Part shown: positions 1-64,000 of the stretch, piece after piece
Position numbering within the stretch: the first letter of the stretch is position 1
How the letters are laid out: the number at the start of each line of letters is the position of its first letter
Assembly (NCBI GenBank): GCA_041660605.1
Contig: JBAZWB010000002.1
Coordinates: forward strand, 239,940-303,939
Direction of reading: 5' to 3'
DNA from: Patescibacteria group bacterium
GTDB taxonomy: Bacteria; Patescibacteriota; Patescibacteriia; UBA10025; JAHIVO01
Length of the DNA: 64,000 nucleotides
The notes under the pieces: generated by a model
What the model was told of the DNA's origin: nothing
What the model saw: the letters and a program-made list of their open reading frames with translations, nothing else
Database searches by the model: none
Position numbers and translations under genes: made by a program

Positions 1-1
1 C

Positions 2-235
2 GAGGGCATCTCTAATTTTCTTAACAATGTCGAACAGGCTAAAGCTATCATGGTCCTGCGGGAAAAATCCGATGGCACCATTAAAGGCAGCCTGCGTACC
101 ACGCAACCGGACATTGATGTTTCTAAAATCGCCAAATTTTTTGGCGGTGGCGGGCACAAAAAAGCCGCCGGCTTCACTGTCAAAGGAAAACTCAAGGAAA
201 CTGACAGTGGCTGGCAGGTGATACCGGCAAAATAA
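2..235 (+). CDS. DHH-family phosphoesterase, C-terminal DHHA1 part (5' end lies outside the window)
   Basis: Frame continuous from the window edge. GGGGHKKAAGF matches the DHHA1 GGGH motif of NrnA/RecJ-like phosphoesterases. Confidence 0.55.
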   Translation, partial: EGISNFLNNVEQAKAIMVLREKSDGTIKGSLRTTQPDIDVSKIAKFFGGGGHKKAAGFTVKGKLKETDSGWQVIPAK

Positions 236-366
236 TTTATGTACTTAATTGCAGCCTGCGTACCACTCAGCCGGATATTGGTGTATCAAAAAAATCCAAA
301 TACTTCAGTGACAGCAGGCACAAAAAATAGCCGGGCTAATACCGAACGCTATTAAATTTTATATTA

Positions 367-978
367 TTAACTCAATATTCGTAAAATAACGAAAAAAAGA
401 CAACCAAGAATAATGCCATTGGCTAATTGCCAAACATTATGTTTTTTTAATACCAATCTAGACCAGAACGCCAGGGGAATAAGTACAAATACCCATGAAT
501 AGCTCCAGCCGTATAAATAAATTAGTAAAAATCCTATTATTGTTGCGGCTAAAGTGTGATTGCTGGTTTTCCAAAATAAATTAATTATCAGGACTAACGC
601 GCCGGTAATAATAGCACTGATAAAAATTATAATAATCAAGCGAGGACCAGCTAAAGCCCAGGTAAAAATTAATGCTAAAATCCAGCAAAACAGAATAATC
701 AGTATTATTGGCGTGCGCTCCTCCCTATTGGAAAAATCGAGGTCAGATACCTTGCCCTTTTTCAGCCAAAATAAGAGAATACAAAAAGGCAAAACGCCGG
801 CGATGATTAATAAACCAACAATCCAAATAATACGATTGCTGCCACTGAAGTAGGGCGAGAAAACAATAAGTGCGCCTATTGGCATGATCCAAAAAACCAA
901 ATCAAAAAAACGAGAAACAAGATAGGCGATTTTAAAATTTAATGATTGCATATTAATTTTATGCCTCACAGTGAACAT
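367..978 (-). CDS. Polytopic integral membrane protein, function unknown
   Basis: 203 aa, with multiple hydrophobic helices rich in I/L/F. No catalytic motif recognised. Confidence 0.5.
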   Translation of the reverse strand: MFTVRHKINMQSLNFKIAYLVSRFFDLVFWIMPIGALIVFSPYFSGSNRIIWIVGLLIIAGVLPFCILLFWLKKGKVSDLDFSNREERTPIILIILFCWILALIFTWALAGPRLIIIIFISAIITGALVLIINLFWKTSNHTLAATIIGFLLIYLYGWSYSWVFVLIPLAFWSRLVLKKHNVWQLANGIILGCLFFVILRILS

Positions 979-1093
979 CTGCTTATCAATTGCCGCAATT
1001 ACCGAATATTTTTTGAGTTTCCAGCTGATTTATTGTATCAATATTAAATGGATGACACAATGGTCGAATTTGATAAAGAATATTATTTAATGA

Positions 1094-1128
1094 AAATAAA
1101 AAAGGATGAATTTGCCACTCATCCTTTG
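1094..1128 (-). terminator. Rho-independent terminator downstream of the radical SAM gene
   Basis: Hairpin AGGATGA...TCATCCT, followed by a T-run on the minus strand. Confidence 0.5.
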
Positions 1129-1153
1129 CCTATCCTGATTAACACACCTCGTG

Positions 1154-2140
1154 TCATAGATTGATTGGATAATATTTTTCGCCATAGACGACCGTATTCT
1201 CTGTCATGATCCCCTCGAAAGTCTGAGACCATACGTTTCCAATGGGCAACAACATGTTCTCTCGCTTCACATAAATGTCTCCCCGAATCCCTAAGTAAAT
1301 CGTATGATGTGCGGATCTTCTGTTGAACGAGAAGAAATCGCCGACTAGATTTGTCTGAAGAAAAATCGGCCAAGTCATGGTTTTCATACGTAATTGCGCC
1401 AATCGGCTGATTATCTCATTATCCGTAACTTCACAATCCTTATGCGCTTCATCTGTGGCACAGTACTTAACCAGAGCTACGTACTTGAATCCTTGGTTGC
1501 TCAAATGAGAAATAAAATCGGTACTAAGGACTTCATCAATATTCTCTCTCCTAACGGTTATGGAGGCGCCAAATATTCTTTTGAGCTGATTTAACTGACT
1601 GGCGGCTTGCATAACGTTTTTGTAACTACCCCTGCCCCTTATCCCATCATTTGTTTCTTCAAAACCGTCAAAGCTCAGTAGAACCCCAACATTTGGTGCA
1701 TTTATGAATTGGGAAGCGCCATGTCGTGCGATATCATAACCATTAGTGCAAATAATGAAAGTAAGATCACGATTTTGTGACGCAACCTTTAGAATCAATG
1801 GTATTGTGTCTTCCCTCATTGGCTCACCTCCCATGTAGCCATATAAGCGAATACCGTATTTTCGAGTCTGTGTTAATGTCAGAGACAATAGATCTTCTTC
1901 TATGACTGTTCTATCTTTTCTTAGTTCGACGGGGACATAACAGTCTTTACATCTCCAGGGACAATAGGTGGTAATTTCAATACCAAGAATATCCGGTTGC
2001 GTTTCCTCTTTGATCCTCAATATATTTTTTGTTCTACGGATAATGTGGTTTTTCAAAAAAATATATAGAGAACCCGGTGCAAACTCCCGACAAGATCTAA
2101 TAAACAATCTTGCTGCTCCGATAAATTGTTTAATGTGCAT
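1154..2140 (-). CDS. Radical SAM domain protein
   Basis: CPWRCKDC gives the CxxxCxxC iron-sulfur motif, in a TIM-barrel-like context. Not adjacent to any obvious substrate gene. Confidence 0.6.
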   Translation of the reverse strand: MHIKQFIGAARLFIRSCREFAPGSLYIFLKNHIIRRTKNILRIKEETQPDILGIEITTYCPWRCKDCYVPVELRKDRTVIEEDLLSLTLTQTRKYGIRLYGYMGGEPMREDTIPLILKVASQNRDLTFIICTNGYDIARHGASQFINAPNVGVLLSFDGFEETNDGIRGRGSYKNVMQAASQLNQLKRIFGASITVRRENIDEVLSTDFISHLSNQGFKYVALVKYCATDEAHKDCEVTDNEIISRLAQLRMKTMTWPIFLQTNLVGDFFSFNRRSAHHTIYLGIRGDIYVKRENMLLPIGNVWSQTFEGIMTENTVVYGEKYYPINL

Positions 2141-2229
2141 TTATATCTCCTGTATGCTTTCCAATTTTTATTTTATCCAATTATACAATATTAGTTAAAA
2201 ACTAATTATATGTCAACCTAACTACGCAG

Positions 2230-2257
2230 TTGACAAATCCCCCAAACCCATTATAAT
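2230..2257 (+). promoter_or_regulatory. Sigma70-type promoter of clpP
   Basis: TTGACA at 2230–2235, a 16-bp spacer, then TATAAT at 2252–2257. Confidence 0.6.
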
Positions 2258-2293
2258 GTTAAATACTATTTAATTAACTAAAACTTTCGATAA

Positions 2294-2872
2294 ATGCAGC
2301 TAATTCCCACAGTCATTGAGAAATCAAATTTCGGCGAACGCGCCTATGACATCTATTCTCGACTACTTAAAGAAAGGATTATATTTCTTGGCAATCCCAT
2401 CGACGATGCGGTAGCAAATACCGTCATTGCTCAGCTTCTTTTTTTGGAATCTGAAGACAAAACCAAGGATATAAAACTTTATATCAACACTCCGGGCGGA
2501 TCTGTCACTTCTGGAATGGCCATCTACGACACTATGCAGTACGTCAAACCTGACGTGGCTACTATTTGCGTCGGTTTGGCCGCTTCCATGGGTGCAGTCA
2601 TCCTGTCAGCCGGAGCCAAAGGCAAACGTTTTGCGCTACCAAACTCTGAAATTATGCTTCACCAGGTAATGGGCGGAGCAGAAGGCCAGGCAGTGGACAT
2701 AAAAATCAGGGCGGAACACATCATAAAAATCCGCGATCGAATCAATGAAATTTTGTCCCAGCACACCGGGCAGTCTCTGGAAAAAATCAGGAAAGACACT
2801 GACCGCGACTTTTTTATGTCTCCCGTGGAAGCAAAAAAGTACGGATTAGTGGACAAAATAATCCAGAAATAA
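2294..2872 (+). CDS. clpP: ATP-dependent Clp protease proteolytic subunit
   Basis: Full-length ClpP similarity: [15 protein letters not shown], the catalytic Ser region and MLHQVMGG. Confidence 0.95.
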
Positions 2873-2906
2873 CTAAACGTAAAACCTTTTCTCTAAGTAG
2901 TCGAGG

Positions 2907-2936
2907 ATCCGCCCAGGGCGGATATCTCGGTTTTTT
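2907..2936 (+). terminator. Rho-independent terminator after clpP
   Basis: GC hairpin ATCCGCC/GGCGGAT, followed by TTTTTT. Confidence 0.5.
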
Positions 2937-2972
2937 CGAAACTTAACTTTTTCAATCATTAACCTAAAAAAT

Positions 2973-4505
2973 ATGGAAATTCAAAATTGGATCTGGGTCA
3001 TCATAGCAGCGGTTGGCCTGCCGGGCGGCATGCTGGTTGGCTGGTGGGGCAGGAAATTCTGGGCAGCCAAACAAATAGACACCGCCGAGGCCAAACTCAA
3101 CAACCTAATCCAGGAAACGAAGAACAAGCAAAAAGAACTGCTGATCCAGGGCAAAGACAAGGCTATGAAAATCATTGACGAGGCCAAGCTGGAAGCGCAG
3201 TCACGCCGGCAGGAAATGACTCACCTGCAGGAACGCCTGGAAAAACGCGAGAATCTTTTTGACCAAAAACTTATCAGCCTGGAAGAAAAACAGCAGAGGA
3301 TTTATGAAAAAGCCAACAGGCTTGAGGAGGCAAAAAAGGAAATTCTGCAAATCAAGGGCGAACAAATGGCCAAACTCCAAAAAATCGCCGAGCTGACCCA
3401 GGAAGAGGCAAAAAACGTCCTGCTGGAAAACACGGAAAAACAAATTAAGGAAGAGCTGGTGCATCGCATCAACAAGCTGCAGAATGAATCAAACGAAACC
3501 ATGGAAAAAGAATCCAAGGACATGCTGAGCCGGGTAATAATGAGATGCGCTACCCCGCATACGGCGGAAACCACCACCACGGTGGTCAACCTGCCGTCAG
3601 ACGAACTGAAAGGGCGCATTATCGGCCGGGAAGGCAGAAACATCAAAACCCTGGAGCAGCTGACCGGCGTGGAAATTATCGTTGACGATACGCCTGAGGC
3701 TATCATTGTTTCCGGCTTTTCTCCGATCCGCCGACACCTGGCTAAACGCGCCCTAGATAAATTAATCCAGGACGGACGCATCCACCCGGGACGGATCGAG
3801 GAAGCGGTAGAGGCGGCTAAAAAAGACCTGGCTCTGGATATTAAAAAAGCCGGGGAAGAAGCGGCCTATGAGGTCGGCATCGCCGGCATTGATCCGAAAC
3901 TATTGCAGATTGTCGGCCGGCTGAAATACCGCACCAGTTACGGGCAGAATAACCTGCGCCACTCCATTGAAGTCGCCAACCTCGCCGCTCTACTGGCCGA
4001 GGAACTGGGCGGCAATGTCGCCATTGCCAAGAAAGGCGGATTTTTCCATGACATCGGCAAGGCGATTGACCATGAAGTACAGGGCACTCATCCGGAAATA
4101 GGCAAAGACATTGCCAAAAAATTCGGCCTTTCACAGGAGATAATTAACTGCATTGCTTTCCATCACGAGGATAAACCCCCGTCTTTGGAATCGGTGATCG
4201 TGAAAATTGCCGATGCCATCTCCGGCGCGCGGCCGGGTGCCAGAAAAGACACCTATGAGGATTACCTCCAGCGGCTGACGGAATTGGAAGACCTGGCGAA
4301 ATCTTTTGACGGAGTGGAAAAAACTTATGCCATTCAGGCCGGCCGGGAAGTCAGGGTCTTCGTTATGCCGGAAAAAATTGATGATCTGCAGGCCGTCAAG
4401 CTGGCCAGGGATATTGCCAATAAAATTGAAGAGGAGCTGAAATATCCCGGCGAAATAAAGGTCAATGTCATTCGCGAAACCCGCATTACAGAATACGCAC
4501 GATAA
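2973..4505 (+). CDS. rny: Ribonuclease Y
   Basis: N-terminal TM helix, coiled-coil region, KH domain (GREGRNIKTLE) and HD domain (HDIGK). Confidence 0.95.
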   Translation: MEIQNWIWVIIAAVGLPGGMLVGWWGRKFWAAKQIDTAEAKLNNLIQETKNKQKELLIQGKDKAMKIIDEAKLEAQSRRQEMTHLQERLEKRENLFDQKLISLEEKQQRIYEKANRLEEAKKEILQIKGEQMAKLQKIAELTQEEAKNVLLENTEKQIKEELVHRINKLQNESNETMEKESKDMLSRVIMRCATPHTAETTTTVVNLPSDELKGRIIGREGRNIKTLEQLTGVEIIVDDTPEAIIVSGFSPIRRHLAKRALDKLIQDGRIHPGRIEEAVEAAKKDLALDIKKAGEEAAYEVGIAGIDPKLLQIVGRLKYRTSYGQNNLRHSIEVANLAALLAEELGGNVAIAKKGGFFHDIGKAIDHEVQGTHPEIGKDIAKKFGLSQEIINCIAFHHEDKPPSLESVIVKIADAISGARPGARKDTYEDYLQRLTELEDLAKSFDGVEKTYAIQAGREVRVFVMPEKIDDLQAVKLARDIANKIEEELKYPGEIKVNVIRETRITEYAR

Positions 4506-4507
4506 AT

Positions 4508-5305
4508 ATGCTAAAAGTCTTATTCTTCGGCGATATCGTGGGCAAAGCTGGCCGCCGGGCCATTGCGAAAGTCCTGCCTGAACTGAAAAAGAAATACCAG
4601 CCGGACATTACTATTGCCAATGGAGAAAATCTGGCGCACGGCGTCGGCATTACCCAAAAAACTCTTGACGAGTGCCTGGGGTATGGCATAGACTTCTTTA
4701 CCTCCGGCAATCATATCTGGAAAAAGCCCGAGGTAGAAAAAATATTCGCCAATCCCGACGCCCCGCTGATCCGGCCGGCCAACTATCCGGAGTCCAAGCC
4801 TGGCGCTGGACAAAAAACAATTCTTGTTGGCTCGTACCCCTTGCTTATGATAAACTTAAATGGACGGGTTTTTATCGAAGAGGAATTTTCCGACCCATTT
4901 AAAAAAGTTGATGAAATATTATCCGCTCACGCTGAGCAAAACCTGGCCGGCATAATCATAGATCTGCATGCCGAGGCTACTTCGGAGAAAGTCGCTTTTG
5001 CCTGGTATGTGAACGGCCGGGTTTCCGCCGTACTGGGTACGCATACCCATATACCCACAGCTGATGAGAAAATATTATCCGGCGGTACCGCGTATATAAC
5101 AGACGTAGGTATGGTTGGCCCAAAAAATGAGGTTTTAGGGGTGGATAAGGACATAATTATCAACAATTTCACAGAAAACCAGAGGAAAGCCCATCAGATC
5201 CCGGAAAAAGGCGAATGCATAATAAATGCGGTTTTTCTAACAATAGACCCTGAAACTAAAAAAGCTGAAACAATTGAACGTATCAACGTAACAACCTCTG
5301 TCTAA
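4508..5305 (+). CDS. ymdB: YmdB-family metallophosphoesterase (2',3'-cyclic nucleotide phosphodiesterase)
   Basis: FFGDIVG and GNHIW motifs. Sits immediately downstream of rny, the conserved rny-ymdB linkage. Confidence 0.85.
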   Translation: MLKVLFFGDIVGKAGRRAIAKVLPELKKKYQPDITIANGENLAHGVGITQKTLDECLGYGIDFFTSGNHIWKKPEVEKIFANPDAPLIRPANYPESKPGAGQKTILVGSYPLLMINLNGRVFIEEEFSDPFKKVDEILSAHAEQNLAGIIIDLHAEATSEKVAFAWYVNGRVSAVLGTHTHIPTADEKILSGGTAYITDVGMVGPKNEVLGVDKDIIINNFTENQRKAHQIPEKGECIINAVFLTIDPETKKAETIERINVTTSV

Positions 5306-5348
5306 TCATTAAAGTTAATGCGAAAGCATATAGAAGGGAGGTGGAATT

Positions 5349-5636
5349 ATGAATAAAGCTGAATTAATAAACAGGATCGCGGAAAAAATCGGCGTCTCCA
5401 AAAAACAGGCCGAAGACATGATTGAAGCGTTTGAAAACATTACCATTGAAGCGCTGCAGCAAAAACAGGAAGTCACCCTGACTGGTTTTGGCACCTTCAT
5501 GGCCAAAGTGCGCACTGCCAGAGGCGGCGTCAATCCGCAGAACCCTTCTGAGAGGATCCAGATTCCCGAGGTGGTGGTTCCCAAATTCAAGGCGGGGAAA
5601 GCACTGAAGGACGCGCTCAAGAAGAAAAAAGAATAA
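5349..5636 (+). CDS. hup: DNA-binding protein HU
   Basis: HU/IHF fold: MNKAELI...GFGTF...ARTGRNPQT-like arm. Strong RBS GGAGG. Confidence 0.9.
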   Translation: MNKAELINRIAEKIGVSKKQAEDMIEAFENITIEALQQKQEVTLTGFGTFMAKVRTARGGVNPQNPSERIQIPEVVVPKFKAGKALKDALKKKKE

Positions 5637-5759
5637 TCTACGATTTTATATATAGCAAAAAACTCTCTATAATTTTTTGAGGGTTTTTTGTTTTTTATAA
5701 TTTGACTTCCCAACCAGTTGAGGTAAAATGGGTAAAACACTGAATCAGAGGAGGAACCA

Positions 5760-6143
5760 ATGCGGATTAATAAAGTGCTTTTAATGGTTATCGTAATTTA
5801 TACCAGTGCGAGGGGAATTAATGATGGGGAGACACTGATGAAAGTTACGAATAACGAAAAAACCCCTGATATTCCGGTCGGTACGTACATTTTACTGCAA
5901 CTCACGAACTCCACGCATAAATTGCGTGGCGAACCAACTCAATGCATTCCCTTGTTTGAAGCAGCGGAAAAAATGAAAGGAACTCCGGTTCTGGCGCTGG
6001 TCAGCGGCACTCTTAGCCTACAAGGGGGAGATACCCAGATATTTTATAGCCAGCCGAAAGATCTGCTAGCCGATGACATACGGGACAGTTACCATATCAT
6101 CAATACGGATTGCATCCATTTGGATCCCCCGGCTCGGGCATAA
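5760..6143 (+). CDS. Hypothetical protein
   Basis: 127-aa ORF with an upstream promoter-like TTGACT/TAAAAT and a downstream terminator. Confidence 0.4.
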   Translation: MRINKVLLMVIVIYTSARGINDGETLMKVTNNEKTPDIPVGTYILLQLTNSTHKLRGEPTQCIPLFEAAEKMKGTPVLALVSGTLSLQGGDTQIFYSQPKDLLADDIRDSYHIINTDCIHLDPPARA

Positions 6144-6163
6144 AACCGCAAATTTGATTACTG

Positions 6164-6200
6164 ACGCTGTCGTCTCTCCACGGCAGCGTCTCTTTTTTTT
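6164..6200 (+). terminator. Rho-independent terminator
   Basis: Stem GACGCTG...CAGCGTC, followed by T8. Confidence 0.7.
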
Positions 6201-6202
6201 CC

Positions 6203-6234
6203 TCAATATCAAAACTTCGCAGTAGACTGCGAAG
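6203..6234 (-). terminator. Terminator of the TrmB-like gene pair
   Basis: Perfect 9-bp stem CTTCGCAGT/ACTGCGAAG. A T-run follows on the minus strand. Confidence 0.55.
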
Positions 6235-6341
6235 AAATAAAATGGGGAGAATCCCCCGACCTTCGTCGGCCGTAGCCGACTACGGTCGGCGTAGGCCGAA
6301 GTCCAAAAGACGAAGGTAGAAACGAAGGATTATAGATTTTT

Positions 6342-7094
6342 CTAACCAGACTGATCCCAGAGAAATTTGAACCAGGTACGCCAGGTCTGGGCAACTTCGT
6401 GGCTGGCTAAAACAAACAGGGTAACGTCGTCAGCAAATTTTTCCGGAGACAAGCCGGTGAAAGTAACCATCCGATCGCCGAATACATCAACGGCTGAATT
6501 CGTTGAATACTCTTTGGGTAAAAAACGATACTCACCTAATAAATTGTAGGTGGGTTTTTTACTAATTAAAGGCTTCATTTCCTGGTCAAAAAGGTTAAAA
6601 ACCTTGATTTTCTTGCGTATTCTTTCTTTTTCAAACCAATCGGCGAAACTGCCGAGTGCCGGACAGCTCCAGCCACCCTTGGCGCCAAGACAGTAGACGT
6701 CCTGTCCGGCGTTTAAAATGTCGTTTAAGTAATTTTTAAAACCCTCCACGCCTTTGTAAATCACCGCGTGCTCCCTGATTTTTCGCTCCTTATATTTTTT
6801 TTCCAGTTCGGGCAAAACGGTTTCCAGCATGATCTCCTTTGACTGTATCAATTCCACGAGCTTATCCGGATCCACGCCCGCATAAGCCCCTGTCTTCTCT
6901 CCGATAATCTGAAAAATCAGACCCTTGTCAATCAAAGTGCTGATGGCGTCATAAATATTACGGCGGTTAATTTTCGTCTTATCCGCGATTTTTGAAATGC
7001 TCGTTTTGCCCAGCTCAATCACCGCCAGGTATATCTGGGATTCGCTTTTAGTCAGACCAAGGGAATTTAATTTATTTTCAATCGTCTTATCCAT
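6342..7094 (-). CDS. TrmB-family transcriptional regulator (paralog 1)
   Basis: The N-terminal winged-helix domain matches the TrmB N-domain (ESQIYLAVIELGKTSISKIADKTKINRRNIYDAISTLIDKGLI). Confidence 0.65.
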   Translation of the reverse strand: MDKTIENKLNSLGLTKSESQIYLAVIELGKTSISKIADKTKINRRNIYDAISTLIDKGLIFQIIGEKTGAYAGVDPDKLVELIQSKEIMLETVLPELEKKYKERKIREHAVIYKGVEGFKNYLNDILNAGQDVYCLGAKGGWSCPALGSFADWFEKERIRKKIKVFNLFDQEMKPLISKKPTYNLLGEYRFLPKEYSTNSAVDVFGDRMVTFTGLSPEKFADDVTLFVLASHEVAQTWRTWFKFLWDQSG

Positions 7095-7848
7095 GCTTTT
7101 TATCTAATGGTACGGCTGCCATCCAGATCAACTCAAACCATTTCCGGTATGAATCCGCCAAAGGCTGGCTGATAATATTAAAAATAATAATGTTTTCAAT
7201 ATTTTTTTCACTGGGCACGGGAAAGAACAGCACCCGGTTCCCGCAAATATCGCAGGAAGACAGGGTCGAGTATTCTTTGGGGAAAAAACGTATCAAGGCC
7301 GGATCGTACTGCGAATAAACGTCCTGCCCGTGATCCAGCATTTCCTGGTCAAAAAGACCGCGAATCGGAATACCGCGCTTCCGGCAGGTAGAAAAATAAA
7401 TTTTCCTCTCTTCATTAATCCTGGGATCGTGCCAGGCGCCTTTGCCGCCAATAAACAAAACCGGTCTGGCTTGTGAGGTGACGTACTTCCAGAAGTTCTT
7501 CGTACCCTCAATCCCACGAGAAATAAAAGCCTGCTCTTCGGGAAAATGCGCTGCGTAAACCTTTTTTAAATCCGGCACAAGGGTACTTATTTTCTTTTTT
7601 TGATCAGTCAGTAAATCCAACAATCTTTTTGGCTCAGCTGCCTGGAAAAAAGTTTGCCGGTATTCCTGCACGCGTATTACTAATCCCTTTTCCAATAAAT
7701 TTGCCAGAGAATCATATACATTCCGGCGGTTAACTTTGCCGGCGCTGGAGATAGCGGAAATATTTGCTTTGCCAAGGTTAACCAGGGCCTCGTAAATCTT
7801 GGCTTCATTTTTTGGGAGTCCTAATTGCTGTAATACCTCTGTAAACAT
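7087..7848 (-). CDS. TrmB-family transcriptional regulator (paralog 2)
   Basis: Same architecture as its neighbour (EAKIYEALVNLGKANISAIS...RRNVYDSLANLLEKGLV). Overlaps the downstream paralog by 8 bp. Confidence 0.65.
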   Translation of the reverse strand: MFTEVLQQLGLPKNEAKIYEALVNLGKANISAISSAGKVNRRNVYDSLANLLEKGLVIRVQEYRQTFFQAAEPKRLLDLLTDQKKKISTLVPDLKKVYAAHFPEEQAFISRGIEGTKNFWKYVTSQARPVLFIGGKGAWHDPRINEERKIYFSTCRKRGIPIRGLFDQEMLDHGQDVYSQYDPALIRFFPKEYSTLSSCDICGNRVLFFPVPSEKNIENIIIFNIISQPLADSYRKWFELIWMAAVPLDKKHG

Positions 7849-8214
7849 TGAAAAAAGTTAAAAGTATTAAGTTTAATGAAAAATGTATGGAGGGAAGTCG
7901 ATAGTAATAGGTAATAACTGAAAAACCTTGAACTTTAAACTAAGGACTATACCTACTTCTTTAAACTTTCAACTTATAACAAATATCAAGTTATTTATCT
8001 AATTAATTAACAGCGATAAATAACGAACATTAGCCATAATAATAAATAAACTGCCATATAATGGTGCTATTTATCACCCTGTGGTGATATTTGCCACTCA
8101 TCAGTAATGATATAGCATGATTGGTTAACAATCAAGTTAACAATTGTTCCTTGATAGAGAGGAGCTAGAGGAGAGAGAAACCTAAACATAAACAATCCCA
8201 TCAGGAGGGAAATC

Positions 8215-8799
8215 ATGAAAAAAGCACTCATTCTACTTGTAGCCTGCCTTGCTATTGGTATTTCGGCTGGCTGGACGTCACCCATTCAAGCGGAGAATAC
8301 GCTTAACGCCAAATTGCTGCTGCACGGGGTGCAAAAAGACACATCGAGTCACTGGGGCAAGGATGGATGGTTTATCCTGCCGAATCCCGGTTCAAAAACT
8401 ACCCCAGTCGTAGCCGTAGCTGGTCCCAGATATAGCCAGTCAAATTGGTGGTTGGAATTAAACCTTGGCGTTTTTGGTAAAGAAAGCAAAGCCGAAGCGC
8501 TCCTGGACGTTCGCGCCTCATACGACCTCACTGCCAAGTGGAATGTCTGGGCCAACGTTGAATACTATGGCACCTCCAAGAACTTGTATGTCTACCTTGA
8601 TGCAACCCTTAAGCTGGGCAGCATCGGAAGAATCGGCCTGGAAACCGAGAACATGCTCTACGGCGACCATCAGGTTGATGATTACGGTTACGGCCCGCGA
8701 ATCGTCGTCCCCTTTGGCAGCCAATTCAAATTGATTGGCGCCTACCAGTTCCATCCTGGATTGGACAAGATCTGGGCCAGGGTAGTAATCGATTTCTAA
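8215..8799 (+). CDS. Secreted protein with a signal peptide (possible small beta-barrel/OMP-like; C-terminal Phe)
   Basis: N-terminal MKKALILLVACLAIGISAG signal sequence. Alternating amphipathic strands. Terminal ...VIDF. Confidence 0.5.
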   Translation: MKKALILLVACLAIGISAGWTSPIQAENTLNAKLLLHGVQKDTSSHWGKDGWFILPNPGSKTTPVVAVAGPRYSQSNWWLELNLGVFGKESKAEALLDVRASYDLTAKWNVWANVEYYGTSKNLYVYLDATLKLGSIGRIGLETENMLYGDHQVDDYGYGPRIVVPFGSQFKLIGAYQFHPGLDKIWARVVIDF

Positions 8800-8926
8800 C
8801 TCTCCAACTCAATCCGGCAGAGAGATCCTAAAAACTTCTCTCTGCTCTTTTTCCCTGACACTGTTTCATTAAACGGCGGCAGAGAAAAATAAAAATGGAA
8901 CACTAGACAATTTAAGGAGCAATTAG

Positions 8927-9436
8927 ATGAACGACCTGCGTGGACTCAGTGCCGCCAATAAAGTGGCAGTGGCAGAGCTAATGGAAGCTGAATTTCCCGA
9001 AAATTTAATCGTGGAGATCAGAGATGTGCTGATTAAATGCATCCGTTACGATCACTCTCAAAACCGGATTCCGTATGATGAAAGTATCTTCAGCAGTAAG
9101 ATTGGCCTTTTCGAACTGGCTCTGACGTATCAGGATGTGCTTTGTTTCTTGATGAGGATGGCGAATCATTGGGAAGCGAGATTCCCAAAAAACCTAGGAC
9201 CGGTTTTCGCCTCCCAAGCCAAAAAAGAGCTTGCCAGACAATTCCCAAAAATTAGTCCTCATAATCATATCCGGCTTGACGGCAGAGATAGCTTGAGGAA
9301 GTTCTTCGCAACCACCAGAGAACTCGGTAAAATAGTGCCATTTAATCTCAACTTAGCCGGGAATCCAAACGCCAACCTAATCCGTGTCAATATTGCTAGC
9401 TGCCTAAAAATCGACAGTAAATACGTATGTGCCTAA
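8927..9436 (+). CDS. Hypothetical protein
   Basis: 169-aa ORF with an RBS. Followed by a repeat-family terminator. Confidence 0.4.
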   Translation: MNDLRGLSAANKVAVAELMEAEFPENLIVEIRDVLIKCIRYDHSQNRIPYDESIFSSKIGLFELALTYQDVLCFLMRMANHWEARFPKNLGPVFASQAKKELARQFPKISPHNHIRLDGRDSLRKFFATTRELGKIVPFNLNLAGNPNANLIRVNIASCLKIDSKYVCA

Positions 9437-9534
9437 CTCCTTATCCGCACCTTTGAACTCGCGCAGAGAGCTTAAAAACTCTCTGCCCTTTTTCCCCAGC
9501 ACTCAAATATCTTTGGGTAGCGGAGAAAAAGTAA

Positions 9535-9963
9535 ATGATAGCCCATAAGGAGGATGGAGTGGAAAAATCCAACCAACCAGCGAAGGCGCCGACGAATAGT
9601 AAATACCTTGCCCGCTTGTACCTTTTTTCGTCTACTAGCGATTTTCTGGGGGGAAAGCCCTACGCTTACGGCACATTCGTCATGTCGGGTGCCCCTAATA
9701 AAAGCTCGTACCTACCAGCCAAATTTGGGAAAGGCGGCTCGTTAGCACTTACCTTATCCATTTTTCAGGTGATTGTTGGGCTCGTTACGGACGACGAAGG
9801 AGAAGAACACCTCTTGCCAAAAATATGCTGTACCGTAAAGGAGTTTGATCATGTCGGATGGAACAGTAAACAAGCCCACGCTAGTTTACGTGAGAAATTC
9901 ATGAGCTCAATTCCAGAAACACCAGGTTGGTCAATGGGAAAACCGCCGGAGTGGAAATGGTAG
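9535..9963 (+). CDS. Hypothetical protein
   Basis: 142-aa ORF. Followed by a repeat-family terminator. Confidence 0.35.
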   Translation: MIAHKEDGVEKSNQPAKAPTNSKYLARLYLFSSTSDFLGGKPYAYGTFVMSGAPNKSSYLPAKFGKGGSLALTLSIFQVIVGLVTDDEGEEHLLPKICCTVKEFDHVGWNSKQAHASLREKFMSSIPETPGWSMGKPPEWKW

Positions 9964-10091
9964 GCACAATACGTTTGCGCCTATCTCCCGAACCGCACCC
10001 GCGCAGAGAGCCTAAAAACTCTCTGCTTTTTTATTACGATAAAAAAGAGGCAGGTCTTCGTGACCCACCTCAAAAATGGAAAAATAGTTGC

Positions 10092-11204
10092 CTATGATTC
10101 TTGCGGAGGTAGCGTGATGCCCTCAGGTTCAAATATCACGCAACGTTCGCCTTCCTCGACCCTGCCTACTTCGAGTACTTCATAGCCGGCCAATGTACCT
10201 GCCTCGAGTGCTTTGTCTTTGTCCTGGGGAGAAACGAATATGTAGTAACCGATTCCCCAGTTAAAAGTAGACAAACAATTCTCGATGGAGATGCCGTGCT
10301 CGCGCATGAACTGAAATAGGACAGGAATGTCCCTGACCCAGGAATGAATGCGATAAGTGTAATCGCGCTTATCGAATGCGACCTTGGCCACTCCACCACC
10401 AGTGGCCGGGACCAGAGCATGTATATCTACTTCTGCTCCAAACAATGCTTCGATGAGTGCGACGTACGATCGTGTCGGGATCAAGGCTTCTTCACCGACC
10501 GTTTTACCGCCGGGTACCTTAGTCAGAAACGCCTCCGGCAGCTTCATGACGAGATCAATAACCGGAGAAATACCATTTGCGTGCAGGCCTGTCGATTTAG
10601 CGCCGATGATAATGTCTCCTGGACGGAGCTTCTCGCCGGTAATCAGTCGACTCTTTGGATTAATGACGCCCACCACACACCCACTAAAAGATGGAGCGCT
10701 TTTCACCGGTGGTGCGGCATTGACCAAAAATCTCAATGAAGGGGATTCGCCGGCCGGTATTGCCATGTTGACAAGCTCACACACTTCGTAAAACCCTGCC
10801 AAAAGATCGTCAACTCTCTTGGTATCTGTACCCCATTCGCTGTCACCAGCGGCAATCTCGTCAGTATAGATGATTGGCATCGCGCCTTGTGCAATATTGT
10901 CGTTGACCGCTGCTAAGGCAACATCAATACCGATACCTCGATAGTACGTCAGGCCGGTACCGGCATTCTGATACATCCATTCAGCAATCCAATCTTTGTT
11001 GCCCAGCCCTTCGATAGTCTGACAGAGTAGAACGCCAAGAATCTCATAGACCGCGCCGTGAGCATGCAGCAGATTGCGGTACACCTTCGCTCCCCGTTGA
11101 ACCGGAAAATCAAGTGTTCTTCCACACATGTCGACAATCCTGTCCTTGAAGACTCCTAGCTTATTGTAGTCGACTCCTGCTTGGGCATTTACATTTACTC
11201 CCAT
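10092..11204 (-). CDS. purM: PurM-like protein (phosphoribosylformylglycinamidine cyclo-ligase / AIR synthase family)
   Basis: GDIIIGAKSTGLHANGIS resembles the PurM SSGLHSNGFSL motif. The N-terminal domain is consistent with a PurM-type ATP-binding fold. Confidence 0.55.
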   Translation of the reverse strand: MGVNVNAQAGVDYNKLGVFKDRIVDMCGRTLDFPVQRGAKVYRNLLHAHGAVYEILGVLLCQTIEGLGNKDWIAEWMYQNAGTGLTYYRGIGIDVALAAVNDNIAQGAMPIIYTDEIAAGDSEWGTDTKRVDDLLAGFYEVCELVNMAIPAGESPSLRFLVNAAPPVKSAPSFSGCVVGVINPKSRLITGEKLRPGDIIIGAKSTGLHANGISPVIDLVMKLPEAFLTKVPGGKTVGEEALIPTRSYVALIEALFGAEVDIHALVPATGGGVAKVAFDKRDYTYRIHSWVRDIPVLFQFMREHGISIENCLSTFNWGIGYYIFVSPQDKDKALEAGTLAGYEVLEVGRVEEGERCVIFEPEGITLPPQES

Positions 11205-11361
11205 TACATACCTCTCTTGTTTGAATTGTGAAAAATTTACTGTTTCTGTCTTTATTATGTTTATATTACTTTAACTAATGAGTGCCACGCTGTCAAACAG
11301 CAAAAACCACCAATACAAAAAATCCCTACTCGTTGTACGGAGTGGTATGGATGTATTTCTT

Positions 11362-11640
11362 TTATCAGTGGGCGCAGATGCCCCGCACCATCTCGTTTCA
11401 CTCGAGGTGCGGGATTTCGTCCCCTTCGACTTCGCTCAGGGTCCTCAAGACTCTATTCGTTTTTATCAAAACAAAAATCATCCCCCCACTTTACTTGTCC
11501 CCCGTAGCCCGAATGTAATGGGGGCGAAGGGGGATAAGAGTGGTGCTCTAACTCCCGACCCCGCATGCGGGGTCGAGGATCCCCGAAGTTGTCGAAATCA
11601 TAGATTTCGACAACTTCGGGACAACTGAGTCCCAATGCTC
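11362..11640 (-). pseudogene. Scrambled or disrupted copy of tRNA-Ile(UAU) (att-site scar)
   Basis: Exact repeats of the tRNA 3' end (CAGTGGGCGCAGATG) and D/anticodon-arm segment (ATAAGAGTGGTGCTCTAAC). They are separated by GC-rich inserts. Confidence 0.5.
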
Positions 11641-11706
11641 CGGTCGGAACTATGTATCTAGCCGCTACAAAAATTAAACAGACGACAAATATATTTCTTT
11701 TATCAG

Positions 11707-11780
11707 TGGGCGCAGATGGATTTGAACCATCGACCCCCACTTTATAAGAGTGGTGCTCTAACCAACTGAGCTATGCGCCC
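11707..11780 (-). tRNA. tRNA-Ile, anticodon UAU
   Basis: Cloverleaf: acceptor GGGCGCA/TGCGCCC, anticodon stem CCACT/AGTGG with loop CTTATAA, T-arm GATGG-TTCAAAT-CCATC. Confidence 0.7.
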
Positions 11781-11872
11781 ACTGATAAAACAAATGACAA
11801 TTTAACTTAAAAAACTTATCACAAAAACAGCCAGAAGGTCAACTCATGCCGACTTTAATGACATTATTGGGT

Positions 11873-12883
11873 CTAAACTTTTTTCGCGGTCAGAGCGCCA
11901 AACCATCTCTTGAGCTTGCTTTCAGCTTTTTCGTCAACTAGCTTCAGGAAGATAAGCGTCCAGGCAACATATTGGTATGACACATAAGCTGAACCGATGA
12001 TGGCAATAATGACAAACCAGACGATCACCCCGATAATCGTCGCGGCCGCAAAAACTCCGCCCCAGCCCAATAAAAGCGCGGCCGAACTTATTAAAATAAA
12101 AGGGATTGCGGAAATACCCAGGGCCAATAGAATCACCAGGCCAACGCCTACCCCGATAACTAAAATTACAAAAGCCATCTCTACGCTGATCAGCCAGTTT
12201 TTCTTGAACAGCTCCCATCCCATTTTTACCGATTCCCCCGCCTGCTTGCCCTGGATGACTATATAAGCTACCGCGTATTTAATAATGAAAGAAATTATTA
12301 CTGAAATGGGGACATAGATGAAAAAAATGAGAAAGACAAAAAATAGGCCGCCCAAAATATTATTCCCGCCCAGGAAACTGGCCACCAAAGGAGCGCTCAA
12401 AACGATAAACAAGCCGTACATTATTACTTTGATGACTATATTTATCAACAATACTTTAGAAAAATATTTATTGCCTGACTGGTAGCCGTCCGCGTAGCTG
12501 ATTTTTTTTCCTTTATTGATTTTATTGGCTGAATCAAACAGGGCAATCTGCGAAATTATTGACAGCCAGATTATAACGATCAGCAGAACAACAAACATCA
12601 GCAGCATGAAAAAAGCCTGCCAGGGATATGAACTGAAAAACGCCTTCAGATTATCTGCGAGTGACGAGAGCAATCCTCCCTGGATCAGTGAATTCCAGCT
12701 GAAAATATTGTCGGTTTTTTCCGCCAAACCTGAATAATTTTTGAATACCGACTGGAACTCTCCGCCAGCACTCAGAAAAGCGGCGAAAAAACCGAAGAAC
12801 CATAAAAACCTATGCTGTTTAACCACCGTGAAAGCCTTTTTTAACACTTCACGGTAAGTTGAAAACTTCGGCGTAGTATCCAT
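11873..12883 (-). CDS. Polytopic membrane protein, unknown function
   Basis: 336 aa with several TM helices. Co-directional with ftsH. Confidence 0.5.
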   Translation of the reverse strand: MDTTPKFSTYREVLKKAFTVVKQHRFLWFFGFFAAFLSAGGEFQSVFKNYSGLAEKTDNIFSWNSLIQGGLLSSLADNLKAFFSSYPWQAFFMLLMFVVLLIVIIWLSIISQIALFDSANKINKGKKISYADGYQSGNKYFSKVLLINIVIKVIMYGLFIVLSAPLVASFLGGNNILGGLFFVFLIFFIYVPISVIISFIIKYAVAYIVIQGKQAGESVKMGWELFKKNWLISVEMAFVILVIGVGVGLVILLALGISAIPFILISSAALLLGWGGVFAAATIIGVIVWFVIIAIIGSAYVSYQYVAWTLIFLKLVDEKAESKLKRWFGALTAKKV

Positions 12884-12915
12884 ATTTTTCCTCCTTAAAT
12901 TAATTTTTATTTATT

Positions 12916-14754
12916 TTAAGCTGGTTCAATTACGGATTTTTTGAAGATTGACTCGAATTCCTCTCTCTCGATAGTCTCCTTGACTAAGAGGTGTTTCACG
13001 ATAACCTCTAAATACGGCCTGGTCTTTTTTATTATTTTCCTGGCCTTTTCGTAAGCGTTATTAATCAGCTTGGAAACCTCTTCGTCAATCAACTGGGCGA
13101 CTTTTTCTCCGTAGTCCCGCCGCTCGTGTATCTCGCGCCCGAGAAAAATCATCTCCTCGCGCTGGCCATAGGTGCGCGGGCCCAGTTCATCGCTCATGCC
13201 AAATTCCGTTATCAGCCGCCTGGCTATCTTAGTCGCCTGATTCAGGTCATTGGAAGCGCCGGTAGTGACTTCATGGAAAATTTCCTTCTCAGCCGCGTGG
13301 CCGGCCAATAAAACAGACAATTCATCGATAAAATAGGACTTAGCATACATATGCCTGTCCTCAACCGGCATTTTCAGGGTATAGCCGGCCGCCTGGCCCC
13401 GGGAAATAATGGATATTTTGTGCACCGGATCGGCATTGGGCAGCTGATGCGCCACTAAGGCGTGGCCGGCCTCGTGATATGCAGTAATGGTTTTTTCTTT
13501 CTTGGACATAACCCTGCTTTTCCGTTCCGGGCCGAGCATAACTTTTTCAATGCTCTCCAGGCAGTCTGTTTGCGTTATTGTTTTCTGATTGTGCCTGGCG
13601 GCCATTAAAGCGGCTTCATTCAGCAAATTAGCCAGGTCAGCGCCGGAAAATCCCGGTGTTCTTTCCGCCACAACGCGCAGATTGACGTCTGCTGCAAACG
13701 GTTTTTTGCGGCTGTGAACTTTTAAAATTTCCTCTCTGTCCTGTATATCCGGATCATCCAGCACCACGCGGCGGTCAAAGCGTCCCGGCCGAAGCAACGC
13801 CGGATCCAGTACGTCCGGCCTGTTGGTGGCGGCCATGACTATGACATTGGTATCGGTATCAAAACCGTCCATTTCCACTAAAATTTGATTCAATGTCTGC
13901 TCACGCTCATCATGTGAACCGCCGAGGCCAGCACCGCGCTGGCGACCGACCGCATCAATTTCATCCACAAAAACTATGCAGGGGGCGGCTTTCTTAGCCC
14001 TTTTGAACAAATCCCGCACGCGAGAGGCGCCAACGCCAACGAACATTTCCACGAATTCCGAGCCAGACATATGGAAAAAGGGGACATTGGCTTCTCCGGC
14101 TACTGCTTTGGCCAATAAAGTCTTGCCTGTTCCGGGAGAACCAATCAGCAATACGCCCTTGGGGATACGAGCTCCCAATGCTAGAAATTTTGAAGGATTT
14201 TTCAAAAAATCAATGACTTCCAGCAATTCCACCTTGGCTTCTTTTACGCCAGCGACGTCTTTAAAAGTAACCCGGTCGCGCTTTGTGAAAGTCTTCTGCT
14301 CGCGGGCGTTGCTCTGACCAAAAGACATGGCTTTGGTATTGGCTCCCTGCACCTGGCGCATCATAAACCAGAAAAAAGCCACGATCAGCAGAAACGGCAG
14401 CAGAAAAGGCAGGATAGCTCCCAGCCAATAACTGAAGCCCGAGGCTTGTTCAATGGCGACATCCACATTTTTTAGCTTAGCCGGATCTATCTTATAATCC
14501 GAGACAAGCGAACTCAGGGTATCATTGCTTTCTTTGTAGGAAATTTCCTGCGTACCATCATTCAGCGTTAATGAAAGCTTATCGCCGTTGATTTCTATCT
14601 TTTTTACCTGCTCCTGATTAACGCTATCGATTACTGCGGAAATGCTAACTGTTTTTGGCTTATCAAAATTACTGGAAAAAAGGCTGAAGACGCCCATAAC
14701 CACCAAAAATACCACGAAGAAAATCAAAAAATTTTTTAACAGATTTTTTCCCAT
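12916..14754 (-). CDS. ftsH: ATP-dependent zinc metalloprotease FtsH
   Basis: N-terminal TM helices, AAA+ Walker A (GSPGTGKT), SRH, and zinc-binding HEAGHAL. Confidence 0.95.
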
Positions 14755-14897
14755 AGATATGTTATACGAGATATAAAATTAATAAATCAATTTATATTAT
14801 AACCTAAAACTCCAATTTTCGCAAACTGCAGAATCGGACATTAATAAAATCCCAAATCGAGTAAAATTGCGCCCCTAGCACCCCTAATAATGGTTGA

Positions 14898-16127
14898 TTA
14901 CTTTTTATCTTCCTTTGGCTTCTCTTCCGCGAGCTTCTCGTCTTTTGGCTTTTCCTTGGCAGGCTTTTCTTCTGCTGGTTTGACTTCCGCCGGCTTCTCT
15001 TCCACGGGCTTCTTGGCCGGGGCATCTTTTTTTTCACCTACGGCTTTCAAAGAAAGGCCCAGCCGGTGATTATCCGGCTCAATGGATAAAATTTTAAATT
15101 TATATTCTTTGCCTTCGGCCACCACCTCTGAGGGATTATTGATCCTTTCTTTTGATAATTCCGAAATATGCGCCAAGCCATGGATGTCCCTGTCCAATTC
15201 TACAAAAATACCAAAAGGATTTATTTTCAGCACTTTTCCCTCTACCACCTGGCCTATCGAATATTTTTTCATGGCAATCTGCCATGGATCCTGCTTCAAG
15301 GCTTTCAGAGAAAGTGAAATGCGCGAGCGGTCTATGCTGATTATTTTCGCCTTTACCTTGTCGGCGACCTTCACATAATCTCCCGGATTATCAATGCGCT
15401 GCCAGGCCAGTTCGGAGATATGCACCAAGCCCTCCAGCCCGTCGCCAAATTCGATAAACGCACCGAAATCGACTACACCCGTCACCACCCCTTCAACTAT
15501 ATCCCCGACTTTGTACTTAGAAATCACCTTCTGCTGCTTTTCTTCCCAGGCGGCCTTTTCTGAAACAATGAGCTTGTTATCCGCTTCATCAACGTCAATC
15601 ACCTTGACCTTGAATTCCTGATTGATGAATTTATTCAGAATTTCCAGTATCTTATTTTTATCACCACCTTCAACGCGCGGATAATGCTCTACGGTTAACT
15701 GTGAGACCGGCAAAAAACCGTCAATGCGCCCAATGGTGACCATCAAACCGCCCTTGTTTGCTTCAGTTATCGGGACGCTGATAATCTCACCCTTGGCCAT
15801 CAAATCGGTAAGATTCTGCCAGGCTTTCTGATGTCCGGCCTGGCGGAAAGATAATTCCATCTCGCCTTTTTCGTTTTCAATTTCCAGCACCGTCGCCTGG
15901 ACTTTATCGCCCACCTTCAAATCAGTGTACGCGCCGGACTCGTCAATTATTTCACGCCCGCGCACCACGCCGGAGGTCAGGCCGGCAACATCCAGATGTG
16001 CTTCGTTATTTGAGACCCCTAAAACGGTTGCCTCAACTACATCGCCGACTTTTGGTATAACCGGCTGATCAGGCCTGGCCAAAAGCTCGTCCATTTTTGA
16101 CTTTGATATTTTGTCTGTTTCGTTCAT
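14898..16127 (-). CDS. rpsA: 30S ribosomal protein S1 with a K/E/P-rich C-terminal tail
   Basis: Four S1 domains. Tail KKPVEEKPAEVKPAEEKPAKEKPKDEK. Confidence 0.85.
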   Translation of the reverse strand: MNETDKISKSKMDELLARPDQPVIPKVGDVVEATVLGVSNNEAHLDVAGLTSGVVRGREIIDESGAYTDLKVGDKVQATVLEIENEKGEMELSFRQAGHQKAWQNLTDLMAKGEIISVPITEANKGGLMVTIGRIDGFLPVSQLTVEHYPRVEGGDKNKILEILNKFINQEFKVKVIDVDEADNKLIVSEKAAWEEKQQKVISKYKVGDIVEGVVTGVVDFGAFIEFGDGLEGLVHISELAWQRIDNPGDYVKVADKVKAKIISIDRSRISLSLKALKQDPWQIAMKKYSIGQVVEGKVLKINPFGIFVELDRDIHGLAHISELSKERINNPSEVVAEGKEYKFKILSIEPDNHRLGLSLKAVGEKKDAPAKKPVEEKPAEVKPAEEKPAKEKPKDEKLAEEKPKEDKK

Positions 16128-16344
16128 ATTTTTAGAAATAAAAAAAGGGGGTTAACCCATACTCCAAAATTTTGAGGTATGAGCCCCATTTCCGACCAGA
16201 GCCTGGCCAAAATAGGGACAAATTAGCTTATTTAGTATTTGCCTTATTTTACTCTATTAATAAATTTTTGGCAAGTGCAATGATTGCGCGCCGGGAAATA
16301 ATAGATTGTAACTATGCGGAATTAATATATAATGATAATGAAAA

Positions 16345-17467
16345 GACAAATCCTATGGCCAAAGCCTATTTACCTCGCTTAAAAGTCGGCACGGCAAAAG
16401 ATATCGTTAAAAGCATTATTTCCACGCCTGCCGGGAAAAAAATCAGCGACTCAAAATTCAAAAGCTTCCTGAAAAACGACAAGGGCCTCAGGAAGTATTC
16501 CTATCTGAAAAAAGAGTCCCATCTGACCAAGTTACAGACAAAAAAATTCTTCAGTCAGGCGGTAAAATCAGTGAGCGACAGCAAGCAGCTGAAGATAGGC
16601 AGGCTGACTCAGAAAAGAATCGGCATCAAGCTGGATAAAAACGGCCAGCTAAGCACTCTGGGCCTGAAAAAAATATACGAGAGAGCCGCTGCCCAGGAAA
16701 TCGAAAGCTCGAAGCCGACCGGCCCAAGCCCGGAAGAGGTAGAAAGGCAGAAAAGACGGGAAACGGCGATACAGACTCTGCATAAAAGAGACCGGGCCGA
16801 TGAAGTGGCCGCAGATGCCAAAAATACCCAACCAAATGCCGGCAACACGCAGAATAAAGTACCCGCTCCGATTAACCGCCAGCCTATTACCAGCGGCCGC
16901 ACCGCTACTGGCAGTCAGGCGCAGAAACAGGGTGCTACTATCAACGACAACGTCGCCAGCCAAAAAAATTCTGCCGTTTCCCGGCCTCAGAAAAAAATCC
17001 CGCTGCTGCTGCTGCCAATTTATAACCTTTCCTTAAATAAAGCCGAAGCTGAACAGCTGACCAGGAAGACCGATCAGGTCCTGCAGTCAGCCATCCGTGG
17101 TTTTGGCATATTTAACATTATTTCAAATACGGAAATCGATCAGGCACTGGACAGTCTGGGGCTGAAAGAGCTGCCGGGCTACCGGGACGATGATTTAATT
17201 AATTCCTTGGCTGATCGCACCTCAGCTCAGCTTTATATTTTTGGATACTGCAATAAAAATGGCGATCAGGTTGAAATAAAAATTTACCTGGTAAACTCCC
17301 AGAATGGCAAAAAAATTGAATTATCAAGCATCAGGGGAGAAATGCGCGATTTATTCGAAATAGAAAGAAGAATAAACTGGCAAATTAATAATTCACTGAA
17401 ATCAGAAAAAGAAGAGGCCAGTGGCGGCAATGATACCCCAAAAAGAGCCGTGGATTTACCGATTTAA
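16345..17467 (+). CDS. Hypothetical protein with a low-complexity Q/S/T/A middle region
   Basis: ORF (frame opens at 16172 with TTG; first ATG at 16345). No recognisable domain. Confidence 0.4.
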
Positions 17468-17562
17468 CGCTATTTTTTAAACAATTTTCATTCTCCGGCC
17501 TCTTTACTGGAGGCAATAATAATGTTAATATAAACCTACTTATTAATTAAACTTTTGGTTAT

Positions 17563-18198
17563 ATGCACTTAACTTGGTTGGGTCAAGCCTGTTTTAAAAT
17601 ACAGGGCAAGGACGTTACAATAATTACCGATCCATTTGATCAAAAAATCGGATTAAAGCTTCCCCGGCTGCAGGCCAACATAGTAACGGTCAGCCATGAT
17701 CACTACGACCATAATAATATTGAAGCCGTCAAGGGCGACCCTTTTGTTATAACCCAACTGGGAGAATATGAAATAAAAAAAGTATTCATCCGCGGCATCA
17801 GTTCCTGGCACGACGACAAACAGGGCGCAGAGAGAGGAAGGAACATAATTTACACTTTCAATTTTGAAGATATAAAAATTGTCCATTTGGGCGATCTCGG
17901 CGCCAAACTGGACGATGAACAGCTGGATAAAATCGAGGATGTCGACATACTCCTCATACCGGTTGGCGGCATCTACACTCTAAACGGCAAACAAGCGGCA
18001 GAGCTGGTCAATGAAATAGAACCGCGAATTGTCGTCCCCATGCATTACAAGATTCCCGACCTGAAAGAAAAATTGAACAGCCTGGATGCCTTCTGCAATG
18101 AGATGGGCGTAAAAAACTATAACGCGGAAGAAAAATTAAAAATATCCAAACGCGATTTGCCGGCGGATGAAACAAAAGTGGTTGTTTTAAAAGTTTAA
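17563..18198 (+). CDS. Metallo-beta-lactamase-fold metal-dependent hydrolase (UPF0173-like)
   Basis: HxHxDH-type motif (VSHDHYDHNN) and a downstream His/Asp pattern typical of the MBL fold. Confidence 0.7.
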   Translation: MHLTWLGQACFKIQGKDVTIITDPFDQKIGLKLPRLQANIVTVSHDHYDHNNIEAVKGDPFVITQLGEYEIKKVFIRGISSWHDDKQGAERGRNIIYTFNFEDIKIVHLGDLGAKLDDEQLDKIEDVDILLIPVGGIYTLNGKQAAELVNEIEPRIVVPMHYKIPDLKEKLNSLDAFCNEMGVKNYNAEEKLKISKRDLPADETKVVVLKV

Positions 18199-18201
18199 TC
18201 T

Positions 18202-18666
18202 ATGGCCCCCTTAGACGGCATTACAGCCCCAAAAAATTTAAAAAGAATCCCCCCAAAAGCAAAGAATAATCGGAAGCAGCGCGGTGTTAAATTTAACGAA
18301 CCGAAAAAAAATCCCGAGCCAAAACTTATTAAGGAAACAAAGCCGGTCAAATCTTTACAGCCCGGCAAGCCTGCCAGCAAAGAAAAAACTATGTGGCTGC
18401 TGGTGGTCATAATTGCCGCGGTCATATTCGTCGGCTGGATATTCGCCTTCCCATATATTACGAAAACAAATTCGGATAAATCAAGCTACTTCGACCAGGT
18501 CGGCAGCAAGCTGGATAGTCTCTGGAATAACATCAAGGTGGATCTGCTGAACATCAAAGAAACGGTCAATAATAATTCAAATACAAACGTTAATTCCCAG
18601 CCAGCCAGCCCTGACAATCTGGAACAGAGGATATTCCCGCAGTTTAAAGATCCCAACAACCAATAA
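18202..18666 (+). CDS. Small basic protein with one TM helix, hypothetical
   Basis: Lysine-rich N-terminus, a single hydrophobic helix ([20 protein letters not shown]), and translational coupling to gyrA. Confidence 0.35.
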
Positions 18667-18668
18667 AC

Positions 18669-21161
18669 ATGCCCAATATTACCAAAAAACAAACCCCTAA
18701 ACCGGCAGATGACGATAAGCCTAAAACCTACAAAACAGAGGATCGGCAAATAATTCAGGAAATGCAGGAATCATATCTGGATTATGCCATGTCGGTCATC
18801 ATTTCGCGTGCCTTACCGGATGTACGCGACGGCATGAAACCGGTGCACCGGAGAATCCTGTATGCGATGTGGAGCGTCGGACTGCGCGCCAACGTAAAAT
18901 TCCGGAAATCAGCTACGGTAGTCGGTGAAGTTCTGGGCAAATACCACCCGCACGGCGATGCGGCTGTTTATGATTCGATGGCCAGAATGGCCCAGGATTT
19001 TTCCATGCGCTATATGCTGGTCAACGGGCAGGGAAATTTCGGTTCAATGGACGGCGACTCACCGGCAGCCATGCGCTATACCGAAGCCAAGCTCTCCAGA
19101 ATTTCCGAGGAGCTGATGTTTGACATTGATAAAAACACCGTTGACTTCATACCCAACTACGACGGTTCGCATCAGGAGCCCAGGGTTCTCCCGTCCAAAC
19201 TGCCGAATCTGCTTTTGAACGGCACGATGGGCATTGCCGTGGGCATGGCGACTTCGATCCCGCCACACAATCTGACGGAAATAATCGACGGCACTGTCCA
19301 TCTGATTGATAATCCCGACGCGTCCATCAATGATCTGATGAAATTCGTCAAAGGTCCGGATTTCCCGACCGGCGGAATTATTTATAACCATAAAGATATC
19401 GAACAAGCGTATGGCACCGGCAAAGGCTCTATCGTCATACGGGGCAAAGCGGAGATTGTCGAGGTGAAAACCGGGGTTTTCCATATTATCATCACTGAAA
19501 TACCCTACCAGGTGAATAAAGCCACGATGATTACGCACATTGCCGAGCTGGTGCAGGAGAAAAAACTGGAAGGCATCAGGGATCTAAGGGACGAATCTGA
19601 CAAAGACGGCGTACGGATCGTCATTGAATTGAAAAAAGACGCTTACCCGAAAAAAGTTCTGAATAAATTATATACCTTAACCAATCTGCAGACCTCTTTC
19701 CACGTGAACATGCTGGCCCTGGTGGACGGTATCCAGCCGCGGGTACTCAACCTGAAAACAATTTTTGAGGAATACATCAAGCACCGCCAGGTAGTGGTTA
19801 GGCGCAGGACGCAGTTTGACCTGGATCGTGCCGAAGATCGGGCGCACATCCTGAAAGGCCTGAAAAAAGCCGTTGATAACATCAACGCGGTTATCCGGGT
19901 AATCAAAGCCTCGAAAGACAAGGATCAGGCCAAGGTCAATCTCATTAAATCATTCAAATTTACCGACAAGCAAGCGGTAGCTATCCTGGAAATGCGCCTT
20001 TCGCAGCTGGCCAACCTGGAAAGGCTGAGGATTGAAGAGGAATTGAAGGAAAAAATAAAATTAATTGCAGAATTGAAAGCTATCCTAGGCTCGCCGAAAA
20101 AAATATTGGGAGTGATCAAAAAAGAACTGCAGGAAATAAAAGAAAAATTCGGCGATGGAAGGAGAACCGAAGTCAGCCCCAATCCCGTGGGCGAATTCAC
20201 CCAGGAAGACCTGATTCCCAATGAAGCGACAGTCATCATGGTGACCCTCGACGGATATATTAAAAGGGTGCCGCCGGAAACTTTTAAAGTCCAGAAGCGC
20301 GGCGGCCGGGGAGTCATCGGCCTGACGACCAAAGAGCAGGATACGGTTGACCGGTTGATTACCACCACGACTCACGCTGATTTGCTTTTCTTCACCAGCA
20401 AAGGCCGGGTTTTCCAGCTGAAAGCCTATGACGTGCCTTCCGCCTCTAGAACCGCCAAAGGCCAGGCGATCGTCAATTTCCTCCAGCTCGGGCAAAATGA
20501 AAAAGTATCAGCCGTCATGTCCCTGGAAGAGTTGGGCGACTACAAATACCTGGTTATGGTAACGCATAAAAGCATCATTAAAAAAGTTGACATAGCGGAC
20601 TTCCATGAAGTACGCCGGTCCGGGCTGATCGCCATCAAGCTGAAAGGCGACGATCAGCTGGAACGGGTTAAGCCGTCATCCGGCAGTGACGATATTATCC
20701 TGGTTACCGGAAACGGCCAGTCCATCAGATTCAAGGAAAAACAGGTCAGGCCGATGGGCCGCAACGCCGCCGGCGTCAGGGCCATCAAGCTGAAAGGCGA
20801 CGATTATATCGCCGGTCTGGATCTCATCAATGACGGCAAAGCGGAGCAGAATGAACAGCTGCTGGTGGTCATGGAAAACGGCTACGGCAAAAGATCCGGC
20901 CTAAAAAATTACCGCCTCCAGGGACGCGGCGGCTCCGGCGTCAGGACCGCTAAAATCACGCCAAAAACCGGAAAAGCCGTAGCTGCTTTTATCGTCAACG
21001 CTAAATTGGAGAAAGAAGACGTAATTATCATCTCCGTCAAAGGCCAGGTCATCAGGCTGCCGCTGAAATCCGTTTCCGTGCTCGGCCGCGCCACGCAGGG
21101 CGTCAGGCTGATGCGCTTCTCGGAAGCGGGAGACAAAGTCGCCAGCGTGACGTTTGTGTAA
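18669..21161 (+). CDS. gyrA: DNA gyrase subunit A
   Basis: Active-site [10 protein letters not shown], a QRDR-like region, and C-terminal beta-pinwheel repeats. Confidence 0.95.
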
Positions 21162-21180
21162 AATATTATAATAAAAAAAT

Positions 21181-21207
21181 AAACCGCTCCCAGCTGGGGG
21201 CGGTTTT
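21181..21207. terminator. Bidirectional terminator between gyrA and a convergent gene
   Basis: AAACCGC-TCCCAGCTGGGG-GCGGTTT extended palindrome. Confidence 0.6.
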
Positions 21208-21224
21208 GCCTTGTAAACGGAAAA

Positions 21225-21896
21225 TTATTTTCGGTCTAGATCAATTTTCCGTTTGAACTTTTTTATCCTTTCGCCAATCATATCCGAAGACGTATGTGTG
21301 GTCTGAAAAAAATCCAGCATAAACTTATCTCCACCAAGCACAGCCTGTACCCCCAAATCGTCATCTGCTGTTGATACCAACCCGAGGTTCAAACTCGCCG
21401 AATATTTTTCATTTGCCATGAGCAGACATCCAATCCAATACGGAGTCTCCCCGGATACATCCTGAACATAACTGCTAGCCTGACAATTAAAGGGGTTTGG
21501 GCCTAATTTCCTGGCGAATAATGTATACCGAAGCATCTGATACAGCTCAAGATCAAATTGCTCTCGCGCGTACGGTTCTGAGTTTTCTAGCCGCCGACTA
21601 AAGTTACGCGAAATACCGCATCTGGCGCACTCCACTTTATATCCGGCAATCCCCTCGGAACCTGCATTGGGATATTGTTTTAATATCGGAGTAAGCACCA
21701 GCGGGCCTTCACACTTTACGGAAAGTGAAATCTCGGCCATGCTATTAGTCGAAGCGATATTCCAGTGGGTTCCCAGTCGAATAGCTTTCCCACCAAACAA
21801 TTTGGTGTGTCTTCCGAATCCTACCGGGATAATGATATTTTCTCCCTTTACCCGATAAAGTTCAGGAATGTTGCGCATAATGACTCCTTCCGCCAT
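21225..21896 (-). CDS. Hypothetical protein
   Basis: 223-aa ORF convergent with gyrA. No recognised motif. Confidence 0.45.
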   Translation of the reverse strand: MAEGVIMRNIPELYRVKGENIIIPVGFGRHTKLFGGKAIRLGTHWNIASTNSMAEISLSVKCEGPLVLTPILKQYPNAGSEGIAGYKVECARCGISRNFSRRLENSEPYAREQFDLELYQMLRYTLFARKLGPNPFNCQASSYVQDVSGETPYWIGCLLMANEKYSASLNLGLVSTADDDLGVQAVLGGDKFMLDFFQTTHTSSDMIGERIKKFKRKIDLDRK

Positions 21897-22694
21897 GCAT
21901 CCGCCTTTTCCCTTTTAGGGGGGTATGCATCCAGCGATGTTGTGAGTTGATTGATTGGTTAGTAATTAAAGGTGCTGAGGATAATATAGCTTATCTCCAG
22001 GATGATGTATTTGTCAATTCAATGGGAAGTTATTGGAAAAGATGAACTATGGGAATTAATTGTTTTAAAGGTGAAAGGCATATAAGAAAAGAAGGCATGC
22101 GCTCGTTTGTTTATATATAACAAGTCTTGACAATAATCGTCGACTGGTGTAATTTTTTTAGTTAATATAATTATAGGTCCTGGGCTTCTATAAGTTTTAA
22201 TGTAAAACAACCCAGGGCTACGTTCACAGTTCAAACCATTGGAGGGACCACCTATGTGTCGACTTCAGAATCGTCGTCTCAACATGGTGCGCTGACCCGG
22301 ACGTGAGGGGGGAGAGCTTACTTGCCCCCTTAGAAGTGCTTTAACTTTTGGAGAAGTAATCGGTCGCCTTACGCCAAAACCAGCTATGACGACGCAAAAC
22401 TAAAGAGCTGGAAAGCGCTACGTGCGCCGACAGAACTATTTCCAAAATAGCACCGAAAACGTAAGCATCGTACTAGCCGTCCGAGTATTGAACCCAGAAA
22501 AAAATGGATTCAACCGGACGGCTGATTTTTTTATCCACCTTCGTCCCGTCAAGGCGGGACTACGGGGGATTCCCCATATTTTATTTCTACGCAGAAAACT
22601 GCGAAGTATTAATATTGAGGGGAATAAAAAAATACCTCTCTGCTTTCCAATCATTTCAGACTGAATCGCAGAGAGGCTTGTGGAGTTGGACGGC

Positions 22695-22928
22695 TCAGGG
22701 GAGCTGAGAAAACTCATAATTGCAAATGCATCTTGATGTCTGACAATCCTTGCATTCATGGACTTGCCGGACGCCTTTGCCAACTGAGCTTAAATCCCAG
22801 CTACCATGTGACGGGCCAAAAATCCGATGGGGGCAGGCAGTACTGGCAGTGCTAAGTTGTGCTTGACCCATTGCAATAATCTCGGCTCTGAGTTCAGGTA
22901 TATCTCCAATCCTTTTATTATTCCCCAT
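22695..22928 (-). CDS. Small Cys-rich protein (candidate peptide or zinc-ribbon protein)
   Basis: Internal ATG preceded by a GAGGAGG RBS with 5-nt spacing. 77 aa, ending ...HECKDCQTSRCICNYEF. A divergent promoter is shared with rpmF. Confidence 0.35.
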   Translation of the reverse strand: MGNNKRIGDIPELRAEIIAMGQAQLSTASTACPHRIFGPSHGSWDLSSVGKGVRQVHECKDCQTSRCICNYEFSQLP

Positions 22929-23035
22929 ATTTACCTCCTCTATAATATAAAGGGCATTTGACTTAATTCCATATTTGCCATAAGCTATTTGCCATAAGCT
23001 TAAGTAACTACCAATATTACTGATTGATAGCCAGC

Positions 23036-23064
23036 TTGTCAATAGATAAAAAATAATCTATAAT
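23036..23064 (+). promoter_or_regulatory. Promoter of the rpmF-nusB-rnc operon (palindromic -35 also serves the divergent minus-strand gene)
   Basis: TTGTCA, 17 bp, TATAAT. The reverse complement reads TTGACA, 17 bp, TAATAT. Confidence 0.5.
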
Positions 23065-23084
23065 ATAAATCAAGGAAAATATTT

Positions 23085-23321
23085 ATGGGCATACCTGCCA
23101 AACGAAGAACCAAACAATCAAAACGAGAGCGTGCCTCGCATTTCGCGCTGGAGGAAAAACAGCTGGGCGTCTGTCCAAAATGCAAAAAATCAGTTCTCCC
23201 CCACCATGTCTGCAAATTCTGCGGATATTACAAAGGGCAGGATGTTTTATTTCTGGACACCAAGGCGGAGCGCAAGAAGAAGAAAGCCAAGAAAAAGGAA
23301 GATCGCGCGAAAAATAAATAG
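23085..23321 (+). CDS. rpmF: 50S ribosomal protein L32 with a lysine-rich tail
   Basis: PKRRTSK...CPKC...HHVCKFCGYYKG zinc-ribbon signature of L32. Confidence 0.85.
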   Translation: MGIPAKRRTKQSKRERASHFALEEKQLGVCPKCKKSVLPHHVCKFCGYYKGQDVLFLDTKAERKKKKAKKKEDRAKNK

Positions 23322-23369
23322 CTTTTCTGTCTTTAGCTCCTTTAGCACTTATTATCCTTTTATTTAACC

Positions 23370-23846
23370 ATGTCCAACCGCCATCTTTCACGCACCATTG
23401 CCATGCAATCCCTCTACGAATGGGATTTCAATAAAATGCCGGAAAACGAGCTGGCGGTAGTGCTTGAACGCAATCTGAAAAATTTCGCGCCGGATTTCGA
23501 GGACAACGGCTTCTCCACCCATATTATAAAAGGCGTGGTAAAAAACCTGGATGCCATCAATAAGCTTATCGTCAAATACGCTCCCGAATGGCCGATCGAG
23601 CAGATAACCATTGTTGACCGCAATGTCCTCCGCATCGGGATATTTGAATTGCTTTTTTCCCACGGAGAAATACCGCCAAAGGTGGCTATCAACGAAGCCA
23701 TTGAGCTGGCCAAGAGTTTTGGCGGGCAGTCGTCGGGAAAATTTATCAACGGCGTGCTTGGCACGATTTACAAGGAAGCGCAAAAAACCGGCGAGGTGCC
23801 GGTGGCCGACACCGCGCCAAAAAAAATAATTAACCAATCGTCTTAG
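23370..23846 (+). CDS. nusB: Transcription antitermination factor NusB
   Basis: NusB fold signature [13 protein letters not shown] ... [17 protein letters not shown]. Confidence 0.85.
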
Positions 23847-23903
23847 ACTAGCGTTTTCACCCTAGCTGGAAACCTGGTTTGAGCTGATGATCGGGGACTT
23901 TCT

Positions 23904-24593
23904 ATGAAAGATTTTTCCAAACTGGAGAAAAAAATAAAAGTTAAATTTGCCAACCAGGATTTGCTCAAACAAGCGATGGTGCACCGTTCCTACCTGAACG
24001 AACACCCTAGCTTTAGTTTGGGGCACAACGAAAGGCTGGAATTCCTGGGTGATGCGGTGCTGGAACTGGTCGTTACCAGATACCTCTACCTGAACTACGA
24101 AAATCCCGAAGGCGAGCTGACTAACTGGCGCGCCAGCCTGGTGAATTCCAATATGCTGGCGGAGGTCGCCACCGAGTTGGAGCTGAATGAATTCCTGTAT
24201 CTCTCAAAAGGCGAGTCAAAAGACTCCAGCAGTAAAGCCCGTCAGTACATCCTGGCCAACTCCTTCGAAGCGCTGATCGGCTCAATCTACCTGGACCAGG
24301 GCTTGAATATCGTGGAAAAATTCATTCAACAGAATATCATCACCAAGCTGGATGAAATTCTGGACAAAAAGCTTTACCAGGACCCGAAGAGCAAATTTCA
24401 GGAGCATTCGCAGGATAAATTCGGCATCACGCCCTCCTATAGGGTTATTTCCGAAGCCGGACCGGATCACAATAAAAAATTCGTCATCGGCGTTTATCTG
24501 GACAAGGAACTGATTGCCAAAGGCCAGGGCTCATCCAAGCATGAAGCGCAGGTTGACGCCGCGGACAAAGGCCTGAAAGTGAAAGGGTGGTAA
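23904..24593 (+). CDS. rnc: Ribonuclease III
   Basis: NERLEFLGDAVL catalytic signature plus a C-terminal dsRBD. Confidence 0.9.
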   Translation: MKDFSKLEKKIKVKFANQDLLKQAMVHRSYLNEHPSFSLGHNERLEFLGDAVLELVVTRYLYLNYENPEGELTNWRASLVNSNMLAEVATELELNEFLYLSKGESKDSSSKARQYILANSFEALIGSIYLDQGLNIVEKFIQQNIITKLDEILDKKLYQDPKSKFQEHSQDKFGITPSYRVISEAGPDHNKKFVIGVYLDKELIAKGQGSSKHEAQVDAADKGLKVKGW

Positions 24594-24733
24594 TTAGTAA
24601 ATAAACCTATCGCCATCCCAAAGATACTTTGGGAATTTTATATTGACAATCTTTCTAGCTGTGATAATTTATTAGCAGAGAATATAATTAATGACCTTTG
24701 TTAAACAATCCAACCCAACCAGAGGAGGGTGTA

Positions 24734-25051
24734 ATGGCAACCTTGAATGTCAATGGACGCGAGATTAGCGCCACGGAAATCGGGCCCGTAACCCATGTTT
24801 TTAGCTCGATTGGCGTTTTTGCCGTCAAAGCGCGCCACCATGGATTTTATAGCAGTGACCAACTAGTCATTTTCAAGGAACCATCGATTAAAGGTGATCC
24901 AGCCGTTTATTGTGCCTGTTGTCAGGTAAAGTCCATTCAACTCAACCGTCAGCCAATTACCGAAGTGACTCGCGGCCAGGAAGTCGGTGTCAAAACCAAT
25001 TGCGTACTTTTGCCGCCTAACAACGCACAGGTTTTCCTGGTTACCAACTAA
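24734..25051 (+). CDS. Small beta-barrel protein (translation-factor domain-2-like), paralog A
   Basis: RBS AGGAGGG. G-x-V-G-V-K pattern. Paralogous to the next gene. Confidence 0.4.
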   Translation: MATLNVNGREISATEIGPVTHVFSSIGVFAVKARHHGFYSSDQLVIFKEPSIKGDPAVYCACCQVKSIQLNRQPITEVTRGQEVGVKTNCVLLPPNNAQVFLVTN

Positions 25052-25118
25052 CGGGTAACCGATTATCGCACATTCACATCCATTTTCATTACCAAAAACT
25101 TCAAACACGGAGGTGCAT

Positions 25119-25511
25119 ATGGCCAATCAGGAACTTGTTTCTGTCGGCCGGGTATTCGAACTTTTCCCAGGTTCTAAAGGAATAACCTACTACGGCATTG
25201 AAGTAACAAGCAAACCTTTTCGCAAAGGGCAGGCGATCATTTTCCGGGGGCAAAACGGCGGTGGCGATATAAAAGCGCGAATTGGCTCAATCGAGCTCGA
25301 CAGACGCAAAGTCAACGTCGCGCTCAAAGCCGATGGACAGCCCAATGAATACGGCGTCAGGCTTCGCGACCTGCCAGCAGGCGCGGCAATCGCAGTAGGA
25401 GATGAGGTACTGATTTACAGGCAGGCTGCAGAGGCCGCTTCAAGGATGACCCTAACACAGCATTCCCGCCGCGGAAACTACGAACCGCCTATAAGGCAGT
25501 CGGTAATGTAG
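25119..25511 (+). CDS. Small beta-barrel protein, paralog B
   Basis: RBS GGAGG at 5 nt. Similar strand pattern to paralog A. Confidence 0.4.
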   Translation: MANQELVSVGRVFELFPGSKGITYYGIEVTSKPFRKGQAIIFRGQNGGGDIKARIGSIELDRRKVNVALKADGQPNEYGVRLRDLPAGAAIAVGDEVLIYRQAAEAASRMTLTQHSRRGNYEPPIRQSVM

Positions 25512-25535
25512 CTCGCCAATGATGGGAAATATTCA

Positions 25536-25568
25536 GGCGCGTCCGCAAGGTTACGGACGCGCTTTTTT
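25536..25568 (+). terminator. Rho-independent terminator
   Basis: GCGCGTCCG...CGGACGCGC, followed by T7. Confidence 0.75.
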
Positions 25569-25716
25569 TATCCAATTACTTTTTACATATTATCCCCCTT
25601 CGGGGGATCCCCCGAAGGGGGACTTATAACGAATTACTATTTACTCCCTTTATTTGACGACAAACTAGCGCCGGTGCTATGGTAGAAATATAAATTGCAC
25701 AAACATTGGAGGAGTT

Positions 25717-25854
25717 ATGGCTATCATAGAATTGGGGCTCATTAAATGCCCACATTGTGGAGAACTTTTTAACGAAGCAATGGTATGCTGCCCGTATTGT
25801 CAGGCAATCAATACTAAACGTGTCATCAATATTTCACACGAAATGATGGCCTAA
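25717..25854 (+). CDS. 45-aa zinc-ribbon mini-protein
   Basis: Strong RBS GGAGGAG. CPHC...CCPYC motif. Confidence 0.5.
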   Translation: MAIIELGLIKCPHCGELFNEAMVCCPYCQAINTKRVINISHEMMA

Positions 25855-25872
25855 ACCAGGAGGAAAATCCTT

Positions 25873-25983
25873 ATGTCACCCGGTGGTGTCCCACAGACAT
25901 GGATCTGCAAATGCAAGCAGCAAAATGACGGCTATGCAACCAAGTGCGGCAAATGCGGCAAGCCAAAACCTAAGACTAAGTGA
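25873..25983 (+). CDS. 36-aa zinc-ribbon mini-protein
   Basis: RBS AGGAGGA. CKC...CGKCG motif. Below the ORF-track length cutoff. Confidence 0.45.
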   Translation: MSPGGVPQTWICKCKQQNDGYATKCGKCGKPKPKTK

Positions 25984-26024
25984 TAGGCCGGCAACCAGGT
26001 TCGCGGTCGCGAATAATCAATACC

Positions 26025-26057
26025 CCTGCGGGACAGACAACCTTTGTCCCGCTCTTT
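26025..26057 (+). terminator. Rho-independent terminator
   Basis: GCGGGACA...TGTCCCGC, followed by T7. Confidence 0.75.
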
Positions 26058-26258
26058 TTTATTTAGCTACTATTATATTAATCCATAATCCTTTAATATT
26101 ACCCATAAAAGTCTTTACATCCGCTCCTGTCCCTGCTATTATGTTATGGAGACTATGAAAATATTTACCCCCGACAGTCACAAATTAATCTTCTCAAAAA
26201 CTAACGGATAGCTATTCCCCAAAAAGGGGAATTTTTTTTAATATTTAAATGAATTACT

Positions 26259-27176
26259 ATGGTGAACTTCAAAAATCGAAACATTATTTCCATCCGGGAT
26301 TTCTCCAGGGAGGAAATACTGCATATTCTCGGCACCGCCAAAAAATTCAAAAACAAACCGCACCCCGACCTGCTGAAAAGAAAAATTCTGGCCAGCCTTT
26401 TTTTCGAGCCTTCAACCAGAACGAGATTTTCCTTCGAATCTGCTATGCAGCGGCTGGGCGGCTCGGTCATCTCCCTGGCTGACGCCAAAACCAGCTCCTC
26501 GGCCAAAGGCGAATCGGTTTCTGACTCCATAAAAATCGTAGATAAGTATTGCGATGTCATTGTCATGCGCCACTCGCTTGAGGGCGCCGCGCGACTGGCC
26601 GCCGAGGTTACAGACAACCCCATTCTCAACGGCGGCGACGGAGCCAACCAGCATCCCACGCAGACCTTCCTGGATCTCTTTTCCATCATGGAAACCCAGG
26701 GCCGCCTGAAAAATCTCAATGTCGCTCTGGTTGGCGACCTGAAGTACGGACGCACCACGCATTCCCTGGCTTACGCCCTGGGGCTTTTCGGCGCCCGCCT
26801 CTTCTTCGTCGCCCCGCCGTCTTTGCAGATGCCTTTCCATGTCATCCATGACCTGAAAAAAATCAAGGCAAAATATTCCACCTACACCGATCCGGAACGC
26901 CTGATGCCCAAGCTGGATATTTTTTACGCCACGCGCATCCAGAAAGAGCGCTTCGACTACCCTCTGGCTTATGAAAAAGTCAAAGACACCTTTGTCATTA
27001 CCAATAAACTGCTGGCTAAAGTAAAAAAGAATTTCAAGATACTGCACCCCCTGCCGCGGGTGAATGAAATCAACTATGAAGTGGACAATACTCCCTATGC
27101 CTACTACTTCCAGCAGGCGAACAACGGCCTGTATGTACGCCAGGCGCTACTGGCGCTGGTTCTGGGCAAAGCGTAG
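26259..27176 (+). CDS. pyrB: Aspartate carbamoyltransferase catalytic subunit
   Basis: STRTR, HPTQ and HPLP-type motifs. Followed by pyrI. Confidence 0.9.
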   Translation: MVNFKNRNIISIRDFSREEILHILGTAKKFKNKPHPDLLKRKILASLFFEPSTRTRFSFESAMQRLGGSVISLADAKTSSSAKGESVSDSIKIVDKYCDVIVMRHSLEGAARLAAEVTDNPILNGGDGANQHPTQTFLDLFSIMETQGRLKNLNVALVGDLKYGRTTHSLAYALGLFGARLFFVAPPSLQMPFHVIHDLKKIKAKYSTYTDPERLMPKLDIFYATRIQKERFDYPLAYEKVKDTFVITNKLLAKVKKNFKILHPLPRVNEINYEVDNTPYAYYFQQANNGLYVRQALLALVLGKA

Positions 27177-27225
27177 AATCATGCGTAACTACTTACTACT
27201 AACTATAAACTACTAACTAAAAAAT

Positions 27226-27678
27226 ATGAGAGCTTACAAAGTTTACGCCATAAAAAACGGCACGGTCATAGACCACATTCCTGCCACCAAAGGCATGCAG
27301 ATCATTGAATTACTGAAACTGCAGCAATGGAATAAGGCAGTCACGCTGGGTGCCGGGTTCAAAAGCAAAAAACACGGGAAAAAAGACATTATAAAAATCG
27401 AGGATAAGGAGCTGTCTCCGGAAGAAGTCAATAAAATCGCGGTTATCGCTCCGACTGCCACTATTAACATCATCCGCGATTTTAAAATCAGCAAAAAATT
27501 CCGTCCGCAGCTGCCTGAGGTGCTGGAAGCTATTATCAAGTGTCCCAATCCGGCCTGTGTCACCAATCACGATCCGGTGGCCAAAACCAGATTCTACAAA
27601 GAACCCGGGAAAAAATTTGAAATCAGCTGCGCTTACTGCGAACGCTATTTCAGCGACCTGGACATAGAATTATTATAA
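27226..27678 (+). CDS. pyrI: Aspartate carbamoyltransferase regulatory subunit
   Basis: PyrI fold with C-terminal Zn site CPNPAC...CAYC. Confidence 0.85.
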   Translation: MRAYKVYAIKNGTVIDHIPATKGMQIIELLKLQQWNKAVTLGAGFKSKKHGKKDIIKIEDKELSPEEVNKIAVIAPTATINIIRDFKISKKFRPQLPEVLEAIIKCPNPACVTNHDPVAKTRFYKEPGKKFEISCAYCERYFSDLDIELL

Positions 27679-27681
27679 ATA

Positions 27682-28602
27682 ATGGATATCAAAACCAAAA
27701 TCGCCGGTCTTAAATTAAAAAATCCGACAATTTTAGCCTCGGGCATTCTTGGCGTTTCCCGGTCTTCTCTCCAAAATGTCGTAAAAAACGGCGCCGGTGC
27801 CTGTGTCATCAAATCCATCAGCCTTGAGGAAAGAGCCGGGCACAAAGCCCCCAACATGATTACTTTTGAAGCCGGGATGATGAACGCCGTGGGGTATTCT
27901 AATCCGGGCGTTGAGGAAGCTAAAAAAGAATTCACAAAATTAAAAGAACTCGACGCTCCGATCATCGCCAGCATTATCGGCAAGGATGAGAATGAATTCG
28001 CACAAATGGCGGAGAAACTTCTGCCCGGTGAATTCTCCGCTGTGGAAGTGGTGCTGTCCTGCCCGCATACTCCCGGCTATGGAACCATGGCCGGACAAAA
28101 TTCTCCGGAGAATACGGAAAAAATAACCCGCGCTGTGCGGAAGAAAACCAAACTGCCGATTTTCATAAAAATCTCGCCGGATTCAAATCCCATCGGAGAA
28201 GTGGCAAAGGCAGCCGAGGCCGGCGGCGCGGATGGCATTACCGCCGTCAATACCATGGGACCCGGCATGATTATAGATATTCAAACAGGCCAGCCGATAC
28301 TGCATTTTAAAGTCGGTGGCGTTTCCGGCCCGGCTCTGCGTCCGATCGCCGTGCGCTGCATTTATGACATATATAAAGCGGTAAAAATACCCATTATCGG
28401 CTGCGGCGGTGTGACTTATGGCTCTGACGCCCTCCAGATGCTGATGGCCGGCGCCCGGGCGGTGGAAATTGGCACAGGCATTTACTATCGCGGTTCTGAT
28501 ATTTTTCATAAAGTGAATAAAGAAATCAGCGAATTCATGACACAAAAAAAATACGTCGGTTTAAATGATATAATCGGCTTAACCCATAAATTAGAGGAAT
28601 AA
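27682..28602 (+). CDS. pyrD: Dihydroorotate dehydrogenase (class 1B) catalytic subunit
   Basis: FMN-binding TIM barrel (GVSRSS...NTMGPG...GCGGV). Followed by the pyrK partner. Confidence 0.9.
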   Translation: MDIKTKIAGLKLKNPTILASGILGVSRSSLQNVVKNGAGACVIKSISLEERAGHKAPNMITFEAGMMNAVGYSNPGVEEAKKEFTKLKELDAPIIASIIGKDENEFAQMAEKLLPGEFSAVEVVLSCPHTPGYGTMAGQNSPENTEKITRAVRKKTKLPIFIKISPDSNPIGEVAKAAEAGGADGITAVNTMGPGMIIDIQTGQPILHFKVGGVSGPALRPIAVRCIYDIYKAVKIPIIGCGGVTYGSDALQMLMAGARAVEIGTGIYYRGSDIFHKVNKEISEFMTQKKYVGLNDIIGLTHKLEE

Positions 28603-28604
28603 AT

Positions 28605-29423
28605 ATGGAAAATGCCCTGGGAAAAATTGAACAGCCAATTTCACTGCCCATTGTGGAAATTGTTGAAGAAACCGCAACAGTAAAAACTTTTTTCTTTAAA
28701 AAAGAATTCGACTCGCAGCCAGGACAGTTTGTCATAATGTGGATACCGCGCGTTGACGAGAAACCCTTCAGCGTGTCCTATGACGACCATGGCCGGCTTG
28801 GATTATCAATCGCCAACGTCGGGCCTTTTACTAAAAATTTATTTAATAAAAAAGTCGGCGACCTGGTCGGCCTGCGCGGACCATATGGTTCCTGGTTCAA
28901 ACTGAAAAATAATTTTAAAAGGATCCTATTGGTTGGCGGCGGCTACGGCGTGGCACCGCTGGCTTTTTTGGCGCAGCGGGCGGTCAAGCAGAAAATAACC
29001 GTGGATTTTTGCAATGGTGCCCGGACGAAAAGCCTGCTGCTTTTCAAAAAAAGATTGACTGATTATAAGGTAAACCTGCATATCTCGACAGATGACGGCA
29101 GCGACGGGATCAAAGGCACGGTCATAGACGCAACTAACGACTGCCTAGGAAAAAATACCTATGATGCCGTTTATATCTGCGGGCCGGAATTAATGGAGAA
29201 AAAAATTATTGATCTCTGTGCCGAAAAAAACCTTGAGTGCCGGGTCAGCATCGAGAGATACATGAAATGCGGCTTTGGCATCTGCGGGCAGTGCTGCCTG
29301 GACGGGTCCGGAGAGCGCATGTGCCTGGAAGGACCGGTGGTCTCGGGTAAATATGCATTGAAACATAAAGAATTCGGCGCCTACCACCGCGGCAAGAGCG
29401 GCAGGAAAGAATACTACAAATAA
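28605..29423 (+). CDS. pyrK: Dihydroorotate dehydrogenase electron-transfer subunit
   Basis: FAD/NAD-binding domain plus a C-terminal 2Fe-2S CGFGICGQCC. Confidence 0.85.
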   Translation: MENALGKIEQPISLPIVEIVEETATVKTFFFKKEFDSQPGQFVIMWIPRVDEKPFSVSYDDHGRLGLSIANVGPFTKNLFNKKVGDLVGLRGPYGSWFKLKNNFKRILLVGGGYGVAPLAFLAQRAVKQKITVDFCNGARTKSLLLFKKRLTDYKVNLHISTDDGSDGIKGTVIDATNDCLGKNTYDAVYICGPELMEKKIIDLCAEKNLECRVSIERYMKCGFGICGQCCLDGSGERMCLEGPVVSGKYALKHKEFGAYHRGKSGRKEYYK

Positions 29424-29567
29424 TTAATTACAAATCCGAAATTCGAAGTACGAAATCCTAAACAATACTTAATGATAAAATTTAAAACATATTTTGTTTT
29501 AAACATTAAAATTTAGAAATTTGAATTTGTTTCGAATTTCGAAATTCGTGCTTAGTATTTATTTACT
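29424..29567. repeat. Roughly 140-bp intergenic palindromic element, copy 1 (upstream of pyrC)
   Basis: Shares AAATCCTAAAC...ACAAAATTT and TTTAAACATTA(A/G)AATTTAGA...TTCGAA(T/A)TTCG blocks with 32354–32512. Contains the perfect palindrome CGAATTTCGAAATTCG. Confidence 0.6.
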
Positions 29568-30866
29568 ATGGATATAATAAATCTTAAAAACTGCCGGCTC
29601 CCTAACGGCGATATCACCGATATTCTGCTTAGGAATGGGCTGATTGAAAAAATTGAGCCAAACTTGACCGCTAAACACTCCATTGAAATAGGAAAGAACC
29701 TGGTCATCCCCGGGGTGATTGACGCACATGTGCATTTCCGCGAGCCCGGCGGCGAGCAGAAGGAAGACTGGCTGACCGGCGCGCAATCAGCCGCCGCCGG
29801 TGGCGTGACTACTGTCATTGATATGCCGAATAACAATCCGCCGGCGATTGACGAGGCGTCGCTGAATAATAAAAGGGTGCTGGCTGGCAAAAGCATTATT
29901 AACTATGGGCTTTACCTTGGCGCCACCGCTGATAACATTGAACAGATAAAAAAAACAAAAGACGTGGCTGGCGTTAAAATATTTGTCGGCTCTTCTACCG
30001 GCACTCTGCTGGTGTCCGGGGACAAAGAAATCGAAAAGCTTTTTTCATTGCCGAATATCCACTGGGTTATACACGCGGAAGATGAGAGCATTATCAATGC
30101 AAACATTAAAAAATACACGGAAACTGACATCCCATCTGTCCATTCTTTAATCAGGGGGCGGGAAGCGGCGATACAGGCTGTTTCAAGAATTATTAAAATC
30201 GCTAAAAAAACCAAAGCTGAAGTGCATATCTGCCATATCAGCACCGCCGAAGAAGTGGAACTGATTAAAAAGGCAAAAGCCGACGGACTGAAAATTTCCT
30301 GCGAAGTCAGCCCGCATCATCTTTTTCTAAACGAACAATCATACAAAGAATTTGGAAATTTTGTGAAAGTTAACCCGCCCCTGCGCACCGAAAACGATAA
30401 TCAGGCTTTATTCCGGGCTTTGCGCGAAGGCGTGATAGACATCATCGCCACTGACCACGCACCGCACACCCGAGACGAAAAATGGCTTCCATACGAGAAA
30501 GCCCCCTCCGGCATGCCGGAAGTGCAGACATCGTTGCCCCTGATGCTGAACGCCGTTAATGCCAATAAAATATCTTTAAACAGATTAATCGAAGTCATGT
30601 GCCTGATGCCGTCTAAGCTTTTGAAAATAAAAAACAAAGGCCAGATTGCCAAAGGCTATGACGCAGATTTAACCGTTATTGATCTGGAGAAGAAAGCGAT
30701 ATTAAGTAATAAGGACATCAAATCAAAATGCGGCTGGTCGCCATATGACGGCTGGGAGCTGCAGGGCTGGCCGATCATGACCTTTGTCGGCGGGCAGCTG
30801 GTATTTGACCGCGGAAAATTATATAGTGAACATAAAGGCAAGGAAATATTTTATGGAACAATATAA
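29568..30866 (+). CDS. pyrC: Dihydroorotase
   Basis: DAHVHFREPG metal-binding motif and an amidohydrolase fold. Confidence 0.9.
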   Translation: MDIINLKNCRLPNGDITDILLRNGLIEKIEPNLTAKHSIEIGKNLVIPGVIDAHVHFREPGGEQKEDWLTGAQSAAAGGVTTVIDMPNNNPPAIDEASLNNKRVLAGKSIINYGLYLGATADNIEQIKKTKDVAGVKIFVGSSTGTLLVSGDKEIEKLFSLPNIHWVIHAEDESIINANIKKYTETDIPSVHSLIRGREAAIQAVSRIIKIAKKTKAEVHICHISTAEEVELIKKAKADGLKISCEVSPHHLFLNEQSYKEFGNFVKVNPPLRTENDNQALFRALREGVIDIIATDHAPHTRDEKWLPYEKAPSGMPEVQTSLPLMLNAVNANKISLNRLIEVMCLMPSKLLKIKNKGQIAKGYDADLTVIDLEKKAILSNKDIKSKCGWSPYDGWELQGWPIMTFVGGQLVFDRGKLYSEHKGKEIFYGTI

Positions 30867-31524
30867 AAAAGATTTCATCACTTTCTTGGCTGAATCAAAT
30901 GCTCTGCAGTTCGGCGAATTCACTTTGAAAAGCGGCCGGCTCTCTCCGTATTTTATTAATACCGGGCTTTTTGACACCGGAGAGCAGATCGCCACTCTTG
31001 GCGAGTACTACGCTGATGCCATAAAAAACGCCTATGGCGACAATTTCGACGTGCTCTACGGCCCGGCTTACAAAGGCATTCCTTTGTGCGTCACGGCCGC
31101 GGCTGCCCTGGCTCGTCGCCATGGCATAAATAAAAACTTTACCTTCAACCGCAAGGAAATAAAAGACCACGGAGATAAAAAGCTGATGGTCGGCCACGCT
31201 CCCCAGGCCGGCGAGCGGGTACTGATCATTGATGATGTCATTACCGACGGCGGCGCCTTGGTGGAATCCATGGAAATTTTACAGTCAACCGCCGGCCTGA
31301 AGTATGCCGGCGTTATTTTGTCAGTCAACCGCCAGGAAAAAACCAAACAGGGCAAGAATGCCGTAGAAGAATTCACCAATAAATACCAAATGCCCATTAA
31401 TTTTATCATTACTATCCGTGATATTATTGAATTCCTCAATAACCGTGAAATTAACGGCCGGGTATATCTAAACGACGATCTTAAAAATAAGATGGAAAAT
31501 TATTTAAAACAATATGGCATCTAA
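30853..31524 (+). CDS. pyrE: Orotate phosphoribosyltransferase
   Basis: PRPP-binding VLIIDDVITDGGA. The start overlaps the pyrC end. Confidence 0.85.
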   Translation: MEQYKKDFITFLAESNALQFGEFTLKSGRLSPYFINTGLFDTGEQIATLGEYYADAIKNAYGDNFDVLYGPAYKGIPLCVTAAAALARRHGINKNFTFNRKEIKDHGDKKLMVGHAPQAGERVLIIDDVITDGGALVESMEILQSTAGLKYAGVILSVNRQEKTKQGKNAVEEFTNKYQMPINFIITIRDIIEFLNNREINGRVYLNDDLKNKMENYLKQYGI

Positions 31525-32353
31525 CATTCAAAAAGACCGGATTAAAACCAGCTACGCAGAGCGCGCCAAAATTACTAAAAATCCTGTGGCCAAAAGCCTG
31601 CTGGAGCTGATGGAGCAGAAAAAAACCAATCTCTGCCTGGCTGATGACGAAAACGAACCTGAAAAATTTCTGGAACGGGCAGAATGGCTGGGCCCGGAGA
31701 TTGCCGTCCTGAAAACACATATTGATATTATTGATAATTTTACGCCGGAATTTATCGGGCAGCTGACCGCGCTTTCTAAAAAACATAATTTCCTGATTTT
31801 CGAAGACCGCAAATTCGCCGATATCGGCAATACAGTGAAAATGCAGTATCGCCGCGGCCTGTATAAAATTGCCGAATGGGCGCACCTGACCAACGCACAT
31901 ATCGTGCCCGGGCCTGGCATCATCGAGGGCCTGAAATCCGCCGCGGCTAATATAAAAGAACCCCGCGGCCTGATCCTGCTGGCGCAGATGAGTTCCAAAG
32001 GCAACCTGGCGACCGCGGAATATACAAAAACAGCCGTGCAAATGGCGCTTAATTATGAAGACTTCGTGGTGGGTTTTATCGGCAACGGCGGTGATATTAA
32101 CGAATTGAAAAAATTAACGGCGATAGCACCTTCACAGTTTATTATTCTGACGCCGGGCGTGAAAATCGGCGGCGGTGATGACGCCCTGAAACAGCAATAC
32201 ACAACGCCAAGCGAGGTGATAGCGGCGGGTTCTGATATAATCATCGTCGGCCGGGGCATTTATGAGTCCAGCGATCCGCAAAAAATCGGACAACTCTACC
32301 GCCAGGCCGGTTGGGAAGCATACCTAAAAAGGATAAAAAATCCGAAATCCTAA
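31514..32353 (+). CDS. pyrF: Orotidine 5'-phosphate decarboxylase, eukaryote/URA3-like type
   Basis: Long collinear matches to yeast URA3 blocks: KTNLC...LLKTH.DI, FLxFEDRKFADIGNTVK.QY, IAEWA..TNAH, EPRGL.L.A..S, SDIIIVGRG and AGWEAYL.R. Confidence 0.85.
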   Translation: MASNIQKDRIKTSYAERAKITKNPVAKSLLELMEQKKTNLCLADDENEPEKFLERAEWLGPEIAVLKTHIDIIDNFTPEFIGQLTALSKKHNFLIFEDRKFADIGNTVKMQYRRGLYKIAEWAHLTNAHIVPGPGIIEGLKSAAANIKEPRGLILLAQMSSKGNLATAEYTKTAVQMALNYEDFVVGFIGNGGDINELKKLTAIAPSQFIILTPGVKIGGGDDALKQQYTTPSEVIAAGSDIIIVGRGIYESSDPQKIGQLYRQAGWEAYLKRIKNPKS

Positions 32354-32512
32354 GCACGAAATTCGAAACAAATCCTAAACCCTGATGACAAAATTTCTAA
32401 ACAGTAATAATTACCAGTTTTTAACATTAGAATTTAGATATTGTTTCGAGCTTCGAAATTAGTGCTTCGAATTTATAAAATATACATTATAAATTATTAA
32501 TTATAAATTATC
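32354..32512. repeat. Roughly 140-bp intergenic palindromic element, copy 2 (upstream of the carbamoyltransferase gene)
   Basis: See copy 1. Same blocks in the same order. Confidence 0.6.
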
Positions 32513-33448
32513 ATGAAACACCTACTCCATCTCAAAGACTACTCCGCCGAAGACATCAAACACCTGATCCATAAGGCAATGGATATCAAAGCCAACCAGG
32601 CGCATTACCACGACTCCCTGAAAAACAAAAACCTGATCATGCTTTTCCAAAAAGGTTCAACGCGTACGCGCTTATCATTTGAGGCAGGCATGACGCAGCT
32701 TGGGGGGCACGGCATATTCGTAGATCAGAAAACCACCCAATTCTCCCTGACCGATTTCCGCGATGAAATACGGGCGGTCATGCGCTTCGGGGACATTCTG
32801 ATGTTTCGGGCCATGAAATTCGCCGATGTGCAGACAGCCGCTGACCAGGATATGATACCGGTCATAGACGCCTGCTCGGAAAAATACCATCCCTGCCAGG
32901 CATTAGGCGATCTGCTGACTATGGCCGAGCATTCCGGTGGGCTGGAAAAAATTAAAAAAATCGTCTGGCTGGGCATTGAAAATAACGTACTCAATACTTT
33001 GAAGCTGGCCTGCGCCAAACTAGGGATAGAAGTATATATTGTCTCACCAAAAGTGCATCCTATCAGCGTTGACGAGGAACTGAATAAAATGGCTGAGGCC
33101 ACAGGCTTGATTCATAAAACTTTAAACCTGGAGGAGGCTCTGAAAAATGCCAACTATGTGCACACCGACACCTGGATGGATATGGAATTTTTTGATAATG
33201 GCAAAGTCAAACCGGACTACAAAGACGAGTATGAAGAACGCATCAAATTATTTAAACCCTACCAGCTGAATGCGGAACTGATAAATAGATACGCCCCACA
33301 GGCGAAAATCATGCACTGCATGCCCTGCCACATTGGCTATGAAACAACCCGCGACGCCATTGACCACCCGAACTCCGTCATCTTTGACCAGGCAGAAAAC
33401 CGCATGCACGCCCAAAAGGCGATCATCTTGCACCTGCTGGGGAAATAA
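32513..33448 (+). CDS. argF: Ornithine carbamoyltransferase-family transcarbamylase
   Basis: STRTR carbamoyl-phosphate motif and an HCMP-type second-substrate motif. Exact substrate uncertain. Confidence 0.6.
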   Translation: MKHLLHLKDYSAEDIKHLIHKAMDIKANQAHYHDSLKNKNLIMLFQKGSTRTRLSFEAGMTQLGGHGIFVDQKTTQFSLTDFRDEIRAVMRFGDILMFRAMKFADVQTAADQDMIPVIDACSEKYHPCQALGDLLTMAEHSGGLEKIKKIVWLGIENNVLNTLKLACAKLGIEVYIVSPKVHPISVDEELNKMAEATGLIHKTLNLEEALKNANYVHTDTWMDMEFFDNGKVKPDYKDEYEERIKLFKPYQLNAELINRYAPQAKIMHCMPCHIGYETTRDAIDHPNSVIFDQAENRMHAQKAIILHLLGK

Positions 33449-33468
33449 CCGGAAACGATTCACATCCT

Positions 33469-33505
33469 GTTCAGTCGGGATTACTAATCCCGACTGAACT
33501 TTTTT
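33469..33505 (+). terminator. Rho-independent terminator
   Basis: 14-bp stem GTTCAGTCGGGATT/AATCCCGACTGAAC, followed by T6. Confidence 0.8.
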
Positions 33506-33615
33506 ATTATTGCTTACCTTAGGCGATTCTGCTAAGATAATAGACCAACAAAAAAAGAAAAAAAGTAATATTAACAATAAAATATACAGTAAAAACCCAC
33601 GAAAGGAGAACAAAG

Positions 33616-36356
33616 TGGCTGTTTTTCGATTAGCAATCGGCTCACACAGTCACCCGGACGTCTTTAAAATATTCAATTTTGAGACGGAAGGTTCACTGCC
33701 GCTGAACACTCAGATTATCGCCGATCATTTTATTGATTCGGTGACTGAGTATTCAGTAAAAGAAATGCCACCCGGTAAATTTCTCGAAGTAATCTACCAT
33801 AATGGTGTCATAGACCCCTGTCAGGAGTCTATTCTGACAGCGTGCGAATCACTCGGCGTTCCTGTCATTGCCGCCAAGGTATCGAAGCGCTATTACAGTA
33901 ATGCTCAGGACGATGTTTATGTAAACAAAATGGTTCACATTACGTTTACCAGCGAGCCTGCACTCGAAACGCTTCGTCCGCGAGGCAGCCGCAAAGGCAT
34001 GCAAGTGTTCGACCTTACCGCCATGAGCGATAACGAACTCATTGCTCTGGGAAACGGCACTCATGATCGGCGTAAAGGCTGTGATCTTGCTCTGACTCTC
34101 GAAGATATGGAAAAACTAAGGGAGATGCAAATTCGCGACAAGCTGCCGTGCGTTACCGACGTTTTTCTTGAAACATTCGGCGCTCGATGGTCGGATCATT
34201 GCAATCATAAGAAATGGAGAAAGCTGAGCCTCTTCAGGATTCTCAAAGATGCTACTAAAAGGATCAGAAATTCCAACCTTGTGTCTGCCTTCGTTGACAA
34301 CGCCGGCGTCTGGAAATTCTTTGAGAAATTCGTGATCGCGCTCAAACTGGAGACTCACTGCAGTCCGAGCCAGATGGAACCATACGGCGGCCAGCTCACC
34401 AAGCTAGGCGGCGTATTGCGCGACATTATTTTTTGTGGTCTTGGTTTTAGACCGATTCTCAACATTGAGATGACCGCAGTCGGAGAATTCATCCGAAAGA
34501 AATTCCCTCTGCTTGAAGGAATAGCCCTCTCTGCCCGGACAATCGCCCGTGAAACCATTCGAGCCATTGCTGACTATGGCAATCCTATGGGAGTTCCTAT
34601 GGCTTTGGCAAGAATGCTCAGCCATTTTTCTTTCAGCGGAAAAGTATTCGCGCTGGGAGGAACTGTCGGCCTTGGACGTGAGGATTGTGCACTACAAGGT
34701 ATTCCTCAAAAAGGCGACTTTGTATTAATGGTTGGGGGCCGGACGGGCAACGACGGTCTGCATGGCGCAACCGTAAGTTCCGGAGAAATTACCGAACAAA
34801 CGGACAGCGGGGATTCCTGCCATGTCCAGATCGGTAATCCATTTCAGGAACAAAAAATGGTTATGGCCATTGAAGACCTGCGTGACGCTGGATGCCCTCG
34901 CAGATTAAATGACTTTGGCGCTGCTGGTATTGTTTCCGCCATCGCGGAAATGGGAGAGCAGGCTGAAGGCGGCGGAGGTGTTCTAGTAAATCTGGCGCTT
35001 GTTCCTCTTAAGTGCGCTGGACTGGAAAACTGGCAGATTGCTCTATCGGAAAGCCAGGAACGCGGAGGCATAATCATCATTCGTGAGAAGCTTGACGAGG
35101 CTATTGAAATTCTGCGTCGTCACCAGCTTGAGTACGCGGTTGTCGGTATTGTCACCTGCAATGGCCGTTTCCAGATGATCTACGATCCTGATGCGACTGA
35201 TCTGCATTCAGATATGCCGCTTTCCGGAGAAATCTGTCTGGATGTGCCATACGTCTATTTCGATGAATGCCCATTGCCGCAGATCGAGATTATTGAACCG
35301 CCGGTTCGGACTGATACTGTCGATTTCCCAGAAATCACACTTGATAATGTAGAAGAAATGGCTGTTCAAGTAACTAGCCATTTTGATGCATGTAATCAAG
35401 AGCAGGCTACAACCCAGTACGACGGTACAGTAATTGGAACTAATGTCCAGGGATCTCTCTATGGTCGCGATTATAATGTAACCTCTCATCTGGCTGTCAG
35501 TCGACCGGTGTATGGGAGACCCTATGCCGTGACCATCAGCCAGAGCTTCAGCCCCTGGCAATTTGAAGTCAATCCGCAACTGGCCGCCCGGAACGCAATG
35601 ATCGATGCCATCATTACCCAGGTAGCGAGCGGTATCCGAAGAACTGACGTTTGCGAAGCTGACAATTTTTACACCCCTACTCAACTGGATCCCTATGCCT
35701 ACTACTGGTTGGTTAAACAGGTGCAAGAAATTGCCGCACTCTCCGAACTGACCGAAACGCCATTTGTCAGCGGCAAAGACAGTTCGTCTGGCACGGGATT
35801 TGGCGTGAATGTTGTCCCCAGCGTTGTGATTACGGCCATGGGCAAGATTAGCGACTATCGCAATCTCATAATGCACCTGTGGCAGAAACCTTGCAGTACT
35901 CTAATTGCTGTAGGACCGCAGTTCAAGACTTTGAGCGGCTCTATACTGTCTTCATCGCTCGGGCTAACCGGAACGATACTTGAAAGTATGCCACGAGAAG
36001 AAGTGCGAGAGTATCTCGACCGGCTTTACCAACTGGTAACCTCTGGCAAGGTACTATCGTCCGTTCCCATCAACCGCGGAGGGATTTTGCTTCGTCTCTT
36101 CGAGGGAATAATTGCTTCAGGGTTTGGTGTGAAAACACCGCTCTGTCAGGAATTATTTCCGGAAAGTTACGGAGCAGCATTGCTGGAAGTCCCGTCTTCT
36201 GCCGCCGGGTATATTTTAACCAATTACGCCGACCTCAATCCACGGATTGTCGGTGAAATCGTCGACTACAGAAGCCTGACAGTATGTGGTCGAAACATTG
36301 ATCTGAATCTTCTATTCAATGGCTGGAACACAACATTTCAAAAGGCGGTGGCGTGA
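33616..36356 (+). CDS. purL: PurS-PurL fusion-like phosphoribosylformylglycinamidine synthase (FGAM synthase) large subunit
   Basis: GTG start after an AAGGAG RBS. N-terminal PurS-like (VIDPCQESILTACESLGV). PurL core ETHCSPSQMEPYGGQLTKLGG (compare ETHNHPSAIEPYQGAATG). Confidence 0.6.
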
Positions 36357-36994
36357 TGAAAAAGCGAGTAACCATACTCTTTGCTCCCGGGACAAACTGT
36401 CACACGGAAACAATCAAGGCTTTTAATCAGGCTGACGCGGACGCCCGACTTGTATTTCTGGACGATATCCTCAAGGGACGGATCGCAATCACTGACTGCG
36501 ACATCTTCTTTGTCCCTGGTGGATTTTCCTTCGGAGATCATATCAACACCGGCACCGTTGTTGCCATACTACTGCGTGATTTCTTCCCGTTGCTTCTTGA
36601 GGCGGGGATTCCTGTGGGAGGTGAGTGCAACGGATTCCAGATCCTCATGCGGGCAGGTTTCTTTGGCCACGACGTTACCCTGACTGAAAATGTTTCCGGG
36701 GTATTCTGCAGCCGGCCAGTGTTGCACCGGGTAATTGCTTCACCGTGCATCTGGACTGCCGGGCTTGAGGGGAGAGTGTTTGGATTCCCTTCAGCACATC
36801 ACGGTGGCAGGATCGTTGGTAACACCGATCGGCTTAATGTGGTTATGACCTACGAGTCACTATCACCTAACGGCAGCCGTATCGCCGCTATCTGCTCAGA
36901 AAACGGGCAAGTGTTCGGCATTATGGACCACATGACACGCCCATATGACAATCCGGACGGACAGTTCATTTTCCAAAACGTTCTCAAGGCGTAA
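36353..36994 (+). CDS. purQ: FGAM synthase glutamine amidotransferase subunit
   Basis: Class I GATase: GGFSFGD, Cys nucleophile in GECNGFQIL, and a downstream His. Its start overlaps the purL stop. Confidence 0.6.
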   Translation: MMKKRVTILFAPGTNCHTETIKAFNQADADARLVFLDDILKGRIAITDCDIFFVPGGFSFGDHINTGTVVAILLRDFFPLLLEAGIPVGGECNGFQILMRAGFFGHDVTLTENVSGVFCSRPVLHRVIASPCIWTAGLEGRVFGFPSAHHGGRIVGNTDRLNVVMTYESLSPNGSRIAAICSENGQVFGIMDHMTRPYDNPDGQFIFQNVLKA

Positions 36995-37041
36995 TAAATT
37001 ATTCCCGCGCCTGGTGTGACGAAACTAACTAAAATCGCAAC

Positions 37042-37070
37042 TTCTAACAAGCCTGTACACTGTGTGTACA
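37042..37070 (+). terminator. Rho-independent terminator
   Basis: CCTGTACAC-TGT-GTGTACAGG, followed by T7. Confidence 0.8.
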
Positions 37071-37084
37071 GGTCTTTTTTTATT

Positions 37085-37126
37085 TAAAAAAATAAAAGCG
37101 CCCGGGAAAACCTCAGTTGGGCGCTT
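37085..37126 (-). terminator. Terminator of the minus-strand gene 37125–37913
   Basis: AAGCGCCC...GGGCGCTT hairpin, followed by a T-run on the minus strand. Confidence 0.6.
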
Positions 37127-37913
37127 ATTTTACTTTAACAGATCGCGGTTCGTAGAACGGACGGGGAATACGGAAAGCATTGTGGCACTTCGGACAGTTA
37201 ACCAATTCGGTGGTTAAACACTTCGGCCCGCGATGGATGCGGAAGGAGCGTTTAACGGAATGTGCTCCACGGGAAGCCGGCATTTCGGTGCGGGTCAGAT
37301 AACCTTTTTTCTGCAATTCGCGTAAATGGTCGCGCACCTGGCCGGCTGTCTTCAGATAAAGATTCACGTCCGGCATAGTCAGTAGGTCCTCGGCCGACGG
37401 CCAGTACAAATGCTGCAGCCACCAGTCAATCAGCGAGCAGAGCAGCCAGTACTGGGCATCTGATAAGTCGCGGAATCCCGGCCGTTCACTGGCAGCCGAA
37501 AGCGCCTGTTCTGTCTTTTCCCGGCTGTCCTCATAGCGCTTTTTCCATTCCGGAAAAACCGTCCAAACTTCCGACAGCTTATAGAAACGCACCGGCACCA
37601 GATAGGGCTGGCGGTAGCGAATGACATAACTCACGCCTTTATCCTTCAGGTGGCGCAAGATAGCCGAACGCACCCAGCTGACGACGTTCACCAGCCAGTC
37701 AGAACAGACATAAACCTCGCTGGAAATCTGTAATTCATCTGTGAACTTAGGAACCTGCTCTTCTTCCGGTTTGGGATGCAATTCCTTGTCCACATCACGA
37801 ACCAGCCAGGCGCTGCATCCGGCTTGCGTCATAATTTCCGCTTTAGTTAACTGGCCTGCCTGAAGCAACTGCCGCACTTTTAACCGCTTATCAAGGGGCT
37901 CTTTTTTTGGCAT
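37125..37913 (-). CDS. Hypothetical protein with an N-terminal HTH-like region and a C-terminal zinc ribbon
   Basis: CPKCHNAF near the C-terminus. No clear family match. Confidence 0.45.
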   Translation of the reverse strand: MPKKEPLDKRLKVRQLLQAGQLTKAEIMTQAGCSAWLVRDVDKELHPKPEEEQVPKFTDELQISSEVYVCSDWLVNVVSWVRSAILRHLKDKGVSYVIRYRQPYLVPVRFYKLSEVWTVFPEWKKRYEDSREKTEQALSAASERPGFRDLSDAQYWLLCSLIDWWLQHLYWPSAEDLLTMPDVNLYLKTAGQVRDHLRELQKKGYLTRTEMPASRGAHSVKRSFRIHRGPKCLTTELVNCPKCHNAFRIPRPFYEPRSVKVK

Positions 37914-38072
37914 CTTCTCCCTCCATATTATTTGCCAATATTGAAAAATCTAAAACTAGCTGATTATCTTAACAAAAAAATAGTAATTTAGCAAACTACC
38001 CTTGACAAAATATAATTTTAAAGATATACTGGCGCGTTAAATAGATCGTTCAACATTCCACGGAGGGAAATC

Positions 38073-38318
38073 ATGACACTCGCGCAATTACTGGCCGCAG
38101 CCATCATTATTCTGATGGCCAGAGCATTCATTAGGCATCATCGCGGTCACCGCTCACAGTGGCCGGGAAGATTCAAGGCAGCGTCCATAGCTTTTATGGA
38201 CATATTGCTGCCAGACTGGCGCAATATTGCCATAAACCTAACGCTAGTCGTCGTCAGCGCACTTTTACTGCTCTTCCTTGTGGGCGGGGCATTACAAGTG
38301 TTTGTAGCTGGCGCCTAA
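38073..38318 (+). CDS. Small membrane protein, hypothetical
   Basis: Two hydrophobic helices. Promoter TTGACA/TATACT upstream. Confidence 0.35.
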   Translation: MTLAQLLAAAIIILMARAFIRHHRGHRSQWPGRFKAASIAFMDILLPDWRNIAINLTLVVVSALLLLFLVGGALQVFVAGA

Positions 38319-38482
38319 ACTATACCAACCGTCTGTTGCATCAATCTAGATGCAGCCGACGGTTCTTATTATTGGCGAACATCATTAAAAATGCTATAAT
38401 ATTCACATCTTACAACCAATAGAGGGAAAATCACCCTTGTTTATTTTTATCTCAAATCAACCGTAATTGGTATTAATAAAAA

Positions 38483-41158
38483 ATGTTTCTCCAAAAATTA
38501 GTAATTCAGGGATTTAAATCTTTCGCCAATAAAACCGGACTGGAATTCACCCAGGGCACCACGGCTATTGTCGGCCCCAACGGTTCCGGGAAATCAAATA
38601 TTGCCGATGCCGTGCGCTGGGTGCTGGGCGAACAGAGCCTGAAAACCCTGCGTGGGAAAAAATCAGGCGATGTTATTTTCGCCGGTTCAGATAAAAAAAC
38701 CCGTTTGGGCTTTTGCCAGGTGGATATGCATCTGAATAACGTTGACCGCAAAGCGCCGATAGATTTCGATGAAATCGTCATTTCCCGGAAAATCTACCGC
38801 GATGGCGAAGGGGAATATTATATCAATAAAAATCACGTCCGGCTGCAGGACATCCTTATGCTGCTGGCAAAATCAAATTTCGGCCAAAGAAGCTACAGCA
38901 TCATCAGCCAGGGGATGATTGATTTATTCCTGGCAGCCACGCCGACCCAGCGCAAGGAGTATTTTGACGAGGCAGCCGGCGTCAGGCAATTCCAGATAAA
39001 AAAAGAACAGGCCGGGAACAAACTCGCGCAGACCAGGGATAATTTGAATCAGGCCGGTCTCCTGATCCAGGAAATAGAACCGCGGCTGCGTTCGCTGACC
39101 AGGCAGGTGCATCGCCTGGAACGCAAGGAAGAGATACATAAAGAACTGAAAGAAATACAGCACCGCTATTACGCCGGGCTCTGGCATGATCTCAGGAAAA
39201 AGCATGAGGTTGACGAACAGCACTACCAAAAAACCGAAACCCAGCGGAAAAAAATCCAGGATGAAGCCACTGACCTGCAAAACGAGATAAAGAAATTGGC
39301 CCTGGGAGAAACCCGCCAGGATGCCTTCCAGAATCTGCAGAAAGAGTATAATGAAGCGCAAACAGAAAAAAATCGTCTGCAGAAGGAACAGGCCGTTCTA
39401 AAAGGTAAAATTCAGATTGACCGCGAGCAGAGAGGCGAGATCGATCTGATCTGGCTGGAAAAACGCCAGGAGCAGTTAAAGCATTCTATCACCGGCTTAG
39501 AGCATACAGTTTCCGAGAGCCGGGAAAATATAAATAAATTCACTCGACAGGCAGAGGAAAGAAAAAAAGAGCTGGCCGCCATCAAACAGCAAATAGAAGC
39601 GATTAACGGCAATCTGTCTGTCGCTAAGAATAAATTGCTGAATAAAAAACCGCTGGCTATCCCGGAAATCTCAGAAAACGTAGCCGGCATTTATCAGCAG
39701 CAGAAAGAATTACTGGCAAAAATAGAATCAGCGCAAACTCCGGAAGACCTGCAAACCATAAAAGCAGAGGCAAAAGCCCTAACCAATCGCTTGTCGCAAC
39801 TCAATCATTTATTGAAAGAATCCGGTACCGGCGACCCGCATGAGGTGATCGCTTTTCAGGATCAGATTTCCAAACTACTGTCAAAAAAAGATGAGTTGGT
39901 CAGTTTTATTAACGATATTACAGTAAAACTGCAGATAGCCGAAGAAAGGCTTAACAACGGGCAAAAACAGCTGGATATATCAAAGGAAGAAATCTTAAAA
40001 ATAACCAGGGAAATTGAACACGCTGATACGCATAAAAATCCCCAGGAAATCGCCTCTGACATTGCCCGGGAAGAAAAGCATCTCAGCGAAAAAATATTAC
40101 AGCTGGACGATAAGCTTTCTAAAATCAACGAGCAGATCCAAAAATTCAACCAGACCGAACAGCAAAAAAAAGAAAACGTCTTTTCCCTGCAAAACCAGTA
40201 TTCAAAAAAACAGGAAGAGATTAATAATATAACCAGCCAATTAAACGCCATCAAAGTGGAATTGGCTAAACTGGAAACCCACCAGGAAGACCTGGAAAAA
40301 GAAATGATAGACGAACTGACCGACGAGGAAAGAAAAAACATTTATGATAATGAAAAACCGCCTATCGCCCAGCCAGAGCTTTTCCAGGAAATTCAGAAAT
40401 TAAAACACCAGCTGGATCTTATCGGCGGCATTGATCCGCAGGTCAGCCAGGAATATGAAGAAACCAACACCAGATACCAATTCCTGACCACGCAAAGCGA
40501 CGACCTGAATAAAGCTTCCGCTGATTTAGAAAAAGCCATTGCCAATCTGGAAGAAACCATAAAAAAACAATTCGACAAATCCTTTGAACAGATAAATGAA
40601 TACTTTACAGAATATTTTAAAATACTGTTTAACGGCGGCAACGCCAGTTTATCGCTGGTTAAAGAAGAGCTGAGGGATGACGATGAAGAAGAAGTGGAAG
40701 AAGGCGGAGAGGAGACTGACGGCGAAAAGGAGCCGGCTGAAGAAAAACCCAAAGAAAAAACGAAACAGGCTTTAAGCGGCGTAAAAGTTATTACCGGTAT
40801 TGATATCCACGCCACCCCTCCGGGTAAAAAATTAAGGGGAATTGCCATGCTTTCCGGCGGCGAAAGGGCGCTGACCTCAATAGCTTTGATTTGCGCAATT
40901 ATCCATAATAATCCCTCACCCTTCGTAATATTGGATGAAGTGGACGCGGCGCTGGATGAATCGAATTCCATACGCTTTGCCTCGATTGTCGAGAGGTTAT
41001 CCAAAAAAACGCAATTCATTGTCATTACCCATAATCGCGCGACCATGAACAAGGCTCACATTCTTTATGGCGTTACCATGGGCGATGACGGTGTTTCCAA
41101 GCTTTTATCAGTCAATATCCAGGAAGCGGAAAAGGTAATCGCTAAAAACCAGATTTGA
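38483..41158 (+). CDS. smc: SMC-family ATPase, short form without a recognisable hinge
   Basis: N-terminal Walker A GPNGSGKSN, long coiled coils, C-terminal signature LSGGERALTSIAL with Walker B ILDEVDAALD. Only 891 aa. Acidic insert DDDEEEVEEGGEETDGEKE. Confidence 0.7.
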   Translation: MFLQKLVIQGFKSFANKTGLEFTQGTTAIVGPNGSGKSNIADAVRWVLGEQSLKTLRGKKSGDVIFAGSDKKTRLGFCQVDMHLNNVDRKAPIDFDEIVISRKIYRDGEGEYYINKNHVRLQDILMLLAKSNFGQRSYSIISQGMIDLFLAATPTQRKEYFDEAAGVRQFQIKKEQAGNKLAQTRDNLNQAGLLIQEIEPRLRSLTRQVHRLERKEEIHKELKEIQHRYYAGLWHDLRKKHEVDEQHYQKTETQRKKIQDEATDLQNEIKKLALGETRQDAFQNLQKEYNEAQTEKNRLQKEQAVLKGKIQIDREQRGEIDLIWLEKRQEQLKHSITGLEHTVSESRENINKFTRQAEERKKELAAIKQQIEAINGNLSVAKNKLLNKKPLAIPEISENVAGIYQQQKELLAKIESAQTPEDLQTIKAEAKALTNRLSQLNHLLKESGTGDPHEVIAFQDQISKLLSKKDELVSFINDITVKLQIAEERLNNGQKQLDISKEEILKITREIEHADTHKNPQEIASDIAREEKHLSEKILQLDDKLSKINEQIQKFNQTEQQKKENVFSLQNQYSKKQEEINNITSQLNAIKVELAKLETHQEDLEKEMIDELTDEERKNIYDNEKPPIAQPELFQEIQKLKHQLDLIGGIDPQVSQEYEETNTRYQFLTTQSDDLNKASADLEKAIANLEETIKKQFDKSFEQINEYFTEYFKILFNGGNASLSLVKEELRDDDEEEVEEGGEETDGEKEPAEEKPKEKTKQALSGVKVITGIDIHATPPGKKLRGIAMLSGGERALTSIALICAIIHNNPSPFVILDEVDAALDESNSIRFASIVERLSKKTQFIVITHNRATMNKAHILYGVTMGDDGVSKLLSVNIQEAEKVIAKNQI

Positions 41159-41193
41159 CATTTTATCCGAAATAAAATAAGATATTACTTACT

Positions 41194-41619
41194 ATGTTAA
41201 TAATCCGTTTAGCCAGATTTGGAAAAAAGAAACACTCTCTTTTTAGGGTAATTATCTCCGAAAAATTACGGGATACCCGGGGGAGTTATTTAGAATTGCT
41301 GGGTAATTATAACCCTCATACCAATAAGGCCGTATTGAAAGACGAGCGCATTAAATATTGGCTGTCCAAAGGCGCGCAGACCTCCGGTACTATCCACAAC
41401 CTTTTATTGGACCATAAAATCATTGAGGGTAAAAAAATTAAGGTGGCCAATATAAAGAAGAAGCCTGAAGAAAAAAAGGAAGCCAGCGCCCCAGCCAAAC
41501 CCGCAGCTACCGAGGTAAAACCCGAGCCGAAAAAAGAAGAACCAAAGGCTGAAACTAAGCCGGCGGAGAAAAAAGAAGAAAAACCGGTCGAGGCCAAACC
41601 CGCAGTCGAAAAAAAATAA
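41194..41619 (+). CDS. rpsP: 30S ribosomal protein S16 with a K/E/P/A-rich C-terminal tail
   Basis: MLIIRLARFGKKKHSLFRVI... S16 signature. Tail PEEKKEASAPAKPAATEVKPEPKKEEPK. Confidence 0.85.
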   Translation: MLIIRLARFGKKKHSLFRVIISEKLRDTRGSYLELLGNYNPHTNKAVLKDERIKYWLSKGAQTSGTIHNLLLDHKIIEGKKIKVANIKKKPEEKKEASAPAKPAATEVKPEPKKEEPKAETKPAEKKEEKPVEAKPAVEKK

Positions 41620-41696
41620 AACAACAAAGCCCCTATAAACCAATGTTATCGTTACGGGAAGGGGGATTTTTTATTGTCCTAGAAAGAAGCGGGAGC

Positions 41697-41725
41697 TTGA
41701 CATTCAGGGATAATTGCGCTAATAT
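41697..41725 (+). promoter_or_regulatory. Sigma70-type promoter of the beta-helix protein gene
   Basis: TTGACA, 17 bp, TAATAT. Confidence 0.45.
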
Positions 41726-41765
41726 AGACTGTTTATTGATCAGATAATAATTAACCGCAAATTAT

Positions 41766-43457
41766 ATGAAAAAAACCGCCAATTTAAAAACAGCGTTTAT
41801 TGCTTTATTGGTCTTTTTTGGCATGGCTGGGGGAGTTTTAATAGTACAAGCCAAATCTGCTAATATTCCCGAACAGCTTACTCCCACCTCTATTATTGAT
41901 TCAAAATTGCCCGCACTTCAGCCGTCTTATCCTAAACCGCAAAATCCTCAACCTTATAAGTTAGTTGATCCCAATGCTACAGTGCACCAGCAAACTGAAG
42001 ATATGTTGAGCACGGACACTTGCCTAAATTTAAATGATGCTACATATCATAACATTACAGCCAACACAGTCATTTGCACAGACCAAGGCGACTACTTTTA
42101 TAACGGTGCTGATATGTATGGCTTTATAAATATTTTAGCTGATAATATAACACTGGATTGCCAAGGAGCAAAAATTTATTCTGATAATGTTCCCGATAGT
42201 GACCCATATACATCTACTGGCGGCTGGGGAATTATTATTGGCGACCCCAATCATAGCTATAGCAATGTAACAATAAAAAACTGCGTTATAGAAAAATTCT
42301 ATACTGATATCTATAAATACAGCAATTCCAATAATACTAACATTCATAATAATTCTCTAATAAATTCCGAAATAGGTTTACTGTCTAGGGGTATCGCTAC
42401 TAACTCACATATTTACAACAATTCATTAATCGGAGATGGTATATTCAATGATCCCAACGATCAAAAGATAGGAATATTATTAGAGGCTGAAAATAATGGC
42501 CTGTTTGAATATAATACCTTTACCAACCTTAATTACAATGGGATTCTACTTAACTCCAAAAAGCTCGCTTCAATCTGGTATTTCCCCCATGATAATATCT
42601 TCCGAAATAACCTCATGAGCAATGTTTACCGGGGCATAGTCCTGACCAGCGGCGCTTATAACAATACCATTCAGGATAACCAGATAGACGCCAGCGACGT
42701 AGGTATTTATTTCTATCATTATACCGACCCGGCTAACAAAATTCTTAATAATACTGTTATTAAGAATTCCGTTACTGGCGGTAGCAACAATATCGGCATA
42801 ATGTTTGAGGCATCGGCTGGCGATAATAATACCCTGAAAAATAATCACTTAAAGAATGCTACTGCTGGTAGAGGCCTTTATCTGGCGTCAGGCAACAATA
42901 ACAATGTCATTCTGCAAAACAGCTTTATAAATAATCTGCACCAGGCTTATGATAATGGTTCTGGTAATATTTTTGACCAGAATGGTAAAGGCAACCGCTG
43001 GAGCACATTCGACGAGCCGTCCGAGGGCTGCCATGATGCCGATGGTAATGGAATTTGTGAAGAAAGTTACACAGGGATTACAGGAGACGCTGGTAGTATC
43101 GACCACTACCCCACCACCGGCCAGATAACACTCGCCCCTATCAACCCCATCACCGCCAATGAATTGGATACTGTGATTGTCGATATGGCGGCAACTGATC
43201 CGGAAGGTGATAAGCTGACTTACAGCATAGAAGATCCGCGCTTTTATTCACTGGAGTCGTGCGTAGGCGATCCCTCTGTCTGGGGATGGAGTACTAACAA
43301 ATATAGCGCCGGACATTATTTCGTTATGGCAAAAGTAACCGACGGTGATTATATCGCTACTCAACAAGCAGAAATCATAGTCAATGACACCTGCCATTTG
43401 GACAAGTGGGGTAAAATGGTCTGTTCTGCCGTTCGTACCAATATCTCCTGCCTCTAA
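41766..43457 (+). CDS. Secreted right-handed parallel beta-helix repeat protein (surface or adhesin-like)
   Basis: Signal peptide. Many N-x-(I/L) repeat turns (NNSLI, NNTI, NNHL). Cys-rich C-terminus. Confidence 0.6.
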   Translation: MKKTANLKTAFIALLVFFGMAGGVLIVQAKSANIPEQLTPTSIIDSKLPALQPSYPKPQNPQPYKLVDPNATVHQQTEDMLSTDTCLNLNDATYHNITANTVICTDQGDYFYNGADMYGFINILADNITLDCQGAKIYSDNVPDSDPYTSTGGWGIIIGDPNHSYSNVTIKNCVIEKFYTDIYKYSNSNNTNIHNNSLINSEIGLLSRGIATNSHIYNNSLIGDGIFNDPNDQKIGILLEAENNGLFEYNTFTNLNYNGILLNSKKLASIWYFPHDNIFRNNLMSNVYRGIVLTSGAYNNTIQDNQIDASDVGIYFYHYTDPANKILNNTVIKNSVTGGSNNIGIMFEASAGDNNTLKNNHLKNATAGRGLYLASGNNNNVILQNSFINNLHQAYDNGSGNIFDQNGKGNRWSTFDEPSEGCHDADGNGICEESYTGITGDAGSIDHYPTTGQITLAPINPITANELDTVIVDMAATDPEGDKLTYSIEDPRFYSLESCVGDPSVWGWSTNKYSAGHYFVMAKVTDGDYIATQQAEIIVNDTCHLDKWGKMVCSAVRTNISCL

Positions 43458-43588
43458 TATTATCTTTCAATAATAGATAATTGACAATCATAATTTACTT
43501 TGCTAGTCTAAAATTATCCAGACTGGAATAGTTTCGGTCGACAGTACTGGTGAACCTTATATAAAGAAGATTAAACTGAAAAACCATT

Positions 43589-43942
43589 ATGACAGTTAAG
43601 AAAGGGTCCGAAACAATGGACCAAGAGTTCGTTGAGTACGTGGTAAAAAATTTAGTTGATCGTCCAGAGGATGTTTCCTCGGATAGGACGGTTGATGAAA
43701 TGGGTGTACTAATCACCCTGAAAGTGAATCCGGCAGATCTCGGGCAGGTTATTGGCCGCCAGGGCCAGACCGCCAAGGCTATCCGGACTCTATTAAGGGT
43801 CGTGGGCGCCAAGAATCATGCTCGCGTCAACCTGAAGATCTATGAACCAGAGGGTTTTCACAAAGGCCCTGCACGCGGTCCAAGACCGGCTGATACGTCA
43901 GCGGTAGCCGATACGTCAGCGGTAGATGATCTGAAGATATAA
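43589..43942 (+). CDS. KH-domain RNA-binding protein (YlqC/UPF0109-like)
   Basis: VIGRQGQTAKAIRTLL KH GxxG motif. Conserved position between rpsP and trmD. 15-bp tandem duplication at the 3' end. Confidence 0.7.
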   Translation: MTVKKGSETMDQEFVEYVVKNLVDRPEDVSSDRTVDEMGVLITLKVNPADLGQVIGRQGQTAKAIRTLLRVVGAKNHARVNLKIYEPEGFHKGPARGPRPADTSAVADTSAVDDLKI

Positions 43943-44197
43943 AATCAAATAGAAATATACACAAAAGCCGTGTGGTACAAACCCCGCGGTTTTTGTTTTA
44001 TTGAATATAATAAATTAATTCTCCCTCTCTTGTGATGACGGAGATGAAGCCATTGACGTTACAATACGGTTTTTGATAGTCTTACGAACACGGGGGCAGT
44101 ATATCCCATCGTCTTGGGTAAGAAATAAAAAACGCTCATGTCCGGGAAATGGAGAATAAAATTATGTTTGATCCTACGAAGGGCGAATAGCCCGCTA

Positions 44198-44240
44198 GAA
44201 TGCGCATCGCGGCGCCTTATCCCGTGCGTATTCTTTTTTT
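44198..44240 (+). terminator. Rho-independent terminator inside the KH-trmD spacer
   Basis: GAATGCGCA...TGCGTATTC, followed by T7. Confidence 0.45.
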
Positions 44241-44575
44241 ATTACCCAGACCGCCCCCTTTGTGTCATCCTGAGGAGTGAGCGCAAGCGAACGACGTGAG
44301 AATCTCGCTATCTTCAGCACCTGGGGTTGCCACACCCTCACTGCGTTTGGGCTCGTAATAACAAAAGTGGGGCGGGGCTTCGCGAAGGCGAGTTTAATTA
44401 CTTTTCTGGGTGACCAGAAAAATTGCAAATATGATATACTGTAATCAAGTATTTATAAAATATCAAAGCAAGCTTTAAATATTAATCATCGCGAGGCCAC
44501 GGGCCGAGCGATACACCCTTTGCGGAAAGCGTTGGAAACCATCCGCCCATTGGCGGAGGGTTTCCGAAATAATCT

Positions 44576-45226
44576 ATGCAATTCGACATTATCACTATCT
44601 TTCCAAACATCTTTAGCTCTTATTTTAATGAGAGTATTCTTAAGCGCGCTCAAAGAAAAAAGAAAATAAAAATCATAATCCACAATCTGCGCGACTACGC
44701 TAATGACAAACATAAAACCGTCGATGACCGGCCGTATGGCGGAGGACCCGGAATGCTTATGAAAATTGAACCAATTTATAAATGCTTGAAATCAATAAAA
44801 AAATTAAAACACCATAAAATTATTTTACTCTCAGCTAAAGGTAAATCCTTTAATCAATCATTGGCAAAAACATTTGCGAAACTTCAGCAGATAATCTTTA
44901 TTTGTGGCCATTATGAAGGCGTTGACGAGCGAGTAATCAAATATATTGACGAAGAGATATCCATCGGCAATTATGTACTGACTGGCGGAGAAATTCCAGC
45001 TATGGCCGTTATTGATGCGATCACGCGCTTGATACCCGGAGTATTGGGAGACGCTGATTCACCAAAAGAGGAAACTTTCTCGAAAAATCTGGACTATATC
45101 GAGTACCCGCATTATACCAGGCCAGAATCATTTAAAAATCAAAATGTTCCGGGAGTGCTGTTATCCGGTAATCACGAAGAGATAAACAAGTGGCGAAAAA
45201 AGAAATCCAAGCTGAGAAAGTCTTGA
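44576..45226 (+). CDS. trmD: tRNA (guanine37-N1)-methyltransferase
   Basis: MQFDIITIFP... SPOUT knot motifs and a SAM-binding loop. Confidence 0.9.
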   Translation: MQFDIITIFPNIFSSYFNESILKRAQRKKKIKIIIHNLRDYANDKHKTVDDRPYGGGPGMLMKIEPIYKCLKSIKKLKHHKIILLSAKGKSFNQSLAKTFAKLQQIIFICGHYEGVDERVIKYIDEEISIGNYVLTGGEIPAMAVIDAITRLIPGVLGDADSPKEETFSKNLDYIEYPHYTRPESFKNQNVPGVLLSGNHEEINKWRKKKSKLRKS

Positions 45227-45251
45227 CACCTTCTCATAAATACTTTACAAT
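45223..45251 (+). promoter_or_regulatory. Candidate rRNA promoter
   Basis: TTGACA, 17 bp, TACAAT. Overlaps the trmD stop, about 240 bp upstream of the 16S 5' end. Confidence 0.5.
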
Positions 45252-45489
45252 ACATTATACCAATAATTGGTCGAAATAAAGGCTAATTTAACACTAAAAT
45301 ATAAGGAGAAACGCCTAGTGGGGATATAAAAACTAGCAAAAAGTTATCAAATAAAACATTTGATGTCCCGCTAAGCCGGGATTTTTTATCTCCTATATCG
45401 ACCAGTCATTGAGAACTTTAACAATCAGAAAGTGATAAGAAGAAACGTCAATTTCTTTTTGAAAGTTTTTTAAAACTTTCATTTTTTTC

Positions 45490-46987
<1,498 letters not shown>

Positions 46988-47290
46988 AAGGAGAACTTAA
47001 TTTCCTTTCGGGGAAATTATTGTAGGTCGATGATCAGATTTTATTATCTGATTTTGAAATAATTTTTGACGTTTCTTTCTTATCACCTTTTGGTTGTTAA
47101 ATAATATATACAAATCTACAGCCCAGTAAAATCATGAGTTTGATTTTTACCAAGATATTTAGTACAATATTGACAAACAGGCTGTAGTTTTTTTATTTAA
47201 TAAACAATATACAGGGGCGACTAGCTTCCACCTCCGTCCGCCTGGGGCGGACTTCGGCGGACACGCAGATGGTTATTAAAGCCCAGTGGT

Positions 47291-47367
47291 GGGCGACTAG
47301 CTCAGATGGTTAGAGCGCGTCACTGATAATGACGAGGTCTCAGGTTCGATTCCTGAGTCGCCCACCA
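47291..47367 (+). tRNA. tRNA-Ile (GAU) with encoded CCA
   Basis: Acceptor GGGCGAC/GTCGCCC, anticodon loop CTGATAA, T-arm GGTTCGATTCC. Confidence 0.85.
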
Positions 47368-47573
47368 CTGGGGTCTATAAAGCTTGCCTACCCCTCAGAG
47401 TTGAACAAAACAAGGCGAGCAGGGTTTAATGTCAGGTTCCCCCGCCACAATAAATTAAATGAACTAAAGTGGAGCGGGGTCCGCCTCCCATCGGGCCTGA
47501 GAGGCCTCAGGGCCTCGAACGGCTGGCGGAGATTCCTGAGTCGCCCATTTGAAAAAAACAATTCGCTCCAATA

Positions 47574-47897
47574 ATGGAAATAAATAAACTCCAAAAAACA
47601 TTGCGGGATTTGGCAGAAAAAAAGAACTGGGGCAATTCCCCCGCTGAAATAAATTTTGCTGAAAAAATTGCTCTCCTCCACGCAGAAGTTTCAGAAGCCC
47701 TGGAAGCTTACCGTAAGGGTAATTTTCAGGGCAAAGATGGCGTCGGTGAAGAACTTGCTGATATATTAATTCGAACCATCCATCTTGCCAGCATTTACGG
47801 GCTTGATCTGGAAAGAGAAATCAACAAAAAACTTAAAATAAATTCAGAAAGAAGCTGGGATAATGACCAGCTGCACATCGATAAAAAAAATTGCTAG
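47574..47897 (+). CDS. MazG-like nucleotide pyrophosphohydrolase (small all-alpha NTP-PPase)
   Basis: EVSEALEA...EELADIL... EExxE/D motifs typical of the MazG/dimeric dUTPase superfamily. Confidence 0.6.
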   Translation: MEINKLQKTLRDLAEKKNWGNSPAEINFAEKIALLHAEVSEALEAYRKGNFQGKDGVGEELADILIRTIHLASIYGLDLEREINKKLKINSERSWDNDQLHIDKKNC

Positions 47898-47938
47898 GAA
47901 TAATATAATTATTATTTTCAAATGCCGAAGATATTTGT

Positions 47939-48010
47939 GCCGAGGTAGCTCAGTGGTAGAGCGAAGGACTGAAAATCCTTGCGTCGCCAGTCCGATTCTG
48001 GCCCTCGGCA
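47939..48010 (+). tRNA. tRNA-Phe (GAA)
   Basis: Acceptor GCCGAGG/CCTCGGC, anticodon loop CTGAAAA, T-arm GCCAG-TCCGATT-CTGGC. Confidence 0.85.
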
Positions 48011-48035
48011 TTTGAGAATAATTTCGTGATTAAAA

Positions 48036-48190
48036 AATGCAGCTCAGTGGGCCGAAGCCACGAGTGAAGCAAACTGCTTTGCTTCACGAGGAGCTGAGGC
48101 GGGCGAGATGATACGGGAACCGCCATCGAGCCCCGGGAGAGCGAAGGACTGAAAATCCTTGCGTCGCCAGTCCGATTCTGGCTCTCGGCA
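48036..48190 (+). pseudogene. Disrupted second copy of tRNA-Phe with an 85-nt hairpin insert in the D region
   Basis: 48129–48190 reproduces the 3' two-thirds of tRNA-Phe with 1 mismatch. The 5' part (GCAGCTCAGTGG) is separated by a GC hairpin insert. Confidence 0.5.
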
Positions 48191-48497
48191 TAAGTGAAGC
48201 ATTAATAACCCAAACTGAAAATTTTACCCCGTACTTGACGCGAAGCGGCATAGTGCGGGGCCTTGCGTCGCCAGCATGCCCCACGAAGTTGAACGTAGCG
48301 AAACGTAGCGGGGGGGAGACCCGCCCCGCTGACTAGCGGGGTTCTTGAGAACAAATAATAAATCAAATGACGAAATCCCGCCGCATGGCGGGATGGCCCT
48401 CGACATCTTCAGGGGCTTGCTTTTGTTGTGGGATAAACTATACTATACTGAAACTATATTAGATAAACACTAAACTTGAGTATATATTTCCCCTTAT

Positions 48498-49331
48498 ATG
48501 ATTGAAAACTCAGAATATTTAAAGGAAGCGGCACAATCTTCGATGGATTTCTCAAAGATCCAAATCGATGAAATACTTAAAGCTCATAATACCGGACAGC
48601 CGATTGAATTTGAGTCATTTAGCCCATATATTGCGGACCATGACCTGGCTCATGGAGATATTCGATCTGGAGGCCTAACTAATGAGGAACAGATCGGATT
48701 ACAAATAAGTAAAACTTTACGGGAACAGCTACCGGAGGCGCGGATGGTTTCATTGTATGATGAATACAATACCAATGTTCCGGATAGTGCGGATCCATCC
48801 GGTCGACCCATGTCTGACGGCAAGCAAGTTGGATTGCCTGATGATGTAAAAAATAATTTCAAACAAGGCATTATCAGGGTTCTACGAGAAAACAATTTGA
48901 GCAGGGATGACGACTTGCTTATTTCAGAAAGCAGTAAAATTAAAGCAGCTCACACGCTTGAGCAACGGCTACGTGAACACGGCTTGGTCTTCGAACGTGA
49001 TGGTGCGGTATACTTCCGGAATCCAAATCCTGAAAATCCCGCTTATGCTGAAGTGCTCCTTCGATCAAAAAACGGACGGTGGATGTGCGAAGCGCTGGAT
49101 GCTTCAACCTACTTAGATCCAAAGAACCTGGATATAACACATATCGTTGCCCTCTCAAACCACTTCAAACCGCAGCAGGACAAGGTTTGGGAAATTTTGC
49201 GATCTCTCGGTATCCAGAACCGCAATTACCACAATATTTTCTATGACGAGACGCTACCACCAGAGGCTGTCGCTGAGGTGATTCGGGAAAAATTTATCAG
49301 GGCTGGACAGACATTTCAGGCGGCCGCGTAA
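48498..49331 (+). CDS. Hypothetical protein
   Basis: 277-aa ORF with no recognised motif. Confidence 0.45.
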   Translation: MIENSEYLKEAAQSSMDFSKIQIDEILKAHNTGQPIEFESFSPYIADHDLAHGDIRSGGLTNEEQIGLQISKTLREQLPEARMVSLYDEYNTNVPDSADPSGRPMSDGKQVGLPDDVKNNFKQGIIRVLRENNLSRDDDLLISESSKIKAAHTLEQRLREHGLVFERDGAVYFRNPNPENPAYAEVLLRSKNGRWMCEALDASTYLDPKNLDITHIVALSNHFKPQQDKVWEILRSLGIQNRNYHNIFYDETLPPEAVAEVIREKFIRAGQTFQAAA

Positions 49332-49423
49332 AGAACTTAAAGCTTGAAATTAAACAAAACCCGTGATACAGTATTATCACGTATTTTGGTAATATTTGAT
49401 AATTAACCGAGCTTATTTGCGCC

Positions 49424-50455
49424 ATGTATATCGTTGCTACTATCTCAAAAAATTCTTACCCGGCAGAAAAAATTGAAGAAATTCTGAAAGCCGGAGCAAC
49501 TATGCTGAGATTTAATTTTTCTCATGGCACACCGCAGGATCAGGCTGGCCATATACAAACCGCCAGGACTGTAATCGCGAAACTAGGGCTTGAAAAATCC
49601 GTTAAGATAATAGCTGATTTACCGGGCGACAAATTACGCCTGGGTACGTTCGAACCGATCCATTTCCCGATTAAAAAGGGACAGCTCGTAAAATTCGTAT
49701 TAGACTATAATTCAGATGATCCTTCTAAATTTATCCCCATTGATGCTGATAATATTTGCAAATATCTGAAAGCCGGCCAGCCTATTAGTGTCGGCGATGG
49801 CGATCCTGCTTTAATCATCACTGAAATCATTGATGAAAATACTTTTACCGCGCTGGTGCAAAATAATGGCGGTATTCAATCTATGAAAGGATTTAATATC
49901 GGGAGAGGGGTTGACGAACTAGACCATTTTACCAAGAAAACACTGGAAAGTATTGCCTATTTGCCCAAGATTAAACCAGATTTGATTGCCCTGTCCTTTG
50001 TTAATAATAGGGCTTATTTAAAAAAGGCAAAAAAATTGCTGGCTGAGCAATATCACTCAGATAAGTTACCACCCTTAGTGGCAAAACTGGAAACTCCTGA
50101 AGCAATTAAAAATCTTGACGAAATAGCTAAGGATTGCGATATTTTCATGGTTGCCCGGGGTGATCTGGCTATTACCGCGCCATATGAAATGCTCGGTATC
50201 TACCAGAAACAAATTGTACAGGCTGCCAAAAGAAATAATAAGCAGGTGATAGTTGCCACTCAGCTTTTAGAAAGTCTAATGGAAAGCCATACTCCGACCA
50301 GATCAGAAATATTGGATCTGACAAATATTGTTCTCGATGGTGCTGATGGCATCATGTTTGCTAAGGAAACTGGTTTGAGTCTGACGCCTGGCTATTCAGT
50401 GTCAATTGCAAAAAAAATAATTAATGCCGTCGAAAAGAATAGAGATAAAATATAA
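49424..50455 (+). CDS. Pyruvate kinase-like protein (barrel domain only, no C-terminal regulatory domain)
   Basis: RFNFSHG and MVARGDLAI PK signatures. Only 343 aa. Confidence 0.6.
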   Translation: MYIVATISKNSYPAEKIEEILKAGATMLRFNFSHGTPQDQAGHIQTARTVIAKLGLEKSVKIIADLPGDKLRLGTFEPIHFPIKKGQLVKFVLDYNSDDPSKFIPIDADNICKYLKAGQPISVGDGDPALIITEIIDENTFTALVQNNGGIQSMKGFNIGRGVDELDHFTKKTLESIAYLPKIKPDLIALSFVNNRAYLKKAKKLLAEQYHSDKLPPLVAKLETPEAIKNLDEIAKDCDIFMVARGDLAITAPYEMLGIYQKQIVQAAKRNNKQVIVATQLLESLMESHTPTRSEILDLTNIVLDGADGIMFAKETGLSLTPGYSVSIAKKIINAVEKNRDKI

Positions 50456-50754
50456 CGGGGTGTAGTTCAGTTGGCTAGAACGCTCGCTTCTTGCCCCGCC
50501 CCAGGTACAGGATTGCGCTCTTAATAAAAAATTATAGAGAAATATATTCAGGTCGGGGTGTAGTTCAGTTGGCTAGAACGCTCGCTTTGGGAGCGAGAGG
50601 TCCGCGGTTCGAGTCCGCGCACCCCGACCTGAATATGTTTTTAAAACCCTGGTGGCGGGGTGAAGGAGCGAGAGGTCCCCGGTTTCCCGCCACAAATATT
50701 TAATCTAATGTAGGCGGGACCCCGCCGAATGGCGGTGGCGAGTCCCTACCTGCC
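50456..50754 (+). pseudogene. Outer, disrupted tRNA-Pro copy enclosing the intact gene
   Basis: 5' half (50456–50491) and 3' half (GGAGCGAGAGGTCC ... CGCGCACCCCGACC at about 50651–50754) of tRNA-Pro. The intact tRNA and GC hairpins lie between them. Confidence 0.45.
50554..50627 (+). tRNA. tRNA-Pro (UGG)
   Basis: Acceptor CGGGGTG/CACCCCG, anticodon loop TTTGGGA, T-arm CGCGG-TTCGAGT-CCGCG. Confidence 0.85.
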
Positions 50755-50797
50755 AGTAGGCAGTCGCGCACCCCGACCACTCAATAAAACCAATAGT

Positions 50798-51124
50798 ATG
50801 AGTAAGAATTTTTACAACCAAGTATATTTTTTGGTAAAAAAAATTCCACGGGGCAAAGTCGCTACCTATGGGCAAATTGCCGCATTAATTGGCTCCCCCA
50901 GAGCCGCACAAATGGTCGGCTGGGCAATGCATGCCATGGACGGCGGCCGGCTCGAAGAAATACCCTGGCAAAGGGTGATCAACCGTGAAGGTCGCATCAG
51001 TACTACCTGCATCATCCACCCGCCGGATGAACAAGCCCGACTGCTGAAAAAAGACGGCGTGCAGGTGTTAAAAAAGAAAGAGGGCCACTTTGTTGACTTA
51101 AAAAAATATCTGTGGCAACCTTAA
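50798..51124 (+). CDS. Alkyltransferase-like (ATL) protein, MGMT-family DNA-binding domain with Trp replacing the active-site Cys
   Basis: ATYGQIAALIGSPRAAQMVGWA ... IPWQRV (canonical IPCHRV). Confidence 0.6.
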   Translation: MSKNFYNQVYFLVKKIPRGKVATYGQIAALIGSPRAAQMVGWAMHAMDGGRLEEIPWQRVINREGRISTTCIIHPPDEQARLLKKDGVQVLKKKEGHFVDLKKYLWQP

Positions 51125-51222
51125 GTATAAATAACGCCGAGCCTACGGGTCTTGTGGGTCCCGAGGCGAGGCGTACCTAATAGGGAAAAGATGCAATGAA
51201 GGGAAACCGCAGGTGTCCCTTC

Positions 51223-51400
51223 ATAAACACGCGCGGGTATCGTATAACGGTATTACCTCAGCTTTCTCCCGAAAAATAAGGAGCGAAGCGACTATATTTT
51301 TCGGGATCCTCGCAACAAGATGGGCTTGTTCCACCCTCCTCATCGTTGCGGGACAAGCTGATGACAGGGGTTCTGCGCCATAGGTACACCCGCCTTTGGC
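51223..51400 (+). pseudogene. Disrupted copy of tRNA-Gly(UCC) with an 88-nt insert in the anticodon loop and a diverged T-arm
   Basis: 5' part identical to the intact gene through CCTCAGCTTTC. Then an insert, then AAGCTGATGACAGGGGTTC. Confidence 0.5.
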
Positions 51401-51455
51401 GGGGAACTCATTAAATAAAAAATTTATATAGTTAATTCCCATAGAGCGGGTATCG

Positions 51456-51519
51456 TATAACGGTATTACCTCAGCTTTCCAAGCTGATGACAGGGGTTCG
51501 ACTCCCCTTACCCGCTCCA
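51456..51519 (+). tRNA. tRNA-Gly (UCC) with encoded CCA
   Basis: Acceptor GCGGGTA/TACCCGC, anticodon loop TTTCCAA, T-arm AGGGG-TTCGACT-CCCCT. Confidence 0.85.
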
Positions 51520-51636
51520 TGGGAATTAAAACTTAAAAGCATCCTTACCCGCTCCAATATCAAACTTTCCGATTTTTTTGGCGGAATGCTATTCTGAAAT
51601 ATATTATAAAAATTTAAAATCTGATATAATCCATAT

Positions 51637-52251
51637 ATGTCAGACAAAATTTTGTTAAATAAAGAAATACATATATTTACCGAAAACGATTTGCCATGCT
51701 TAATTACTTATGCTGAAAAAACAGGAGGTTCACATTTCAGTATAACTATGGTGGTAGACTTATTTTTGCATGGTTCAAAAATTTTATTTCTTACAGCATA
51801 TCCAATGGCGAAAGAAAATTTTTTAGAACAGATTGAAATCGATCATTCAAAAATTGCCCTTGTTAATTCCCCAGGCGATTTAGAAAAAGCAAAAGATTCC
51901 CAAGTCATTATTTTAGAGAGCGGAAATGAAAATTTGTTCTTTGATGTAGTAAAAACACTTCCTGATTTGCAAGAAAGGGTTGTCTTGATTAAAAATATGG
52001 AAGTATTTACTCAAGCTGTTTTTGATGTTTGTATAAGTATGAAAAAAATTATTTTATCTGGAAATATTGATACATGTATCGATAAAGAGAGAATTAGTAA
52101 AAAATATTTTAAAACAATAATTGCTTTTTCTAAACCAGATATTTTGTTACCGATAGAAATCCCAGTATTAGAAAAATATGTTGGTTATTTATCAAATAAA
52201 GACGAGAGCGGTAATGTAATTGTTCAAAAAATTCAGAAATATGACAGATAA
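51637..52251 (+). CDS. Hypothetical protein (islet cargo)
   Basis: 204-aa ORF in the AT-rich islet. Confidence 0.45.
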   Translation: MSDKILLNKEIHIFTENDLPCLITYAEKTGGSHFSITMVVDLFLHGSKILFLTAYPMAKENFLEQIEIDHSKIALVNSPGDLEKAKDSQVIILESGNENLFFDVVKTLPDLQERVVLIKNMEVFTQAVFDVCISMKKIILSGNIDTCIDKERISKKYFKTIIAFSKPDILLPIEIPVLEKYVGYLSNKDESGNVIVQKIQKYDR

Positions 52252-52687
52252 AAAATACATGGCTCTTGCAATACTTGAAGCAGAAAAAGGTAAAAAATTA
52301 GGTAATTTACCTTTTGGTGCTGTTTTAGTTAAAAATGCTGATATTATTGGTTCTGCTCATGCAGAAGATATTACTTCAACAGATGTATCTGCTCATGCAG
52401 AACTTCAAGCAATCCAACAAGCATGCAAAAATTTAAAAACAAGCAATTTAAAAGAATGTGTACTCTATACTACAAATGAACCTTGTGCCATGTGTGCAGG
52501 TGCTATTCTTCAGTCAGGTATTTCTAAAATTGTGATTGGAGTTATTCGTGGAGATATTCCCAATAGGTTTCAACCGAAAAAAATTGGAATTGATGAATTG
52601 ATTGAAAATTACAATTATAAGCCAGAAATCATAAGAGGGGTTTTGAAAAGTGAAGTTATTGAATTATTTAAAAATGGCAAACTTTGA
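52241..52687 (+). CDS. CMP/dCMP-type zinc-dependent deaminase (TadA/guanine deaminase-like)
   Basis: HAE...PCAMCAGA zinc-binding motifs. Confidence 0.65.
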   Translation: MTDKKYMALAILEAEKGKKLGNLPFGAVLVKNADIIGSAHAEDITSTDVSAHAELQAIQQACKNLKTSNLKECVLYTTNEPCAMCAGAILQSGISKIVIGVIRGDIPNRFQPKKIGIDELIENYNYKPEIIRGVLKSEVIELFKNGKL

Positions 52688-53039
52688 CCCAAAAACATAT
52701 CACATTATCGGAATGAGTCCCGGTAATAATTATTTCAAAGATGAAGAAGTTCATTATCTTTTGAAAACTGTCGTTGAGCGATATTCGGCGGCGGAAAAGC
52801 GAGGGCGGGAACTTAATAATATTTCAAGATCCTCACCCCGTCATTCGACGAGGTCCGCCTTTTGCGGTGACTCTCGAGATCAATTAATATAATCAAATGA
52901 CGAGATCCCGCCCTGGTGGCGGGACCCTTACCCGCTCCAACGGAAAATCAATTTAATAAGTTATCCCCAGTCAATCTCTTGACCGTTTTTTGATTATTAT
53001 TTATTATTATATCGTATTACGATATAGTATATATTTCCT

Positions 53040-53363
53040 ATGAATAAAGAGCTATTAAAAGGGCATTCTGAATTAATTATCCTCTCCGCTCTGGCCAAAA
53101 AACCAATGCATGGATACGTACTCTCCGAGGCTTTGCGCGAAGCCATGCCAGACATGTTTCAGTTTGGAGTTGGCATGCTATACCCCCTGCTGCATAAACT
53201 TGAACGGAAACGCTTGATTACCGGCCAGTGGCTGGAAGTCGGCCATGCACGGAGAAAAGTCTATTCGCTCACGAAAAACGGTAAAAAACAATTAGCCTCC
53301 CAAAGCAAAGAGTGGCGGGCTTTTAATCAGGCAATAAACCAATTAATGTCACGATCGTCATGA
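53040..53363 (+). CDS. PadR-family transcriptional regulator
   Basis: Winged-helix PadR signature ELIILSALAKKPMHGYVL...YPLLHKLERKRLI. Confidence 0.8.
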   Translation: MNKELLKGHSELIILSALAKKPMHGYVLSEALREAMPDMFQFGVGMLYPLLHKLERKRLITGQWLEVGHARRKVYSLTKNGKKQLASQSKEWRAFNQAINQLMSRSS

Positions 53364-54658
53364 ATCCACAGGAATATATAAATAAATTTACTGAAAAACT
53401 AAACACTGGCGGCCTGAAACGCCAAGAAATTATTGAAGAACTAAAAAACCACATCAGCGATTCAGCTGAAACGGAAAATCTAGAAAAAAATATCGGTAAC
53501 CCGGAAACACTGGCCCGTACCTATGACCGGACTCATCTCGGCTGGCTATATTCCAGAAAACGAATTCTCCTCATCCCCATACTGCTTGGTATATTCTTTA
53601 TGCTAATGCAAAAAATTGCTCCAAACCTCAACTCCGTCGACTACTATTGGAATCCATCCGGGATGGCTTTTACTAATCCAGACTTGTTTTATTTCTATAA
53701 TCTTATCCGGGATATCTTTATTCTCATTCCACTGACAGCCGCCGCTTTAATCGGTCAAACAGCTGCACGGATGCATAAAATACAGACGACTCTCCTGCTG
53801 GCAATCGCCATTACTTTTATAACCTGCGCTACTTTAAATCTCCTGCAAAATATCCCACGATATATCAAATTTTTATCAACTCCAAATATTGTCATTGGTA
53901 CGCTTTATTACGAAGTGCTCTTCCAGGCAGTATTTACTACCGTCCTTCTCAGTATTACGGCGTTTTGCACTATGGCTTTTAGTGGTTGGAAAAGTTCATT
54001 AAAAACTCAGTTTACACGAGGAAAGTTTTACTTCCAAACCCTGGTACTTATCGTCGCCTCTATTATTCTATTTTTTGTTATTTCGTTAATTACTGAAATG
54101 ATTTTGGTGCCTTATGATCTGACAATGCCGGAGATGCGTCCAGCTGTAGGAACTTTTGCTAGAGAACTGAACGATTTTTTTGAAGGTGGCATTGGCGCAG
54201 TGCTCCCGTCAATCGTAGTCATAGTTTTATTGTGGTATTCATTTATCAAACAATCATACAATAAAATCAAAGAGGCCAACCAGCTCAATAGAGCCCAGGC
54301 AATTACTTTTTTTATCATTTTAAGTGCGGCCGCATATGCCTTTATCTTCAACTTACAACTTAAGGAATATTCATCATTTGCCTTCCCTTTGGCCGCGCTG
54401 GGGGTTACCTTGTCATATCTAAAACCGCGTTTTTGGTTTGTCTGGGGGATTTTACTCGGTTTATTAGTGCCGATTCTGGATCAAATTAAAAATTTTCTAG
54501 TTCATTCTCCTACGGATTTCATCCATTCCGGAAAAATGCTAATTCCAGCATTACTTGGCTCATTGATTGGCTTCCTGGTTGTAAATTTAAAATATTCGTC
54601 TTCAAATAACACGCCAAGGCAGCATGTAGAGCACAATAAGCGGATTATTTCCAATTAA
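53360..54658 (+). CDS. DUF1700-type membrane protein, PadR partner
   Basis: N-terminal HAAS/DUF1700-like domain (IISDSAETE...GNPETLARTY) followed by multiple TM helices. Translationally coupled to padR. Confidence 0.6.
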   Translation: MNPQEYINKFTEKLNTGGLKRQEIIEELKNHISDSAETENLEKNIGNPETLARTYDRTHLGWLYSRKRILLIPILLGIFFMLMQKIAPNLNSVDYYWNPSGMAFTNPDLFYFYNLIRDIFILIPLTAAALIGQTAARMHKIQTTLLLAIAITFITCATLNLLQNIPRYIKFLSTPNIVIGTLYYEVLFQAVFTTVLLSITAFCTMAFSGWKSSLKTQFTRGKFYFQTLVLIVASIILFFVISLITEMILVPYDLTMPEMRPAVGTFARELNDFFEGGIGAVLPSIVVIVLLWYSFIKQSYNKIKEANQLNRAQAITFFIILSAAAYAFIFNLQLKEYSSFAFPLAALGVTLSYLKPRFWFVWGILLGLLVPILDQIKNFLVHSPTDFIHSGKMLIPALLGSLIGFLVVNLKYSSSNNTPRQHVEHNKRIISN

Positions 54659-55003
54659 TATCCGCTGCTGATTAAAATACATTTATTAAAAAAGGAGGCA
54701 ACCGGCTGGTTGCCTCTCGCATTACCCTGAAGGAAATGCTCAGCGTCATCGCGTCTCACGCTATCCGCCTTCGCCTTCCTTACGCAGTAATGTGATAATG
54801 ATGGGGGGTTGGTCCATAATACCCCTCCTCAATATTGTTTGTTGTACCGTAATTGGTACATTTTTATAGTAACATTTTAATAAGTTAAGTAAAGCTCTCT
54901 TACGCCACCGGATATAAATGTAAGTGATTGACACAGGCATTGCCTTGTGTTAAGTTGATTGAGTTCCTTTTGCTATCAATCACTCTAATTATAGGAGGGA
55001 GAA

Positions 55004-55360
55004 ATGCGTAGAATCTCCTTATGCTGCCTGGCTGTTATGCTGCTAATGCTGGGAATTGCCGGCTGTGCAAAATCGTTAGAACCTTCTGATGACGGAAGAT
55101 TCCACTTTCATGGAGAGGATCTTCCTCAGATTGAATTTTTATACGATCCCGGATCGTGGCTGATGACCGTTTCCAATAAGACGGACATTAGCGCAAAAAT
55201 CAAAATCCAATCCAATCTGGAAAGTAATGGTATCAGCTTTACTCTTGGGGGTTTCAAAGAGCACAGCTACCATGAATACTACGAAAGCAATAGCACTATT
55301 CACATCGCCATAACCCGGCTTGGTGAAATCTACAAATTCACGGTAAAGCTTAAATACTGA
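55004..55360 (+). CDS. Lipoprotein, hypothetical
   Basis: Signal peptide with lipobox LGIAGC. Confidence 0.55.
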   Translation: MRRISLCCLAVMLLMLGIAGCAKSLEPSDDGRFHFHGEDLPQIEFLYDPGSWLMTVSNKTDISAKIKIQSNLESNGISFTLGGFKEHSYHEYYESNSTIHIAITRLGEIYKFTVKLKY

Positions 55361-55655
55361 TATGGCTTTCATGGCAACAACAATGCCGCTTTTCTTCACT
55401 AACAAATCTGAAGAGACGCGGCGTTTTTTTACTGGGAGTTAAATTTCAAAAATTCAATGCGCTGCCTCGTGGAGGTTGACCCCGCCTGCCATGGAGAGGC
55501 GGGGTTGACATAATCTATTAGTCTGCTAAAATAGGCAATCAAATCTCACCCTTTTGATAGGGTGTTTTTTGATACCCAAAAATTGGCTAGTAAAAGCTAT
55601 AAATATGCTTTTATTGCTAATTTTAGCCAAATTACTATTAATAATTGAGGAAAGT

Positions 55656-56183
55656 ATGGAAAAGTTGTTAAAACTGATAAAAATCAAAAACATAACACCC
55701 GCCGTGCTGATAATATTAATCTGGCAGATTTGCTTCCCTCAGCATGTCATGGCCTTACAAATAAATACCAATAAAAACCAGCTGGTGGCTAATAAATTTA
55801 CGGAACAATGGCTGATGGTGAATATTGCCGATTCATCCCAGGAAAAAGCGTCTTTACGCCTGCCGGAAAATGCGGATCGGCCACAGCCAAAAGCAAGAAA
55901 AACTATGCGCATCTCCGTGACAGCCTATTCTTCAACAGTTGACCAATGCGGCAGCAGTCCGTTTACCACCGCTTCAGGCACGCAAGTGCGGGATGGCGTC
56001 ATTGCCGCCAATTTCCTGCCGATTGGCACCAAGGTCAGGTTTCCGGATTATTACGGCAGTAAGATATTCACAGTTGAGGATCGCATGAGCAATCGTTACT
56101 GGTACCGGGCGGACATCTGGATGGCTTCCAGGGATCTGGCAAAACAATGGGGGGTCAGAAACATCATGATAGAAATCATCTAA
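55656..56183 (+). CDS. 3D-domain protein (YuiC/MltA-like cell-wall associated)
   Basis: VTAYSS...DQCGSSPFTTASG...LPIGTKVRFP...DRM aspartate-containing 3D-domain pattern. N-terminal TM helix. Frame opens at 55554; the start chosen here is the ATG after the GAGGAAAG RBS. Confidence 0.6.
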   Translation: MEKLLKLIKIKNITPAVLIILIWQICFPQHVMALQINTNKNQLVANKFTEQWLMVNIADSSQEKASLRLPENADRPQPKARKTMRISVTAYSSTVDQCGSSPFTTASGTQVRDGVIAANFLPIGTKVRFPDYYGSKIFTVEDRMSNRYWYRADIWMASRDLAKQWGVRNIMIEII

Positions 56184-56344
56184 TAATGCATAATCAAAAG
56201 CCTCGATTTATAAAGTCGGGGTTTTTGGAATGCTAAATACTTGATAAATACAGGCAATTCTGTTATGATTTGAATATGTAGATTTAAAATCTGCTGTTTT
56301 ATTAACGAAACCCAGGACGAAAATATAATATAATTATTGTCTTG

Positions 56345-56460
56345 GCCAGGTAGCCCCGCCCGCCTTGCTCCGCAACGCGGAGCGGGCGTGGCAAGCCCCC
56401 GCCAGTAGGCGGGGTAAAATCCAGGCAGTGGTCTGTCCCGCCAAGGGGCGGGACCCCGCA
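56345..56460 (+). pseudogene. Disrupted copy of tRNA-Cys with GC hairpin inserts in the D loop and anticodon loop
   Basis: GGCCAGGTAGCC, a 68-nt insert, AGGCAGTGGTCTG, an insert. All collinear with the intact tRNA-Cys. Confidence 0.5.
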
Positions 56461-56523
56461 ATACATTAGAAAAAATATAAGAGTGCGGGACAAAACCAAA
56501 ATATACGGCACCCTGAAAGTAAT

Positions 56524-56598
56524 GGCCAGGTAGCCAAGTAGTAAGGCAGTGGTCTGCAAAACCACTATTCACGGGTGCAATTCCCGTCCTGGCCTCCA
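56524..56598 (+). tRNA. tRNA-Cys (GCA) with encoded CCA
   Basis: Acceptor GGCCAGG/CCTGGCC, anticodon loop CTGCAAA, T-arm ACGGG-TGCAATT-CCCGT. Confidence 0.85.
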
Positions 56599-56713
56599 GC
56601 CAAATTTGTTGGTTTTAAAAACTAAAATGACCGCCGAGCCTCGACTTCACGTCGGGCGAGGCAAACAAATTAGGGAAAAAGAAGTAATGAGGAAAAAACC
56701 GTAGGTTGTTTCC

Positions 56714-58252
56714 TCATAGCCACGCGCGGGGGTAGTTCAGTGGTAGAACGCTTCCTTGCCAAGGAAGAGGTCGCGGGTTCAAGTCCCGTTCCCCGCTCCA
56801 ATCGGAAAATTTGAATTTTTCAGCGGCGCAAAGCCACTGATTAGATAATGAAATTAGGGCTTTCCCGCCAACGAGGCGGAAGTTCGAGCCAATTTTTTGT
56901 ATAAAATTTCTTTTTGCTTCTAAATTTTCTTGTTTTGATGTAAAAGGGGCTTGGTGAGCGTCTAATATCCATTTTCTGAAGAGTTCGAGCCGAGCGTCGC
57001 CCTTATTCTTAAAACTATCCAGTAATTCCTTAATTTCAACCAGCCGGTTGACGATTTTTTGTTTGGCTTTGTCAAATACCTCTTTAGAAATTCCTTGGTC
57101 TAATCTCTCATCAAGCAGTAGCAATAGTTTTTCCTCTAATTTAGCTTGCTCGCCTTTTAACGCCTGAATTTCCTCGCCATGCTTAGTTGTTGCTTCTTTG
57201 ATTTCCCCGTCAACCTTAATTAACATTTTGTCTTTCCAATCATCAGGCAGGGCGACGCTCTCAATGGTTTTATTGATCTGGCTGACCAAGTGCCTTTCTT
57301 CAATGAACTTCTGCGAGCAAACCACATTTTTCTTGGTACAGCGATAATAAACATATTTCAACCCTGAAGGTTTTTTCTTTCTTTCGGCAGTTACCATGCG
57401 TCCGCACTCACCACAGGTGAATACGCCCCGGAATGCGAAAGGCAGAAGGTCTTTTTTAACCCTGGTCTTTCGTTTGGCCGAGTGAACCTTCTGCACTTCG
57501 TCAAATAACTGCTTGGTAATTATCGGCTGGTGACTGCCCTGGTACATTTCGCCCTTGTGCAAAAATACGCCGTAATAAAACGGATTGGTCAGCATGTCTA
57601 CTAGCTTGGAAATGACGATTTGCTTATTTGTCCTACGGCTCACCAAGCCCAGCGAAAGCGACAGCTTCTGCAGTGAATAAATCGTGTGATTGCCCCCGGC
57701 ATACGCCTCAAAGAGCTTTTTGACTATCTGCCAGCGCTCCGGGTCTTTGATGATGGTGTGGTGCCGTAATTCGTTCAGATAGCCGACAGGCGCGAGCGCT
57801 GGCCATTCGCCCCGGCGGAGCTTTTGGCGTATGCCGCGTTTGATATTTTCGCATAAGTTATCAATGTAGTATTTGCTCTGGCCAAAAGCGATATTAAGCA
57901 TGAATTTTCCCTGTGGCGTGGCATCAAACCAAAATGTAGGAAATTTTAAACCGCCAATCTTGCCAGTATCCACCATAAAAATGATTTTTCCGCCGTCAAT
58001 GCTGTTTCTGGCCAATCTGTCCGGATGCCACGCCAAAATGCCCATAGGGCCATTTTCTTCTATGCGCTTGATCATTTTATTAAAAAGAGGACGACCGGGC
58101 ACTTTGGCCGTCTTGCTTTCTATGTATTCGTCAATTACTTCTAAATTTTCCTTAATCGCAAATTCTCTTAATTCCGTTATTTGCGATTCAATGGATAAAA
58201 CCTGCCGGTCGTCCTCGTCAGTTGATTTCCTGGCGTAGATTACATATTTCAT
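56714..58252 (-). CDS. Large serine recombinase (resolvase/invertase N-domain, recombinase domain, zinc ribbon)
   Basis: N-terminal YARKSTDEDDRQVLSIESQ with the catalytic Ser. Downstream recombinase domain with CGECG...YYRC zinc ribbon. The 3'-terminal roughly 170 nt runs through IR-A and antisense tRNA-Gly, so the true C-terminus is uncertain. Confidence 0.85.
   Translation of the reverse strand: MKYVIYARKSTDEDDRQVLSIESQITELREFAIKENLEVIDEYIESKTAKVPGRPLFNKMIKRIEENGPMGILAWHPDRLARNSIDGGKIIFMVDTGKIGGLKFPTFWFDATPQGKFMLNIAFGQSKYYIDNLCENIKRGIRQKLRRGEWPALAPVGYLNELRHHTIIKDPERWQIVKKLFEAYAGGNHTIYSLQKLSLSLGLVSRRTNKQIVISKLVDMLTNPFYYGVFLHKGEMYQGSHQPIITKQLFDEVQKVHSAKRKTRVKKDLLPFAFRGVFTCGECGRMVTAERKKKPSGLKYVYYRCTKKNVVCSQKFIEERHLVSQINKTIESVALPDDWKDKMLIKVDGEIKEATTKHGEEIQALKGEQAKLEEKLLLLLDERLDQGISKEVFDKAKQKIVNRLVEIKELLDSFKNKGDARLELFRKWILDAHQAPFTSKQENLEAKRNFIQKIGSNFRLVGGKALISLSNQWLCAAEKFKFSDWSGERDLNPRPLPWQGSVLPLNYPRAWL
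56726..56800 (+). tRNA. tRNA-Gly (GCC) with encoded CCA; integration target
   Basis: Acceptor GCGGGGG/TCCCCGC, anticodon loop TTGCCAA, T-arm GCGGG-TTCAAGT-CCCGT. Confidence 0.85.
56795..56886. repeat. IR-A, left copy (92 bp, perfect)
   Basis: Reverse complement equals 58329–58420. Confidence 0.9.
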
Positions 58253-58328
58253 AGTTGTCGCTTTCGCTTAATTCTTATCAGTCAAAATTGGCTACCCCGC
58301 GGGAGCGGGGTGTTCCGCAATGCGGAGC

Positions 58329-58420
58329 CGAACTTCCGCCTCGTTGGCGGGAAAGCCCTAATTTCATTATCTAATCAGTGGCTTTGCGCCGCTGAAAAAT
58401 TCAAATTTTCCGATTGGAGC
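58329..58420. repeat. IR-A, right copy (92 bp)
   Basis: Perfect inverted match to 56795–56886. Confidence 0.9.
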
Positions 58421-58560
58421 TGCTTTTACCGAAAAGTTCGGACTTTCTTTCTATGAATTCAGGCGGGCGGAAGGGGGGTCTGGGGGGAATTCCGCCCGCC
58501 TGCCCTCTCCGCAAAAAAATTAATTAAATGGGCTTTTAAAAAAACAAGGAGATTTTTCGT
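58415..58560. repeat. IR-B, left copy (146 bp)
   Basis: Reverse complement matches 63473–63618 with about 5 mismatches. Shares the TGGAGC core with IR-A. Confidence 0.85.
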
Positions 58561-58652
58561 AATCCCGCAGAAGCGGGATGCGCCGCGTTAAGGATAGCCC
58601 TTGACCCTCCCACCCGTTCGCAGGCATTTACTCCCTGAAATCAGGATATTCT

Positions 58653-58680
58653 AATTTTGAATATTCATATTTTGAATATA
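58653..58680 (+). promoter_or_regulatory. Candidate operator: two direct TTTTGAATAT repeats with an internal GAATATTC palindrome upstream of the XRE gene
   Basis: TTTTGAATAT at 58655–58664 and 58670–58679. Confidence 0.4.
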
Positions 58681-58690
58681 TCATAACCTT

Positions 58691-58909
58691 ATGGATAAGA
58701 CAATATATCTGAATAAATACAAACGAATTGTCGAAAAGCTTAAAAGTGCCCGTCTTGAAGCAGGATTAACGCAAAAACAAATAGCAGACAGGCTAAAGGT
58801 GCCACAATCGTATATATCCAAAGTTGAAGCAGGGGACCAAAGAATCGATATTATTGAGCTAAAAGCATTTGCCGATCTTTATAAGAAATCGATCACTTAC
58901 TTTATTTAA
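58691..58909 (+). CDS. XRE/Cro-type helix-turn-helix transcriptional regulator
   Basis: LTQKQIADRLKVPQSYISKVEAG HTH_3 signature. Confidence 0.75.
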   Translation: MDKTIYLNKYKRIVEKLKSARLEAGLTQKQIADRLKVPQSYISKVEAGDQRIDIIELKAFADLYKKSITYFI

Positions 58910-59082
58910 TTTCAATCAATAAAAATGGGCGTTTCTATACGCTTTTTTTATTTATCCACAGGGTAAGTGGGTTGACGGTTTATTTTATATGTGATAAGGT
59001 GTAAAGGAATCAATATTCTAGGATATTAATACGATAAATAATCACATAACTTATACCTTAAGAATTAACCTTAAAAACACAT

Positions 59083-59319
59083 ATGAAACCTAAACCGCCT
59101 ACAAATGAGACAAAAAGAGATAGATTCAAGAGACTTGCTGAATACAGGACAAATGAAGTATTGAGTAAATTAAAAATACTTGGTAATTGCTCTAATCAAC
59201 AAGCATATGACTATACTGAAGAGGATATACGAAAAATTTTTGATTCAATTGAAAAAACGACACGAGCCGTAAAATCAAAGTTTCAATTAACGCCTAGGGA
59301 TAAAGAATTTAAATTCTAA
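59083..59319 (+). CDS. Small hypothetical protein
   Basis: 78-aa basic ORF directly upstream of the ATPase gene. Confidence 0.4.
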   Translation: MKPKPPTNETKRDRFKRLAEYRTNEVLSKLKILGNCSNQQAYDYTEEDIRKIFDSIEKTTRAVKSKFQLTPRDKEFKF

Positions 59320-59341
59320 GTGTCTTTTTAAAGTTTATTTT

Positions 59342-61087
59342 ATGTCGTTAAAATTACATATATCTCCAAGAATAATTCCAAGCATTGCCAGTCTATATAA
59401 TGACGTCAATAGAATTTTCATGGAATATATTGACAATTCCATCGACAGTGCTGAAAAATTTTTTACTAATGATATTGATCAGTATTTAAAACCAATTGAG
59501 ATTGTTATTAAAATCTCTGGTGAAAAATTTAGGGACGGAAAAGTAACAATAAGTGATAACTGTTTCGGTATTACAAATTTTGGAAAGGTAGTAGAGAGCA
59601 TAGGTAATTCAGATAAAAAGGCGGATTTTACCACAAACGGACAATTTGGCTATGGCATCTACTCGTATATGGCAGCATGTGAAAAATTAGAAATTACTTC
59701 AAAGCTTGATGATCAAGAAAAGGCACAATACCTGCCCATTGAAAGAAAACAATTCGACACAGATCGCCAAGAAAATGTAAAAATTCCTGATCCAAAAATT
59801 GTAAATTTTAAGATGCAGTCTGGAACAATGATAAGTCTGTCCGGTTTTGAAAAACATTCATGGAAAGAAATAAACGCAGAAGAATTAAAAAATGAGATCG
59901 AAAAACACTTCGAGTTATTATTAGCCAGAAAAAATCTTTTTGTTAAAGTTATTGACGCTAAAATGAACGAACATATATGCAAGCCGTATAATTATTCTCA
60001 ACATGAAGGTGAGGTATATGACGACAATATTAACTCGGTATGTTATAAAAAGGGAATTATATCCCCAACAACTGTCAAATTTAATTTAAAAAAACCAATC
60101 CATATTTATCTTAAACTAACAAAGGGCAAATCAATCAATAAACCACCAATTTTTGTTGCCAAAGGTAGACGGGTGGGCGAGATAAAAGACGTCAGGTCAT
60201 TTAAATCAACCCATAAAAGCGATCTATGGGCACACCCAAATATAACAGGCTATATTGATTTAAATGATTTCTTGGATCCAACTATCGCAAGAAATGATTT
60301 TAAAAATACCGATAAATCAAAAGCGTTATTCGCTACTGTTAACAAATTAGAGGAAATTATTTTAGACGAGATTATAAGGGCTAACAAAGAAGCAGAGGAA
60401 CGACACTATAAAGAGCTAGAGGACAGACTTAACCAAATACTTTCTAAACTTGCAAGAATTGATGCCATGAATTATCGGACTGCATTTTTAACCGGAAATA
60501 ACATTAATTTACAACAAGGCGGTACAGGACAAATAATTGAAGGTAAACGCGGATCAAAAGACCGTGGTGGCGACCCCACAAATGAAAATAATGATCACCC
60601 ATTGGGTGAGAATGAGGGTTTTGGAAAAGGAATTGGAGGATCAAAGGGAAATATCCCTGGGGGTGAGAATGGCGACAATGCTTCGAACAAGGAAGCTGAC
60701 AACCCTTTTGAGGACACCGGATTTAAAGGAGGCGAAAAGAAAAAAAGCGGCTTTAATATAAGGATTGTTGACAGTGATCCCGATATTGATCAAGAAACTA
60801 ATAAACCAATTAGATCTTTACTTGTTGGTGACGAAATAAGAATCTTCAAAAAACATCCGGACTTCGAGGAACGGGTTGGGGAGTCTAGAAAAAAAGAAAA
60901 ACGAATCACAGAGCGTTTAGTCACATACATCGCTGGCGAAATAACAGTTCACTATAAAGACAAATATTTTACCCGATATGGTCAACCAGATTATAATAAA
61001 AAAATGTTTTCAGACTTAGTTGAATTTATTTATTCAATTGAAACATCGCTTGCTGATTTGGTTGGCAGGAACTTGTCTGACTATTAA
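59342..61087 (+). CDS. GHKL-superfamily (HSP90/MORC-like, HATPase_c) ATPase with a long C-terminal region containing a G/N/D-rich linker
   Basis: Bergerat-fold motifs: N box EYIDNSIDSA, G1 box ISDNCFGIT, G2 box GQFGYGIYS. Confidence 0.7.
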   Translation: MSLKLHISPRIIPSIASLYNDVNRIFMEYIDNSIDSAEKFFTNDIDQYLKPIEIVIKISGEKFRDGKVTISDNCFGITNFGKVVESIGNSDKKADFTTNGQFGYGIYSYMAACEKLEITSKLDDQEKAQYLPIERKQFDTDRQENVKIPDPKIVNFKMQSGTMISLSGFEKHSWKEINAEELKNEIEKHFELLLARKNLFVKVIDAKMNEHICKPYNYSQHEGEVYDDNINSVCYKKGIISPTTVKFNLKKPIHIYLKLTKGKSINKPPIFVAKGRRVGEIKDVRSFKSTHKSDLWAHPNITGYIDLNDFLDPTIARNDFKNTDKSKALFATVNKLEEIILDEIIRANKEAEERHYKELEDRLNQILSKLARIDAMNYRTAFLTGNNINLQQGGTGQIIEGKRGSKDRGGDPTNENNDHPLGENEGFGKGIGGSKGNIPGGENGDNASNKEADNPFEDTGFKGGEKKKSGFNIRIVDSDPDIDQETNKPIRSLLVGDEIRIFKKHPDFEERVGESRKKEKRITERLVTYIAGEITVHYKDKYFTRYGQPDYNKKMFSDLVEFIYSIETSLADLVGRNLSDY

Positions 61088-61092
61088 ACTAT

Positions 61093-61962
61093 ATGAACGT
61101 ACAACAATTAATTCAACAAATAACCCCCCTTTACAATAACTACAAAAGGAGAAAGAACAATATTTCTGGGACAGCGGCTCTCGAAATAATGTGGGATATA
61201 GGTGATTTATTAAAAACAAGAATTGATACCGACAGTATTGCTCCACACACATTATACCGAAATATTTATGGCAAATCGGAAGGGAAAGACAACATCACCC
61301 AAAAAAGTTATATAACAAGAGAATTTTTAAGTCGCTCTTACCGAATAAGAAAGTACTTTAGCAATAAAGATCAAATCCAGCAACAGCTACCGAGCCTGAA
61401 AAAATTTATTTTTTTCCGAGAAGCAATGCCGTTTTTTGATAATAAAAAATATAAACTCTCTGGCGATGAAGGAAAAAAATTGATTAATCTATTAAACAGT
61501 AACCTAACGGATAAACAAATACTTTCTTCAATTAAGGTTTTGCAAAAACAAAAAATTAACATACGGAATCCCCGAAGTCAAAAATTACATGAGCTTGAAA
61601 ACGAAAAAGTAATTTTCATCAATTTTTATAATTACATTTATTCATTTTTTAAACATAAAGATTACCGAGCAGCTCAACAACAGTTAGACAATAATCGTAT
61701 TATGCCTAATTATATTAAAGATTTGGCCAGGAATACTAGCTCAATGTCTCAAGATGGGCTAAAAAACTATAACCTACAGATACCACTGATGATCGGAGTA
61801 ATTTGGCAGCAATTCTCTGAAATGGTTAATAACCTCAATAAAGATAGTGATCCTAAAAAACGAAGAAGGTTTAGGAGGCTTATATCACCCGAAAGAATTG
61901 TAAGGCTCGCGGACATGTTATTCGCTCTCACTTCTGAAAATAATTACAAAAACTTTAAATAA
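61093..61962 (+). CDS. Hypothetical protein (operon partner 2)
   Basis: 6-bp gap from the ATPase gene. 289 aa, no recognised motif. Confidence 0.5.
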   Translation: MNVQQLIQQITPLYNNYKRRKNNISGTAALEIMWDIGDLLKTRIDTDSIAPHTLYRNIYGKSEGKDNITQKSYITREFLSRSYRIRKYFSNKDQIQQQLPSLKKFIFFREAMPFFDNKKYKLSGDEGKKLINLLNSNLTDKQILSSIKVLQKQKINIRNPRSQKLHELENEKVIFINFYNYIYSFFKHKDYRAAQQQLDNNRIMPNYIKDLARNTSSMSQDGLKNYNLQIPLMIGVIWQQFSEMVNNLNKDSDPKKRRRFRRLISPERIVRLADMLFALTSENNYKNFK

Positions 61963-61976
61963 TTAATAATAATCAT

Positions 61977-62549
61977 ATGCAAGAAAAAATCGATAGCGAG
62001 TTAAACGCAATTAACAACATTATCAAATCTCTTGAATCTCTGGATGAGGCGGCCAAAAAGCGCGTTCTTAGTTACGTATCAGAAAGGTTGGGTCTAAATA
62101 CTCTAGGCAAGCCCGGATTTTCTAATGAAGTCAAACCCTCTCAAATTAATCAAAATGCTCCAACTGGACAGGATCAAATAATAAATCTGGGGTTAAAAGA
62201 TAGTGTGGTTGATATTAGGACCCTAAAAGATCAAAAATCGCCAAAGACAGCTACACAAATGGCGGCCTTAGTAGCTTTTTATTTACAAGAATATTCGCCT
62301 GAAAATGAACGCAAAGAAATAATAAAGCCACAGGACATAACAAAATATTTTAAGCAAGCGAATTATCCCTTACCCAAAGGAAGACCAATAGTTACACTAG
62401 TAAATGCAAAAAATGCTGGCTACCTCGAATCAGTCGGCGAAAGCGCGTTCAAATTAAACCCGGTTGGCTATAATTTAATTGCCCATCAACTTTCTGAAGA
62501 AAAAAGTAGCGGTAATTCAAAAAGGCAACACAGGGCAAAGAAAAAATAA
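61977..62549 (+). CDS. Hypothetical protein (operon partner 3)
   Basis: 190 aa with a basic C-terminus. Confidence 0.5.
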   Translation: MQEKIDSELNAINNIIKSLESLDEAAKKRVLSYVSERLGLNTLGKPGFSNEVKPSQINQNAPTGQDQIINLGLKDSVVDIRTLKDQKSPKTATQMAALVAFYLQEYSPENERKEIIKPQDITKYFKQANYPLPKGRPIVTLVNAKNAGYLESVGESAFKLNPVGYNLIAHQLSEEKSSGNSKRQHRAKKK

Positions 62550-62551
62550 AT

Positions 62552-63406
62552 ATGGTTTCGTCGATTGCGAAAATCCAAGAAGTACCATTTGACTCCTTTA
62601 AACCCAAGCTAGAAATAATAGAAAAAAAGGTAAAAGGAGTAAAATTTAAACAGATCAATTCAAAGTCTCTTAGACAGGAGATCAGGCAAACGGTACAAGA
62701 TTATTTTAGAAATCTGCGTCTTGAACTGATACAGTACAATTTTTCATTAGACGCATTAGATAGCAATATGCAGGAGCTGTTAAAATTAACAAATGGTAGA
62801 TCCTTGAAAAAAATATATACTACTAAAATAAAAAGTTCTAAAAAGATAATGGAAAACCTGGAAATCGAGCGAGAATACAATTTTAGTAACCCACAGAATA
62901 GAACAAAGTCCCTGCCACTTGATGTTGAATTAAAAATTATTCAGACTTTAAATAATCTTATACCAGCAATTGGGAACTCCTATAAACAGATAATTTCTGA
63001 TTTAAATGACGATAATAGAATCTCTTTTCGTGGAACCACAGCTGAACTCCGTGAAGTTTTAAGAGAGGTTTTAGACAATCTTGCTCCAGACCAAGAAGTC
63101 AAACAACAGAAAGATTTTAAACTCGAGCCGAACACTCATAAACCAACAATGAAACAAAAAGTACGTTTTATTTTAAAGGCTAGAGGACAAAACAAAACTG
63201 AGATGAATACAACTGAAAACACTACCGCCTTAGTTGATGGATCTCAAGAAATGATAGCCACGATTGCAAGATCAACTTATGAAAAAGGATCTGTTGGCAC
63301 TCATACGGATAAAGGATCCCCAAAAGCTAGCTGTAAGCAATATAAAATGTATGTTGATAGTGTTTTATGTGAATTATTGGAAATACATAATTTGCCGATG
63401 AAGTAA
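62552..63406 (+). CDS. Hypothetical protein (operon partner 4)
   Basis: 284 aa. Starts 3 bp after the previous stop. Confidence 0.5.
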   Translation: MVSSIAKIQEVPFDSFKPKLEIIEKKVKGVKFKQINSKSLRQEIRQTVQDYFRNLRLELIQYNFSLDALDSNMQELLKLTNGRSLKKIYTTKIKSSKKIMENLEIEREYNFSNPQNRTKSLPLDVELKIIQTLNNLIPAIGNSYKQIISDLNDDNRISFRGTTAELREVLREVLDNLAPDQEVKQQKDFKLEPNTHKPTMKQKVRFILKARGQNKTEMNTTENTTALVDGSQEMIATIARSTYEKGSVGTHTDKGSPKASCKQYKMYVDSVLCELLEIHNLPMK

Positions 63407-63472
63407 TAATCTGATAAACTTATTCTGATTACCGAAATAGAGCGATAAGCGGCGCGCGCCGTACTCGGCGCC

Positions 63473-63618
63473 ACGAAAAATCTCCTTGTTTTTTTAAAAG
63501 CCCATTTAATTAATTTTTTTGCGGAGAGGGCAGGCGGGCGGAATTCCCCCCAAACCCCCCTTCCGCCCGCCTGAATTTACAAAAAGAAAGTCCGAACTTT
63601 TTGGTAAAAGCAGCTCCA
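63473..63618. repeat. IR-B, right copy (146 bp)
   Basis: Inverted match to 58415–58560. Ends in GCAGCTCCA, a direct repeat of the tRNA-Gly 3' end. Confidence 0.85.
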
Positions 63619-63654
63619 TCAAAAATAAACGAGAGAACAGTTATACAATAATTT

Positions 63655-64000
63655 ATGGCGAAACTCGTTCTTGTGCTCCACAACATCCGAAGTCGTTTCA
63701 ATGTAGGGGCGATTTTTCGCACGGCTGACGCAGCTGGCATAGATAAACTCTATTTAACCGGTATTACGCCAGCGCCACCGCATCCAAAAATAGAAAAAGT
63801 ATCTTTGGGCGCCGAACAATTTATCCCCTATGAAAAGCACCGTCAAACCAGCAGACTGCTGAAAAAACTTAAACTAGGGGGTTACCAAATAATTGCACTT
63901 GAACAATCGCGCCGTAGTATCTCATATTTTCAATATCGGCCACACTTTCCCCTAGCATTGATTATTGGCAATGAAGTAACTGGATTACCCGACTCTATTC
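63655..64000 (+). CDS. SpoU/TrmH-family RNA 2'-O-methyltransferase (3' end outside the window)
   Basis: NVGAIFRTADAAG SPOUT motif. The gene continues beyond the window. Confidence 0.7.
   Translation, partial: MAKLVLVLHNIRSRFNVGAIFRTADAAGIDKLYLTGITPAPPHPKIEKVSLGAEQFIPYEKHRQTSRLLKKLKLGGYQIIALEQSRRSISYFQYRPHFPLALIIGNEVTGLPDSI

Follow-up and report, generated by a model that had tools for sequence, protein, structure and literature searches.

A hairpin-interrupted dead copy of tRNA-Ile(UAU) beside the working gene in a Patescibacteria genome

Next to a working tRNA-Ile(UAU) gene of a Patescibacteria genome lies a dead copy of the same gene, which was duplicated together with its trailer and is broken by insertions of small GC-rich elements that form hairpins. 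These inserts belong to families that recur in other interrupted tRNA copies (hereafter ghosts) of the same genome and of its relatives. To our knowledge, bacterial tRNA genes are held to be uninterrupted, rare group I introns excepted. Patescibacteria genomes, moreover, are held to be streamlined. The presence of ghosts at most tRNAs of the 64-kb stretch that we analyzed, together with the nesting of tRNA copies across the clade, points to an active process that targets tRNA loops. It represents a bacterial counterpart to the intron-rich and split tRNAs of archaea and offers a route to testing ideas on the origin of tRNA introns.

The intact tRNA-Ile(UAU) and AUA decoding

The sequence examined, hereafter the window, is a 64-kb stretch of a roughly 960-kb Patescibacteria (CPR) genome. 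ARAGORN calls a tRNA-Ile(tat) at 11706-11780 of the minus strand, and the same segment matches Rfam RF00005 with 76.3 bits over the full model (positions 1-71). Both give a canonical cloverleaf with anticodon UAU, the covariance-model alignment showing the anticodon loop CUUAUAA, in agreement with the anticodon that the first-pass annotation had read on this strand. The gene and its two flanking arms are as follows:

11706..11780, minus strand: intact tRNA-Ile, anticodon UAU, discriminator A73, CCA not encoded (ARAGORN and Rfam RF00005)
11781..11795, minus strand: 5' leader arm, which pairs with the 3' trailer and adds 10 bp or more to the acceptor stem (inverted repeat I2)
11691..11705, minus strand: 3' trailer arm, CTGATAAAAGAAATA, complementary to the leader (inverted repeat; the trailer is duplicated after the ghost)

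The inverted repeat I2 (11693-11714 / 11774-11795) is 22 nt long and 95% complementary, and the extension of the acceptor stem by leader and trailer comprises 10 strict pairs, or 15 with one mismatch.

This is the working tRNA-Ile(UAU) of the genome, and it is conserved and syntenic across the clade. A 35-nt core of it is identical in 96 metagenome contig stretches, and the window and all fetched loci together gave 102 tRNA-Ile(tat) calls, some of them from duplicate contigs. In relatives the gene lies downstream of S1-FtsH-ORF336, synteny being established via the ORF336/FtsH side. The AIRS-like neighbour gene, followed in 44 GTDB genomes, showed no adjacent tRNA-Ile, its relatives being at most 64% identical. 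Concerning carriage by phages, the 35-nt core had no match in IMG/VR.

The first-pass annotation had proposed that the tRNA would read AUA without lysidine. AUA makes up 196 of the 9307 codons in 20 ORFs (21.1 per 1000) and 23% of the Ile codons. We could not find any tilS-like ORF (PP-loop, SGGxDS) within the 64-kb window, none adjoining ftsH, nor did ARAGORN find a tRNA with a CAU anticodon in the window. Six CAU tRNAs are present in the fetched loci; they have the appearance of elongator or initiator Met tRNAs and share at most 57/74 identity with the Ile-UAU body. A tRNA-Ile2 with an unmodified UAU anticodon is known from bacteria that lack tilS, namely Mycoplasma mobile, and also from Bifidobacterium and Neorickettsia (Taniguchi et al. 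2013, PMC3575796). Our case resembles these in that UAU is encoded in a reduced genome with frequent AUA (21 per 1000 codons), but differs in the host, a lineage of Patescibacteria that has conserved both the tRNA and its synteny. Judging by these sequences, tRNA-Ile(UAU) is a stable, clade-wide solution to AUA decoding in a major bacterial radiation.

Anatomy of the ghost

The ghost consists of the following elements, given in the direction of the tRNA:

11351..11668, minus strand: the whole ghost, a collinear and non-functional copy of tRNA-Ile(UAU) and its trailer, interrupted by hairpins (exact blocks, folding, ARAGORN/Rfam)
11650..11668, minus strand: degenerate 5' acceptor region, GTAGCG + GCTAGATA + CATAG, against GGGCGCATAG in the intact gene (sequence reading)
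11630..11649, minus strand: insert 1, 20 nt, TTCCGACCGGAGCATTGGGA, between tRNA positions 10 and 11 (small hairpin in the fold)
11622..11629, minus strand: tRNA positions 11-18, CTCAGTTG (exact match)
11553..11621, minus strand: insert 2, 69 nt, in the D-loop at 18/19, two-hairpin element TCCCGAA..TTCGGGGATCCTCG..GTCGGGA (palindromes and homologous copies)
11534..11552, minus strand: tRNA positions 19-37, GTTAGAGCACCACTCTTAT (exact 19-mer)
11494..11533, minus strand: insert 3, about 40 nt, placed behind A35 in the anticodon loop, hairpin (T)CCCCCTTCGCCCCC..GGGCTACGGGGGACAAG (same family elsewhere)
11483..11493, minus strand: tRNA positions 37-47, TAAAGTGGGGG (exact match)
11381..11482, minus strand: 102-nt stretch in place of the T-arm, which holds the hairpin CCCGCACC..GGTGCGGG (I19) (sequence reading, inverted repeat)
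11351..11380, minus strand: 3' end with tRNA positions 63-75 and 17 nt of trailer, 97% identical to 11689-11718 (direct repeat D2/D13)

The first-pass annotation had taken this region for a scrambled duplicate; its blocks are in fact collinear with the tRNA, all of them lying on the tRNA strand and in tRNA order. What it had said of exact repeats of the tRNA 3' end and of the D/anticodon-arm segment holds: the 19-mer GTTAGAGCACCACTCTTAT is found both at 11534-11552 and at 11744-11762, and the 27-mer CATCTGCGCCCACTGATAAAAGAAATA both at 11354-11380 and at 11692-11718, the chance expectation being 0 in either case. The duplicate is likewise disrupted by GC-rich inserts, as claimed (20, 69, about 40 and about 102 nt), and the perfect hairpin reported there exists and is 100% complementary, its arms measuring 18 nt (11582-11599 / 11603-11620, with a 3-nt loop) and not 17.

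The breaks lie at or near tRNA loops, that is, at 10/11, in the D-loop at 18/19, in the anticodon loop at 35/36 and in the T-loop. Insert 2 contains two palindromes, the perfect one (11582-11620) and a second at 11556-11575, and the boundary of insert 3 is ambiguous by 1 nt because one T is common to both sides. Of the 5' acceptor region, exactly only CATAG (tRNA positions 6-10) is kept, and in the stretch at 11381-11482 the T-stem remnants GATG...CATC are preserved and the T-loop is gone.

Contigs of relatives often end inside such regions (L001, L046, L101, L132), which might suggest a metagenome assembly artefact at a repeated tRNA. We regard this as extremely improbable, since an independent Logan assembly (SRR6484324, L001) is identical base for base across the ghost, the inserts are unique sequence and not collapsed repeats, and the same architecture appears across many samples and assemblers.

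Inserts belong to recurring families

The two-hairpin element of insert 2 occupies three sites in the window, all in sense orientation, and one in the relative L051, where this nearly palindromic element is inverted. Besides the D-loop of tRNA-Ile(UAU) at 18/19, it interrupts the anticodon of tRNA-Gly(UCC) at 35/36 and that of tRNA-Cys at 34/35, and position 10/11 in L051; the coordinates of these further copies are 51267-51353, 56436-56490 and, for the inverted one, L051:7432-7487. A second hairpin family, that of insert 3, is present at four independent sites in four genomes, always in sense and with compensatory pairs: the anticodon loop at 35/36 in the window and in L047, and the D-loop at 21/22 in L046 and L051. 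Hairpin copies thereby keep their pairing through compensatory changes. Junctions are precise or overlap by 0-4 nt and the element ends are diverse, and we could not find any fixed target-site duplication or conserved target motif for the hairpin elements. A solo hairpin look-alike lies outside the ghosts, at 25592-25623.

Several related copies at different sites are what is expected of MITE/REP-like elements. REP/BIME/REPIN, Correia elements, Rickettsia palindromic elements and MITEs are small palindromic repeats of bacteria, and the inserts share with these elements a length of 20-90 nt, the capacity to form hairpins, conserved ends, variable but compensated interiors and the lack of an ORF. 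In contrast to them, they show no target-site duplication, are concentrated at loop positions in tRNA-derived DNA, and have no partner transposase that we could find in the window. Dada DNA transposons have tRNA and snRNA genes as their specific insertion sites (PMC8869645) and are thus also mobile DNA specific for small RNA genes; unlike the ghost elements, they are eukaryotic, encode a transposase, and rely on multicopy targets instead of a replacement gene.

A Pfam scan of the 37 window ORFs did not find tilS, IleRS, EndA, RtcB, reverse transcriptase or transposase, and the window yielded neither an RNA ligase nor an anticodon nuclease. None of the ghosts was linked to a transposase, an integrase or a reverse transcriptase. 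A serine recombinase adjoins tRNA-Gly(GCC) in the window.

Ghosts at other tRNAs and in relatives

Ghost blocks are present at 6/7 window tRNAs. The first-pass annotation had drawn a parallel with the 47-57 kb zone and proposed that the phenomenon extends beyond the tRNA-Ile locus; the same phenomenon indeed affects 5/6 other window tRNAs there, and it recurs in many related Patescibacteria contigs. What had been missed is that several intact tRNAs of this zone sit within their ghosts, and that the insert families recur. The blocks kept and the sets of inserts vary between tRNAs, and other window ghosts lack whole segments (positions 23-49 for Ile-GAU, positions 42-75 for Cys).

Among the metagenome loci, ghosts accompany 39/96 tRNA-Ile(tat) calls, a count that includes some duplicate contigs, and they are found in other Patescibacteria at Pro-CGG and Lys-CUU too. 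In relatives, the usual arrangement is a broken outer copy whose anticodon loop encloses, behind A35, the intact one, with up to three layers, as in L079, where three tRNA copies are concentric. Outer copies are often without A73. Ghost pieces are in sense to the live tRNA in 63 tRNAs, against 5 with trivial antisense matches of 11-12 nt. Across roughly 100 Ile-UAU loci, the live tRNA and the outer halves are nowhere separated by over 500 nt.

In L056, tandem repeats that contain the tRNA 3' segment follow the live gene. The repeats of the E. coli tyrT locus (rtT) are units in which the 3' end of tRNA-Tyr is repeated downstream of the gene. Both L056 and the trailer repeat described here are similar to rtT in this respect, while hairpin inserts, nesting and 5' halves set the ghosts apart from it.

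Ghosts appear to evolve as non-functional sequence

The outer copy occupies the ancestral gene position. In L132, the upstream flank that is common to L098, which has a simple tRNA, leads directly into the outer 5' half, and the same is seen on comparing L067 with L068. An outer copy can also bear its own compensated acceptor stem: in L047 the outer stem is GGGCATG/CATGCCC (fully compensated) and the inner one GGGCGCA/TGCGCCC, L114 being similar. Inner alleles of the GGGCGCA type appear to cluster across species. Simple tandem duplication of the leader and 5' half was considered as a source of nesting and rejected, the outer/inner arm not being a copy of the resident leader.

Three results argue that ghosts are non-functional: their sequence changes faster than that of the flanks, some orthologous loci have none, and they are not restorable. 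Between L013 and L043 the flanks are about 97% identical and the inner tRNA-Pro is identical at 75/75 positions, whereas the 5' part of the ghost has diverged by about 10%, tRNA positions included, and about 70 nt of its T-arm region cannot be aligned. One orthologous locus has a ghost piece in L057, L111 and L084 but none in L107 or L061. ARAGORN and Rfam found no tRNA within the ghost (11351-11668, minus strand), and in-silico removal of its inserts yields no ARAGORN tRNA either, because the T-loop and the 5' acceptor strand are lost.

One may nonetheless propose that the ghost is a functional, tRNA-derived structured RNA, co-transcribed with the live tRNA and serving as a processing scaffold in cis, a decoy or a regulator. 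Its RNA folds far better than shuffled sequences (-134.2 kcal/mol, z = -6.97), compensatory changes between copies maintain hairpin pairing, and a ghost recurs beside the same tRNA at the syntenic locus in L046, L047, L049 and L051. However, ghost content is wildly different between close relatives, some orthologous loci and more than half of all tRNA-Ile(UAU) loci have no ghost, kept blocks and inserts differ from tRNA to tRNA, and palindromic mobile elements maintain pairing in any case without an RNA function. We therefore consider a functional RNA improbable.

A second possibility is that the ghost is a true multi-intron tRNA gene, matured by a protein endonuclease and a ligase into a second tRNA-Ile(UAU), as in Thermoproteales. 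These archaea have multiple-intron and split tRNA genes and transposition of tRNA introns (Fujishima et al. 2010, Sugahara et al. 2008; as cited in PMC10714607). The likeness lies in short, GC-rich, structured inserts at D-arm, anticodon-loop and T-loop, with related inserts across tRNAs, and the difference in our bacterial host, in the missing bulge-helix-bulge, and in an interrupted copy that decays beyond restoration and always accompanies an uninterrupted one. Several precise inserts at non-canonical positions, related inserts in different tRNAs, and tRNA-derived tracts 100% identical to the live gene would all fit a multi-intron gene. Against it stand the failure of insert removal to give a tRNA, ghost tRNA positions that mutate freely among close relatives, the frequent loss of A73 from outer copies, and the inversion of one element. 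The bulge-helix-bulge motif (two 3-nt bulges and a 4-bp helix) is also absent from the junctions, where folds show hairpins stacked on stems or three-way junctions, and the 35/36 junction, on inspection, has a 3-bp helix and bulges of 1 nt and 3 nt. Archaeal bulge-helix-bulge introns were rejected on this geometry and on the insert-free ghost not being a tRNA by ARAGORN. At the tRNA-Ile(UAU) locus, this explanation is largely refuted and very unlikely.

Searches for tmRNA, group I introns, ribozymes or other known RNAs in the ghost gave nothing beyond chance in Rfam, at gathering thresholds and at permissive E-values. Even at the latter, no Intron_gpI or ribozyme match appeared, and the inserts measure 20-102 nt against a group I ribozyme core of about 200 nt or more. 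A 2025 preprint, listed by title in PMC12641178, concerns group I introns within the tRNA genes of Patescibacteria. Going by this title, interrupted tRNA genes in the same phylum are common to both, and the present inserts differ in their 20-102 nt, the absence of an Rfam group I match and copies that cannot be restored. Our literature search, which covered work other than this preprint, found no account of tRNA genes in CPR bacteria that are ghosts or are nested.

Origin of the ghosts

Work by Williams from 2002 is said to have found that integrative elements use the anticodon loop or the T-loop of tRNA genes as targets and bring along the displaced tRNA segment. Ghosts might then be scars of site-specific integrases, left by elements that carried tRNA segments to crossover sites in these loops and were later nearly wholly deleted. 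This would account for breakpoints at the anticodon loop and T-loop, the classic integrase sublocations, for partial tRNA repeats beside the intact gene and 3'-end duplicates downstream of it, and possibly for the serine recombinase next to tRNA-Gly(GCC). Yet ghosts have neither integrase nor cargo, the whole structure is shorter than 500 nt, and nothing longer than 500 nt separates the repeats at about 100 loci. Moreover, 5' halves are duplicated upstream and a complete tRNA with complementary arms is nested inside the old gene, a layout that a single crossover cannot yield, and the D-loop and D-stem carry inserts as well. Integrase scars are consequently a quite improbable source, slightly more so than a functional RNA. 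An att-site duplication by an integrase was also rejected at our locus: a direct repeat is present, but what separates its copies is non-coding hairpin sequence of only about 310 nt.

We think it probable that the ghost is a dead tRNA copy made by loop-targeting hairpin elements and tRNA-bearing cassettes, and that the tRNA-Ile(UAU) ghost is one case of a clade-wide turnover of tRNAs. A resident tRNA gene would be interrupted, most often exactly after anticodon position 35, by a hairpin element and/or a compact cassette, the latter consisting of an intact copy of the same tRNA with mutually complementary flanking arms. Decoding would pass to the intact copy, and the interrupted one, thus freed, would gather further inserts and decay fast. 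The elements may be non-autonomous mobile DNA.

Some observations sit less easily with hairpin elements and cassettes. The near-exclusive sense orientation is not predicted by random DNA transposition, so that it calls for selection acting on a shared promoter, or else for a mechanism that depends on RNA or on homology. In the window, four or five insertions have left the ghost blocks at 100% identity with the live gene, which implies a very high insertion rate, a very recent origin or gene conversion. Outer halves separated by over 500 nt were not found, and so no autonomous version of the cassette is known; an autonomous, ORF-bearing cassette was accordingly rejected.

More tentatively, Patescibacteria might carry a selfish miniature cassette, made of a full tRNA gene with complementary leader and trailer arms, that inserts precisely into the anticodon loop, after position 35, of the resident gene for the same tRNA, takes over its function and spreads horizontally. 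Repeated insertion of such a cassette would yield 'Russian-doll' tRNA genes, and its mechanism might be RNA-mediated, through loop cleavage, ligation and reverse transcription.

An RNA-mediated origin can also be put forward for ghosts in general. Structured RNAs, that is, pre-tRNAs closed by leader and trailer or stable GC hairpins, would be ligated into loop-cleaved tRNAs, and the chimera, once copied into DNA by reverse transcription, would recombine into the tRNA gene; the ghost would still be non-functional. The insertion points match single-stranded tRNA loops (18/19, 21/22, 34-36 and the T-loop), the junctions are precise and free of target-site duplication, an inserted cassette is a tRNA with exactly its paired leader and trailer, and live tRNA and ghost share orientation in 63 tRNAs against about 0 opposite. 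On the other hand, the idea is wholly inferential, the window shows none of the enzymes named above (reverse transcriptase, RNA ligase, anticodon nuclease), and positions 10/11 and 12/13 belong to the D-stem and not to a loop. The inverted two-hairpin element in L051 also speaks against it, an argument that concerns one copy of a nearly palindromic element. On balance this origin appears rather unlikely. If RNA-mediated cassette insertion were true, Patescibacteria would offer a living bacterial model for the emergence of tRNA introns and split tRNAs. Ghosts also explain the contig breaks at tRNA loci of these organisms, and the spurious ORF calls that are made there.

Genomic setting of the tRNA-Ile(UAU) gene

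ARAGORN predicts seven tRNA genes in the window, one of which is a tRNA-Ile(tat) on the minus strand (11706-11780). It aligns to the whole Rfam tRNA model with 76.3 bits and an anticodon loop CUUAUAA, and this covariance-model alignment upholds the UAU anticodon proposed in the first-pass annotation. The nearby gene ORF336 encodes a 336-aa protein identical to the Patescibacteria MAG protein WCV50_05385 in NCBI, and the two genes flanking the tRNA have closest relatives that are just 61-64% identical and belong without exception to Patescibacteria. We found that the order S1 - FtsH - ORF336 - tRNA-Ile(UAU) is conserved in related contigs (loci L047, L049 and L051/L052), that a 35-nt core of the tRNA has identical copies in 96 metagenome contig stretches, and that AUA accounts, over 20 window ORFs, for 21 codons per 1000, above AUG. 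Taken together, conserved gene order, identical cores and AUA usage show that tRNA-Ile(UAU) is a fixed and used feature of the clade rather than an oddity of a single genome. The window gene belongs to a known kind, the tRNA-Ile(UAU) decoders, which have precedents in Mycoplasma mobile and some further bacteria lacking tilS (PMC3575796). We found no PP-loop ORF in the 64-kb window.

An interrupted copy downstream of the live gene

Downstream of this live gene, in the tRNA sense, lies a ghost, i.e. a dead copy interrupted by inserts (11351-11668, minus strand), which contains the following copies of tRNA segments:

11622-11629: tRNA positions 11-18, exact
11534-11552: tRNA positions 19-37, exact
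11483-11493: tRNA positions 37-47, exact
11351-11380: tRNA positions 63-75 plus 17 nt of trailer

The window contains exactly two copies each of a 19-mer and a 27-mer common to ghost and live gene, against zero expected from shuffles. The segment repeats noticed at first reading are thus real; they are collinear with the tRNA, and not "scrambled" as had been described. The perfect palindrome reported among them also exists, with arms of 18 nt (11582-11599 / 11603-11620) instead of 17. An independent Logan assembly is identical throughout the ghost region, and an assembly artefact is a less likely explanation. On the tRNA strand, the ghost reads, from 5' to 3':

1. degenerate 5' acceptor, GTAGCG-GCTAGATA-CATAG
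2. 20-nt insert at positions 10/11
3. tRNA-derived block CTCAGTTG
4. 69-nt D-loop insert (18/19) with adjacent hairpins TCCCGAA..TTCGGGGA and TCCTCGACCCC..GGGGTCGGGA
5. tRNA-derived block GTTAGAGCACCACTCTTA
6. hairpin of ~40 nt, (T)CCCCCTTCG..GGGGGACAAG, inserted past anticodon position 35
7. tRNA-derived block TAAAGTGGGGG
8. 102 nt in place of the T-loop, the T-stem being reduced to GATG...CATC
9. CATCTGCGCCCA, then the live gene's trailer

The D-loop and anticodon-loop inserts have precise junctions, with no base lost or duplicated, as might be expected of a true multi-intron tRNA gene. Neither ARAGORN nor Rfam detects a tRNA in the ghost region, and removing the inserts in silico still yields none; we consider the intron reading less likely than that of a dead copy.

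Two ORFs run through the ghost and the live gene, 11278-11628 (plus strand, 116 aa) and 11453-11740 (minus strand, 95 aa). Both are almost certainly spurious and could easily be annotated as hypothetical proteins.

Ghosts of other tRNA genes and their inserts

The proposal that the disrupted copies near tRNA-Ile(UAU) and those of the 47-57 kb zone are one phenomenon is borne out, as ghost pieces of like kind accompany five of the six remaining window tRNAs:

47215-47275 and 47432-47547: Ile-GAU ghost pieces, with the intact gene (47291-47367) in between
48041-48402: two successive Phe ghosts, downstream of the live gene (47938-48011)
50456-50489 (5' half) and 50665-50778 (3' pieces): Pro-UGG ghost, with the intact gene within the old anticodon loop
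51233-51373 and 51543-51556: Gly-UCC ghost, with the intact gene within the old T-loop
56344-56498: Cys ghost, upstream of the live gene

The Ile-GAU ghost lacks positions 23-49; upstream, positions 1-12 and 13-22 are separated by a 39-nt GC hairpin, and downstream, positions 50-57 and 58-74 by a 91-nt insert. The first Phe ghost (48132-48190) retains a residual tRNA score of 28.9 bits and carries an 87-nt insert in its D-loop, while the Cys ghost comprises positions 1-41 only, with three hairpin inserts. The insert ends of the Pro-UGG ghost, CTTGCCCC...GGGGTGAAG, recur in Pro-CGG ghosts of two distant genomes (L013, L043). Three hairpin families recur among the inserts:

TCCCGA..CGGGGATCCTCG..TCGGGA: two-hairpin element, in the D-loop of the Ile-UAU ghost and the anticodon loops of the Gly-UCC and Cys ghosts (in Cys a variant, at position 34/35)
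TCCxCCTTC..GGxGGACAAG: hairpin past A35 (window, L047) or in the D-loop (L046, L051)
AATCAAATGACGARATCCCGCC..GGCGGGA: hairpin at 48366-48402 and 52896-52939, directly 5' of a Phe and a Gly-UCC 3' acceptor fragment, respectively

The two-hairpin element also occurs at position 10/11 in L051, in the opposite orientation, the single inverted copy on which the case for insertion in either orientation rests. The Gly-UCC acceptor fragment near 52896 is an orphan, lying 1.4 kb off the live gene, past a TadA-like deaminase ORF.

Intergenic DNA at 25592-25623 contains a solitary perfect palindrome, TCCCCCTTCGGGGGATCCCCCGAAGGGGGA, which bears the TCCC...GGATCC...GGGA signature of ghost inserts and is the sole look-alike noticed outside tRNA-derived DNA.

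Concerning the live genes, four of the seven (11693-11795, 47277-47377, 50540-50640, 51430-51535) have a leader and a trailer that lengthen the acceptor stem by 11-15 bp, a pairing that takes in the encoded CCA in Ile-GAU. Such extensions are uncommon in related contigs (10-15 of 197 tRNAs), and are atypical of RNase P substrates.

Nested tRNA genes in related contigs

Besides these 64 kb, we examined ~1.3 Mb of contigs from relatives. In L047, L049 and L051, the syntenic locus contains an intact (inner) tRNA-Ile(UAU) between the 5' and 3' halves of a second, outer copy, and L046 has two ghosts up to the contig end. Same-strand duplicate blocks (at least 11 nt long, at most 450 nt from the tRNA) accompany 39 of 96 metagenome tRNA-Ile(tat) calls, a count in which some contigs are duplicated. 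Elsewhere in Patescibacteria, ghosts occur for Pro-CGG (L013, L043) and Lys-CUU (L004). The outer 5' half of nested copies invariably ends ...CTCTTA, past A35, and the inserted piece consists of an intact tRNA and arms reverse-complementary to one another. The most elaborate arrangement is a "Russian doll" of three concentric, sequence-identical copies in L079 (Ga0172380_10002618, ~1900-2500), where each layer has its own perfect 18-20-bp arm pair and a small GC hairpin ahead of the 3' half; the arm pairs are perfect yet different (gccgaaaatattcagaaccc / gggttctgaatattttcggc and atccaatttttaaaatct / agattttaaaaattggat).

In L056 (Ga0255346_1000314), at least three tandem units of ~150 nt follow the intact tRNA-Ile(UAU), and every unit opens with a diverged 3' half (90% identical) that starts in the anticodon loop.

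When nested L132 is compared with L098, which has a simple tRNA, the common upstream flank joins the outer 5' half directly, and L067 and L068 show the same pattern. In L047, the outer acceptor stem (GGGCATG/CATGCCC) is fully paired, and therefore not the product of random decay of a duplicate, and differs from the inner one (GGGCGCA/TGCGCCC); L114 has a compensated 7:66 pair. Flank continuity and compensated acceptor stems thus indicate that the outer copy is the former resident gene, and that the inner tRNA with its arms is the later arrival, sometimes probably from a different lineage.

Rapid decay of the interrupted copies

The two Pro-CGG loci, L013 and L043, have flanks ~97% identical and inner tRNAs identical at 75/75 positions, whereas the ghost 5' part is ~10% diverged, tRNA-derived positions included, and the ghost T-arm region contains ~70 nt that defy alignment. 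Among orthologous copies of one locus, three lineages have the ghost piece, and from two it is cleanly missing. Essential parts have been lost from many ghosts, the discriminator A73 is frequently missing from outer copies, and more than half of tRNA-Ile(UAU) loci are ghost-free. From these comparisons, we infer that ghosts are dispensable, fast-evolving and non-restorable. A functional ghost RNA might be suspected from the fold of the window ghost (-134.2 kcal/mol, z = -6.97, far more stable than shuffles) and from insert stems whose pairing is maintained via compensatory changes; palindromic elements keep stem pairing without any need of RNA function, and we regard this explanation as less likely than decay.

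Possible origins of the inserts

Overall, tRNA genes are interrupted at loop positions, insert families recur, a tRNA-bearing piece is inserted into a resident gene, and the interrupted copy decays rapidly. The inserts may be non-autonomous mobile elements, and cassettes made of an intact tRNA and its complementary arms may spread between lineages. We found neither an enzyme linked to the ghosts nor an autonomous version of the element at the loci examined, and no target-site duplication of fixed length at the junctions examined. Ghosts resemble integrase att duplications in their breakpoints, archaeal intron-rich tRNA genes in insert positions, REP/MITE elements in insert form, and E. coli rtT repeats in tandem 3' fragments, but differ from each in a defining respect. 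Integrase scars are a less likely origin than mobile inserts. No account of bacterial tRNA genes with ghosts or nesting turned up in the literature searched. One preprint reportedly describes group I introns within tRNA genes of Patescibacteria; the group I signature is absent from the inserts described here.

An RNA-mediated route, through loop cleavage, ligation of structured RNA, reverse transcription and recombination, seems improbable. It is kept alive by the near-constant shared orientation of ghost and live copy (63 tRNAs, versus 5 with trivial antisense matches), by the inserted piece being exactly a tRNA with its paired leader and trailer, and by insertion at loop positions.

Other features of the window

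After a 16S rRNA gene come tRNA-Ile(GAU), a MazG-like ORF and tRNA-Phe (45484-47900); tRNA-Ala and 23S rRNA are absent throughout the window, which leaves the rRNA genes unlinked. A similar hairpin, GCAGAGAG..CTCTCTGC (8817, 9463, 10003), comes after each of three small ORFs without Pfam match (194, 169 and 142 aa; 8215-10032), which resemble a small array of paralogues with repeated terminators. Finally, a large serine recombinase gene (56714-58252, minus strand) adjoins tRNA-Gly(GCC) and is flanked by a perfect 92-nt inverted repeat (56795-56886 / 58329-58420). Beside it, a 146-nt inverted repeat (97%; 58415-58560 / 63473-63618) encloses ~4.9 kb coding for an HTH protein, a HATPase_c_3 protein and a predicted pPIWI-associated nuclease; this could be a defence module, either invertible or integrated.

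Follow-up and report, generated by a model that had tools for sequence, protein, structure and literature searches.

The window analysed here is a 64 kb stretch of Patescibacteria DNA in which the pyr genes lie in a cluster on the + strand. In this cluster pyrK (28605..29423, +) is followed by a pyrC-pyrE-pyrF block (29568..32353, +) and an ornithine carbamoyltransferase (OTCase)-like gene (32513..33448, +), leaving one spacer between the end of pyrK at 29423 and the start of pyrC at 29568, and another between the end of pyrF at 32353 and the OTCase-like start at 32513. The initial annotation recognized the same ordered blocks in both spacers, and these are present as described. The right-arm motif GTTTCGARYTTCGAAATTMGTGCTT is found exactly 2 times in the 64 kb, and 100 shuffled sequences gave 0 matches. 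A search with nhmmer, using a family profile built from the copies of other genomes only and excluding the window sequences, likewise identifies copy 1 (E 2e-22) and copy 2 (E 5e-26) at profile positions 2-137. Neither motif nor profile searches found further copies in the window. Some of the blocks had been given approximately, with copy 1 reading AATGATAAAATTT rather than TGATGAT. A shared element is present, as proposed, with a length of about 130 bases, and its true bounds are 29432-29560 for copy 1 and 32338-32474 for copy 2, the latter reaching into pyrF.

Copy 1 (+ strand) is a gene-less hairpin element that fills the pyrK-pyrC spacer. Its left arm (29432..29463) is an array of heptamers, AAATCCG AAATTCG AAGTACG AAATCCT AAAC, with the 7 nt spacing that is dominant in the family. 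The right arm (29529..29560) reads GTTTCGA ATTTCGA AATTCGT GCTTAGT ATTT and its terminus, ...GCTTAGTATTT, is a degenerate last heptamer. The perfect 16 bp palindrome reported for copy 1, CGAATTTCGAAATTCG, was verified within this arm at 29533-29548, as a feature common to the whole family and not specific to this locus. Copy 2 (+ strand), also a gene-less hairpin, encloses the pyrC-pyrE-pyrF block together with copy 1. Its left arm (32338..32380) consists of AAATCCG AAATCCT AAGCACG AAATTCG AAAC followed by AAATCCTAAAC, and its right arm (32443..32474) of GTTTCGA GCTTCGA AATTAGT GCTTCGA ATTT. The overlap with pyrF is 16 nt and provides the final codons and stop of the gene (NPKS*); compared with its counterparts in relatives, PyrF has 1-3 additional C-terminal residues, gained from copy 2.

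The loops of both copies are about 60 nt and contain no ORF. The GC content of the elements is 22-30% (22% in copy 1), compared with 48% for the pyr genes. The two copies are 66-76% identical to each other, and either is up to 79% identical to copies in other phyla. Copy 2 is followed by an AT-rich tail of 38 nt (32475..32512, +), outside the repeat family, that runs up to the start codon of the OTCase-like gene; a weak promoter-like match is all that spans it. Scanning both spacers for promoters and terminators gave nothing over background on the + strand. The window also contains the RNase III gene rnc (23904..24593, +), with Pfam Ribonuclease_3 and dsrm domains, the product of which is a candidate enzyme for cleaving such hairpins. 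The nearness of rnc to the two elements is probably coincidental.

Junctions in relatives and copies in other phyla

Three Patescibacteria relatives (L082, L084, and L086) share this gene order, with pyrK and pyrC overlapping, and no copy of the element is present in 21 kb of each. The overlapping genes and the lack of a copy in all three show that copy 1 is a lineage-specific insertion. The pyrF-OTCase spacer of L082 contains a heptamer palindrome of the CCAATAN/TTGGTCA type at the equivalent site.

A 19-base arm motif was matched in 79 genomic stretches, against about 4 expected by chance in a uniform-composition estimate. The hosts are Desulfobacterales, Patescibacteria, Verrucomicrobia, Planctomycetes, Acidobacteria, Ignavibacteria, one Thermoplasmata archaeon, and others, and the flanks of the matches in these other genomes show the same architecture. 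The profile identified 104 distinct matches, of which 59 cover the full length, and a stretch of 8 kb can contain as many as 3 copies. The ends of the family are sharp, with termini AAATYCG...CGRATTT, and CGAAATY heptamers make up the two arms as inverted arrays, with a CGAA/TTCG spacing of exactly 7 nt dominant. From CPR bacteria to Desulfobacterales and the Thermoplasmata archaeon, the arms are 70-80% identical. The profile matches place both window copies within this cross-phylum family of CGAAATY-heptamer hairpins.

Amongst the viral contigs of IMG/VR, which may be proviruses or misclassified, a first arm pattern had 0 matches and a second had 19, including about 9 complete short copies and 0 with the gene for an intervening-sequence protein (IVP) that is described below. 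No similarity to PLSDB plasmids, GenBank phages, or E. coli genomes was found by BLAST with the low-complexity filter on. Scanning of the whole window against Rfam 15 at gathering scores gave no match for the elements, and around copy 1 only chance-level matches appeared at E<=10. A full-text literature search with the arm sequences returned no paper, and the literature on REPIN/RAYT, heptanucleotide repeats, intervening sequences (IVS), and four-helix-bundle proteins provided analogues only.

The presence of two similar palindromic sequences directly upstream of pyrC and of the OTCase-like gene, in one cluster, is what would be expected of a shared operator or attenuator for the carbamoyl phosphate-consuming steps of the pyrimidine and arginine pathways. 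The initial annotation had suggested such a regulator, noting that both copies precede consumers of carbamoyl phosphate. This explanation is now highly improbable. Carbamoyl phosphate is not a substrate of dihydroorotase, the pyrC product, and no such element precedes pyrB, the ATCase gene at 26259. Across many phyla the copies adjoin genes for ABC transporters, acyl-CoA ligases, TatD, Rrf2, peptidases, dehydrogenases, MnmA, and other unrelated functions. The corresponding junctions of the three syntenic relatives are without the element, there is no match to PyrR or any other Rfam family, and the two copies resemble each other no more closely than copies from different phyla do. Such a scatter of copies at unrelated genes is the very outcome that the initial annotation had given as refuting, and a shared regulator is not supported. 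The results show that the pyr cluster has been invaded twice by a foreign hairpin element that has no specific link to carbamoyl phosphate metabolism.

Association of the arms with IVP genes

PF05635 was the only gene family to emerge as recurring near the copies. Full-length cassettes of about 480-500 nt have the same arms around a gene of about 120 aa that belongs to PF05635/TIGR02436, 'four helix bundle / 23S rRNA intervening-sequence protein', and the ORF was seen within the hairpin loop in loci L013 and L004. In at least 66 of 80 metagenomic IVP loci there is a family arm no more than 80 nt past the stop codon, and the 5' arm abuts the ATG. Many of the IVP contigs are about 1 kb. When reverse-complemented, the consensus of the short elements matches that of the two cassette ends. 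In addition, AATGACC, the context of the cassette start (A-ATG-ACC), is kept in 22 of 59 short copies, compared with 0.9 in shuffles. These results demonstrate an association between the family arms and IVP genes. They are consistent with the short copies having arisen from IVP cassettes through loss of the ORF. It is also possible that a pre-existing hairpin captured the ORF instead.

The IVP genes are co-oriented with their neighbours, with 35 loci +/+ and 2 loci -/-. None of 40 tested IVP loci is inside an rRNA gene, and the 64 kb window itself is without an IVP gene. The 16S rRNA of the window covers Rfam SSU model positions 1-1533 in 1502 nt, end to end, and so has no large insertion. How the window copies are oriented with respect to the reading direction of the IVP gene is ambiguous. 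An antisense assignment was considered and rejected, the cassette-end profiles scoring -3.6 and +3.9 bits for the window copies and the family-wide counts being 23 and 30. There is an ATGAYAAAA remnant on the + strand of the window copies, which is a weak hint on orientation.

The PF05635 protein family is very large, with at least 7995 clusters at E<=1e-10. Avd, of the diversity-generating retroelements (DGR), is a member of the same PF05635 four-helix-bundle family. Its closest solved relative found is 2rld. The cassettes seen here differ from the retroelements in having no reverse transcriptase, template, or variable repeats.

Predicted hairpin structure and possible RNA processing

RNA structure prediction, which had been proposed as a check, folds both copies into hairpins. 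As single sequences, copy 1 has a predicted energy of -27.8 kcal/mol (z -4.3) and copy 2 of -33.6 kcal/mol (z -4.8), and the modelling thus demonstrates a hairpin-forming potential for both. The transcribed + strand is predicted to fold more weakly than the opposite strand (-26.2 vs -29.3 and -29.7 vs -40.3 kcal/mol). In the proposed 30-pair register, 87.6% of arm cells are paired, compared with 21-63% when the register is slid. RNAalifold retained only the inner 9 bp stem. There is no covariation in the arms, with observed values below those of shuffles and the sequence itself conserved; selection on the RNA structure is therefore not demonstrated.

In the Coxiella IVS, a stem with an S23p ORF is excised by RNase III (PMC4990558), and CPR rRNA genes contain both PF05635 ORFs and short ORF-less insertions (PMC11270868). 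By analogy with the rRNA IVS, the imperfect stem of about 45-55 bp in the operon RNA may be a substrate for the host RNase III. Cleavage would split the polycistronic RNA into pyrBIDK, pyrCEF, and argF-purLQ segments. Such cutting could account for the toleration of insertions in operons as well as in rRNAs.

The hairpins might instead be useful to the host, as RNA punctuation that sets the stabilities of operon segments by acting as an RNase III target or exonuclease barrier, and owe their persistence to selection, not to selfish spread. In keeping with this, 40 of 51 classifiable contexts have the short copies tightly within co-directional gene pairs, the orientation of the asymmetric arms relative to transcription is biased (29 vs 11), one RNA strand has the advantage of G.U pairs at three conserved positions, and the arm sequences are strongly conserved across phyla. 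Against it, there is the lack of covariation and the absence of the element from the same junctions in relatives. The window copies themselves are in the minority orientation and present the weaker-folding strand. Furthermore, the bias vanishes once the IVP ends are used to define orientation (9 vs 14, with 17 ambiguous), and the occurrence in predicted viral contigs and the link to a selfish-looking gene suggest parasitism. Host-beneficial punctuation is on this evidence rather unlikely.

Possible mobility and comparison with known repeats

It is from the distribution of the copies only that the element appears to be mobile. In the flanks of 47 copies, direct repeats of 2, 3, 4, and 5 nt were found 3, 2, 0, and 1 times, against 3.25, 1.01, 0.28, and 0.18 in shuffled sequence, counts that are too small to separate from chance as evidence of target-site duplication. 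No preferred flanking or target motif was identified, nor was there complementarity between the flanks as for insertion into a pre-existing hairpin loop. No transposase recurs near the copies in 79 loci. Either the IVP, by acting on the arms, or a trans-supplied enzyme could be responsible for movement.

The proposal in the initial annotation that a MITE-like repeat had landed twice is essentially right, except that the parent carries PF05635 rather than a transposase and that target-site duplication is lacking. Like MITEs, the family is small, non-coding, and multicopy, with terminal inverted repeats, and its copies look like the joined termini of a longer cassette that has a gene, in this case PF05635 and not a known transposase. 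A conventional MITE, which is the deletion derivative of a transposase-encoding IS and is moved via its terminal inverted repeats, would account for these features, for the several copies per genome, and for the sharp ends. The target-site duplications no more frequent than chance and the lack of a recurrent transposase are contrary to this, as is PF05635 being the only ORF found between family arms. Such an origin is distinctly improbable.

That the family consists of REP/REPIN elements mobilized by a RAYT (Y1/HUH) transposase can be given hardly any credence. The element does recall a REPIN in being palindromic and intergenic, in lacking target duplication, and in having a small palindrome of its own within the right arm. 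However, the arms are heptamer arrays of 32-45 nt, not REPs of 20-40 nt, and have no GTAG or CGTC head, there is no Y1 transposase amongst the recurrent neighbouring ORFs in the 8 kb loci, and the REP/ERIC-rich E. coli genomes have no similar sequence. REPIN-RAYT systems are described as vertically inherited within lineages (bioRxiv 10.1101/2022.05.22.493013), unlike this cross-phylum family.

More widely, the ERIC/IRU, REP/BIME, and REPIN sequences of the Proteobacteria are also imperfect palindromes in transcribed intergenic regions, often inside operons. ERIC is about 127 nt, and palindromes of the ERIC/REP type affect mRNA stability and processing. The present family has no sequence similarity to these, spans phyla and domains, and has a heptamer substructure and the IVP gene. 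Heptanucleotide repeats have been described as TAACTGA in Beggiatoaceae, Cyanobacteria, and Bacteroidetes (PMC4679880) and as heptamer arrays in Geobacter (PMC2700814). These and the cyanobacterial STRR share with the family a 7 nt periodicity, intergenic locations near start codons, presence in distant phyla, and a transfer mechanism that is not known. They are direct tandem arrays of one heptamer, whereas the family has a degenerate CGAAATY in two inverted arms with defined ends.

The 23S rRNA IVS with an S23p/IVP ORF, as in Leptospira and Coxiella burnetii (PMC4990558), has terminal inverted repeats that form a long stem and, when full length, a PF05635 ORF of about 120 aa in the loop. It likewise has a higher AT content than its host, a sporadic and horizontal distribution, and a position within a longer transcript, and there are short ORF-less forms, as in the rRNA genes of CPR bacteria (PMC11270868). 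The family elements differ in being between protein-coding genes, both window copies included, and in having arms made of conserved cross-phylum CGAAATY heptamers; the likeness to Coxiella and Leptospira is one of architecture. The window copies also lack the loop ORF, which is present in full-length relatives with the same arms.

Derivation from an IVS-type selfish cassette living in operon spacers is the best reading of these observations. The two spacers probably hold old and diverged, gene-less, MITE-like members of a hairpin family derived from IVS-type IVP cassettes, inserted in a formerly tight pyrBIDK-pyrCEF-(car)-argF cluster. More tentatively, the PF05635 genes and the gene-less hairpins may be one widespread class of selfish cassette in the operons and rRNA genes of bacteria and archaea, tolerated via removal or cutting of the stem at the RNA level and crossing phyla without a transposase, perhaps with an Avd-like protein acting on hairpin RNA or DNA. 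The 23S rRNA IVS would then be the special case that was noticed first. Such a class of PF05635/hairpin cassette is not described in the papers that could be searched.

The tempting regulatory story for the pyr cluster is thereby removed. Hairpin repeats of this kind can pass for regulatory motifs, and they probably break metagenome assemblies. The elements link the 30-year-old puzzle of the rRNA intervening sequences, the very large and uncharacterised PF05635/TIGR02436 family with its relationship to the DGR Avd protein, and the AT-rich heptamer palindromes in the spacers of uncultivated bacteria. If the cassette is mobile, then neither a recognisable transposase nor a target duplication accompanies its movement, and yet the arms are still 70-80% identical across phyla. 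Both how it moves and what the IVP does could then be tested directly.

Two hairpin elements in the pyr cluster

This region of the window, from a Patescibacteria (CPR) bacterium, is a plus-strand biosynthetic gene cluster, pyrB through purQ. It consists of pyrB (26259-27176), pyrI (27226-27678), pyrD (27682-28602), pyrK (28605-29423), pyrC (29568-30866), pyrE (30853-31524), pyrF (31514-32353), an OTCase-like gene (32513-33448), a purL-like gene (33510-36356) and purQ (36353-36994). Related elements occupy the 144 nt spacer between pyrK and pyrC (copy 1, exact extent 29432-29560) and the 159 nt spacer between pyrF and the OTCase-like gene (copy 2, 32338-32474). Copy 2 begins 16 nt inside pyrF and supplies its final codons and stop, thus the PyrF C-terminus reads ...KRIKNPKS, compared with ...KRITNAQ, ...KRINN and ...KKISTI in relatives.

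The ordered blocks listed in the initial annotation are present in both spacers, and the 16-bp palindrome reported in copy 1 is borne out and belongs to the consensus of a wider family. RNA structure prediction, proposed there as a check, gives one long imperfect hairpin per copy (copy 1, -27.8 kcal/mol, z -4.3; copy 2, -33.6 kcal/mol, z -4.8). The elements have a GC content of 22-30%, against 48% for the pyr genes. Their right-arm motif occurs exactly twice in the 64 kb and not at all in shuffles, and a search of the whole window, including with the family profile, found no third copy.

A hairpin family common to several phyla

One genome per prokaryotic species was scanned for TCGANNTTCGAAATTNGTGCTT, a motif of 19 specified bases. 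A total of 79 stretches were identified, against approximately 4 by chance on an estimate that assumes uniform composition. All are from MAGs, representing Desulfobacterales, other Thermodesulfobacteriota, several CPR groups, Verrucomicrobia, Planctomycetes, Acidobacteria, Aminicenantes, Ignavibacteria, Bacteroidetes, Omnitrophota, uncultured Gammaproteobacteria and a Thermoplasmata archaeon. The anatomy around the matches is that of the window copies: a left side of AAATYCG AAATYCG AAKNNCG AAATCCG AAAC AAATYCAAA, a variable loop that is A-rich then T-rich, and a right side of TTTGRATTT GTTTCGA RTTTCGA AATTCGT GCTTCGR ATTT. Within these heptamer arrays, the spacing between neighbouring CGAA / TTCG motifs is exactly 7 nt in 161 / 176 cases, other spacings being far rarer.

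A profile built from 20 canonical copies gave 104 distinct matches in the 79 loci, with up to three copies per 8 kb at some loci. Of these matches, 59 are full length, at 94 to 198 nt (median ~134). The ends are sharp and the flanking sequences unrelated. Rebuilt without the window sequences, the profile recovered both window copies (E 2e-22 for copy 1, 5e-26 for copy 2). Identity between the two is 66-76%, and each shares up to 79% with copies from other phyla. The window copies are members of a large cross-phylum repeat family.

Several Desulfobacterales copies (L011, L025, L045, L057) have a nested insert of ~40 nt (...GGTTCGACGAGCTCACCACCCTGAGCCAAGTCGAAGGGC...) within the left arm, apparently a second small repeat that is unrelated to the first. 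The two copies of an uncultured gammaproteobacterium (L012:150-330 and L012:7810-7985) have short GC-rich hairpins on their flanks, CTTGTGC..GCACAAG and CTCGCGC..GCGCGAG, that look like REP sequences.

The initial annotation had read the pair either as a common arginine/pyrimidine operator or attenuator, or as a MITE-like repeat, and had called for a search for further copies. In the other genomes scanned, copies in many phyla sit tightly between unrelated genes: ABC transporters, AMP-binding enzyme, TatD, Rrf2, permease, peptidase M48, glyoxalase, aldehyde dehydrogenase, flavoproteins, DUF885, VWA, ferredoxin, GDPD, Slp and MnmA. There are no pyr or arg genes among these listed neighbours, and no Rfam family matches the element. 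Three relatives with PyrC 61-63% identical keep the synteny (gyrA ... rpmF nusB rnc ... pyrBIDKCEF ... OTCase). Each of them has a pyrK that overlaps pyrC by a few nucleotides, and the 21 kb around its pyr cluster contains no family copy. Control of pyr or arg genes is therefore rejected, since copies elsewhere adjoin unrelated genes and the orthologous junctions of the three relatives lack them. The initial annotation had placed both copies before consumers of carbamoyl phosphate, but pyrC does not use it, and pyrB, its actual consumer, has no copy upstream. The MITE-like alternative is upheld and can be made more specific, as an IVS-type hairpin family with an IVP-carrying form.

In one relative (L084:12783-18284, compared with 32354-33448 of the window), carA and carB are between pyrF and the OTCase-like gene; the window lacks both genes there and has copy 2 instead. 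The annotated part of the window showed no carbamoyl-phosphate synthase gene. The stretch 26195-26258 contains a terminator-like hairpin, ATTCCCCAAAAAGGGGAAT, with T8 after it, approximately 15 nt before pyrB begins. This may be a leader attenuator of the pyr cluster, UTP-sensitive or of another type, and pyrimidine control might reside there rather than at the repeats.

The IVP gene and full-length cassettes

When all ORFs of the 79 loci were clustered, one small family recurred in distant genomes: PF05635 (23S_rRNA_IVP), TIGR02436 'four helix bundle protein', for which the closest solved chain is 2rld. At locus L013, between two co-directional host genes, this ORF occupies the loop of the family hairpin exactly: the arm AAAATTCGAAGCACGAATTTCGAATCTCGAAAC, an ATG 8 nt on, a stop after 121 codons, then ...TTGTTTCGGATTTCGATATTCGGATTTCGGATTT. 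Four IVP proteins were aligned and used to scan metagenomes; more than 517 relatives were found, and 80 loci were retained. A family arm is present no more than 80 nt after the stop codon in 66 of these 80 loci, and the 5' arm reaches right to the ATG. The cassette ends have the consensus AAATcCGAAactCGAAAttCGAAATcCGAAACAAATTCaA|ATGACc... (5') and TAA tGTTTtGAacATTTGaaaaTTtGaATTTtGAaaTTGTTTCGgATTTCGAtATTCGaATTTCGgATTT (3'), and each of these ends, over its full length, matches the short-element consensus in reverse complement. The arms are thus linked to IVP genes. AATGACC, the start context in 29 of 74 cassettes, is kept in 22 of the 59 short copies (0.9 expected), and the block TGATGA(T/C)AAAATTT of the initial annotation is probably a remnant of this context.

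The IVP family is very large, with at least 7995 clusters at E<=1e-10, and shows high similarity between phyla (74-94% identity among the best matches listed). The genes are mostly co-oriented with their neighbours (35 loci +/+, 2 loci -/-), and none of 40 tested lies within rRNA genes. In two CPR genomes, IVP genes (L047:1100-1800, L007:1300-2000) lie between inverted arms of other types, AAATGACAAAT... / AAGCATCAAAT..., thus arm sequence differs between IVP subfamilies. A different palindrome, with CCAATAN / TTGGTCA-type heptamers, is present in the pyrF-OTCase spacer of a Patescibacteria relative (L082:12772-12850), equivalent to the copy 2 site, and matches the family profile at E 0.33 only. 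Heptamer-array hairpins may thus form a wider superfamily whose arm sequences are interchangeable.

Proposed RNA processing and mobility, and known relatives

In Coxiella burnetii, the IVS is a selfish element of 428 nt in 23S rRNA helix 45; its terminal inverted repeats pair as a 28-bp stem, its loop holds an S23p (PF05635) ORF, and it is excised by RNase III (PMC4990558). A role of the ORF in mobility is an older proposal (Ralph and McClelland 1993, cited in PMC4990558). In CPR rRNA genes there are PF05635 ORFs, and short insertions that lack an ORF are numerous at IVS sites (PMC11270868). The present elements share this architecture, but they are in mRNA spacers, their arms are a conserved heptamer array common to several phyla, and gene-less copies, presumably derivatives, are abundant. 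The TAACTGA repeats are a precedent for intergenic heptamer repeats common to phyla without a known vector (PMC4679880).

The copies have hairpin potential. As rRNA IVSs offer a precedent and the window contains rnc, RNase III would be expected to cut the transcribed stem, which would make insertion within operons tolerable and split the pyr/arg/pur transcript. Arm pairing in the proposed register is 87.6% of cells, against 21-63% with the register slid; covariation is absent from the arms, as their sequence itself is conserved. The better-folding strand in 27 of 40 copies is the one with G.U at three conserved positions, and of 40 co-directional contexts, 29 have this strand transcribed. The window copies have the minority orientation. 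The bias disappears once orientation is set by the cassette ends. The evidence for RNA-level selection is mixed.

The window copies are present in a lineage-specific manner. The distribution of the family suggests that it is mobile. Family copies were searched for a target-site duplication, a target motif and a transposase, and none was found. Complete short copies are on approximately 9 IMG/VR contigs, a possible vehicle for transfer; PLSDB plasmids, GenBank phages and E. coli genomes yielded none.

Elsewhere in the window, a gene for a large serine recombinase (56714-58252, minus strand; Resolvase, Recombinase and Zn_ribbon_recom) adjoins tRNA-Gly and is flanked by an inverted pair, 56795-56886 and 58329-58420 (100% complementary). 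Beside it, 146-nt inverted repeats (58415-58560 and 63473-63618, 97% complementary) enclose a 4.9-kb segment coding for a HATPase_c_3 protein, two unknown proteins and a 'pPIWI-associating nuclease' domain protein. The whole, 56714-63618, has the appearance of a defence module that is integrated or invertible. Direct repeats close to each other form three pairs (47955-48203, 50456-50587, 51233-51479; 34-69 nt, 90-100% identical) that overlap tRNA-Phe, tRNA-Pro and tRNA-Gly genes, with only one member per pair called as tRNA. Partial duplication of tRNAs, as in integration scars, is a possible origin.

Locally, the pyr-cluster elements are ordinary in function, being selfish insertions. In the searchable literature, of which coverage is incomplete, no published description of such spacer elements was found. 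Their interest is as a variant of the IVS class.

Follow-up and report, generated by a model that had tools for sequence, protein, structure and literature searches.

The window analysed here is a 64-kb stretch of the 960-kb genome of an organism identified by 16S as a bacterium, and our survey covered this window and two related lineages. Exact-block mapping revealed that collinear fragment copies accompany six of its seven tRNAs (Ile-GAU, Phe, Pro, Gly-UCC, Cys and Ile-UAU), tRNA-Gly(GCC) being the only one in the window for which no such copy was found. The initial annotation had recognized partial copies of the first five, and the mapping recovered them all. Its count was nevertheless incomplete: a sixth copy lies at 11368-11629, beside the Ile-UAU gene at 11706-11780, and the Phe and Gly copies that it reported are joined by one more of Phe, the third (48214-48405), and by a distal fragment of the Gly 3′ end (52925-52939). 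Also, it placed each copy beside its intact gene, which holds for Phe, Ile-UAU and Cys, where the working gene adjoins the relic, but not for Ile-GAU, Pro and Gly-UCC. At these three loci the intact gene is nested inside the disrupted one, with 5′ pieces upstream and 3′ pieces downstream.

11706-11780, minus strand: intact tRNA-Ile(UAU); its leader/trailer inverted repeat TTTTATCAGT / ACTGATAAAA gives, with the acceptor stem, a 22-bp terminal inverted repeat
11368-11660, minus strand: disrupted copy of tRNA-Ile(UAU), downstream of the intact one; four blocks (11629-11622, 11552-11534, 11493-11483, 11380-11368) and an identical trailer of 15 nt
11621-11553, minus strand: D-loop insert of this copy, a double hairpin
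11533-11494, minus strand: its anticodon-loop hairpin
11482-11381, minus strand: its T-loop insert, ending in module-like sequence GACGAAATCCCGC and a hairpin at 11421-11382
47215-47275, plus strand: 5′ fragments of the outer tRNA-Ile(GAU); tRNA positions 1-12 at 47215-26 and 13-22 at 47266-75
47227-47265, plus strand: 39-nt hairpin (74% GC) splitting these fragments
47282-47372, plus strand: inner intact tRNA-Ile(GAU) cassette (tRNA 47291-47367), in which leader CCCAGTGGT (47282-90) pairs with ACCACTGGG (47364-72)
47382-47547, plus strand: 3′ part of the outer tRNA-Ile(GAU), with a hairpin (47382-47420) and a T-arm fragment (47432-39)
47440-47530, plus strand: its 91-nt double hairpin at T-loop position 56/57
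47531-47547, plus strand: its 3′ block
47917-48010, plus strand: working tRNA-Phe (47939-48010); the pseudo-5′ acceptor strand and leader TTCAAATGCCGAAG (47917-47930) in front of it is complementary to the tRNA 3′ end and trailer
48041-48205, plus strand: tRNA-Phe copy 2; blocks 48041-50 and 48138-48190 (one C-to-T change), trailer TAAGTGAAGCATTAA
48051-48137, plus strand: 87-nt D-loop double hairpin of copy 2
48214-48405, plus strand: tRNA-Phe copy 3; blocks 48214-22, 48261-74 and 48394-48405
48223-60, plus strand: anticodon-arm hairpin of copy 3
48275-48393, plus strand: 119-nt T-loop insert of copy 3, its 3′ part (48343-48393) being the conserved module
50456-50489, plus strand: 5′ half of the outer tRNA-Pro; its 34 nt match the inner gene exactly
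50490-50664, plus strand: insert in the outer Pro anticodon loop, with a GC palindrome split around an AT-rich spacer, CCCCGCCCCAGG (50494-505) / CCTGGTGGCGGGG (50648-60)
50554-50629, plus strand: intact tRNA-Pro within this insert, bordered by the inverted repeat ATATTCAGGT / ACCTGAATAT
50665-50779, plus strand: outer tRNA-Pro 3′ half; blocks 50665-84 (one T-stem mismatch) and 50765-79
50685-50738, plus strand: its 54-nt double hairpin at T-loop 55/56, separated by CGAGTCC from the next hairpin
50746-64, plus strand: its 19-nt hairpin at position 61/62
51233-51445, plus strand: outer tRNA-Gly(UCC); blocks 51233-66 (positions 1-34) and 51354-73
51267-51353, plus strand: its 87-nt double hairpin, exactly between anticodon positions 35/36
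from 51374, plus strand: its T-loop insert, with a hairpin at 51389-51403
51432-51556, plus strand: inner Gly(UCC) cassette, with the intact tRNA (51446-51519) and a 21-bp terminal inverted repeat with one mismatch, followed by the outer 3′ fragment CCTTACCCGCTCCA (51543-56)
52872-52939, plus strand: distal Gly 3′ region, consisting of module CTCGAGATCAATTAATATAATCAAATGACGAGA, hairpin TCCCGCCctggtGGCGGGA and 3′ fragment CCCTTACCCGCTCCA (52925-39)
56344-56523, plus strand: disrupted 5′ tRNA-Cys copy, ahead of the intact gene; blocks 56344-55, 56392-95, 56423-35 and 56491-98
56356-91 and 56396-422, plus strand: D-loop hairpins of the Cys copy
56436-90, plus strand: its double hairpin between positions 34/35
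56524-56598, plus strand: intact tRNA-Cys

The copy blocks are identical or nearly so to the intact gene, for example 34+14+14 nt for Pro, 34+20+14 for Gly, 45 nt for Phe, and 19+13 nt plus the trailer for Ile-UAU. For five tRNAs, exact blocks on the same strand (at least 8 nt long, within 700 nt) comprise 51-103 bases, against about 8 on average and at most 44 in shuffles; the 33 bases of Cys fall inside the shuffle range, its blocks being nevertheless collinear. Once the inserts are taken out, no disrupted copy has a complete cloverleaf, as they lack 5′ strands, nucleotides of the anticodon or entire arms. We regard the fragment copies as relics because none can give a complete tRNA. In Rfam scoring of the disrupted copies, only Phe copy 2 came close (28.9 bits, just below the tRNA gathering score), and the intron mode of ARAGORN returned only a false tRNA-Lys in which the outer Pro half was joined to the inner gene. 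An assembly artefact was rejected: 20 kb compared with an independent assembly at NCBI showed 99.995% identity, the whole Ile-UAU relic is present in identical form on a Logan contig of a different sample, and the breakpoint of a second Logan contig falls exactly inside duplicated blocks. The samples are identical at these loci, with no presence/absence polymorphism seen among strains.

At most loci the working gene is a self-contained cassette, whose leader and trailer extend the acceptor stem by an inverted repeat of 9-14 bp. Terminal inverted repeats of 16-22 bp border the intact Ile-UAU, Ile-GAU, Pro and Gly-UCC genes, as well as the Ile gene of a related metagenome species, L011 (16S 86-91% identical); none were found at clean tRNAs. 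The outer Pro and Gly copies sit in native positions, and the outer Pro 5′ half begins directly at the pyruvate kinase stop codon, which is the site of the lone tRNA-Pro in L003, another relative. The nested loci have complementary break points (Pro 34/37, Gly 54/61); simple tandem duplications explain neither these nor the split palindrome that encloses the inner Pro gene.

The inserts are 19-119 nt long, with a GC content of 49-81%, and fold into one hairpin or two in tandem. The smallest unit is a hairpin of 18-19 nt, such as TCCCGCC-NNNN-GGCGGGA, and larger units carry extra hairpins within the loop or consist of two abutting hairpins; most units start with (T/C)CC(C)G and end with C(G)GG(A/G). 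They lie flush in the tRNA sequence with no target-site duplication; without them, the tRNA sequence reads on exactly at six sites (Gly 35/36, Cys 34/35, the Ile-UAU D-loop, Ile-GAU 12/13, Ile-GAU 56/57 and Pro 55/56). The sites are mostly in the D-, anticodon- and T-loops: with loop classes assigned by hand, 13 of the 16 window sites are in or bordering loops, and so are 17 of 25 when L011 is included (p about 2e-4 to 4e-3). A census of hairpins of the form CCCG...CGGG (stem 6 bp or longer) placed 16 of the 19 in the window within about 1.8 kb of relic DNA, and 8 of 10 in relic DNA in L011, whereas control Parcubacteria loci of similar GC held 0-1 per 10-21 kb. Also, the pattern CCGCCNNNNGGCGG occurred 5 times against 0.03 expected. 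These data establish the anatomy of the disrupted copies, the loop bias and the restriction of the hairpins to relics. More generally, the elements probably target centres of dyad symmetry, among them the loops of hairpins already in place.

The GC-rich palindromic inserts at tRNA loops described in the initial annotation were thus borne out by measurement. The 20-mers that it reported as shared between two inserts are real, but they lie at 50681-50700 and 47435-47456 and not at 50667-50686 and 47438-47459. Its proposal of a family of miniature insertion elements targeting tRNA loops is supported by the shared termini and hairpin architecture, the near-confinement to relics, the loop preference, and the recurrence at other loci, in reversed orientation and in another species. 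It mentioned neither the nesting, the leader/trailer inverted repeats and the ~60-nt module, nor dead copies and dyad symmetry as targets.

The same architecture is present in L011 and was found in three Parcubacteria lineages altogether. A hairpin of 34 nt is 100% identical between the Ile-UAU T-loop relic of the window and the Phe D-loop relic of L011, where it has the opposite orientation; the elements are thus common to different loci, orientations and species, a distribution which suggests that they are mobile at the DNA level. At the Phe locus, copy 2 of the window with its trailer is 97% identical over 68 nt to the functional tRNA-Phe of L011 with its trailer, and L011 carries a dead Phe copy upstream of its functional gene. 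Judged by this comparison, copy 2 is the ortholog of the working gene of L011, and the ancestral Phe gene has been replaced. The D-loop site of the Phe copies is the same in both species and holds different inserts.

A module of ~60 nt is present at seven loci, invariably 5′ of the most distal tRNA 3′ fragment of 12-15 nt. Copies from different loci and species (L011 Ile and window Gly) are 97.5% identical and orthologous copies of the window and L011 90%, whereas the relic DNA around them is unalignable between species. The hairpins of orthologous modules differ by additional hairpins within the loop, and the loop next to the joint varies from 4 to 45 nt. The module probably marks old integration or duplication joints; its conservation between species, at the level of 16S, could reflect function instead of mobility.

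On balance, we consider it probable, if far from certain, that the fragments are relics of earlier tRNA copies colonised by tiny GC-rich palindromic mobile DNA elements. An older tRNA copy would have been superseded by a self-contained cassette inside or next to the relic, this duplication or replacement coming first and the hairpins afterwards, by insertion at the DNA level that may be ongoing. As insertion into a lone working tRNA gene would be lethal, the elements would persist only in copies made redundant by a second copy. The inserting enzyme might be a structure-specific recombinase or a single-strand transposase; within the 64-kb window no transposase or other enzyme tied to the hairpins was found, and the sole recombinase is the large serine recombinase of an ordinary integrated element. 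Since the relic blocks are identical to the working gene also where the architecture looks old, as at the Ile locus that the window shares with L011, gene conversion, recurrent re-creation or selection would be required, and selection on the relic blocks would imply function.

An unlikely alternative is that the loci are scars of repeated integrations into tRNA genes, in which integrative elements supplied replacement parts and were later deleted down to their att arms, the GC-rich hairpins being binding arms for recombinases or accessory proteins and not independent elements. Such elements are known to leave displaced tRNA fragments behind (PMC4383910, PMC9897764), which, like those found here, adjoin the intact gene with tandem direct repeats of the tRNA 3′ end. 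Such repeats border the relic DNA (Ile-UAU, 27 nt including the trailer; Gly, 14-15 nt, three times; L011 Ile, GCGCACCCACCA, twice), the module abuts the most distal 3′ fragment like an element end, and the displaced Ile 3′ part of L011 is an allele different from the working gene. Also, a genuine 6.8-kb element with the large serine recombinase occupies the 3′ end of tRNA-Gly(GCC) in the window, and its att arms bear GC-rich hairpins of the same flavour. However, the known fragments are single contiguous 3′ (rarely 5′) pieces, a whole island away from the gene, whereas the copies in the window are multi-block, include 5′ pieces and internal inserts, and lie 25-400 nt from the gene. No integrase or cargo was found between the repeats at six loci, with gaps of 23-400 nt; at Gly, the 1.4-kb interval contains a TadA-like gene. 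Scars would leave unexplained the upstream 5′ fragments, the multiple separate flush inserts per copy, the D-loop inserts, the hairpin found in both orientations and the hairpins nested in hairpin loops; a loop varying between 4 and 45 nt beside the joint fits poorly with a fixed protein-binding half-site. Under the colonisation of relics that we favour, the contribution of integrases would be limited to the terminal 3′ fragments.

It is quite unlikely that selection maintains relic blocks, hairpins and module as part of a long, structured pre-tRNA or 3′ trailer, possibly as a scaffold for processing by RNase III cleavage or to decoy nucleases or integrases that target tRNAs. Such a function would explain why the architecture is retained; it is consistent with the recurrence in the three lineages, the relic blocks that remain identical to the working gene, the tRNA-within-tRNA nested fold of the Pro locus (z = -7.9), the fold of the Ile locus (z = -4.6), the 90-97% conservation of the module between species whose spacers are unalignable, and two compensatory pair flips between the window species and L011 that keep the Ile leader/trailer pairing. 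However, palindromes and duplicated stems trivially give high folding scores, and template-switch correction of palindromes in DNA also yields compensatory changes. Relic and hairpin sequences, the module excepted, show no conservation between species, the content varies by locus, and Gly-GCC, L011 Pro and L003 Cys are without the architecture. Moreover, bacterial RNase P is reportedly hindered when the leader pairs with the 3′ RCCA (PMC9433436).

That the copies are multi-intron tRNA genes with archaeal-like or new splicing, the intact copies being recent intron-less duplicates, is highly improbable: although excision restores the exact tRNA sequence at six sites, and one insert lies at 35/36, a group I intron site in Patescibacteria (PMC13011429), the host is a bacterium, one and the same hairpin is found in either orientation relative to the tRNA, and essential parts are absent from every copy even after ideal excision. 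Archaeal tRNA genes with multiple non-canonical introns do carry short GC-rich hairpins at D-, anticodon- and T-loop positions, with related inserts in different tRNA genes and a proposed transposition (PMC4090602, PMC4033280). Those introns are strand-specific and are spliced from functional genes at a bulge-helix-bulge, a geometry absent from the window inserts, whose first and last bases pair flush with the tRNA sequence. The decayed multi-intron paralogs offered in the initial annotation as another possibility therefore find no support. A group I intron or ribozyme was also rejected, no model matching.

This coexistence of selfish DNA and tRNA genes, with tRNA relics and hairpins in an ultra-small Parcubacteria/CPR host, appears to be undescribed. 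In bacteria, REP/REPIN palindromes are mobilised by RAYT transposases, and IS1397/IS110-type elements use palindrome loops as insertion targets. Like REP/REPIN, the elements described here are short (about 20-40 nt), GC-rich imperfect palindromes that are multicopy and non-coding, single or clustered, in both orientations and without target duplication, and palindrome loops are targeted in some known cases. However, REP/REPIN are generally intergenic, whereas our elements lie inside tRNA-derived sequence, flush in tRNA loops and mutually nested, and the 64 kb showed neither a GTAG-type flanking motif nor a RAYT gene. Double-hairpin elements are also present in the mitochondria of Allomyces. 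GC clusters and repetitive hairpin-forming elements occur in the AT-rich mitochondrial genomes of yeast (PMC4478555) and sponges (PMC2800124). These, too, are GC-rich palindromic mini-elements of an AT-rich small genome, often with two adjacent hairpins, tolerated near tRNA genes and within the variable loops of structural RNA genes; their mobility was deduced from distribution. They differ in being organellar and not specifically linked to tRNA relics, and a working gene nested in its own dead copy has not been described for them.

Exact-block mapping upheld the claim of the initial annotation that five tRNA loci of the window carry fragment copies of their own tRNA and added a sixth, tRNA-Ile(UAU): collinear copies on the same strand adjoin six of the seven tRNAs. 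We refer to these disrupted copies as relics, and as outer copies when they enclose an intact, inner gene. Two successive copies follow tRNA-Phe, and a third 3′ fragment of tRNA-Gly was found further away. The positions are as follows:

11368-11660, minus strand, relic of tRNA-Ile(UAU), the sixth locus
45484-46985, bacterial 16S rRNA gene, with tRNA-Ile(GAU) next after it
52925-52939, third tRNA-Gly 3′ fragment, 1.4 kb downstream

The relic blocks remain identical to the working gene, Ile locus included, and coverage by exact blocks was far above that of shuffled flanks at five loci. At the Cys locus, coverage (a crude measure) was inside the shuffle range, yet the blocks are collinear. Two shared 20-mers quoted earlier do exist, but their coordinates were a few bases off, the real sites being 50681-50700 and 47435-47456.

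Three loci, Ile-GAU, Pro and Gly-UCC, are nested, with the 5′ pieces of the outer copy upstream and its 3′ pieces downstream of the intact gene, and with complementary break points: the outer Pro copy breaks off after position 34 and resumes at 37, outer Gly after 54 and at 61, outer Ile after 22 and at 50. The Phe and Ile-UAU copies are downstream and 5′-truncated, and the Cys copy is upstream and 3′-truncated. The outer copies occupy the native positions: the outer Pro begins directly after the pyruvate kinase stop codon, like the sole tRNA-Pro of L003, a contig of a more distant lineage, and the outer Gly-UCC has the same structured leader of about 95 nt as tRNA-Gly(GCC). The intact Ile-UAU, Ile-GAU, Pro and Gly-UCC genes are cassettes in which a complementary leader and trailer lengthen the acceptor stem to 16-22 bp, a feature absent from tRNAs without relics; at Phe, a pseudo-5′ strand and leader take this role from a few bases in front of the gene. 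Also, the inner tRNA-Pro lies between the two halves of a 12-bp GC palindrome, and the entire Pro locus folds as a tRNA inside a tRNA. The leader shared by the two tRNA-Gly (51136-51232 for the outer Gly-UCC, 56630-56725 for Gly-GCC) comprises two hairpins conserved between both copies, with three pairs of the second hairpin altered on both sides, and matched no Rfam family.

The disrupted copies are not genes. All six still lacked essential parts after ideal removal of the inserts: the 5′ acceptor strand is absent from Phe copy 2 and from the Ile-UAU relic, the outer Pro is two anticodon nucleotides short and mismatched in the T-stem, the outer Ile-GAU lacks the anticodon arm, the outer Gly lacks six T-arm nucleotides, and the Cys relic lacks its entire 3′ half.

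The inserts that interrupt these copies are 19-119 nt long with 49-81% GC, and they fold as one hairpin or two abutting hairpins in which the first and last bases are paired. Whole units are palindromic, with termini that mostly read (T/C)CC(C)G ... C(G)GG(A/G), and the junction of double units, CGGGA/TCC..., is itself a palindrome. At six sites (Gly 35/36; Cys 34/35; the Ile-UAU D-loop; Ile-GAU 12/13 and 56/57; Pro 55/56), insertion is flush, i.e., excision regenerates the exact tRNA sequence with no base duplicated or missing. With respect to MITEs, terminal inverted repeats are present ((T/C)CCCG...CGGG(A/G)), and no target-site duplication was found at the six flush sites. An IS200/IS605-like target rule was rejected, the 5′ flanks of the inserts having no tetranucleotide in common. 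With loop classes assigned manually, 13 of the 16 insertion sites of the window fall in D-, anticodon- or T-loops or their borders, or 17 of 25 when those of L011, a contig of a related metagenome species, are included, against about 35-40% expected by chance.

These hairpins are nearly confined to the relics. Eight of the 10 family hairpins of L011 lie in relics, and control Parcubacteria loci of similar base composition contained 0-1 per 10-21 kb. They share with REP/REPIN sequences the form of 20-40-nt GC-rich imperfect palindromes present in many copies and both orientations, but they are not generally dispersed in extragenic DNA: 16 of the 19 in the window lie in about 1.8 kb of tRNA relics, and a single family-type hairpin, at 55481-55503 (CCCCGCCTGCCATGGAGAGGCGGGG), stands between genes away from any recognisable tRNA fragment. 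The Pfam annotations, which cover about 50 kb of the window, include no cognate RAYT (Y1 HUH) gene, and no related autonomous element with a transposase was found within the window. Further GC-rich hairpins occur upstream of trmD, for example TCCGCCcattGGCGGA at 44542-44557.

The window belongs to a contig of 960 kb from a Parcubacteria/Paceibacterota (CPR) bacterium. Over 40798-61124 it agrees at 99.995% identity with an independent NCBI assembly, and matching contigs were also obtained from two other sequencing runs. One matching contig covers the entire Ile-UAU relic with zero differences, and a second terminates exactly within the duplicated blocks, as true repeats would predict. Because the independent assembly and the contigs from other runs agree, the relic structure is not an assembly artefact. 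No strain polymorphism was seen, the tRNA loci of the same organism in other samples being identical. A Logan contig (L014, SRR6484324) shows no difference from the window between 11744 and about 4000, then 120 differences within about 450 nt at its end, opposite window 3570-4000 (RNase Y gene region); the cause is a hypervariable patch or else a chimera at the end of the contig.

Relatives sought by pyruvate kinase synteny were at best 62% identical, with synteny lost and no tRNA at most of the loci retrieved. A metagenome scan with the motif spotted ahead of three terminal 3′ fragments yielded two contigs of one related organism, L011 and L013 (Ga0299912), whose 16S is 86-91% identical to that of the window. 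L011 has the gene order of the window (16S - Ile(GAU) - Phe - Pro), with a window-like architecture at Ile and Phe and a clean Pro locus. The inner Ile cassettes are orthologous, and their leader/trailer pairing is kept via two compensatory flips (CCCAGTGGT/ACCACTGGG in the window vs CCCTCTGGT/ACCAGAGGG in L011); the layout of the Ile locus seems to predate the split of the two lineages. The working tRNA-Ile(GAU) of L011 (2150-2226, minus strand) has an odd T-loop, TGCAAAT in place of TTCGAxx, and an odd D-loop, AGGTAGTTA, and the dead fragments around it retain the canonical GG and TTCGA motifs.

In L011, the working Phe gene is preceded by a dead copy full of hairpins. Phe copy 2 of the window with its trailer is 97% identical to the functional tRNA-Phe of L011 with its trailer; therefore, the working gene of one species corresponds to the wreck of the other, which provides direct evidence for replacement among duplicated tRNA copies. 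Also, the T-loop relic of Ile-UAU in the window and a D-loop insert in the upstream Phe relic of L011 contain the same 34-nt hairpin (100% identity), in opposite orientations relative to the tRNA. This identity combined with inversion favours a discrete DNA element and speaks against an RNA-level intron or convergence. In the more distant L003/L018 lineage (GW2011 genomes), 3′ tRNA fragments with structured T-loop inserts follow tRNA-Gly and tRNA-Pro, and the insert family differs from that of the window.

A conserved module of about 60 nt, TTCTYGAGAWCA...AATCAAATGACGARA followed by a TCCCGCC-loop-GGCGGGA hairpin, was found at seven loci (Phe, Gly and, diverged, Ile-UAU in the window; Ile and Phe in L011; Gln twice in L013), always directly 5′ of the most distal tRNA 3′ fragment of 12-15 nt. 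Its conservation matches the level of the 16S gene, and the relic DNA around it is unalignable between species. Module subfamilies cross loci and species, the L011 Ile and window Gly copies being 97.5% identical and the orthologous Phe copies 90%. The module hairpins differ through additional hairpins in their loops, i.e., hairpins lie inside hairpin loops. The module and the 34-nt hairpin had no matches in viral contigs. Consensus scans for a sigma-70 promoter or an intrinsic terminator in the module were unconvincing, and a short ORF from its ATG is not conserved, the ATG missing in one copy.

The simplest account of these data is local tRNA duplication or replacement, followed by accumulation of GC-rich palindromes in the redundant copy. 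In these bacteria, tRNA genes would be duplicated or replaced locally, insertions would be tolerated solely in the redundant copy, and a family of very short GC-rich palindromes would build up there, entering at centres of dyad symmetry. That the hairpins are DNA elements follows from their mixed orientation, from their being inserted flush and nested in one another, and from the fact that different loci and species share them.

Two other readings are kept open by the identity of the relic blocks, the complementary breaks, the split Pro palindrome and the conservation of the module. The first is that the relic architecture may have been selected for a role at the RNA level. The other, more novel and in our view of rather low probability, is a single structure-directed mobility system that places stem-loop DNA at dyad-symmetry centres, its cargo being anything between an 18-nt palindrome and a whole tRNA gene. 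The extended acceptor stems of tRNA genes would then serve as terminal inverted repeats, and a tRNA cassette would survive only upon landing in its own cognate gene, because the cognate gene would be destroyed and its function replaced simultaneously. Such a self-replacing tRNA gene would account for the nesting of cognate in cognate with complementary break points, and also for the split palindrome around the inner tRNA-Pro and the hairpins within hairpins. Pairing of the leader with the 3′ RCCA has been reported to impede bacterial RNase P (PMC9433436), which makes it improbable that the extended stems simply assist normal processing.

Integration scars could explain part of the picture. tRNA 3′ ends are directly repeated beside the intact tRNA at Ile-UAU (27 nt) and Gly (14-15 nt, three times), as are the displaced terminal fragment of Phe and that of L011 Ile, and the terminal repeats with the module may be old joints of the kind left by mobile-element integration. 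Scars alone do not explain the relic architecture, as they leave the 5′ fragments, the multiple internal inserts and the missing element body unaccounted for: the relic repeats are no more than 23-400 nt apart, with hairpins and fragments but neither an integrase nor an element body between them, and the 1.4-kb interval at Gly contains a TadA-like gene. A separate, ordinary case is the 6.8-kb element integrated in the 3′ end of tRNA-Gly(GCC), at 56795-63617, which encodes a large serine recombinase:

58252-56714, minus strand, large serine recombinase ORF, crossing attL into the tRNA antisense
56795-56886 and 58329-58420, perfect 92-bp inverted repeat flanking the recombinase gene
58585-58329, inverted intact attP-like copy, including the second arm of the 92-bp repeat
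63468-63617, attR, core GCTCCA

Beyond 58 kb, GC content is 34-37%, with HTH and HATPase_c_3 genes. The att arms of this element bear GC-rich hairpins. Its att sites were rejected as an explanation for the hairpins, attP being a normal imperfect dyad of about 40-50 bp with a duplicated core of only 6 nt.

Group I introns, whose ribozyme core measures at least about 200 nt, are known in Patescibacteria tRNA genes (PMC13011429), and one insert, in the outer Gly-UCC, lies exactly at 35/36, the anticodon-loop site compared; the others lie in D-loops, T-loops and stems. The inserts are shorter than such a core, no Intron_gpI or ribozyme match appeared at E up to 5, and Rfam searches at the gathering threshold and at E up to 5 returned tRNAs and 16S only, with no group I intron, ribozyme or tmRNA. 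Archaeal-type BHB introns were rejected since the inserts have flush terminal pairs rather than 3-nt bulges separated by a 4-bp helix, since their removal yields a complete functional tRNA in none of the six copies, and since the shared 34-nt hairpin occurs in both orientations, contrary to strand-specific RNA; no gene for a splicing endonuclease (EndA) and ligase was found in the annotated parts of the 64-kb window. The intron mode of ARAGORN added nothing except a spurious tRNA-Lys(CUU) with a 77-nt intron (50456-50629), a chimera of the 5′ half of the outer tRNA-Pro and the 3′ half of the inner gene. TATA-like boxes and the intron-like inserts had suggested an archaeal origin, but the 16S rRNA gene is bacterial and the relatives are Parcubacteria, which rules this out.

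The ingredients described here, palindromic mini-elements and tRNA gene remnants, are known: integrative elements leave fragments of tRNA genes (PMC4383910, PMC9897764), and mitochondria carry hairpin elements rich in GC (PMC4478555, PMC2800124). In the literature searched, we found no description of hairpin-riddled nested tRNA relics in CPR bacteria, and the mobility mechanism behind them could well be new. If our account is correct, the tiny CPR genomes would not be devoid of selfish DNA, a palindromic element family would have tRNA-gene loops as its niche, and tRNA genes would persist via duplication or replacement, leaving nested wrecks. Archaeal tRNA genes have gained short hairpin introns in their D-, anticodon- and T-loops; our account would supply a bacterial counterpart at the DNA level, making the origin of disrupted tRNA genes testable in a second domain. 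The leader/trailer-paired cassettes and the module may indicate unusual tRNA maturation or an unrecognised recombinase or transposase activity. In practice, intron-aware tRNA finders err at such loci, as with the non-existent tRNA-Lys, so CPR tRNA counts may be wrong, and the duplicated blocks interrupt short-read assemblies. Two more pairs of intergenic direct repeats, unrelated to tRNA, occur in the window, at 29427-29472/32333-32378 (78% identical) and at 9457-9492/9997-10032 (89% identical), the latter resembling terminator hairpins.

Follow-up and report, generated by a model that had tools for sequence, protein, structure and literature searches.

An intact tRNA-Pro gene nested within a tRNA-Pro copy broken by DNA insertions in a Patescibacteria genome

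Introduction

In bacteria, few loci are as stable and compact as tRNA genes, and the genomes of the candidate phyla radiation (CPR) are small and streamlined. The stretch of DNA analyzed here, 64,000 nucleotides (64 kb) of the 960-kb genome of a Patescibacteria group bacterium (GCA_041660605.1, JBAZWB010000002.1:239940-303939), is referred to as the window, and positions are counted from its first nucleotide. Proteins encoded around the locus, together with related loci, assign it to a Parcubacteria/Patescibacteria (CPR) genome. It is part of the core chromosome, with 16S rRNA, ClpP, RNase Y, FtsH, GyrA and NusB, and it also carries RNase III (23904-24593), pyrimidine biosynthesis genes, SMC and TrmD. 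Within it, a tRNA-Pro gene lies among the pieces of another tRNA-Pro. How did an intact tRNA gene come to stand inside a broken copy of itself, and could the outer pieces still give a tRNA? The original prediction, made from the DNA alone, offered two answers, namely an intron that is itself a tRNA or a history of replacement by insertion.

Results

Structure of the tRNA-Pro locus

One intact tRNA-Pro(UGG) was identified by ARAGORN on the plus strand at 50554..50629, and Rfam agreed (RF00005, 50554-50627, 68.2 bits). The gene ends in ACC, i.e. its CCA end is incompletely encoded. Pieces of a cognate tRNA-Pro were found on both sides of it, which confirmed the predicted nesting of an intact gene in a disrupted one. 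All the pieces and inserts described below are on the same strand. The first outer piece (nt 1-34, 50456..50489) begins immediately 3' of the stop codon of a pyruvate-kinase gene (PF00224), as had been proposed. It contains the acceptor 5' strand, the D arm, the 5' strand of the anticodon stem and U32-U33, and is identical to the inner gene at 34 of 34 positions (repeat finding; blastn-short E=1.5e-14). The piece had been expected to cover nt 1-36 (50456-50491); the copy is real, and its extent was overstated.

The remainder of the outer tRNA-Pro is split into three pieces. Nucleotides 37-56 (50665..50684; 19 of 20 identical) cover G36-A38, the 3' strand of the anticodon stem, the variable loop, the 5' strand of the T stem and TT. 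The sole substitution in the outer tRNA-Pro, G to C at 50679, is located here and breaks a T-stem base pair. A micro-piece, CGAGTCC (nt 57-63, 50739..50745), was recovered by spliced alignment together with direct reading of the sequence, and completes the T loop and begins the T-stem 3' strand. The 3' end (nt 64-76, 50766..50778) completes the T stem and adds the acceptor 3' strand and ACC; it is identical at 14 of 14 positions when the ambiguous C at 50765 is counted (50765-50778), and it pairs with 50456-50462 in the predicted fold. Altogether, 74 of the 76 nucleotides are present in order with one substitution, and the anticodon bases T34 and G35 are gone. The 3' half is thus present as predicted, at 50665-50778 rather than at about 50651-50754, coordinates that were 14-24 nt too low, and the end point of 50760 given before truncates the last outer exon, which runs to 50778.

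Three inserts separate these pieces, and none of them (175 bp, 54 nt and 20 nt) has coding capacity. The 175-bp anticodon-loop insert (50490..50664) carries the intact tRNA-Pro(UGG) between a left part X of 64 nt (50490..50553) and a right part Y of 35 nt (50630..50664). Within X are a GC arm CCCCGCCCCAGG (50494-50505), an AT-rich promoter-like stretch (50521-50548) and a leader (50540-50553) that pairs with a trailer in Y; Y also contains a GC arm CCTGGTGGCGGGG (50648-50660). The break in the anticodon loop was correctly predicted, although it lies between U33 and G36 and not at the classic intron position 37/38. A 54-nt GC-rich palindromic element with two hairpins (Z1, 50685..50738) separates positions 55 and 56 of the outer T loop. 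A 20-nt insertion with a small palindrome CCTACCTGCCAGTAGG follows in the T arm (Z2, 50746..50765); a 4-nt direct repeat, AGTC, borders it on either side, and its boundary is ambiguous by 1 nt. The GC hairpin insertion of 85 nt that had been described in the outer T loop is therefore two inserts, split by CGAGTCC.

Some weak likenesses to the flanking DNA were observed, all between AT-rich sequences and of value as leads only. The tail of X is similar to the 3' end of the pyruvate-kinase gene (p=0.014), Y to the beginning of the gene downstream (p=0.016), and at tRNA-Ile(GAT) the inner trailer to the outer downstream flank (p=0.034). As a lead, these likenesses suggest that the inner cassettes may carry diverged copies of the flanks of their own loci.

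The nest is not a mis-assembly, because an independent NCBI MAG (GCA_041665905.1) is identical over 5.3 kb with the nest included. A metagenome mis-join through the 34-nt repeat is extremely improbable on other grounds as well: the source contig name (k141_...) implies 141-mers that would span every junction, and the same architecture is found at five other tRNAs. One observation in its favor is a short-read contig (L005, from SRR18595301) that runs from the pyruvate-kinase gene through nt 1-34 into an inner-type continuation of 15 nt and then ends; however, this contig comes from a k=31 graph, which is able to clip a 98-nt loop. As a candidate un-nested allele L005 is ambiguous and fits either a collapsed repeat or a real allele of that kind.

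Partial copies at the other tRNA genes

Seven tRNA genes were found in the 64-kb window by ARAGORN, in agreement with Rfam, and all seven are uninterrupted. At six of them (Ile-GAT, Phe, Pro, Gly-TCC, Cys and Ile-TAT) there are cognate partial copies riddled with insertions, and these composites are nested in four cases and tandem in two. The intact tRNA-Gly(TCC) gene (51446-51519) lies within the T-loop insert of its broken copy, which consists of 51233-51266, an 87-nt anticodon-loop insert, 51354-51373, the T-loop insert and 51543-51556. The broken copy of tRNA-Ile(GAT), also nested, is left as 47215-47226, 47266-47275 and 47531-47547, and that of tRNA-Cys, nested and with its 3' half missing, as 56344-56355 and 56423-56435. 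The two tandem composites have their broken copies downstream. For tRNA-Phe, a second copy contains a D-loop insert and a third copy is much more decayed. For tRNA-Ile(TAT), the broken copy has three insertions and is bounded by a 27-nt direct repeat, made of the tRNA 3' end and 14 nt of trailer, which flanks about 311 nt. In addition, a 15-nt fragment of the tRNA-Gly(TCC) 3' end (52925-52939) was found 1.4 kb downstream. Simple tandem duplication was considered and rejected: at tRNA-Ile(TAT) only 14 nt of trailer are shared and not the whole spacer, and at tRNA-Pro X does not directly duplicate the upstream flank.

All recognizable interruptions fall within or border on the D loop (12/13, 18/19 and 19/20), the anticodon loop (33-37) or the T loop and stem (55-57 and 61-63), and the junction positions vary within the loops. 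This restriction to loops could also stem from selection for a foldable RNA. Target bases were lost at two junctions, two at the tRNA-Pro anticodon loop and 6 nt at the tRNA-Gly(TCC) T loop, and the other junctions are clean. The composites form a decay series from near-perfect (Pro and Gly-TCC) to heavily decayed (Phe copy 3, and Cys without its 3' half), and several lack one acceptor strand. Over all composites, the surviving outer pieces show about 2 mismatches in about 320 nt, with about 14 insertions over the same period.

The inserts and a neighboring recombinase

The inserts are GC-rich palindromes of 20-175 nt in a genome of 44% GC, and their ends usually read (T/C)CCCG...CGGG(A/G). 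Against an expectation of 0.49, 13 copies of the hairpin motif CCGCC-N3-12-GGCGG were counted; seven belong to tRNA composites and two to the recombinase element described below, within its inverted repeats. In pairwise alignments with shuffling, Z1 matched the reverse complement of the tRNA-Cys anticodon-loop insert (56436-56491; z=15) and also, without inversion, the insert in the T loop of the broken tRNA-Ile(GAT) copy (z=7.9). In copy 3 of tRNA-Phe, the right end of the insert is similar to the sequence preceding the distant Gly fragment (z=13.6), with a near-identity of 22 nt. Three strong and two weak members of this family were counted in the window. Both orientations occur, the Cys copy being inverted relative to the Pro copy. 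An nhmmer search with a profile of three members gave hits confined to the tRNA composites within the 64 kb, and zero family members in the relatives' loci. A 13-nt sequence of the right arm of the Pro cassette in Y, CCCTGGTGGCGGG, is identical to the hairpin at 52911-52923, which adjoins the tRNA-Gly fragment. Because of this match, the sequences suggest that the large inserts may be small hairpins with additional sequence in their loops.

No consistent target-site duplication was observed; Z2 has the 4-nt AGTC, and the other inserts have none or 1 nt. Neither a transposase nor a tyrosine integrase is encoded within the 64-kb window of the 960-kb genome, no RAYT was seen in the window, and no integrase remnant was found in or beside the inserts. 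Scans of viral contigs for the right-end motif and for tRNA 3' ends (attP) returned chance matches or ordinary phage tRNA genes. An AT-rich promoter-like motif upstream of the nested tRNAs is weakly conserved, and is a lead only.

The sole recombinase in the 64-kb window is a large serine recombinase. Its gene, on the minus strand from 58252 to about 56790, overlaps the 3' end of tRNA-Gly(GCC) and is bracketed by perfect 92-nt inverted repeats, which contain a hairpin of the same style as the inserts. Homologues 68-83% identical are located at the same tRNA in four other CPR genomes. Since this identity far exceeds the 62% of the nearest pyruvate-kinase homologue, horizontal spread of the recombinase is suggested by the sequences. 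The recombinase and the composites showed no consistent association, as a tRNA-Cys composite is present in only one (L023) of the four other genomes.

Predicted fold and signals at the RNA and DNA levels

Folding, which the original prediction had put forward as a check, gave a cloverleaf within a cloverleaf for 50450-50785 (336 nt), with the outer acceptor stem closed (-159 kcal/mol, z=-7.75). The arms at the ends of X and Y (50494-50505 and 50648-50660), noted before as complementary, do pair, at 12 of 13 nt, and a second helix (50540-50560 / 50620-40) prolongs the inner acceptor stem. Leader-trailer helices of 9-14 bp prolong the acceptor stems of Pro, Gly-TCC, Ile-GAT and Ile-TAT. An extended helix in place of a structural-RNA loop is predicted for 50450-50785, and likewise in the folds of the other composites. 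If transcribed, these long helices would be RNase III substrates.

No Rfam family matched the inserts at gathering scores or at E<=5, no intron family was matched across the window, and the group I ribozyme core (Rfam Intron_gpI) was not detected anywhere in it. A bulge-helix-bulge motif is absent at the exon/insert junction, for which a continuous 10+13-bp helix with single-base bulges is predicted. Within the 64-kb window of the 960-kb genome, no splicing endonuclease or ligase gene was found. Removing the Pro insert does not restore a complete tRNA, as the anticodon bases 34-35 (TG) are absent on both sides and the T-stem pair is broken. The joined outer Pro exons are still called tRNA-Pro(tgg) by ARAGORN, with a 4-bp anticodon stem, because deletion of TG from TTTGGGA leaves TTGGA. 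The anticodon-loop insert of tRNA-Gly(TCC) is clean, and taking it out gives back the exact loop; the joined outer exons of this tRNA, with 6 nt of the T loop missing, gave no tRNA. Both strands of the composites fold about equally well, and the helices have no sense-strand excess of G-U pairs (34/637 vs 47/662 pairs).

The missing Rfam matches and bulge-helix-bulge, the two orientations of the family, the strand symmetry, the decay series and the Gly exons that do not form a tRNA favor DNA-level events over an RNA-level design. Of the two answers proposed at the outset, the intron that is itself a tRNA is not supported, given the missing TG, the damaged T stem and the lack of an intron family match, and replacement by insertion is the reading favored by the evidence.

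Related loci and the order of the two copies

Orthologous loci were sought through the pyruvate-kinase neighbor by genome and metagenome scans, protein search and context look-ups. The nearest pyruvate-kinase homologues are 62% identical and synteny is mostly lost; the informative orthologous loci were L001/L006 and L022 only, none of them close enough for covariation analysis. In L001/L006, from two GW2011 Parcubacteria with kinases 56-59% identical, an intact tRNA-Pro follows the kinase gene at the position of the outer half. A 14-nt repeat of its 3' end occurs 113 nt downstream, behind GC-rich hairpins, and tRNA-Gly(TCC) of L001/L006 has an 18-nt 3' repeat of the same kind. In L001 these repeats of 14-18 nt downstream of tRNA-Pro and tRNA-Gly begin in the T loop, and the GC-rich structured spacers after the two genes are of unrelated sequence. 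L022 has a compact Ile-Met-Phe-Pro cluster without fragments. Simple single tRNA-Pro genes in relatives, together with no transcript across the outer halves, had been named beforehand as a refutation, and this is partly borne out against the intron reading: L022 is plain in this way, and L001/L006 combine the intact gene with only the 14-nt repeat downstream.

In the distant CPR genome L023, tRNA-Cys forms a composite of 12 nt, two GC hairpins at 12/13, 7 nt, a spacer and an intact gene. The fragment matches the tRNA-Cys of L023 itself, which differs from that of the window at 2 of the 12 positions. Such composites either formed repeatedly at identical sites or contain fragments that undergo concerted evolution with the gene. 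Because L023 has a comparable composite, the insertion process appears to be lineage-restricted and yet not confined to a single genome.

A conserved element of about 100 nt was found upstream of the intact tRNA-Gly(GCC) (56626-56725), and the same element is upstream of the outer, not the inner, tRNA-Gly(TCC) (51128-51232). Since the outer tRNA-Pro also has the ancestral position next to the kinase gene, these two features mark the outer copies as the originals.

Discussion

The outer tRNA-Pro stands at the ancestral position beside the pyruvate-kinase gene and is broken by three DNA insertions. We propose that an insertion replaced the ancestral gene, which afterwards served as a landing pad for palindromic elements that target loops, with the inner gene doing the work, and we assign this reading a probability of about 60%. 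The inner gene is presumed to be the working tRNA-Pro. Its transcription probably starts in the AT-rich stretch immediately before it or reads through from the kinase gene, and it would be freed by ordinary end-processing, possibly helped by RNase III cutting of the long flanking helices. The outer pieces would be a relic that is never rejoined. The locus may then be one instance of a lineage-specific process in which palindromic elements or recombination strike the loop-coding positions of tRNAs. We assume that in a genome so small the tRNA genes are probably single-copy. If so, a strike on a working gene would be survivable only with an intact cognate copy brought along or already adjacent, so that every nest would be cognate and all seven intact genes would be uninterrupted, as observed. 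A dead copy could gather further cargo-less insertions at no cost, and so cargo-less inserts would be expected only in the broken copies. Several points count against this reading. It does not account for how a cassette would acquire a cognate tRNA, and the outer pieces are near-perfect despite about 14 insertions, so that the process must be very recent or very active, unless gene conversion or selection has preserved them. The restriction to loops, the match of the L023 fragment to its own tRNA, and the lack of a consistent target duplication and of a transposase or tyrosine integrase in the window also weigh against it.

Alternatively, the locus could be transcribed as one precursor from which the inner tRNA is excised, with the outer halves rejoined or working as a nicked second tRNA-Pro. 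The nested cloverleaf with its closed outer acceptor stem, the placement of inserts at loops only, the ARAGORN call on the joined Pro exons, the RNase III gene in the window and the exactly removable Gly(TCC) anticodon-loop insert all fit this reading, but we consider it very unlikely. Two anticodon-loop bases are gone, a T-stem pair is broken, and the ARAGORN call is a trivial outcome of the TG deletion; the joined tRNA-Gly is not a tRNA, group I and other intron families gave no match, and the bulge-helix-bulge is absent. The insert family occurs in both orientations, a sense-strand G-U bias is absent, comparable copies elsewhere in the window are visibly decaying, and relatives have plain genes. 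RNase III would cleave without religation, as in rRNA intervening sequences, where its cuts are not religated (PMC11270868). The outer pieces and GC helices might instead be kept by selection because they protect the inner pre-tRNA or act as its processing stems, in the manner of those cut by RNase III in rRNA operons. The 9-14 bp leader-trailer helices at four loci, the very stable fold, the near-perfect preservation of the outer pieces and the presence of RNase III are consistent with such a scaffold, as are the GC-rich structured spacers and 3' tRNA repeats that trail tRNA-Pro and tRNA-Gly in L001 and the outer Cys fragment of L023 that covaries with its own tRNA. We regard it as unlikely, because completeness differs greatly among the composites, several of which have lost one acceptor strand, the helices are strand-symmetric, the same element is found inverted, and the relatives L022 and L030-L032 manage without such structures. 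Moreover, burying the 5' leader and the 3' end in a helix should hinder RNase P rather than help it.

Direct repeats lie on both sides of the intact tRNA-Pro and form a nest, not the intact gene plus one fragment of an att-site duplication, of which tRNA-Ile(TAT) and L001 are clear single-sided cases. Serial integrations of two or more elements by an integrase in the anticodon and T loops, leaving attL/attR tRNA duplicates around elements that have decayed to stubs of 35-64 nt, would fit the 27-nt repeat around about 311 nt at tRNA-Ile(TAT), the repeats of L001 that start in the T loop, and the 15-nt tRNA-Gly(TCC) repeat 1.4 kb downstream. In this genome, as in four other CPR genomes, tRNA-Gly(GCC) is the site of a large serine recombinase element, and partial tRNAs scattered in islands provide a precedent (bioRxiv 10.1101/2020.12.28.424599; PMC9897764). 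This origin is nevertheless doubtful: the Pro nest requires a normal and a mirror-image event meeting in one loop, complementarity of the X and Y ends (12/13 nt) is unexpected from two independent elements, the loss of two bases is unlike conservative recombination, an integrase remnant is absent in and beside the inserts, and the junction positions vary within the loops. A conservative serine recombinase model with a two-base overlap was rejected for the Pro junctions, as it needs extra 2-nt insertions on both sides. A tentative possibility is that the inserts belong to CPR palindromic elements specialized on tRNA loop-coding positions, some of which carry a cognate tRNA as an addiction-type 'tRNA replacement cassette', or, in a related form, that they are the first bacterial tRNA intervening sequences, selected at the RNA level. 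If the cassette idea is true, insertion kills what is presumably the only copy of the host and yet supplies a replacement, and the element becomes indispensable.

Several known systems share features with the locus. Integrative elements in tRNA genes leave attL/attR partial tRNA copies, and successive integrations in streamlined genomes scatter partial tRNAs through islands with degenerated elements, as in the tycheposon islands of Prochlorococcus (PMC9897764; bioRxiv 10.1101/2020.12.28.424599). As in such integrative elements, an intact tRNA here lies beside direct-repeat fragments of itself, the breaks are in the anticodon and T loops, the fragments are layered and progressively decayed (Phe, Ile-TAT and the distant Gly), and a recombinase-bearing element is at a neighboring tRNA. 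Unlike them, the locus has the intact gene nested between fragments, the 'element' measures only 175 bp with a whole tRNA aboard and mutually complementary ends, two target bases were lost, and the dead copy is peppered with tiny palindromic inserts.

REP/MITE-type palindromic repeats, such as REP/BIME and Correia elements, are short non-coding palindromes of bacteria. The inserts resemble them in being short, non-coding and GC-rich with complementary ends, in occurring as several related copies in both orientations, in the likeness of the larger inserts to small hairpins with loop sequence added, and as potential RNase III substrates when transcribed. They differ in that the copies in the window are confined to the loops of tRNA pseudo-copies and are not intergenic, in having no consistent target duplication and no RAYT or transposase in the window, and in members that appear to bear a tRNA gene as cargo.

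RNase III intervening sequences and short unclassified insertions have been described in the rRNA genes of CPR bacteria (PMC11270868). They occur in the same lineage, are helical insertions at the tips or bases of stem-loops, lack an ORF and are neither group I nor group II introns, all of which is shared by the inserts described here. However, the host here is a tRNA, in which an unligated cut destroys function, and an intact spare copy always accompanies the interrupted one. Archaeal tRNA genes may contain multiple or non-canonical introns, and split tRNAs and transposing tRNA introns are also described (PMC4090602; summarized in PMC10714607). Similar to these, up to three interruptions per tRNA are found here, in the D arm, anticodon loop and T arm, and related intervening sequences are common to different tRNAs; the window differs in being bacterial, in its lack of bulge-helix-bulge motifs, in its incomplete exons and in the intact cognate that is always present. 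Group I introns also interrupt bacterial tRNA genes within the anticodon loop (PMC3984707), whereas the present insert has no ribozyme core and no Rfam match, its exons fail to restore the loop, and most of the 175 nt is a tRNA. The locus is thus most like the tRNA copies of integrative elements and the CPR rRNA insertions, and fails the defining features of each.

In the literature on CPR bacteria and on bacteria generally, we found no account of interrupted, fragmented or pseudo-tRNA genes in this lineage. An active tRNA-directed process of insertion or recombination there is, as far as the literature was searched, apparently undescribed. It affects the annotation of CPR tRNAs, as half-copies and interrupted copies are open to miscalling, and it bears on how essential single-copy genes survive under attack by mobile DNA. 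A connection with the numerous unexplained insertions of CPR rRNA genes is possible. Should the elements prove mobile and bear cognate tRNAs, they would represent a selfish cassette of a new kind.

Broken tRNA copies beside their intact cognates

The nested architecture of tRNA-Pro was found again at tRNA-Gly(TCC) (51128-51556). The outer copy, which is the one broken by insertions, begins at 51233-51266, is interrupted in the anticodon loop by a clean insert of 87 nt, resumes at 51354-51373 and ends with a last piece at 51543-51556. The intact tRNA-Gly(TCC) (51446-51519) is carried within the T-loop insert of this outer copy. The final 15 nt of the tRNA occur a third time 1.4 kb downstream at 52925-52939 (region 52891-52940), and a hairpin and a 22-nt motif in common with the third tRNA-Phe copy lie 5' of this fragment.

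The tRNA-Ile(GAT) gene, 3' of the 16S rRNA gene, also sits within a broken cognate copy (47215-47547), the pieces of which were found at 47215-47226, 47266-47275 and 47531-47547. This copy is interrupted by one insert in the D arm and one of 91 nt in the T loop, and both are related to the GC-rich T-loop insert of the outer tRNA-Pro. At tRNA-Phe (48039-48406), the intact gene is followed by two more copies, which are more decayed the farther they lie from it. Copy 2 (48041-48050 and 48138-48191) is 98% identical and contains an 87-nt D-loop insert, and its Rfam score of 28.9 bits is slightly below the threshold. Copy 3 (48261-48274 and 48394-48406) is heavily decayed.

Upstream of the intact tRNA-Cys (56344-56523), a broken 5' part consisting of nt 1-12 and 21-33 is interrupted by GC hairpin inserts, and this copy has no 3' half. 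Downstream of the intact tRNA-Ile(TAT), which is on the minus strand, lies a cognate copy interrupted by three insertions (11354-11718). The inserted block of about 311 nt lies between two direct copies of a 27-nt sequence (11718-11692 and 11380-11354). This repeat, made up of the tRNA 3' end and 14 nt of trailer, is an att-like signature.

Leader and trailer sequences lengthen the acceptor stem by 9-14 bp in four of the seven intact tRNAs, namely tRNA-Pro (50540-50640), tRNA-Gly(TCC) (51432-51533), tRNA-Ile(GAT) (47282-47376) and tRNA-Ile(TAT) (11696-11790). In all four, both the discriminator base and the CCA end are sequestered in the lengthened stem, which is unusual among bacterial tRNA precursors.

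Neighboring features

A conserved element of about 100 nt was observed directly 5' of both tRNA-Gly genes (51128-51232 and 56626-56725). The motif GCCGAGCC...GGCGAGGC occurs in both, as does a hairpin in which the differences are compensatory (ATGAAGGGA...TCCCTTCAT versus ATGAGGAAA...TTCCTCAT), and no Rfam family matched either element. The gene order at 45484-48011 is 16S rRNA, tRNA-Ile(GAT), a MazG-like gene and tRNA-Phe. Since neither a 23S gene nor tRNA-Ala is present anywhere in the window, the rRNA genes appear to be unlinked. Between the KhpA-like gene and trmD, about 630 nt (43943-44575) contain no convincing ORF; rimM is frequently located at this place. GC-rich structured segments were seen in this interval, among them a hairpin at 44543, and a search of it against Rfam gave no match.

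Comparison with other assemblies and genomes

A short-read contig from SRR18595301 is identical to window positions 48153-50489 plus 15 nt. It runs from the pyruvate-kinase gene into nt 1-34 of tRNA-Pro and continues uninterrupted with TGGGAGCGAGAGGTC to the contig end. This contig stems either from an un-nested allele present in another sample or from the collapse of a 98-nt loop in a k=31 graph.

In a GW2011 Parcubacteria genome (L001; positions 1-170 and 7119-7246), GC-rich structured spacers of 110-150 nt follow tRNA-Gly(TCC) and tRNA-Pro, each containing an inverted T-loop/T-stem copy, after which the final 14-18 nt of the tRNA are repeated in direct orientation. A distant CPR genome (L023, 11612-11712) has a tRNA-Cys composite, i.e. 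a broken copy with its inserts, similar to that in the window, with the D loop interrupted at the identical place; the fragment in it matches that genome's own tRNA-Cys. This combination implies recurrent formation or else concerted evolution.

At 56795-58420, a large serine recombinase gene (Resolvase, Recombinase and Zn-ribbon domains) is convergent with tRNA-Gly(GCC), overlaps the tRNA 3' end and is bracketed by perfect 92-nt inverted repeats (56795-56886 and 58329-58420). Four other CPR genomes (L023 and L030-L032) carry homologues with 68-83% identity at this tRNA. On the far side of the recombinase, up to about 63400, are an HTH gene, a HATPase_c_3 protein and a protein for which a pPIWI-associated nuclease domain is predicted. 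This region probably represents an integrative element that occurs across the CPR and carries defence-type cargo.
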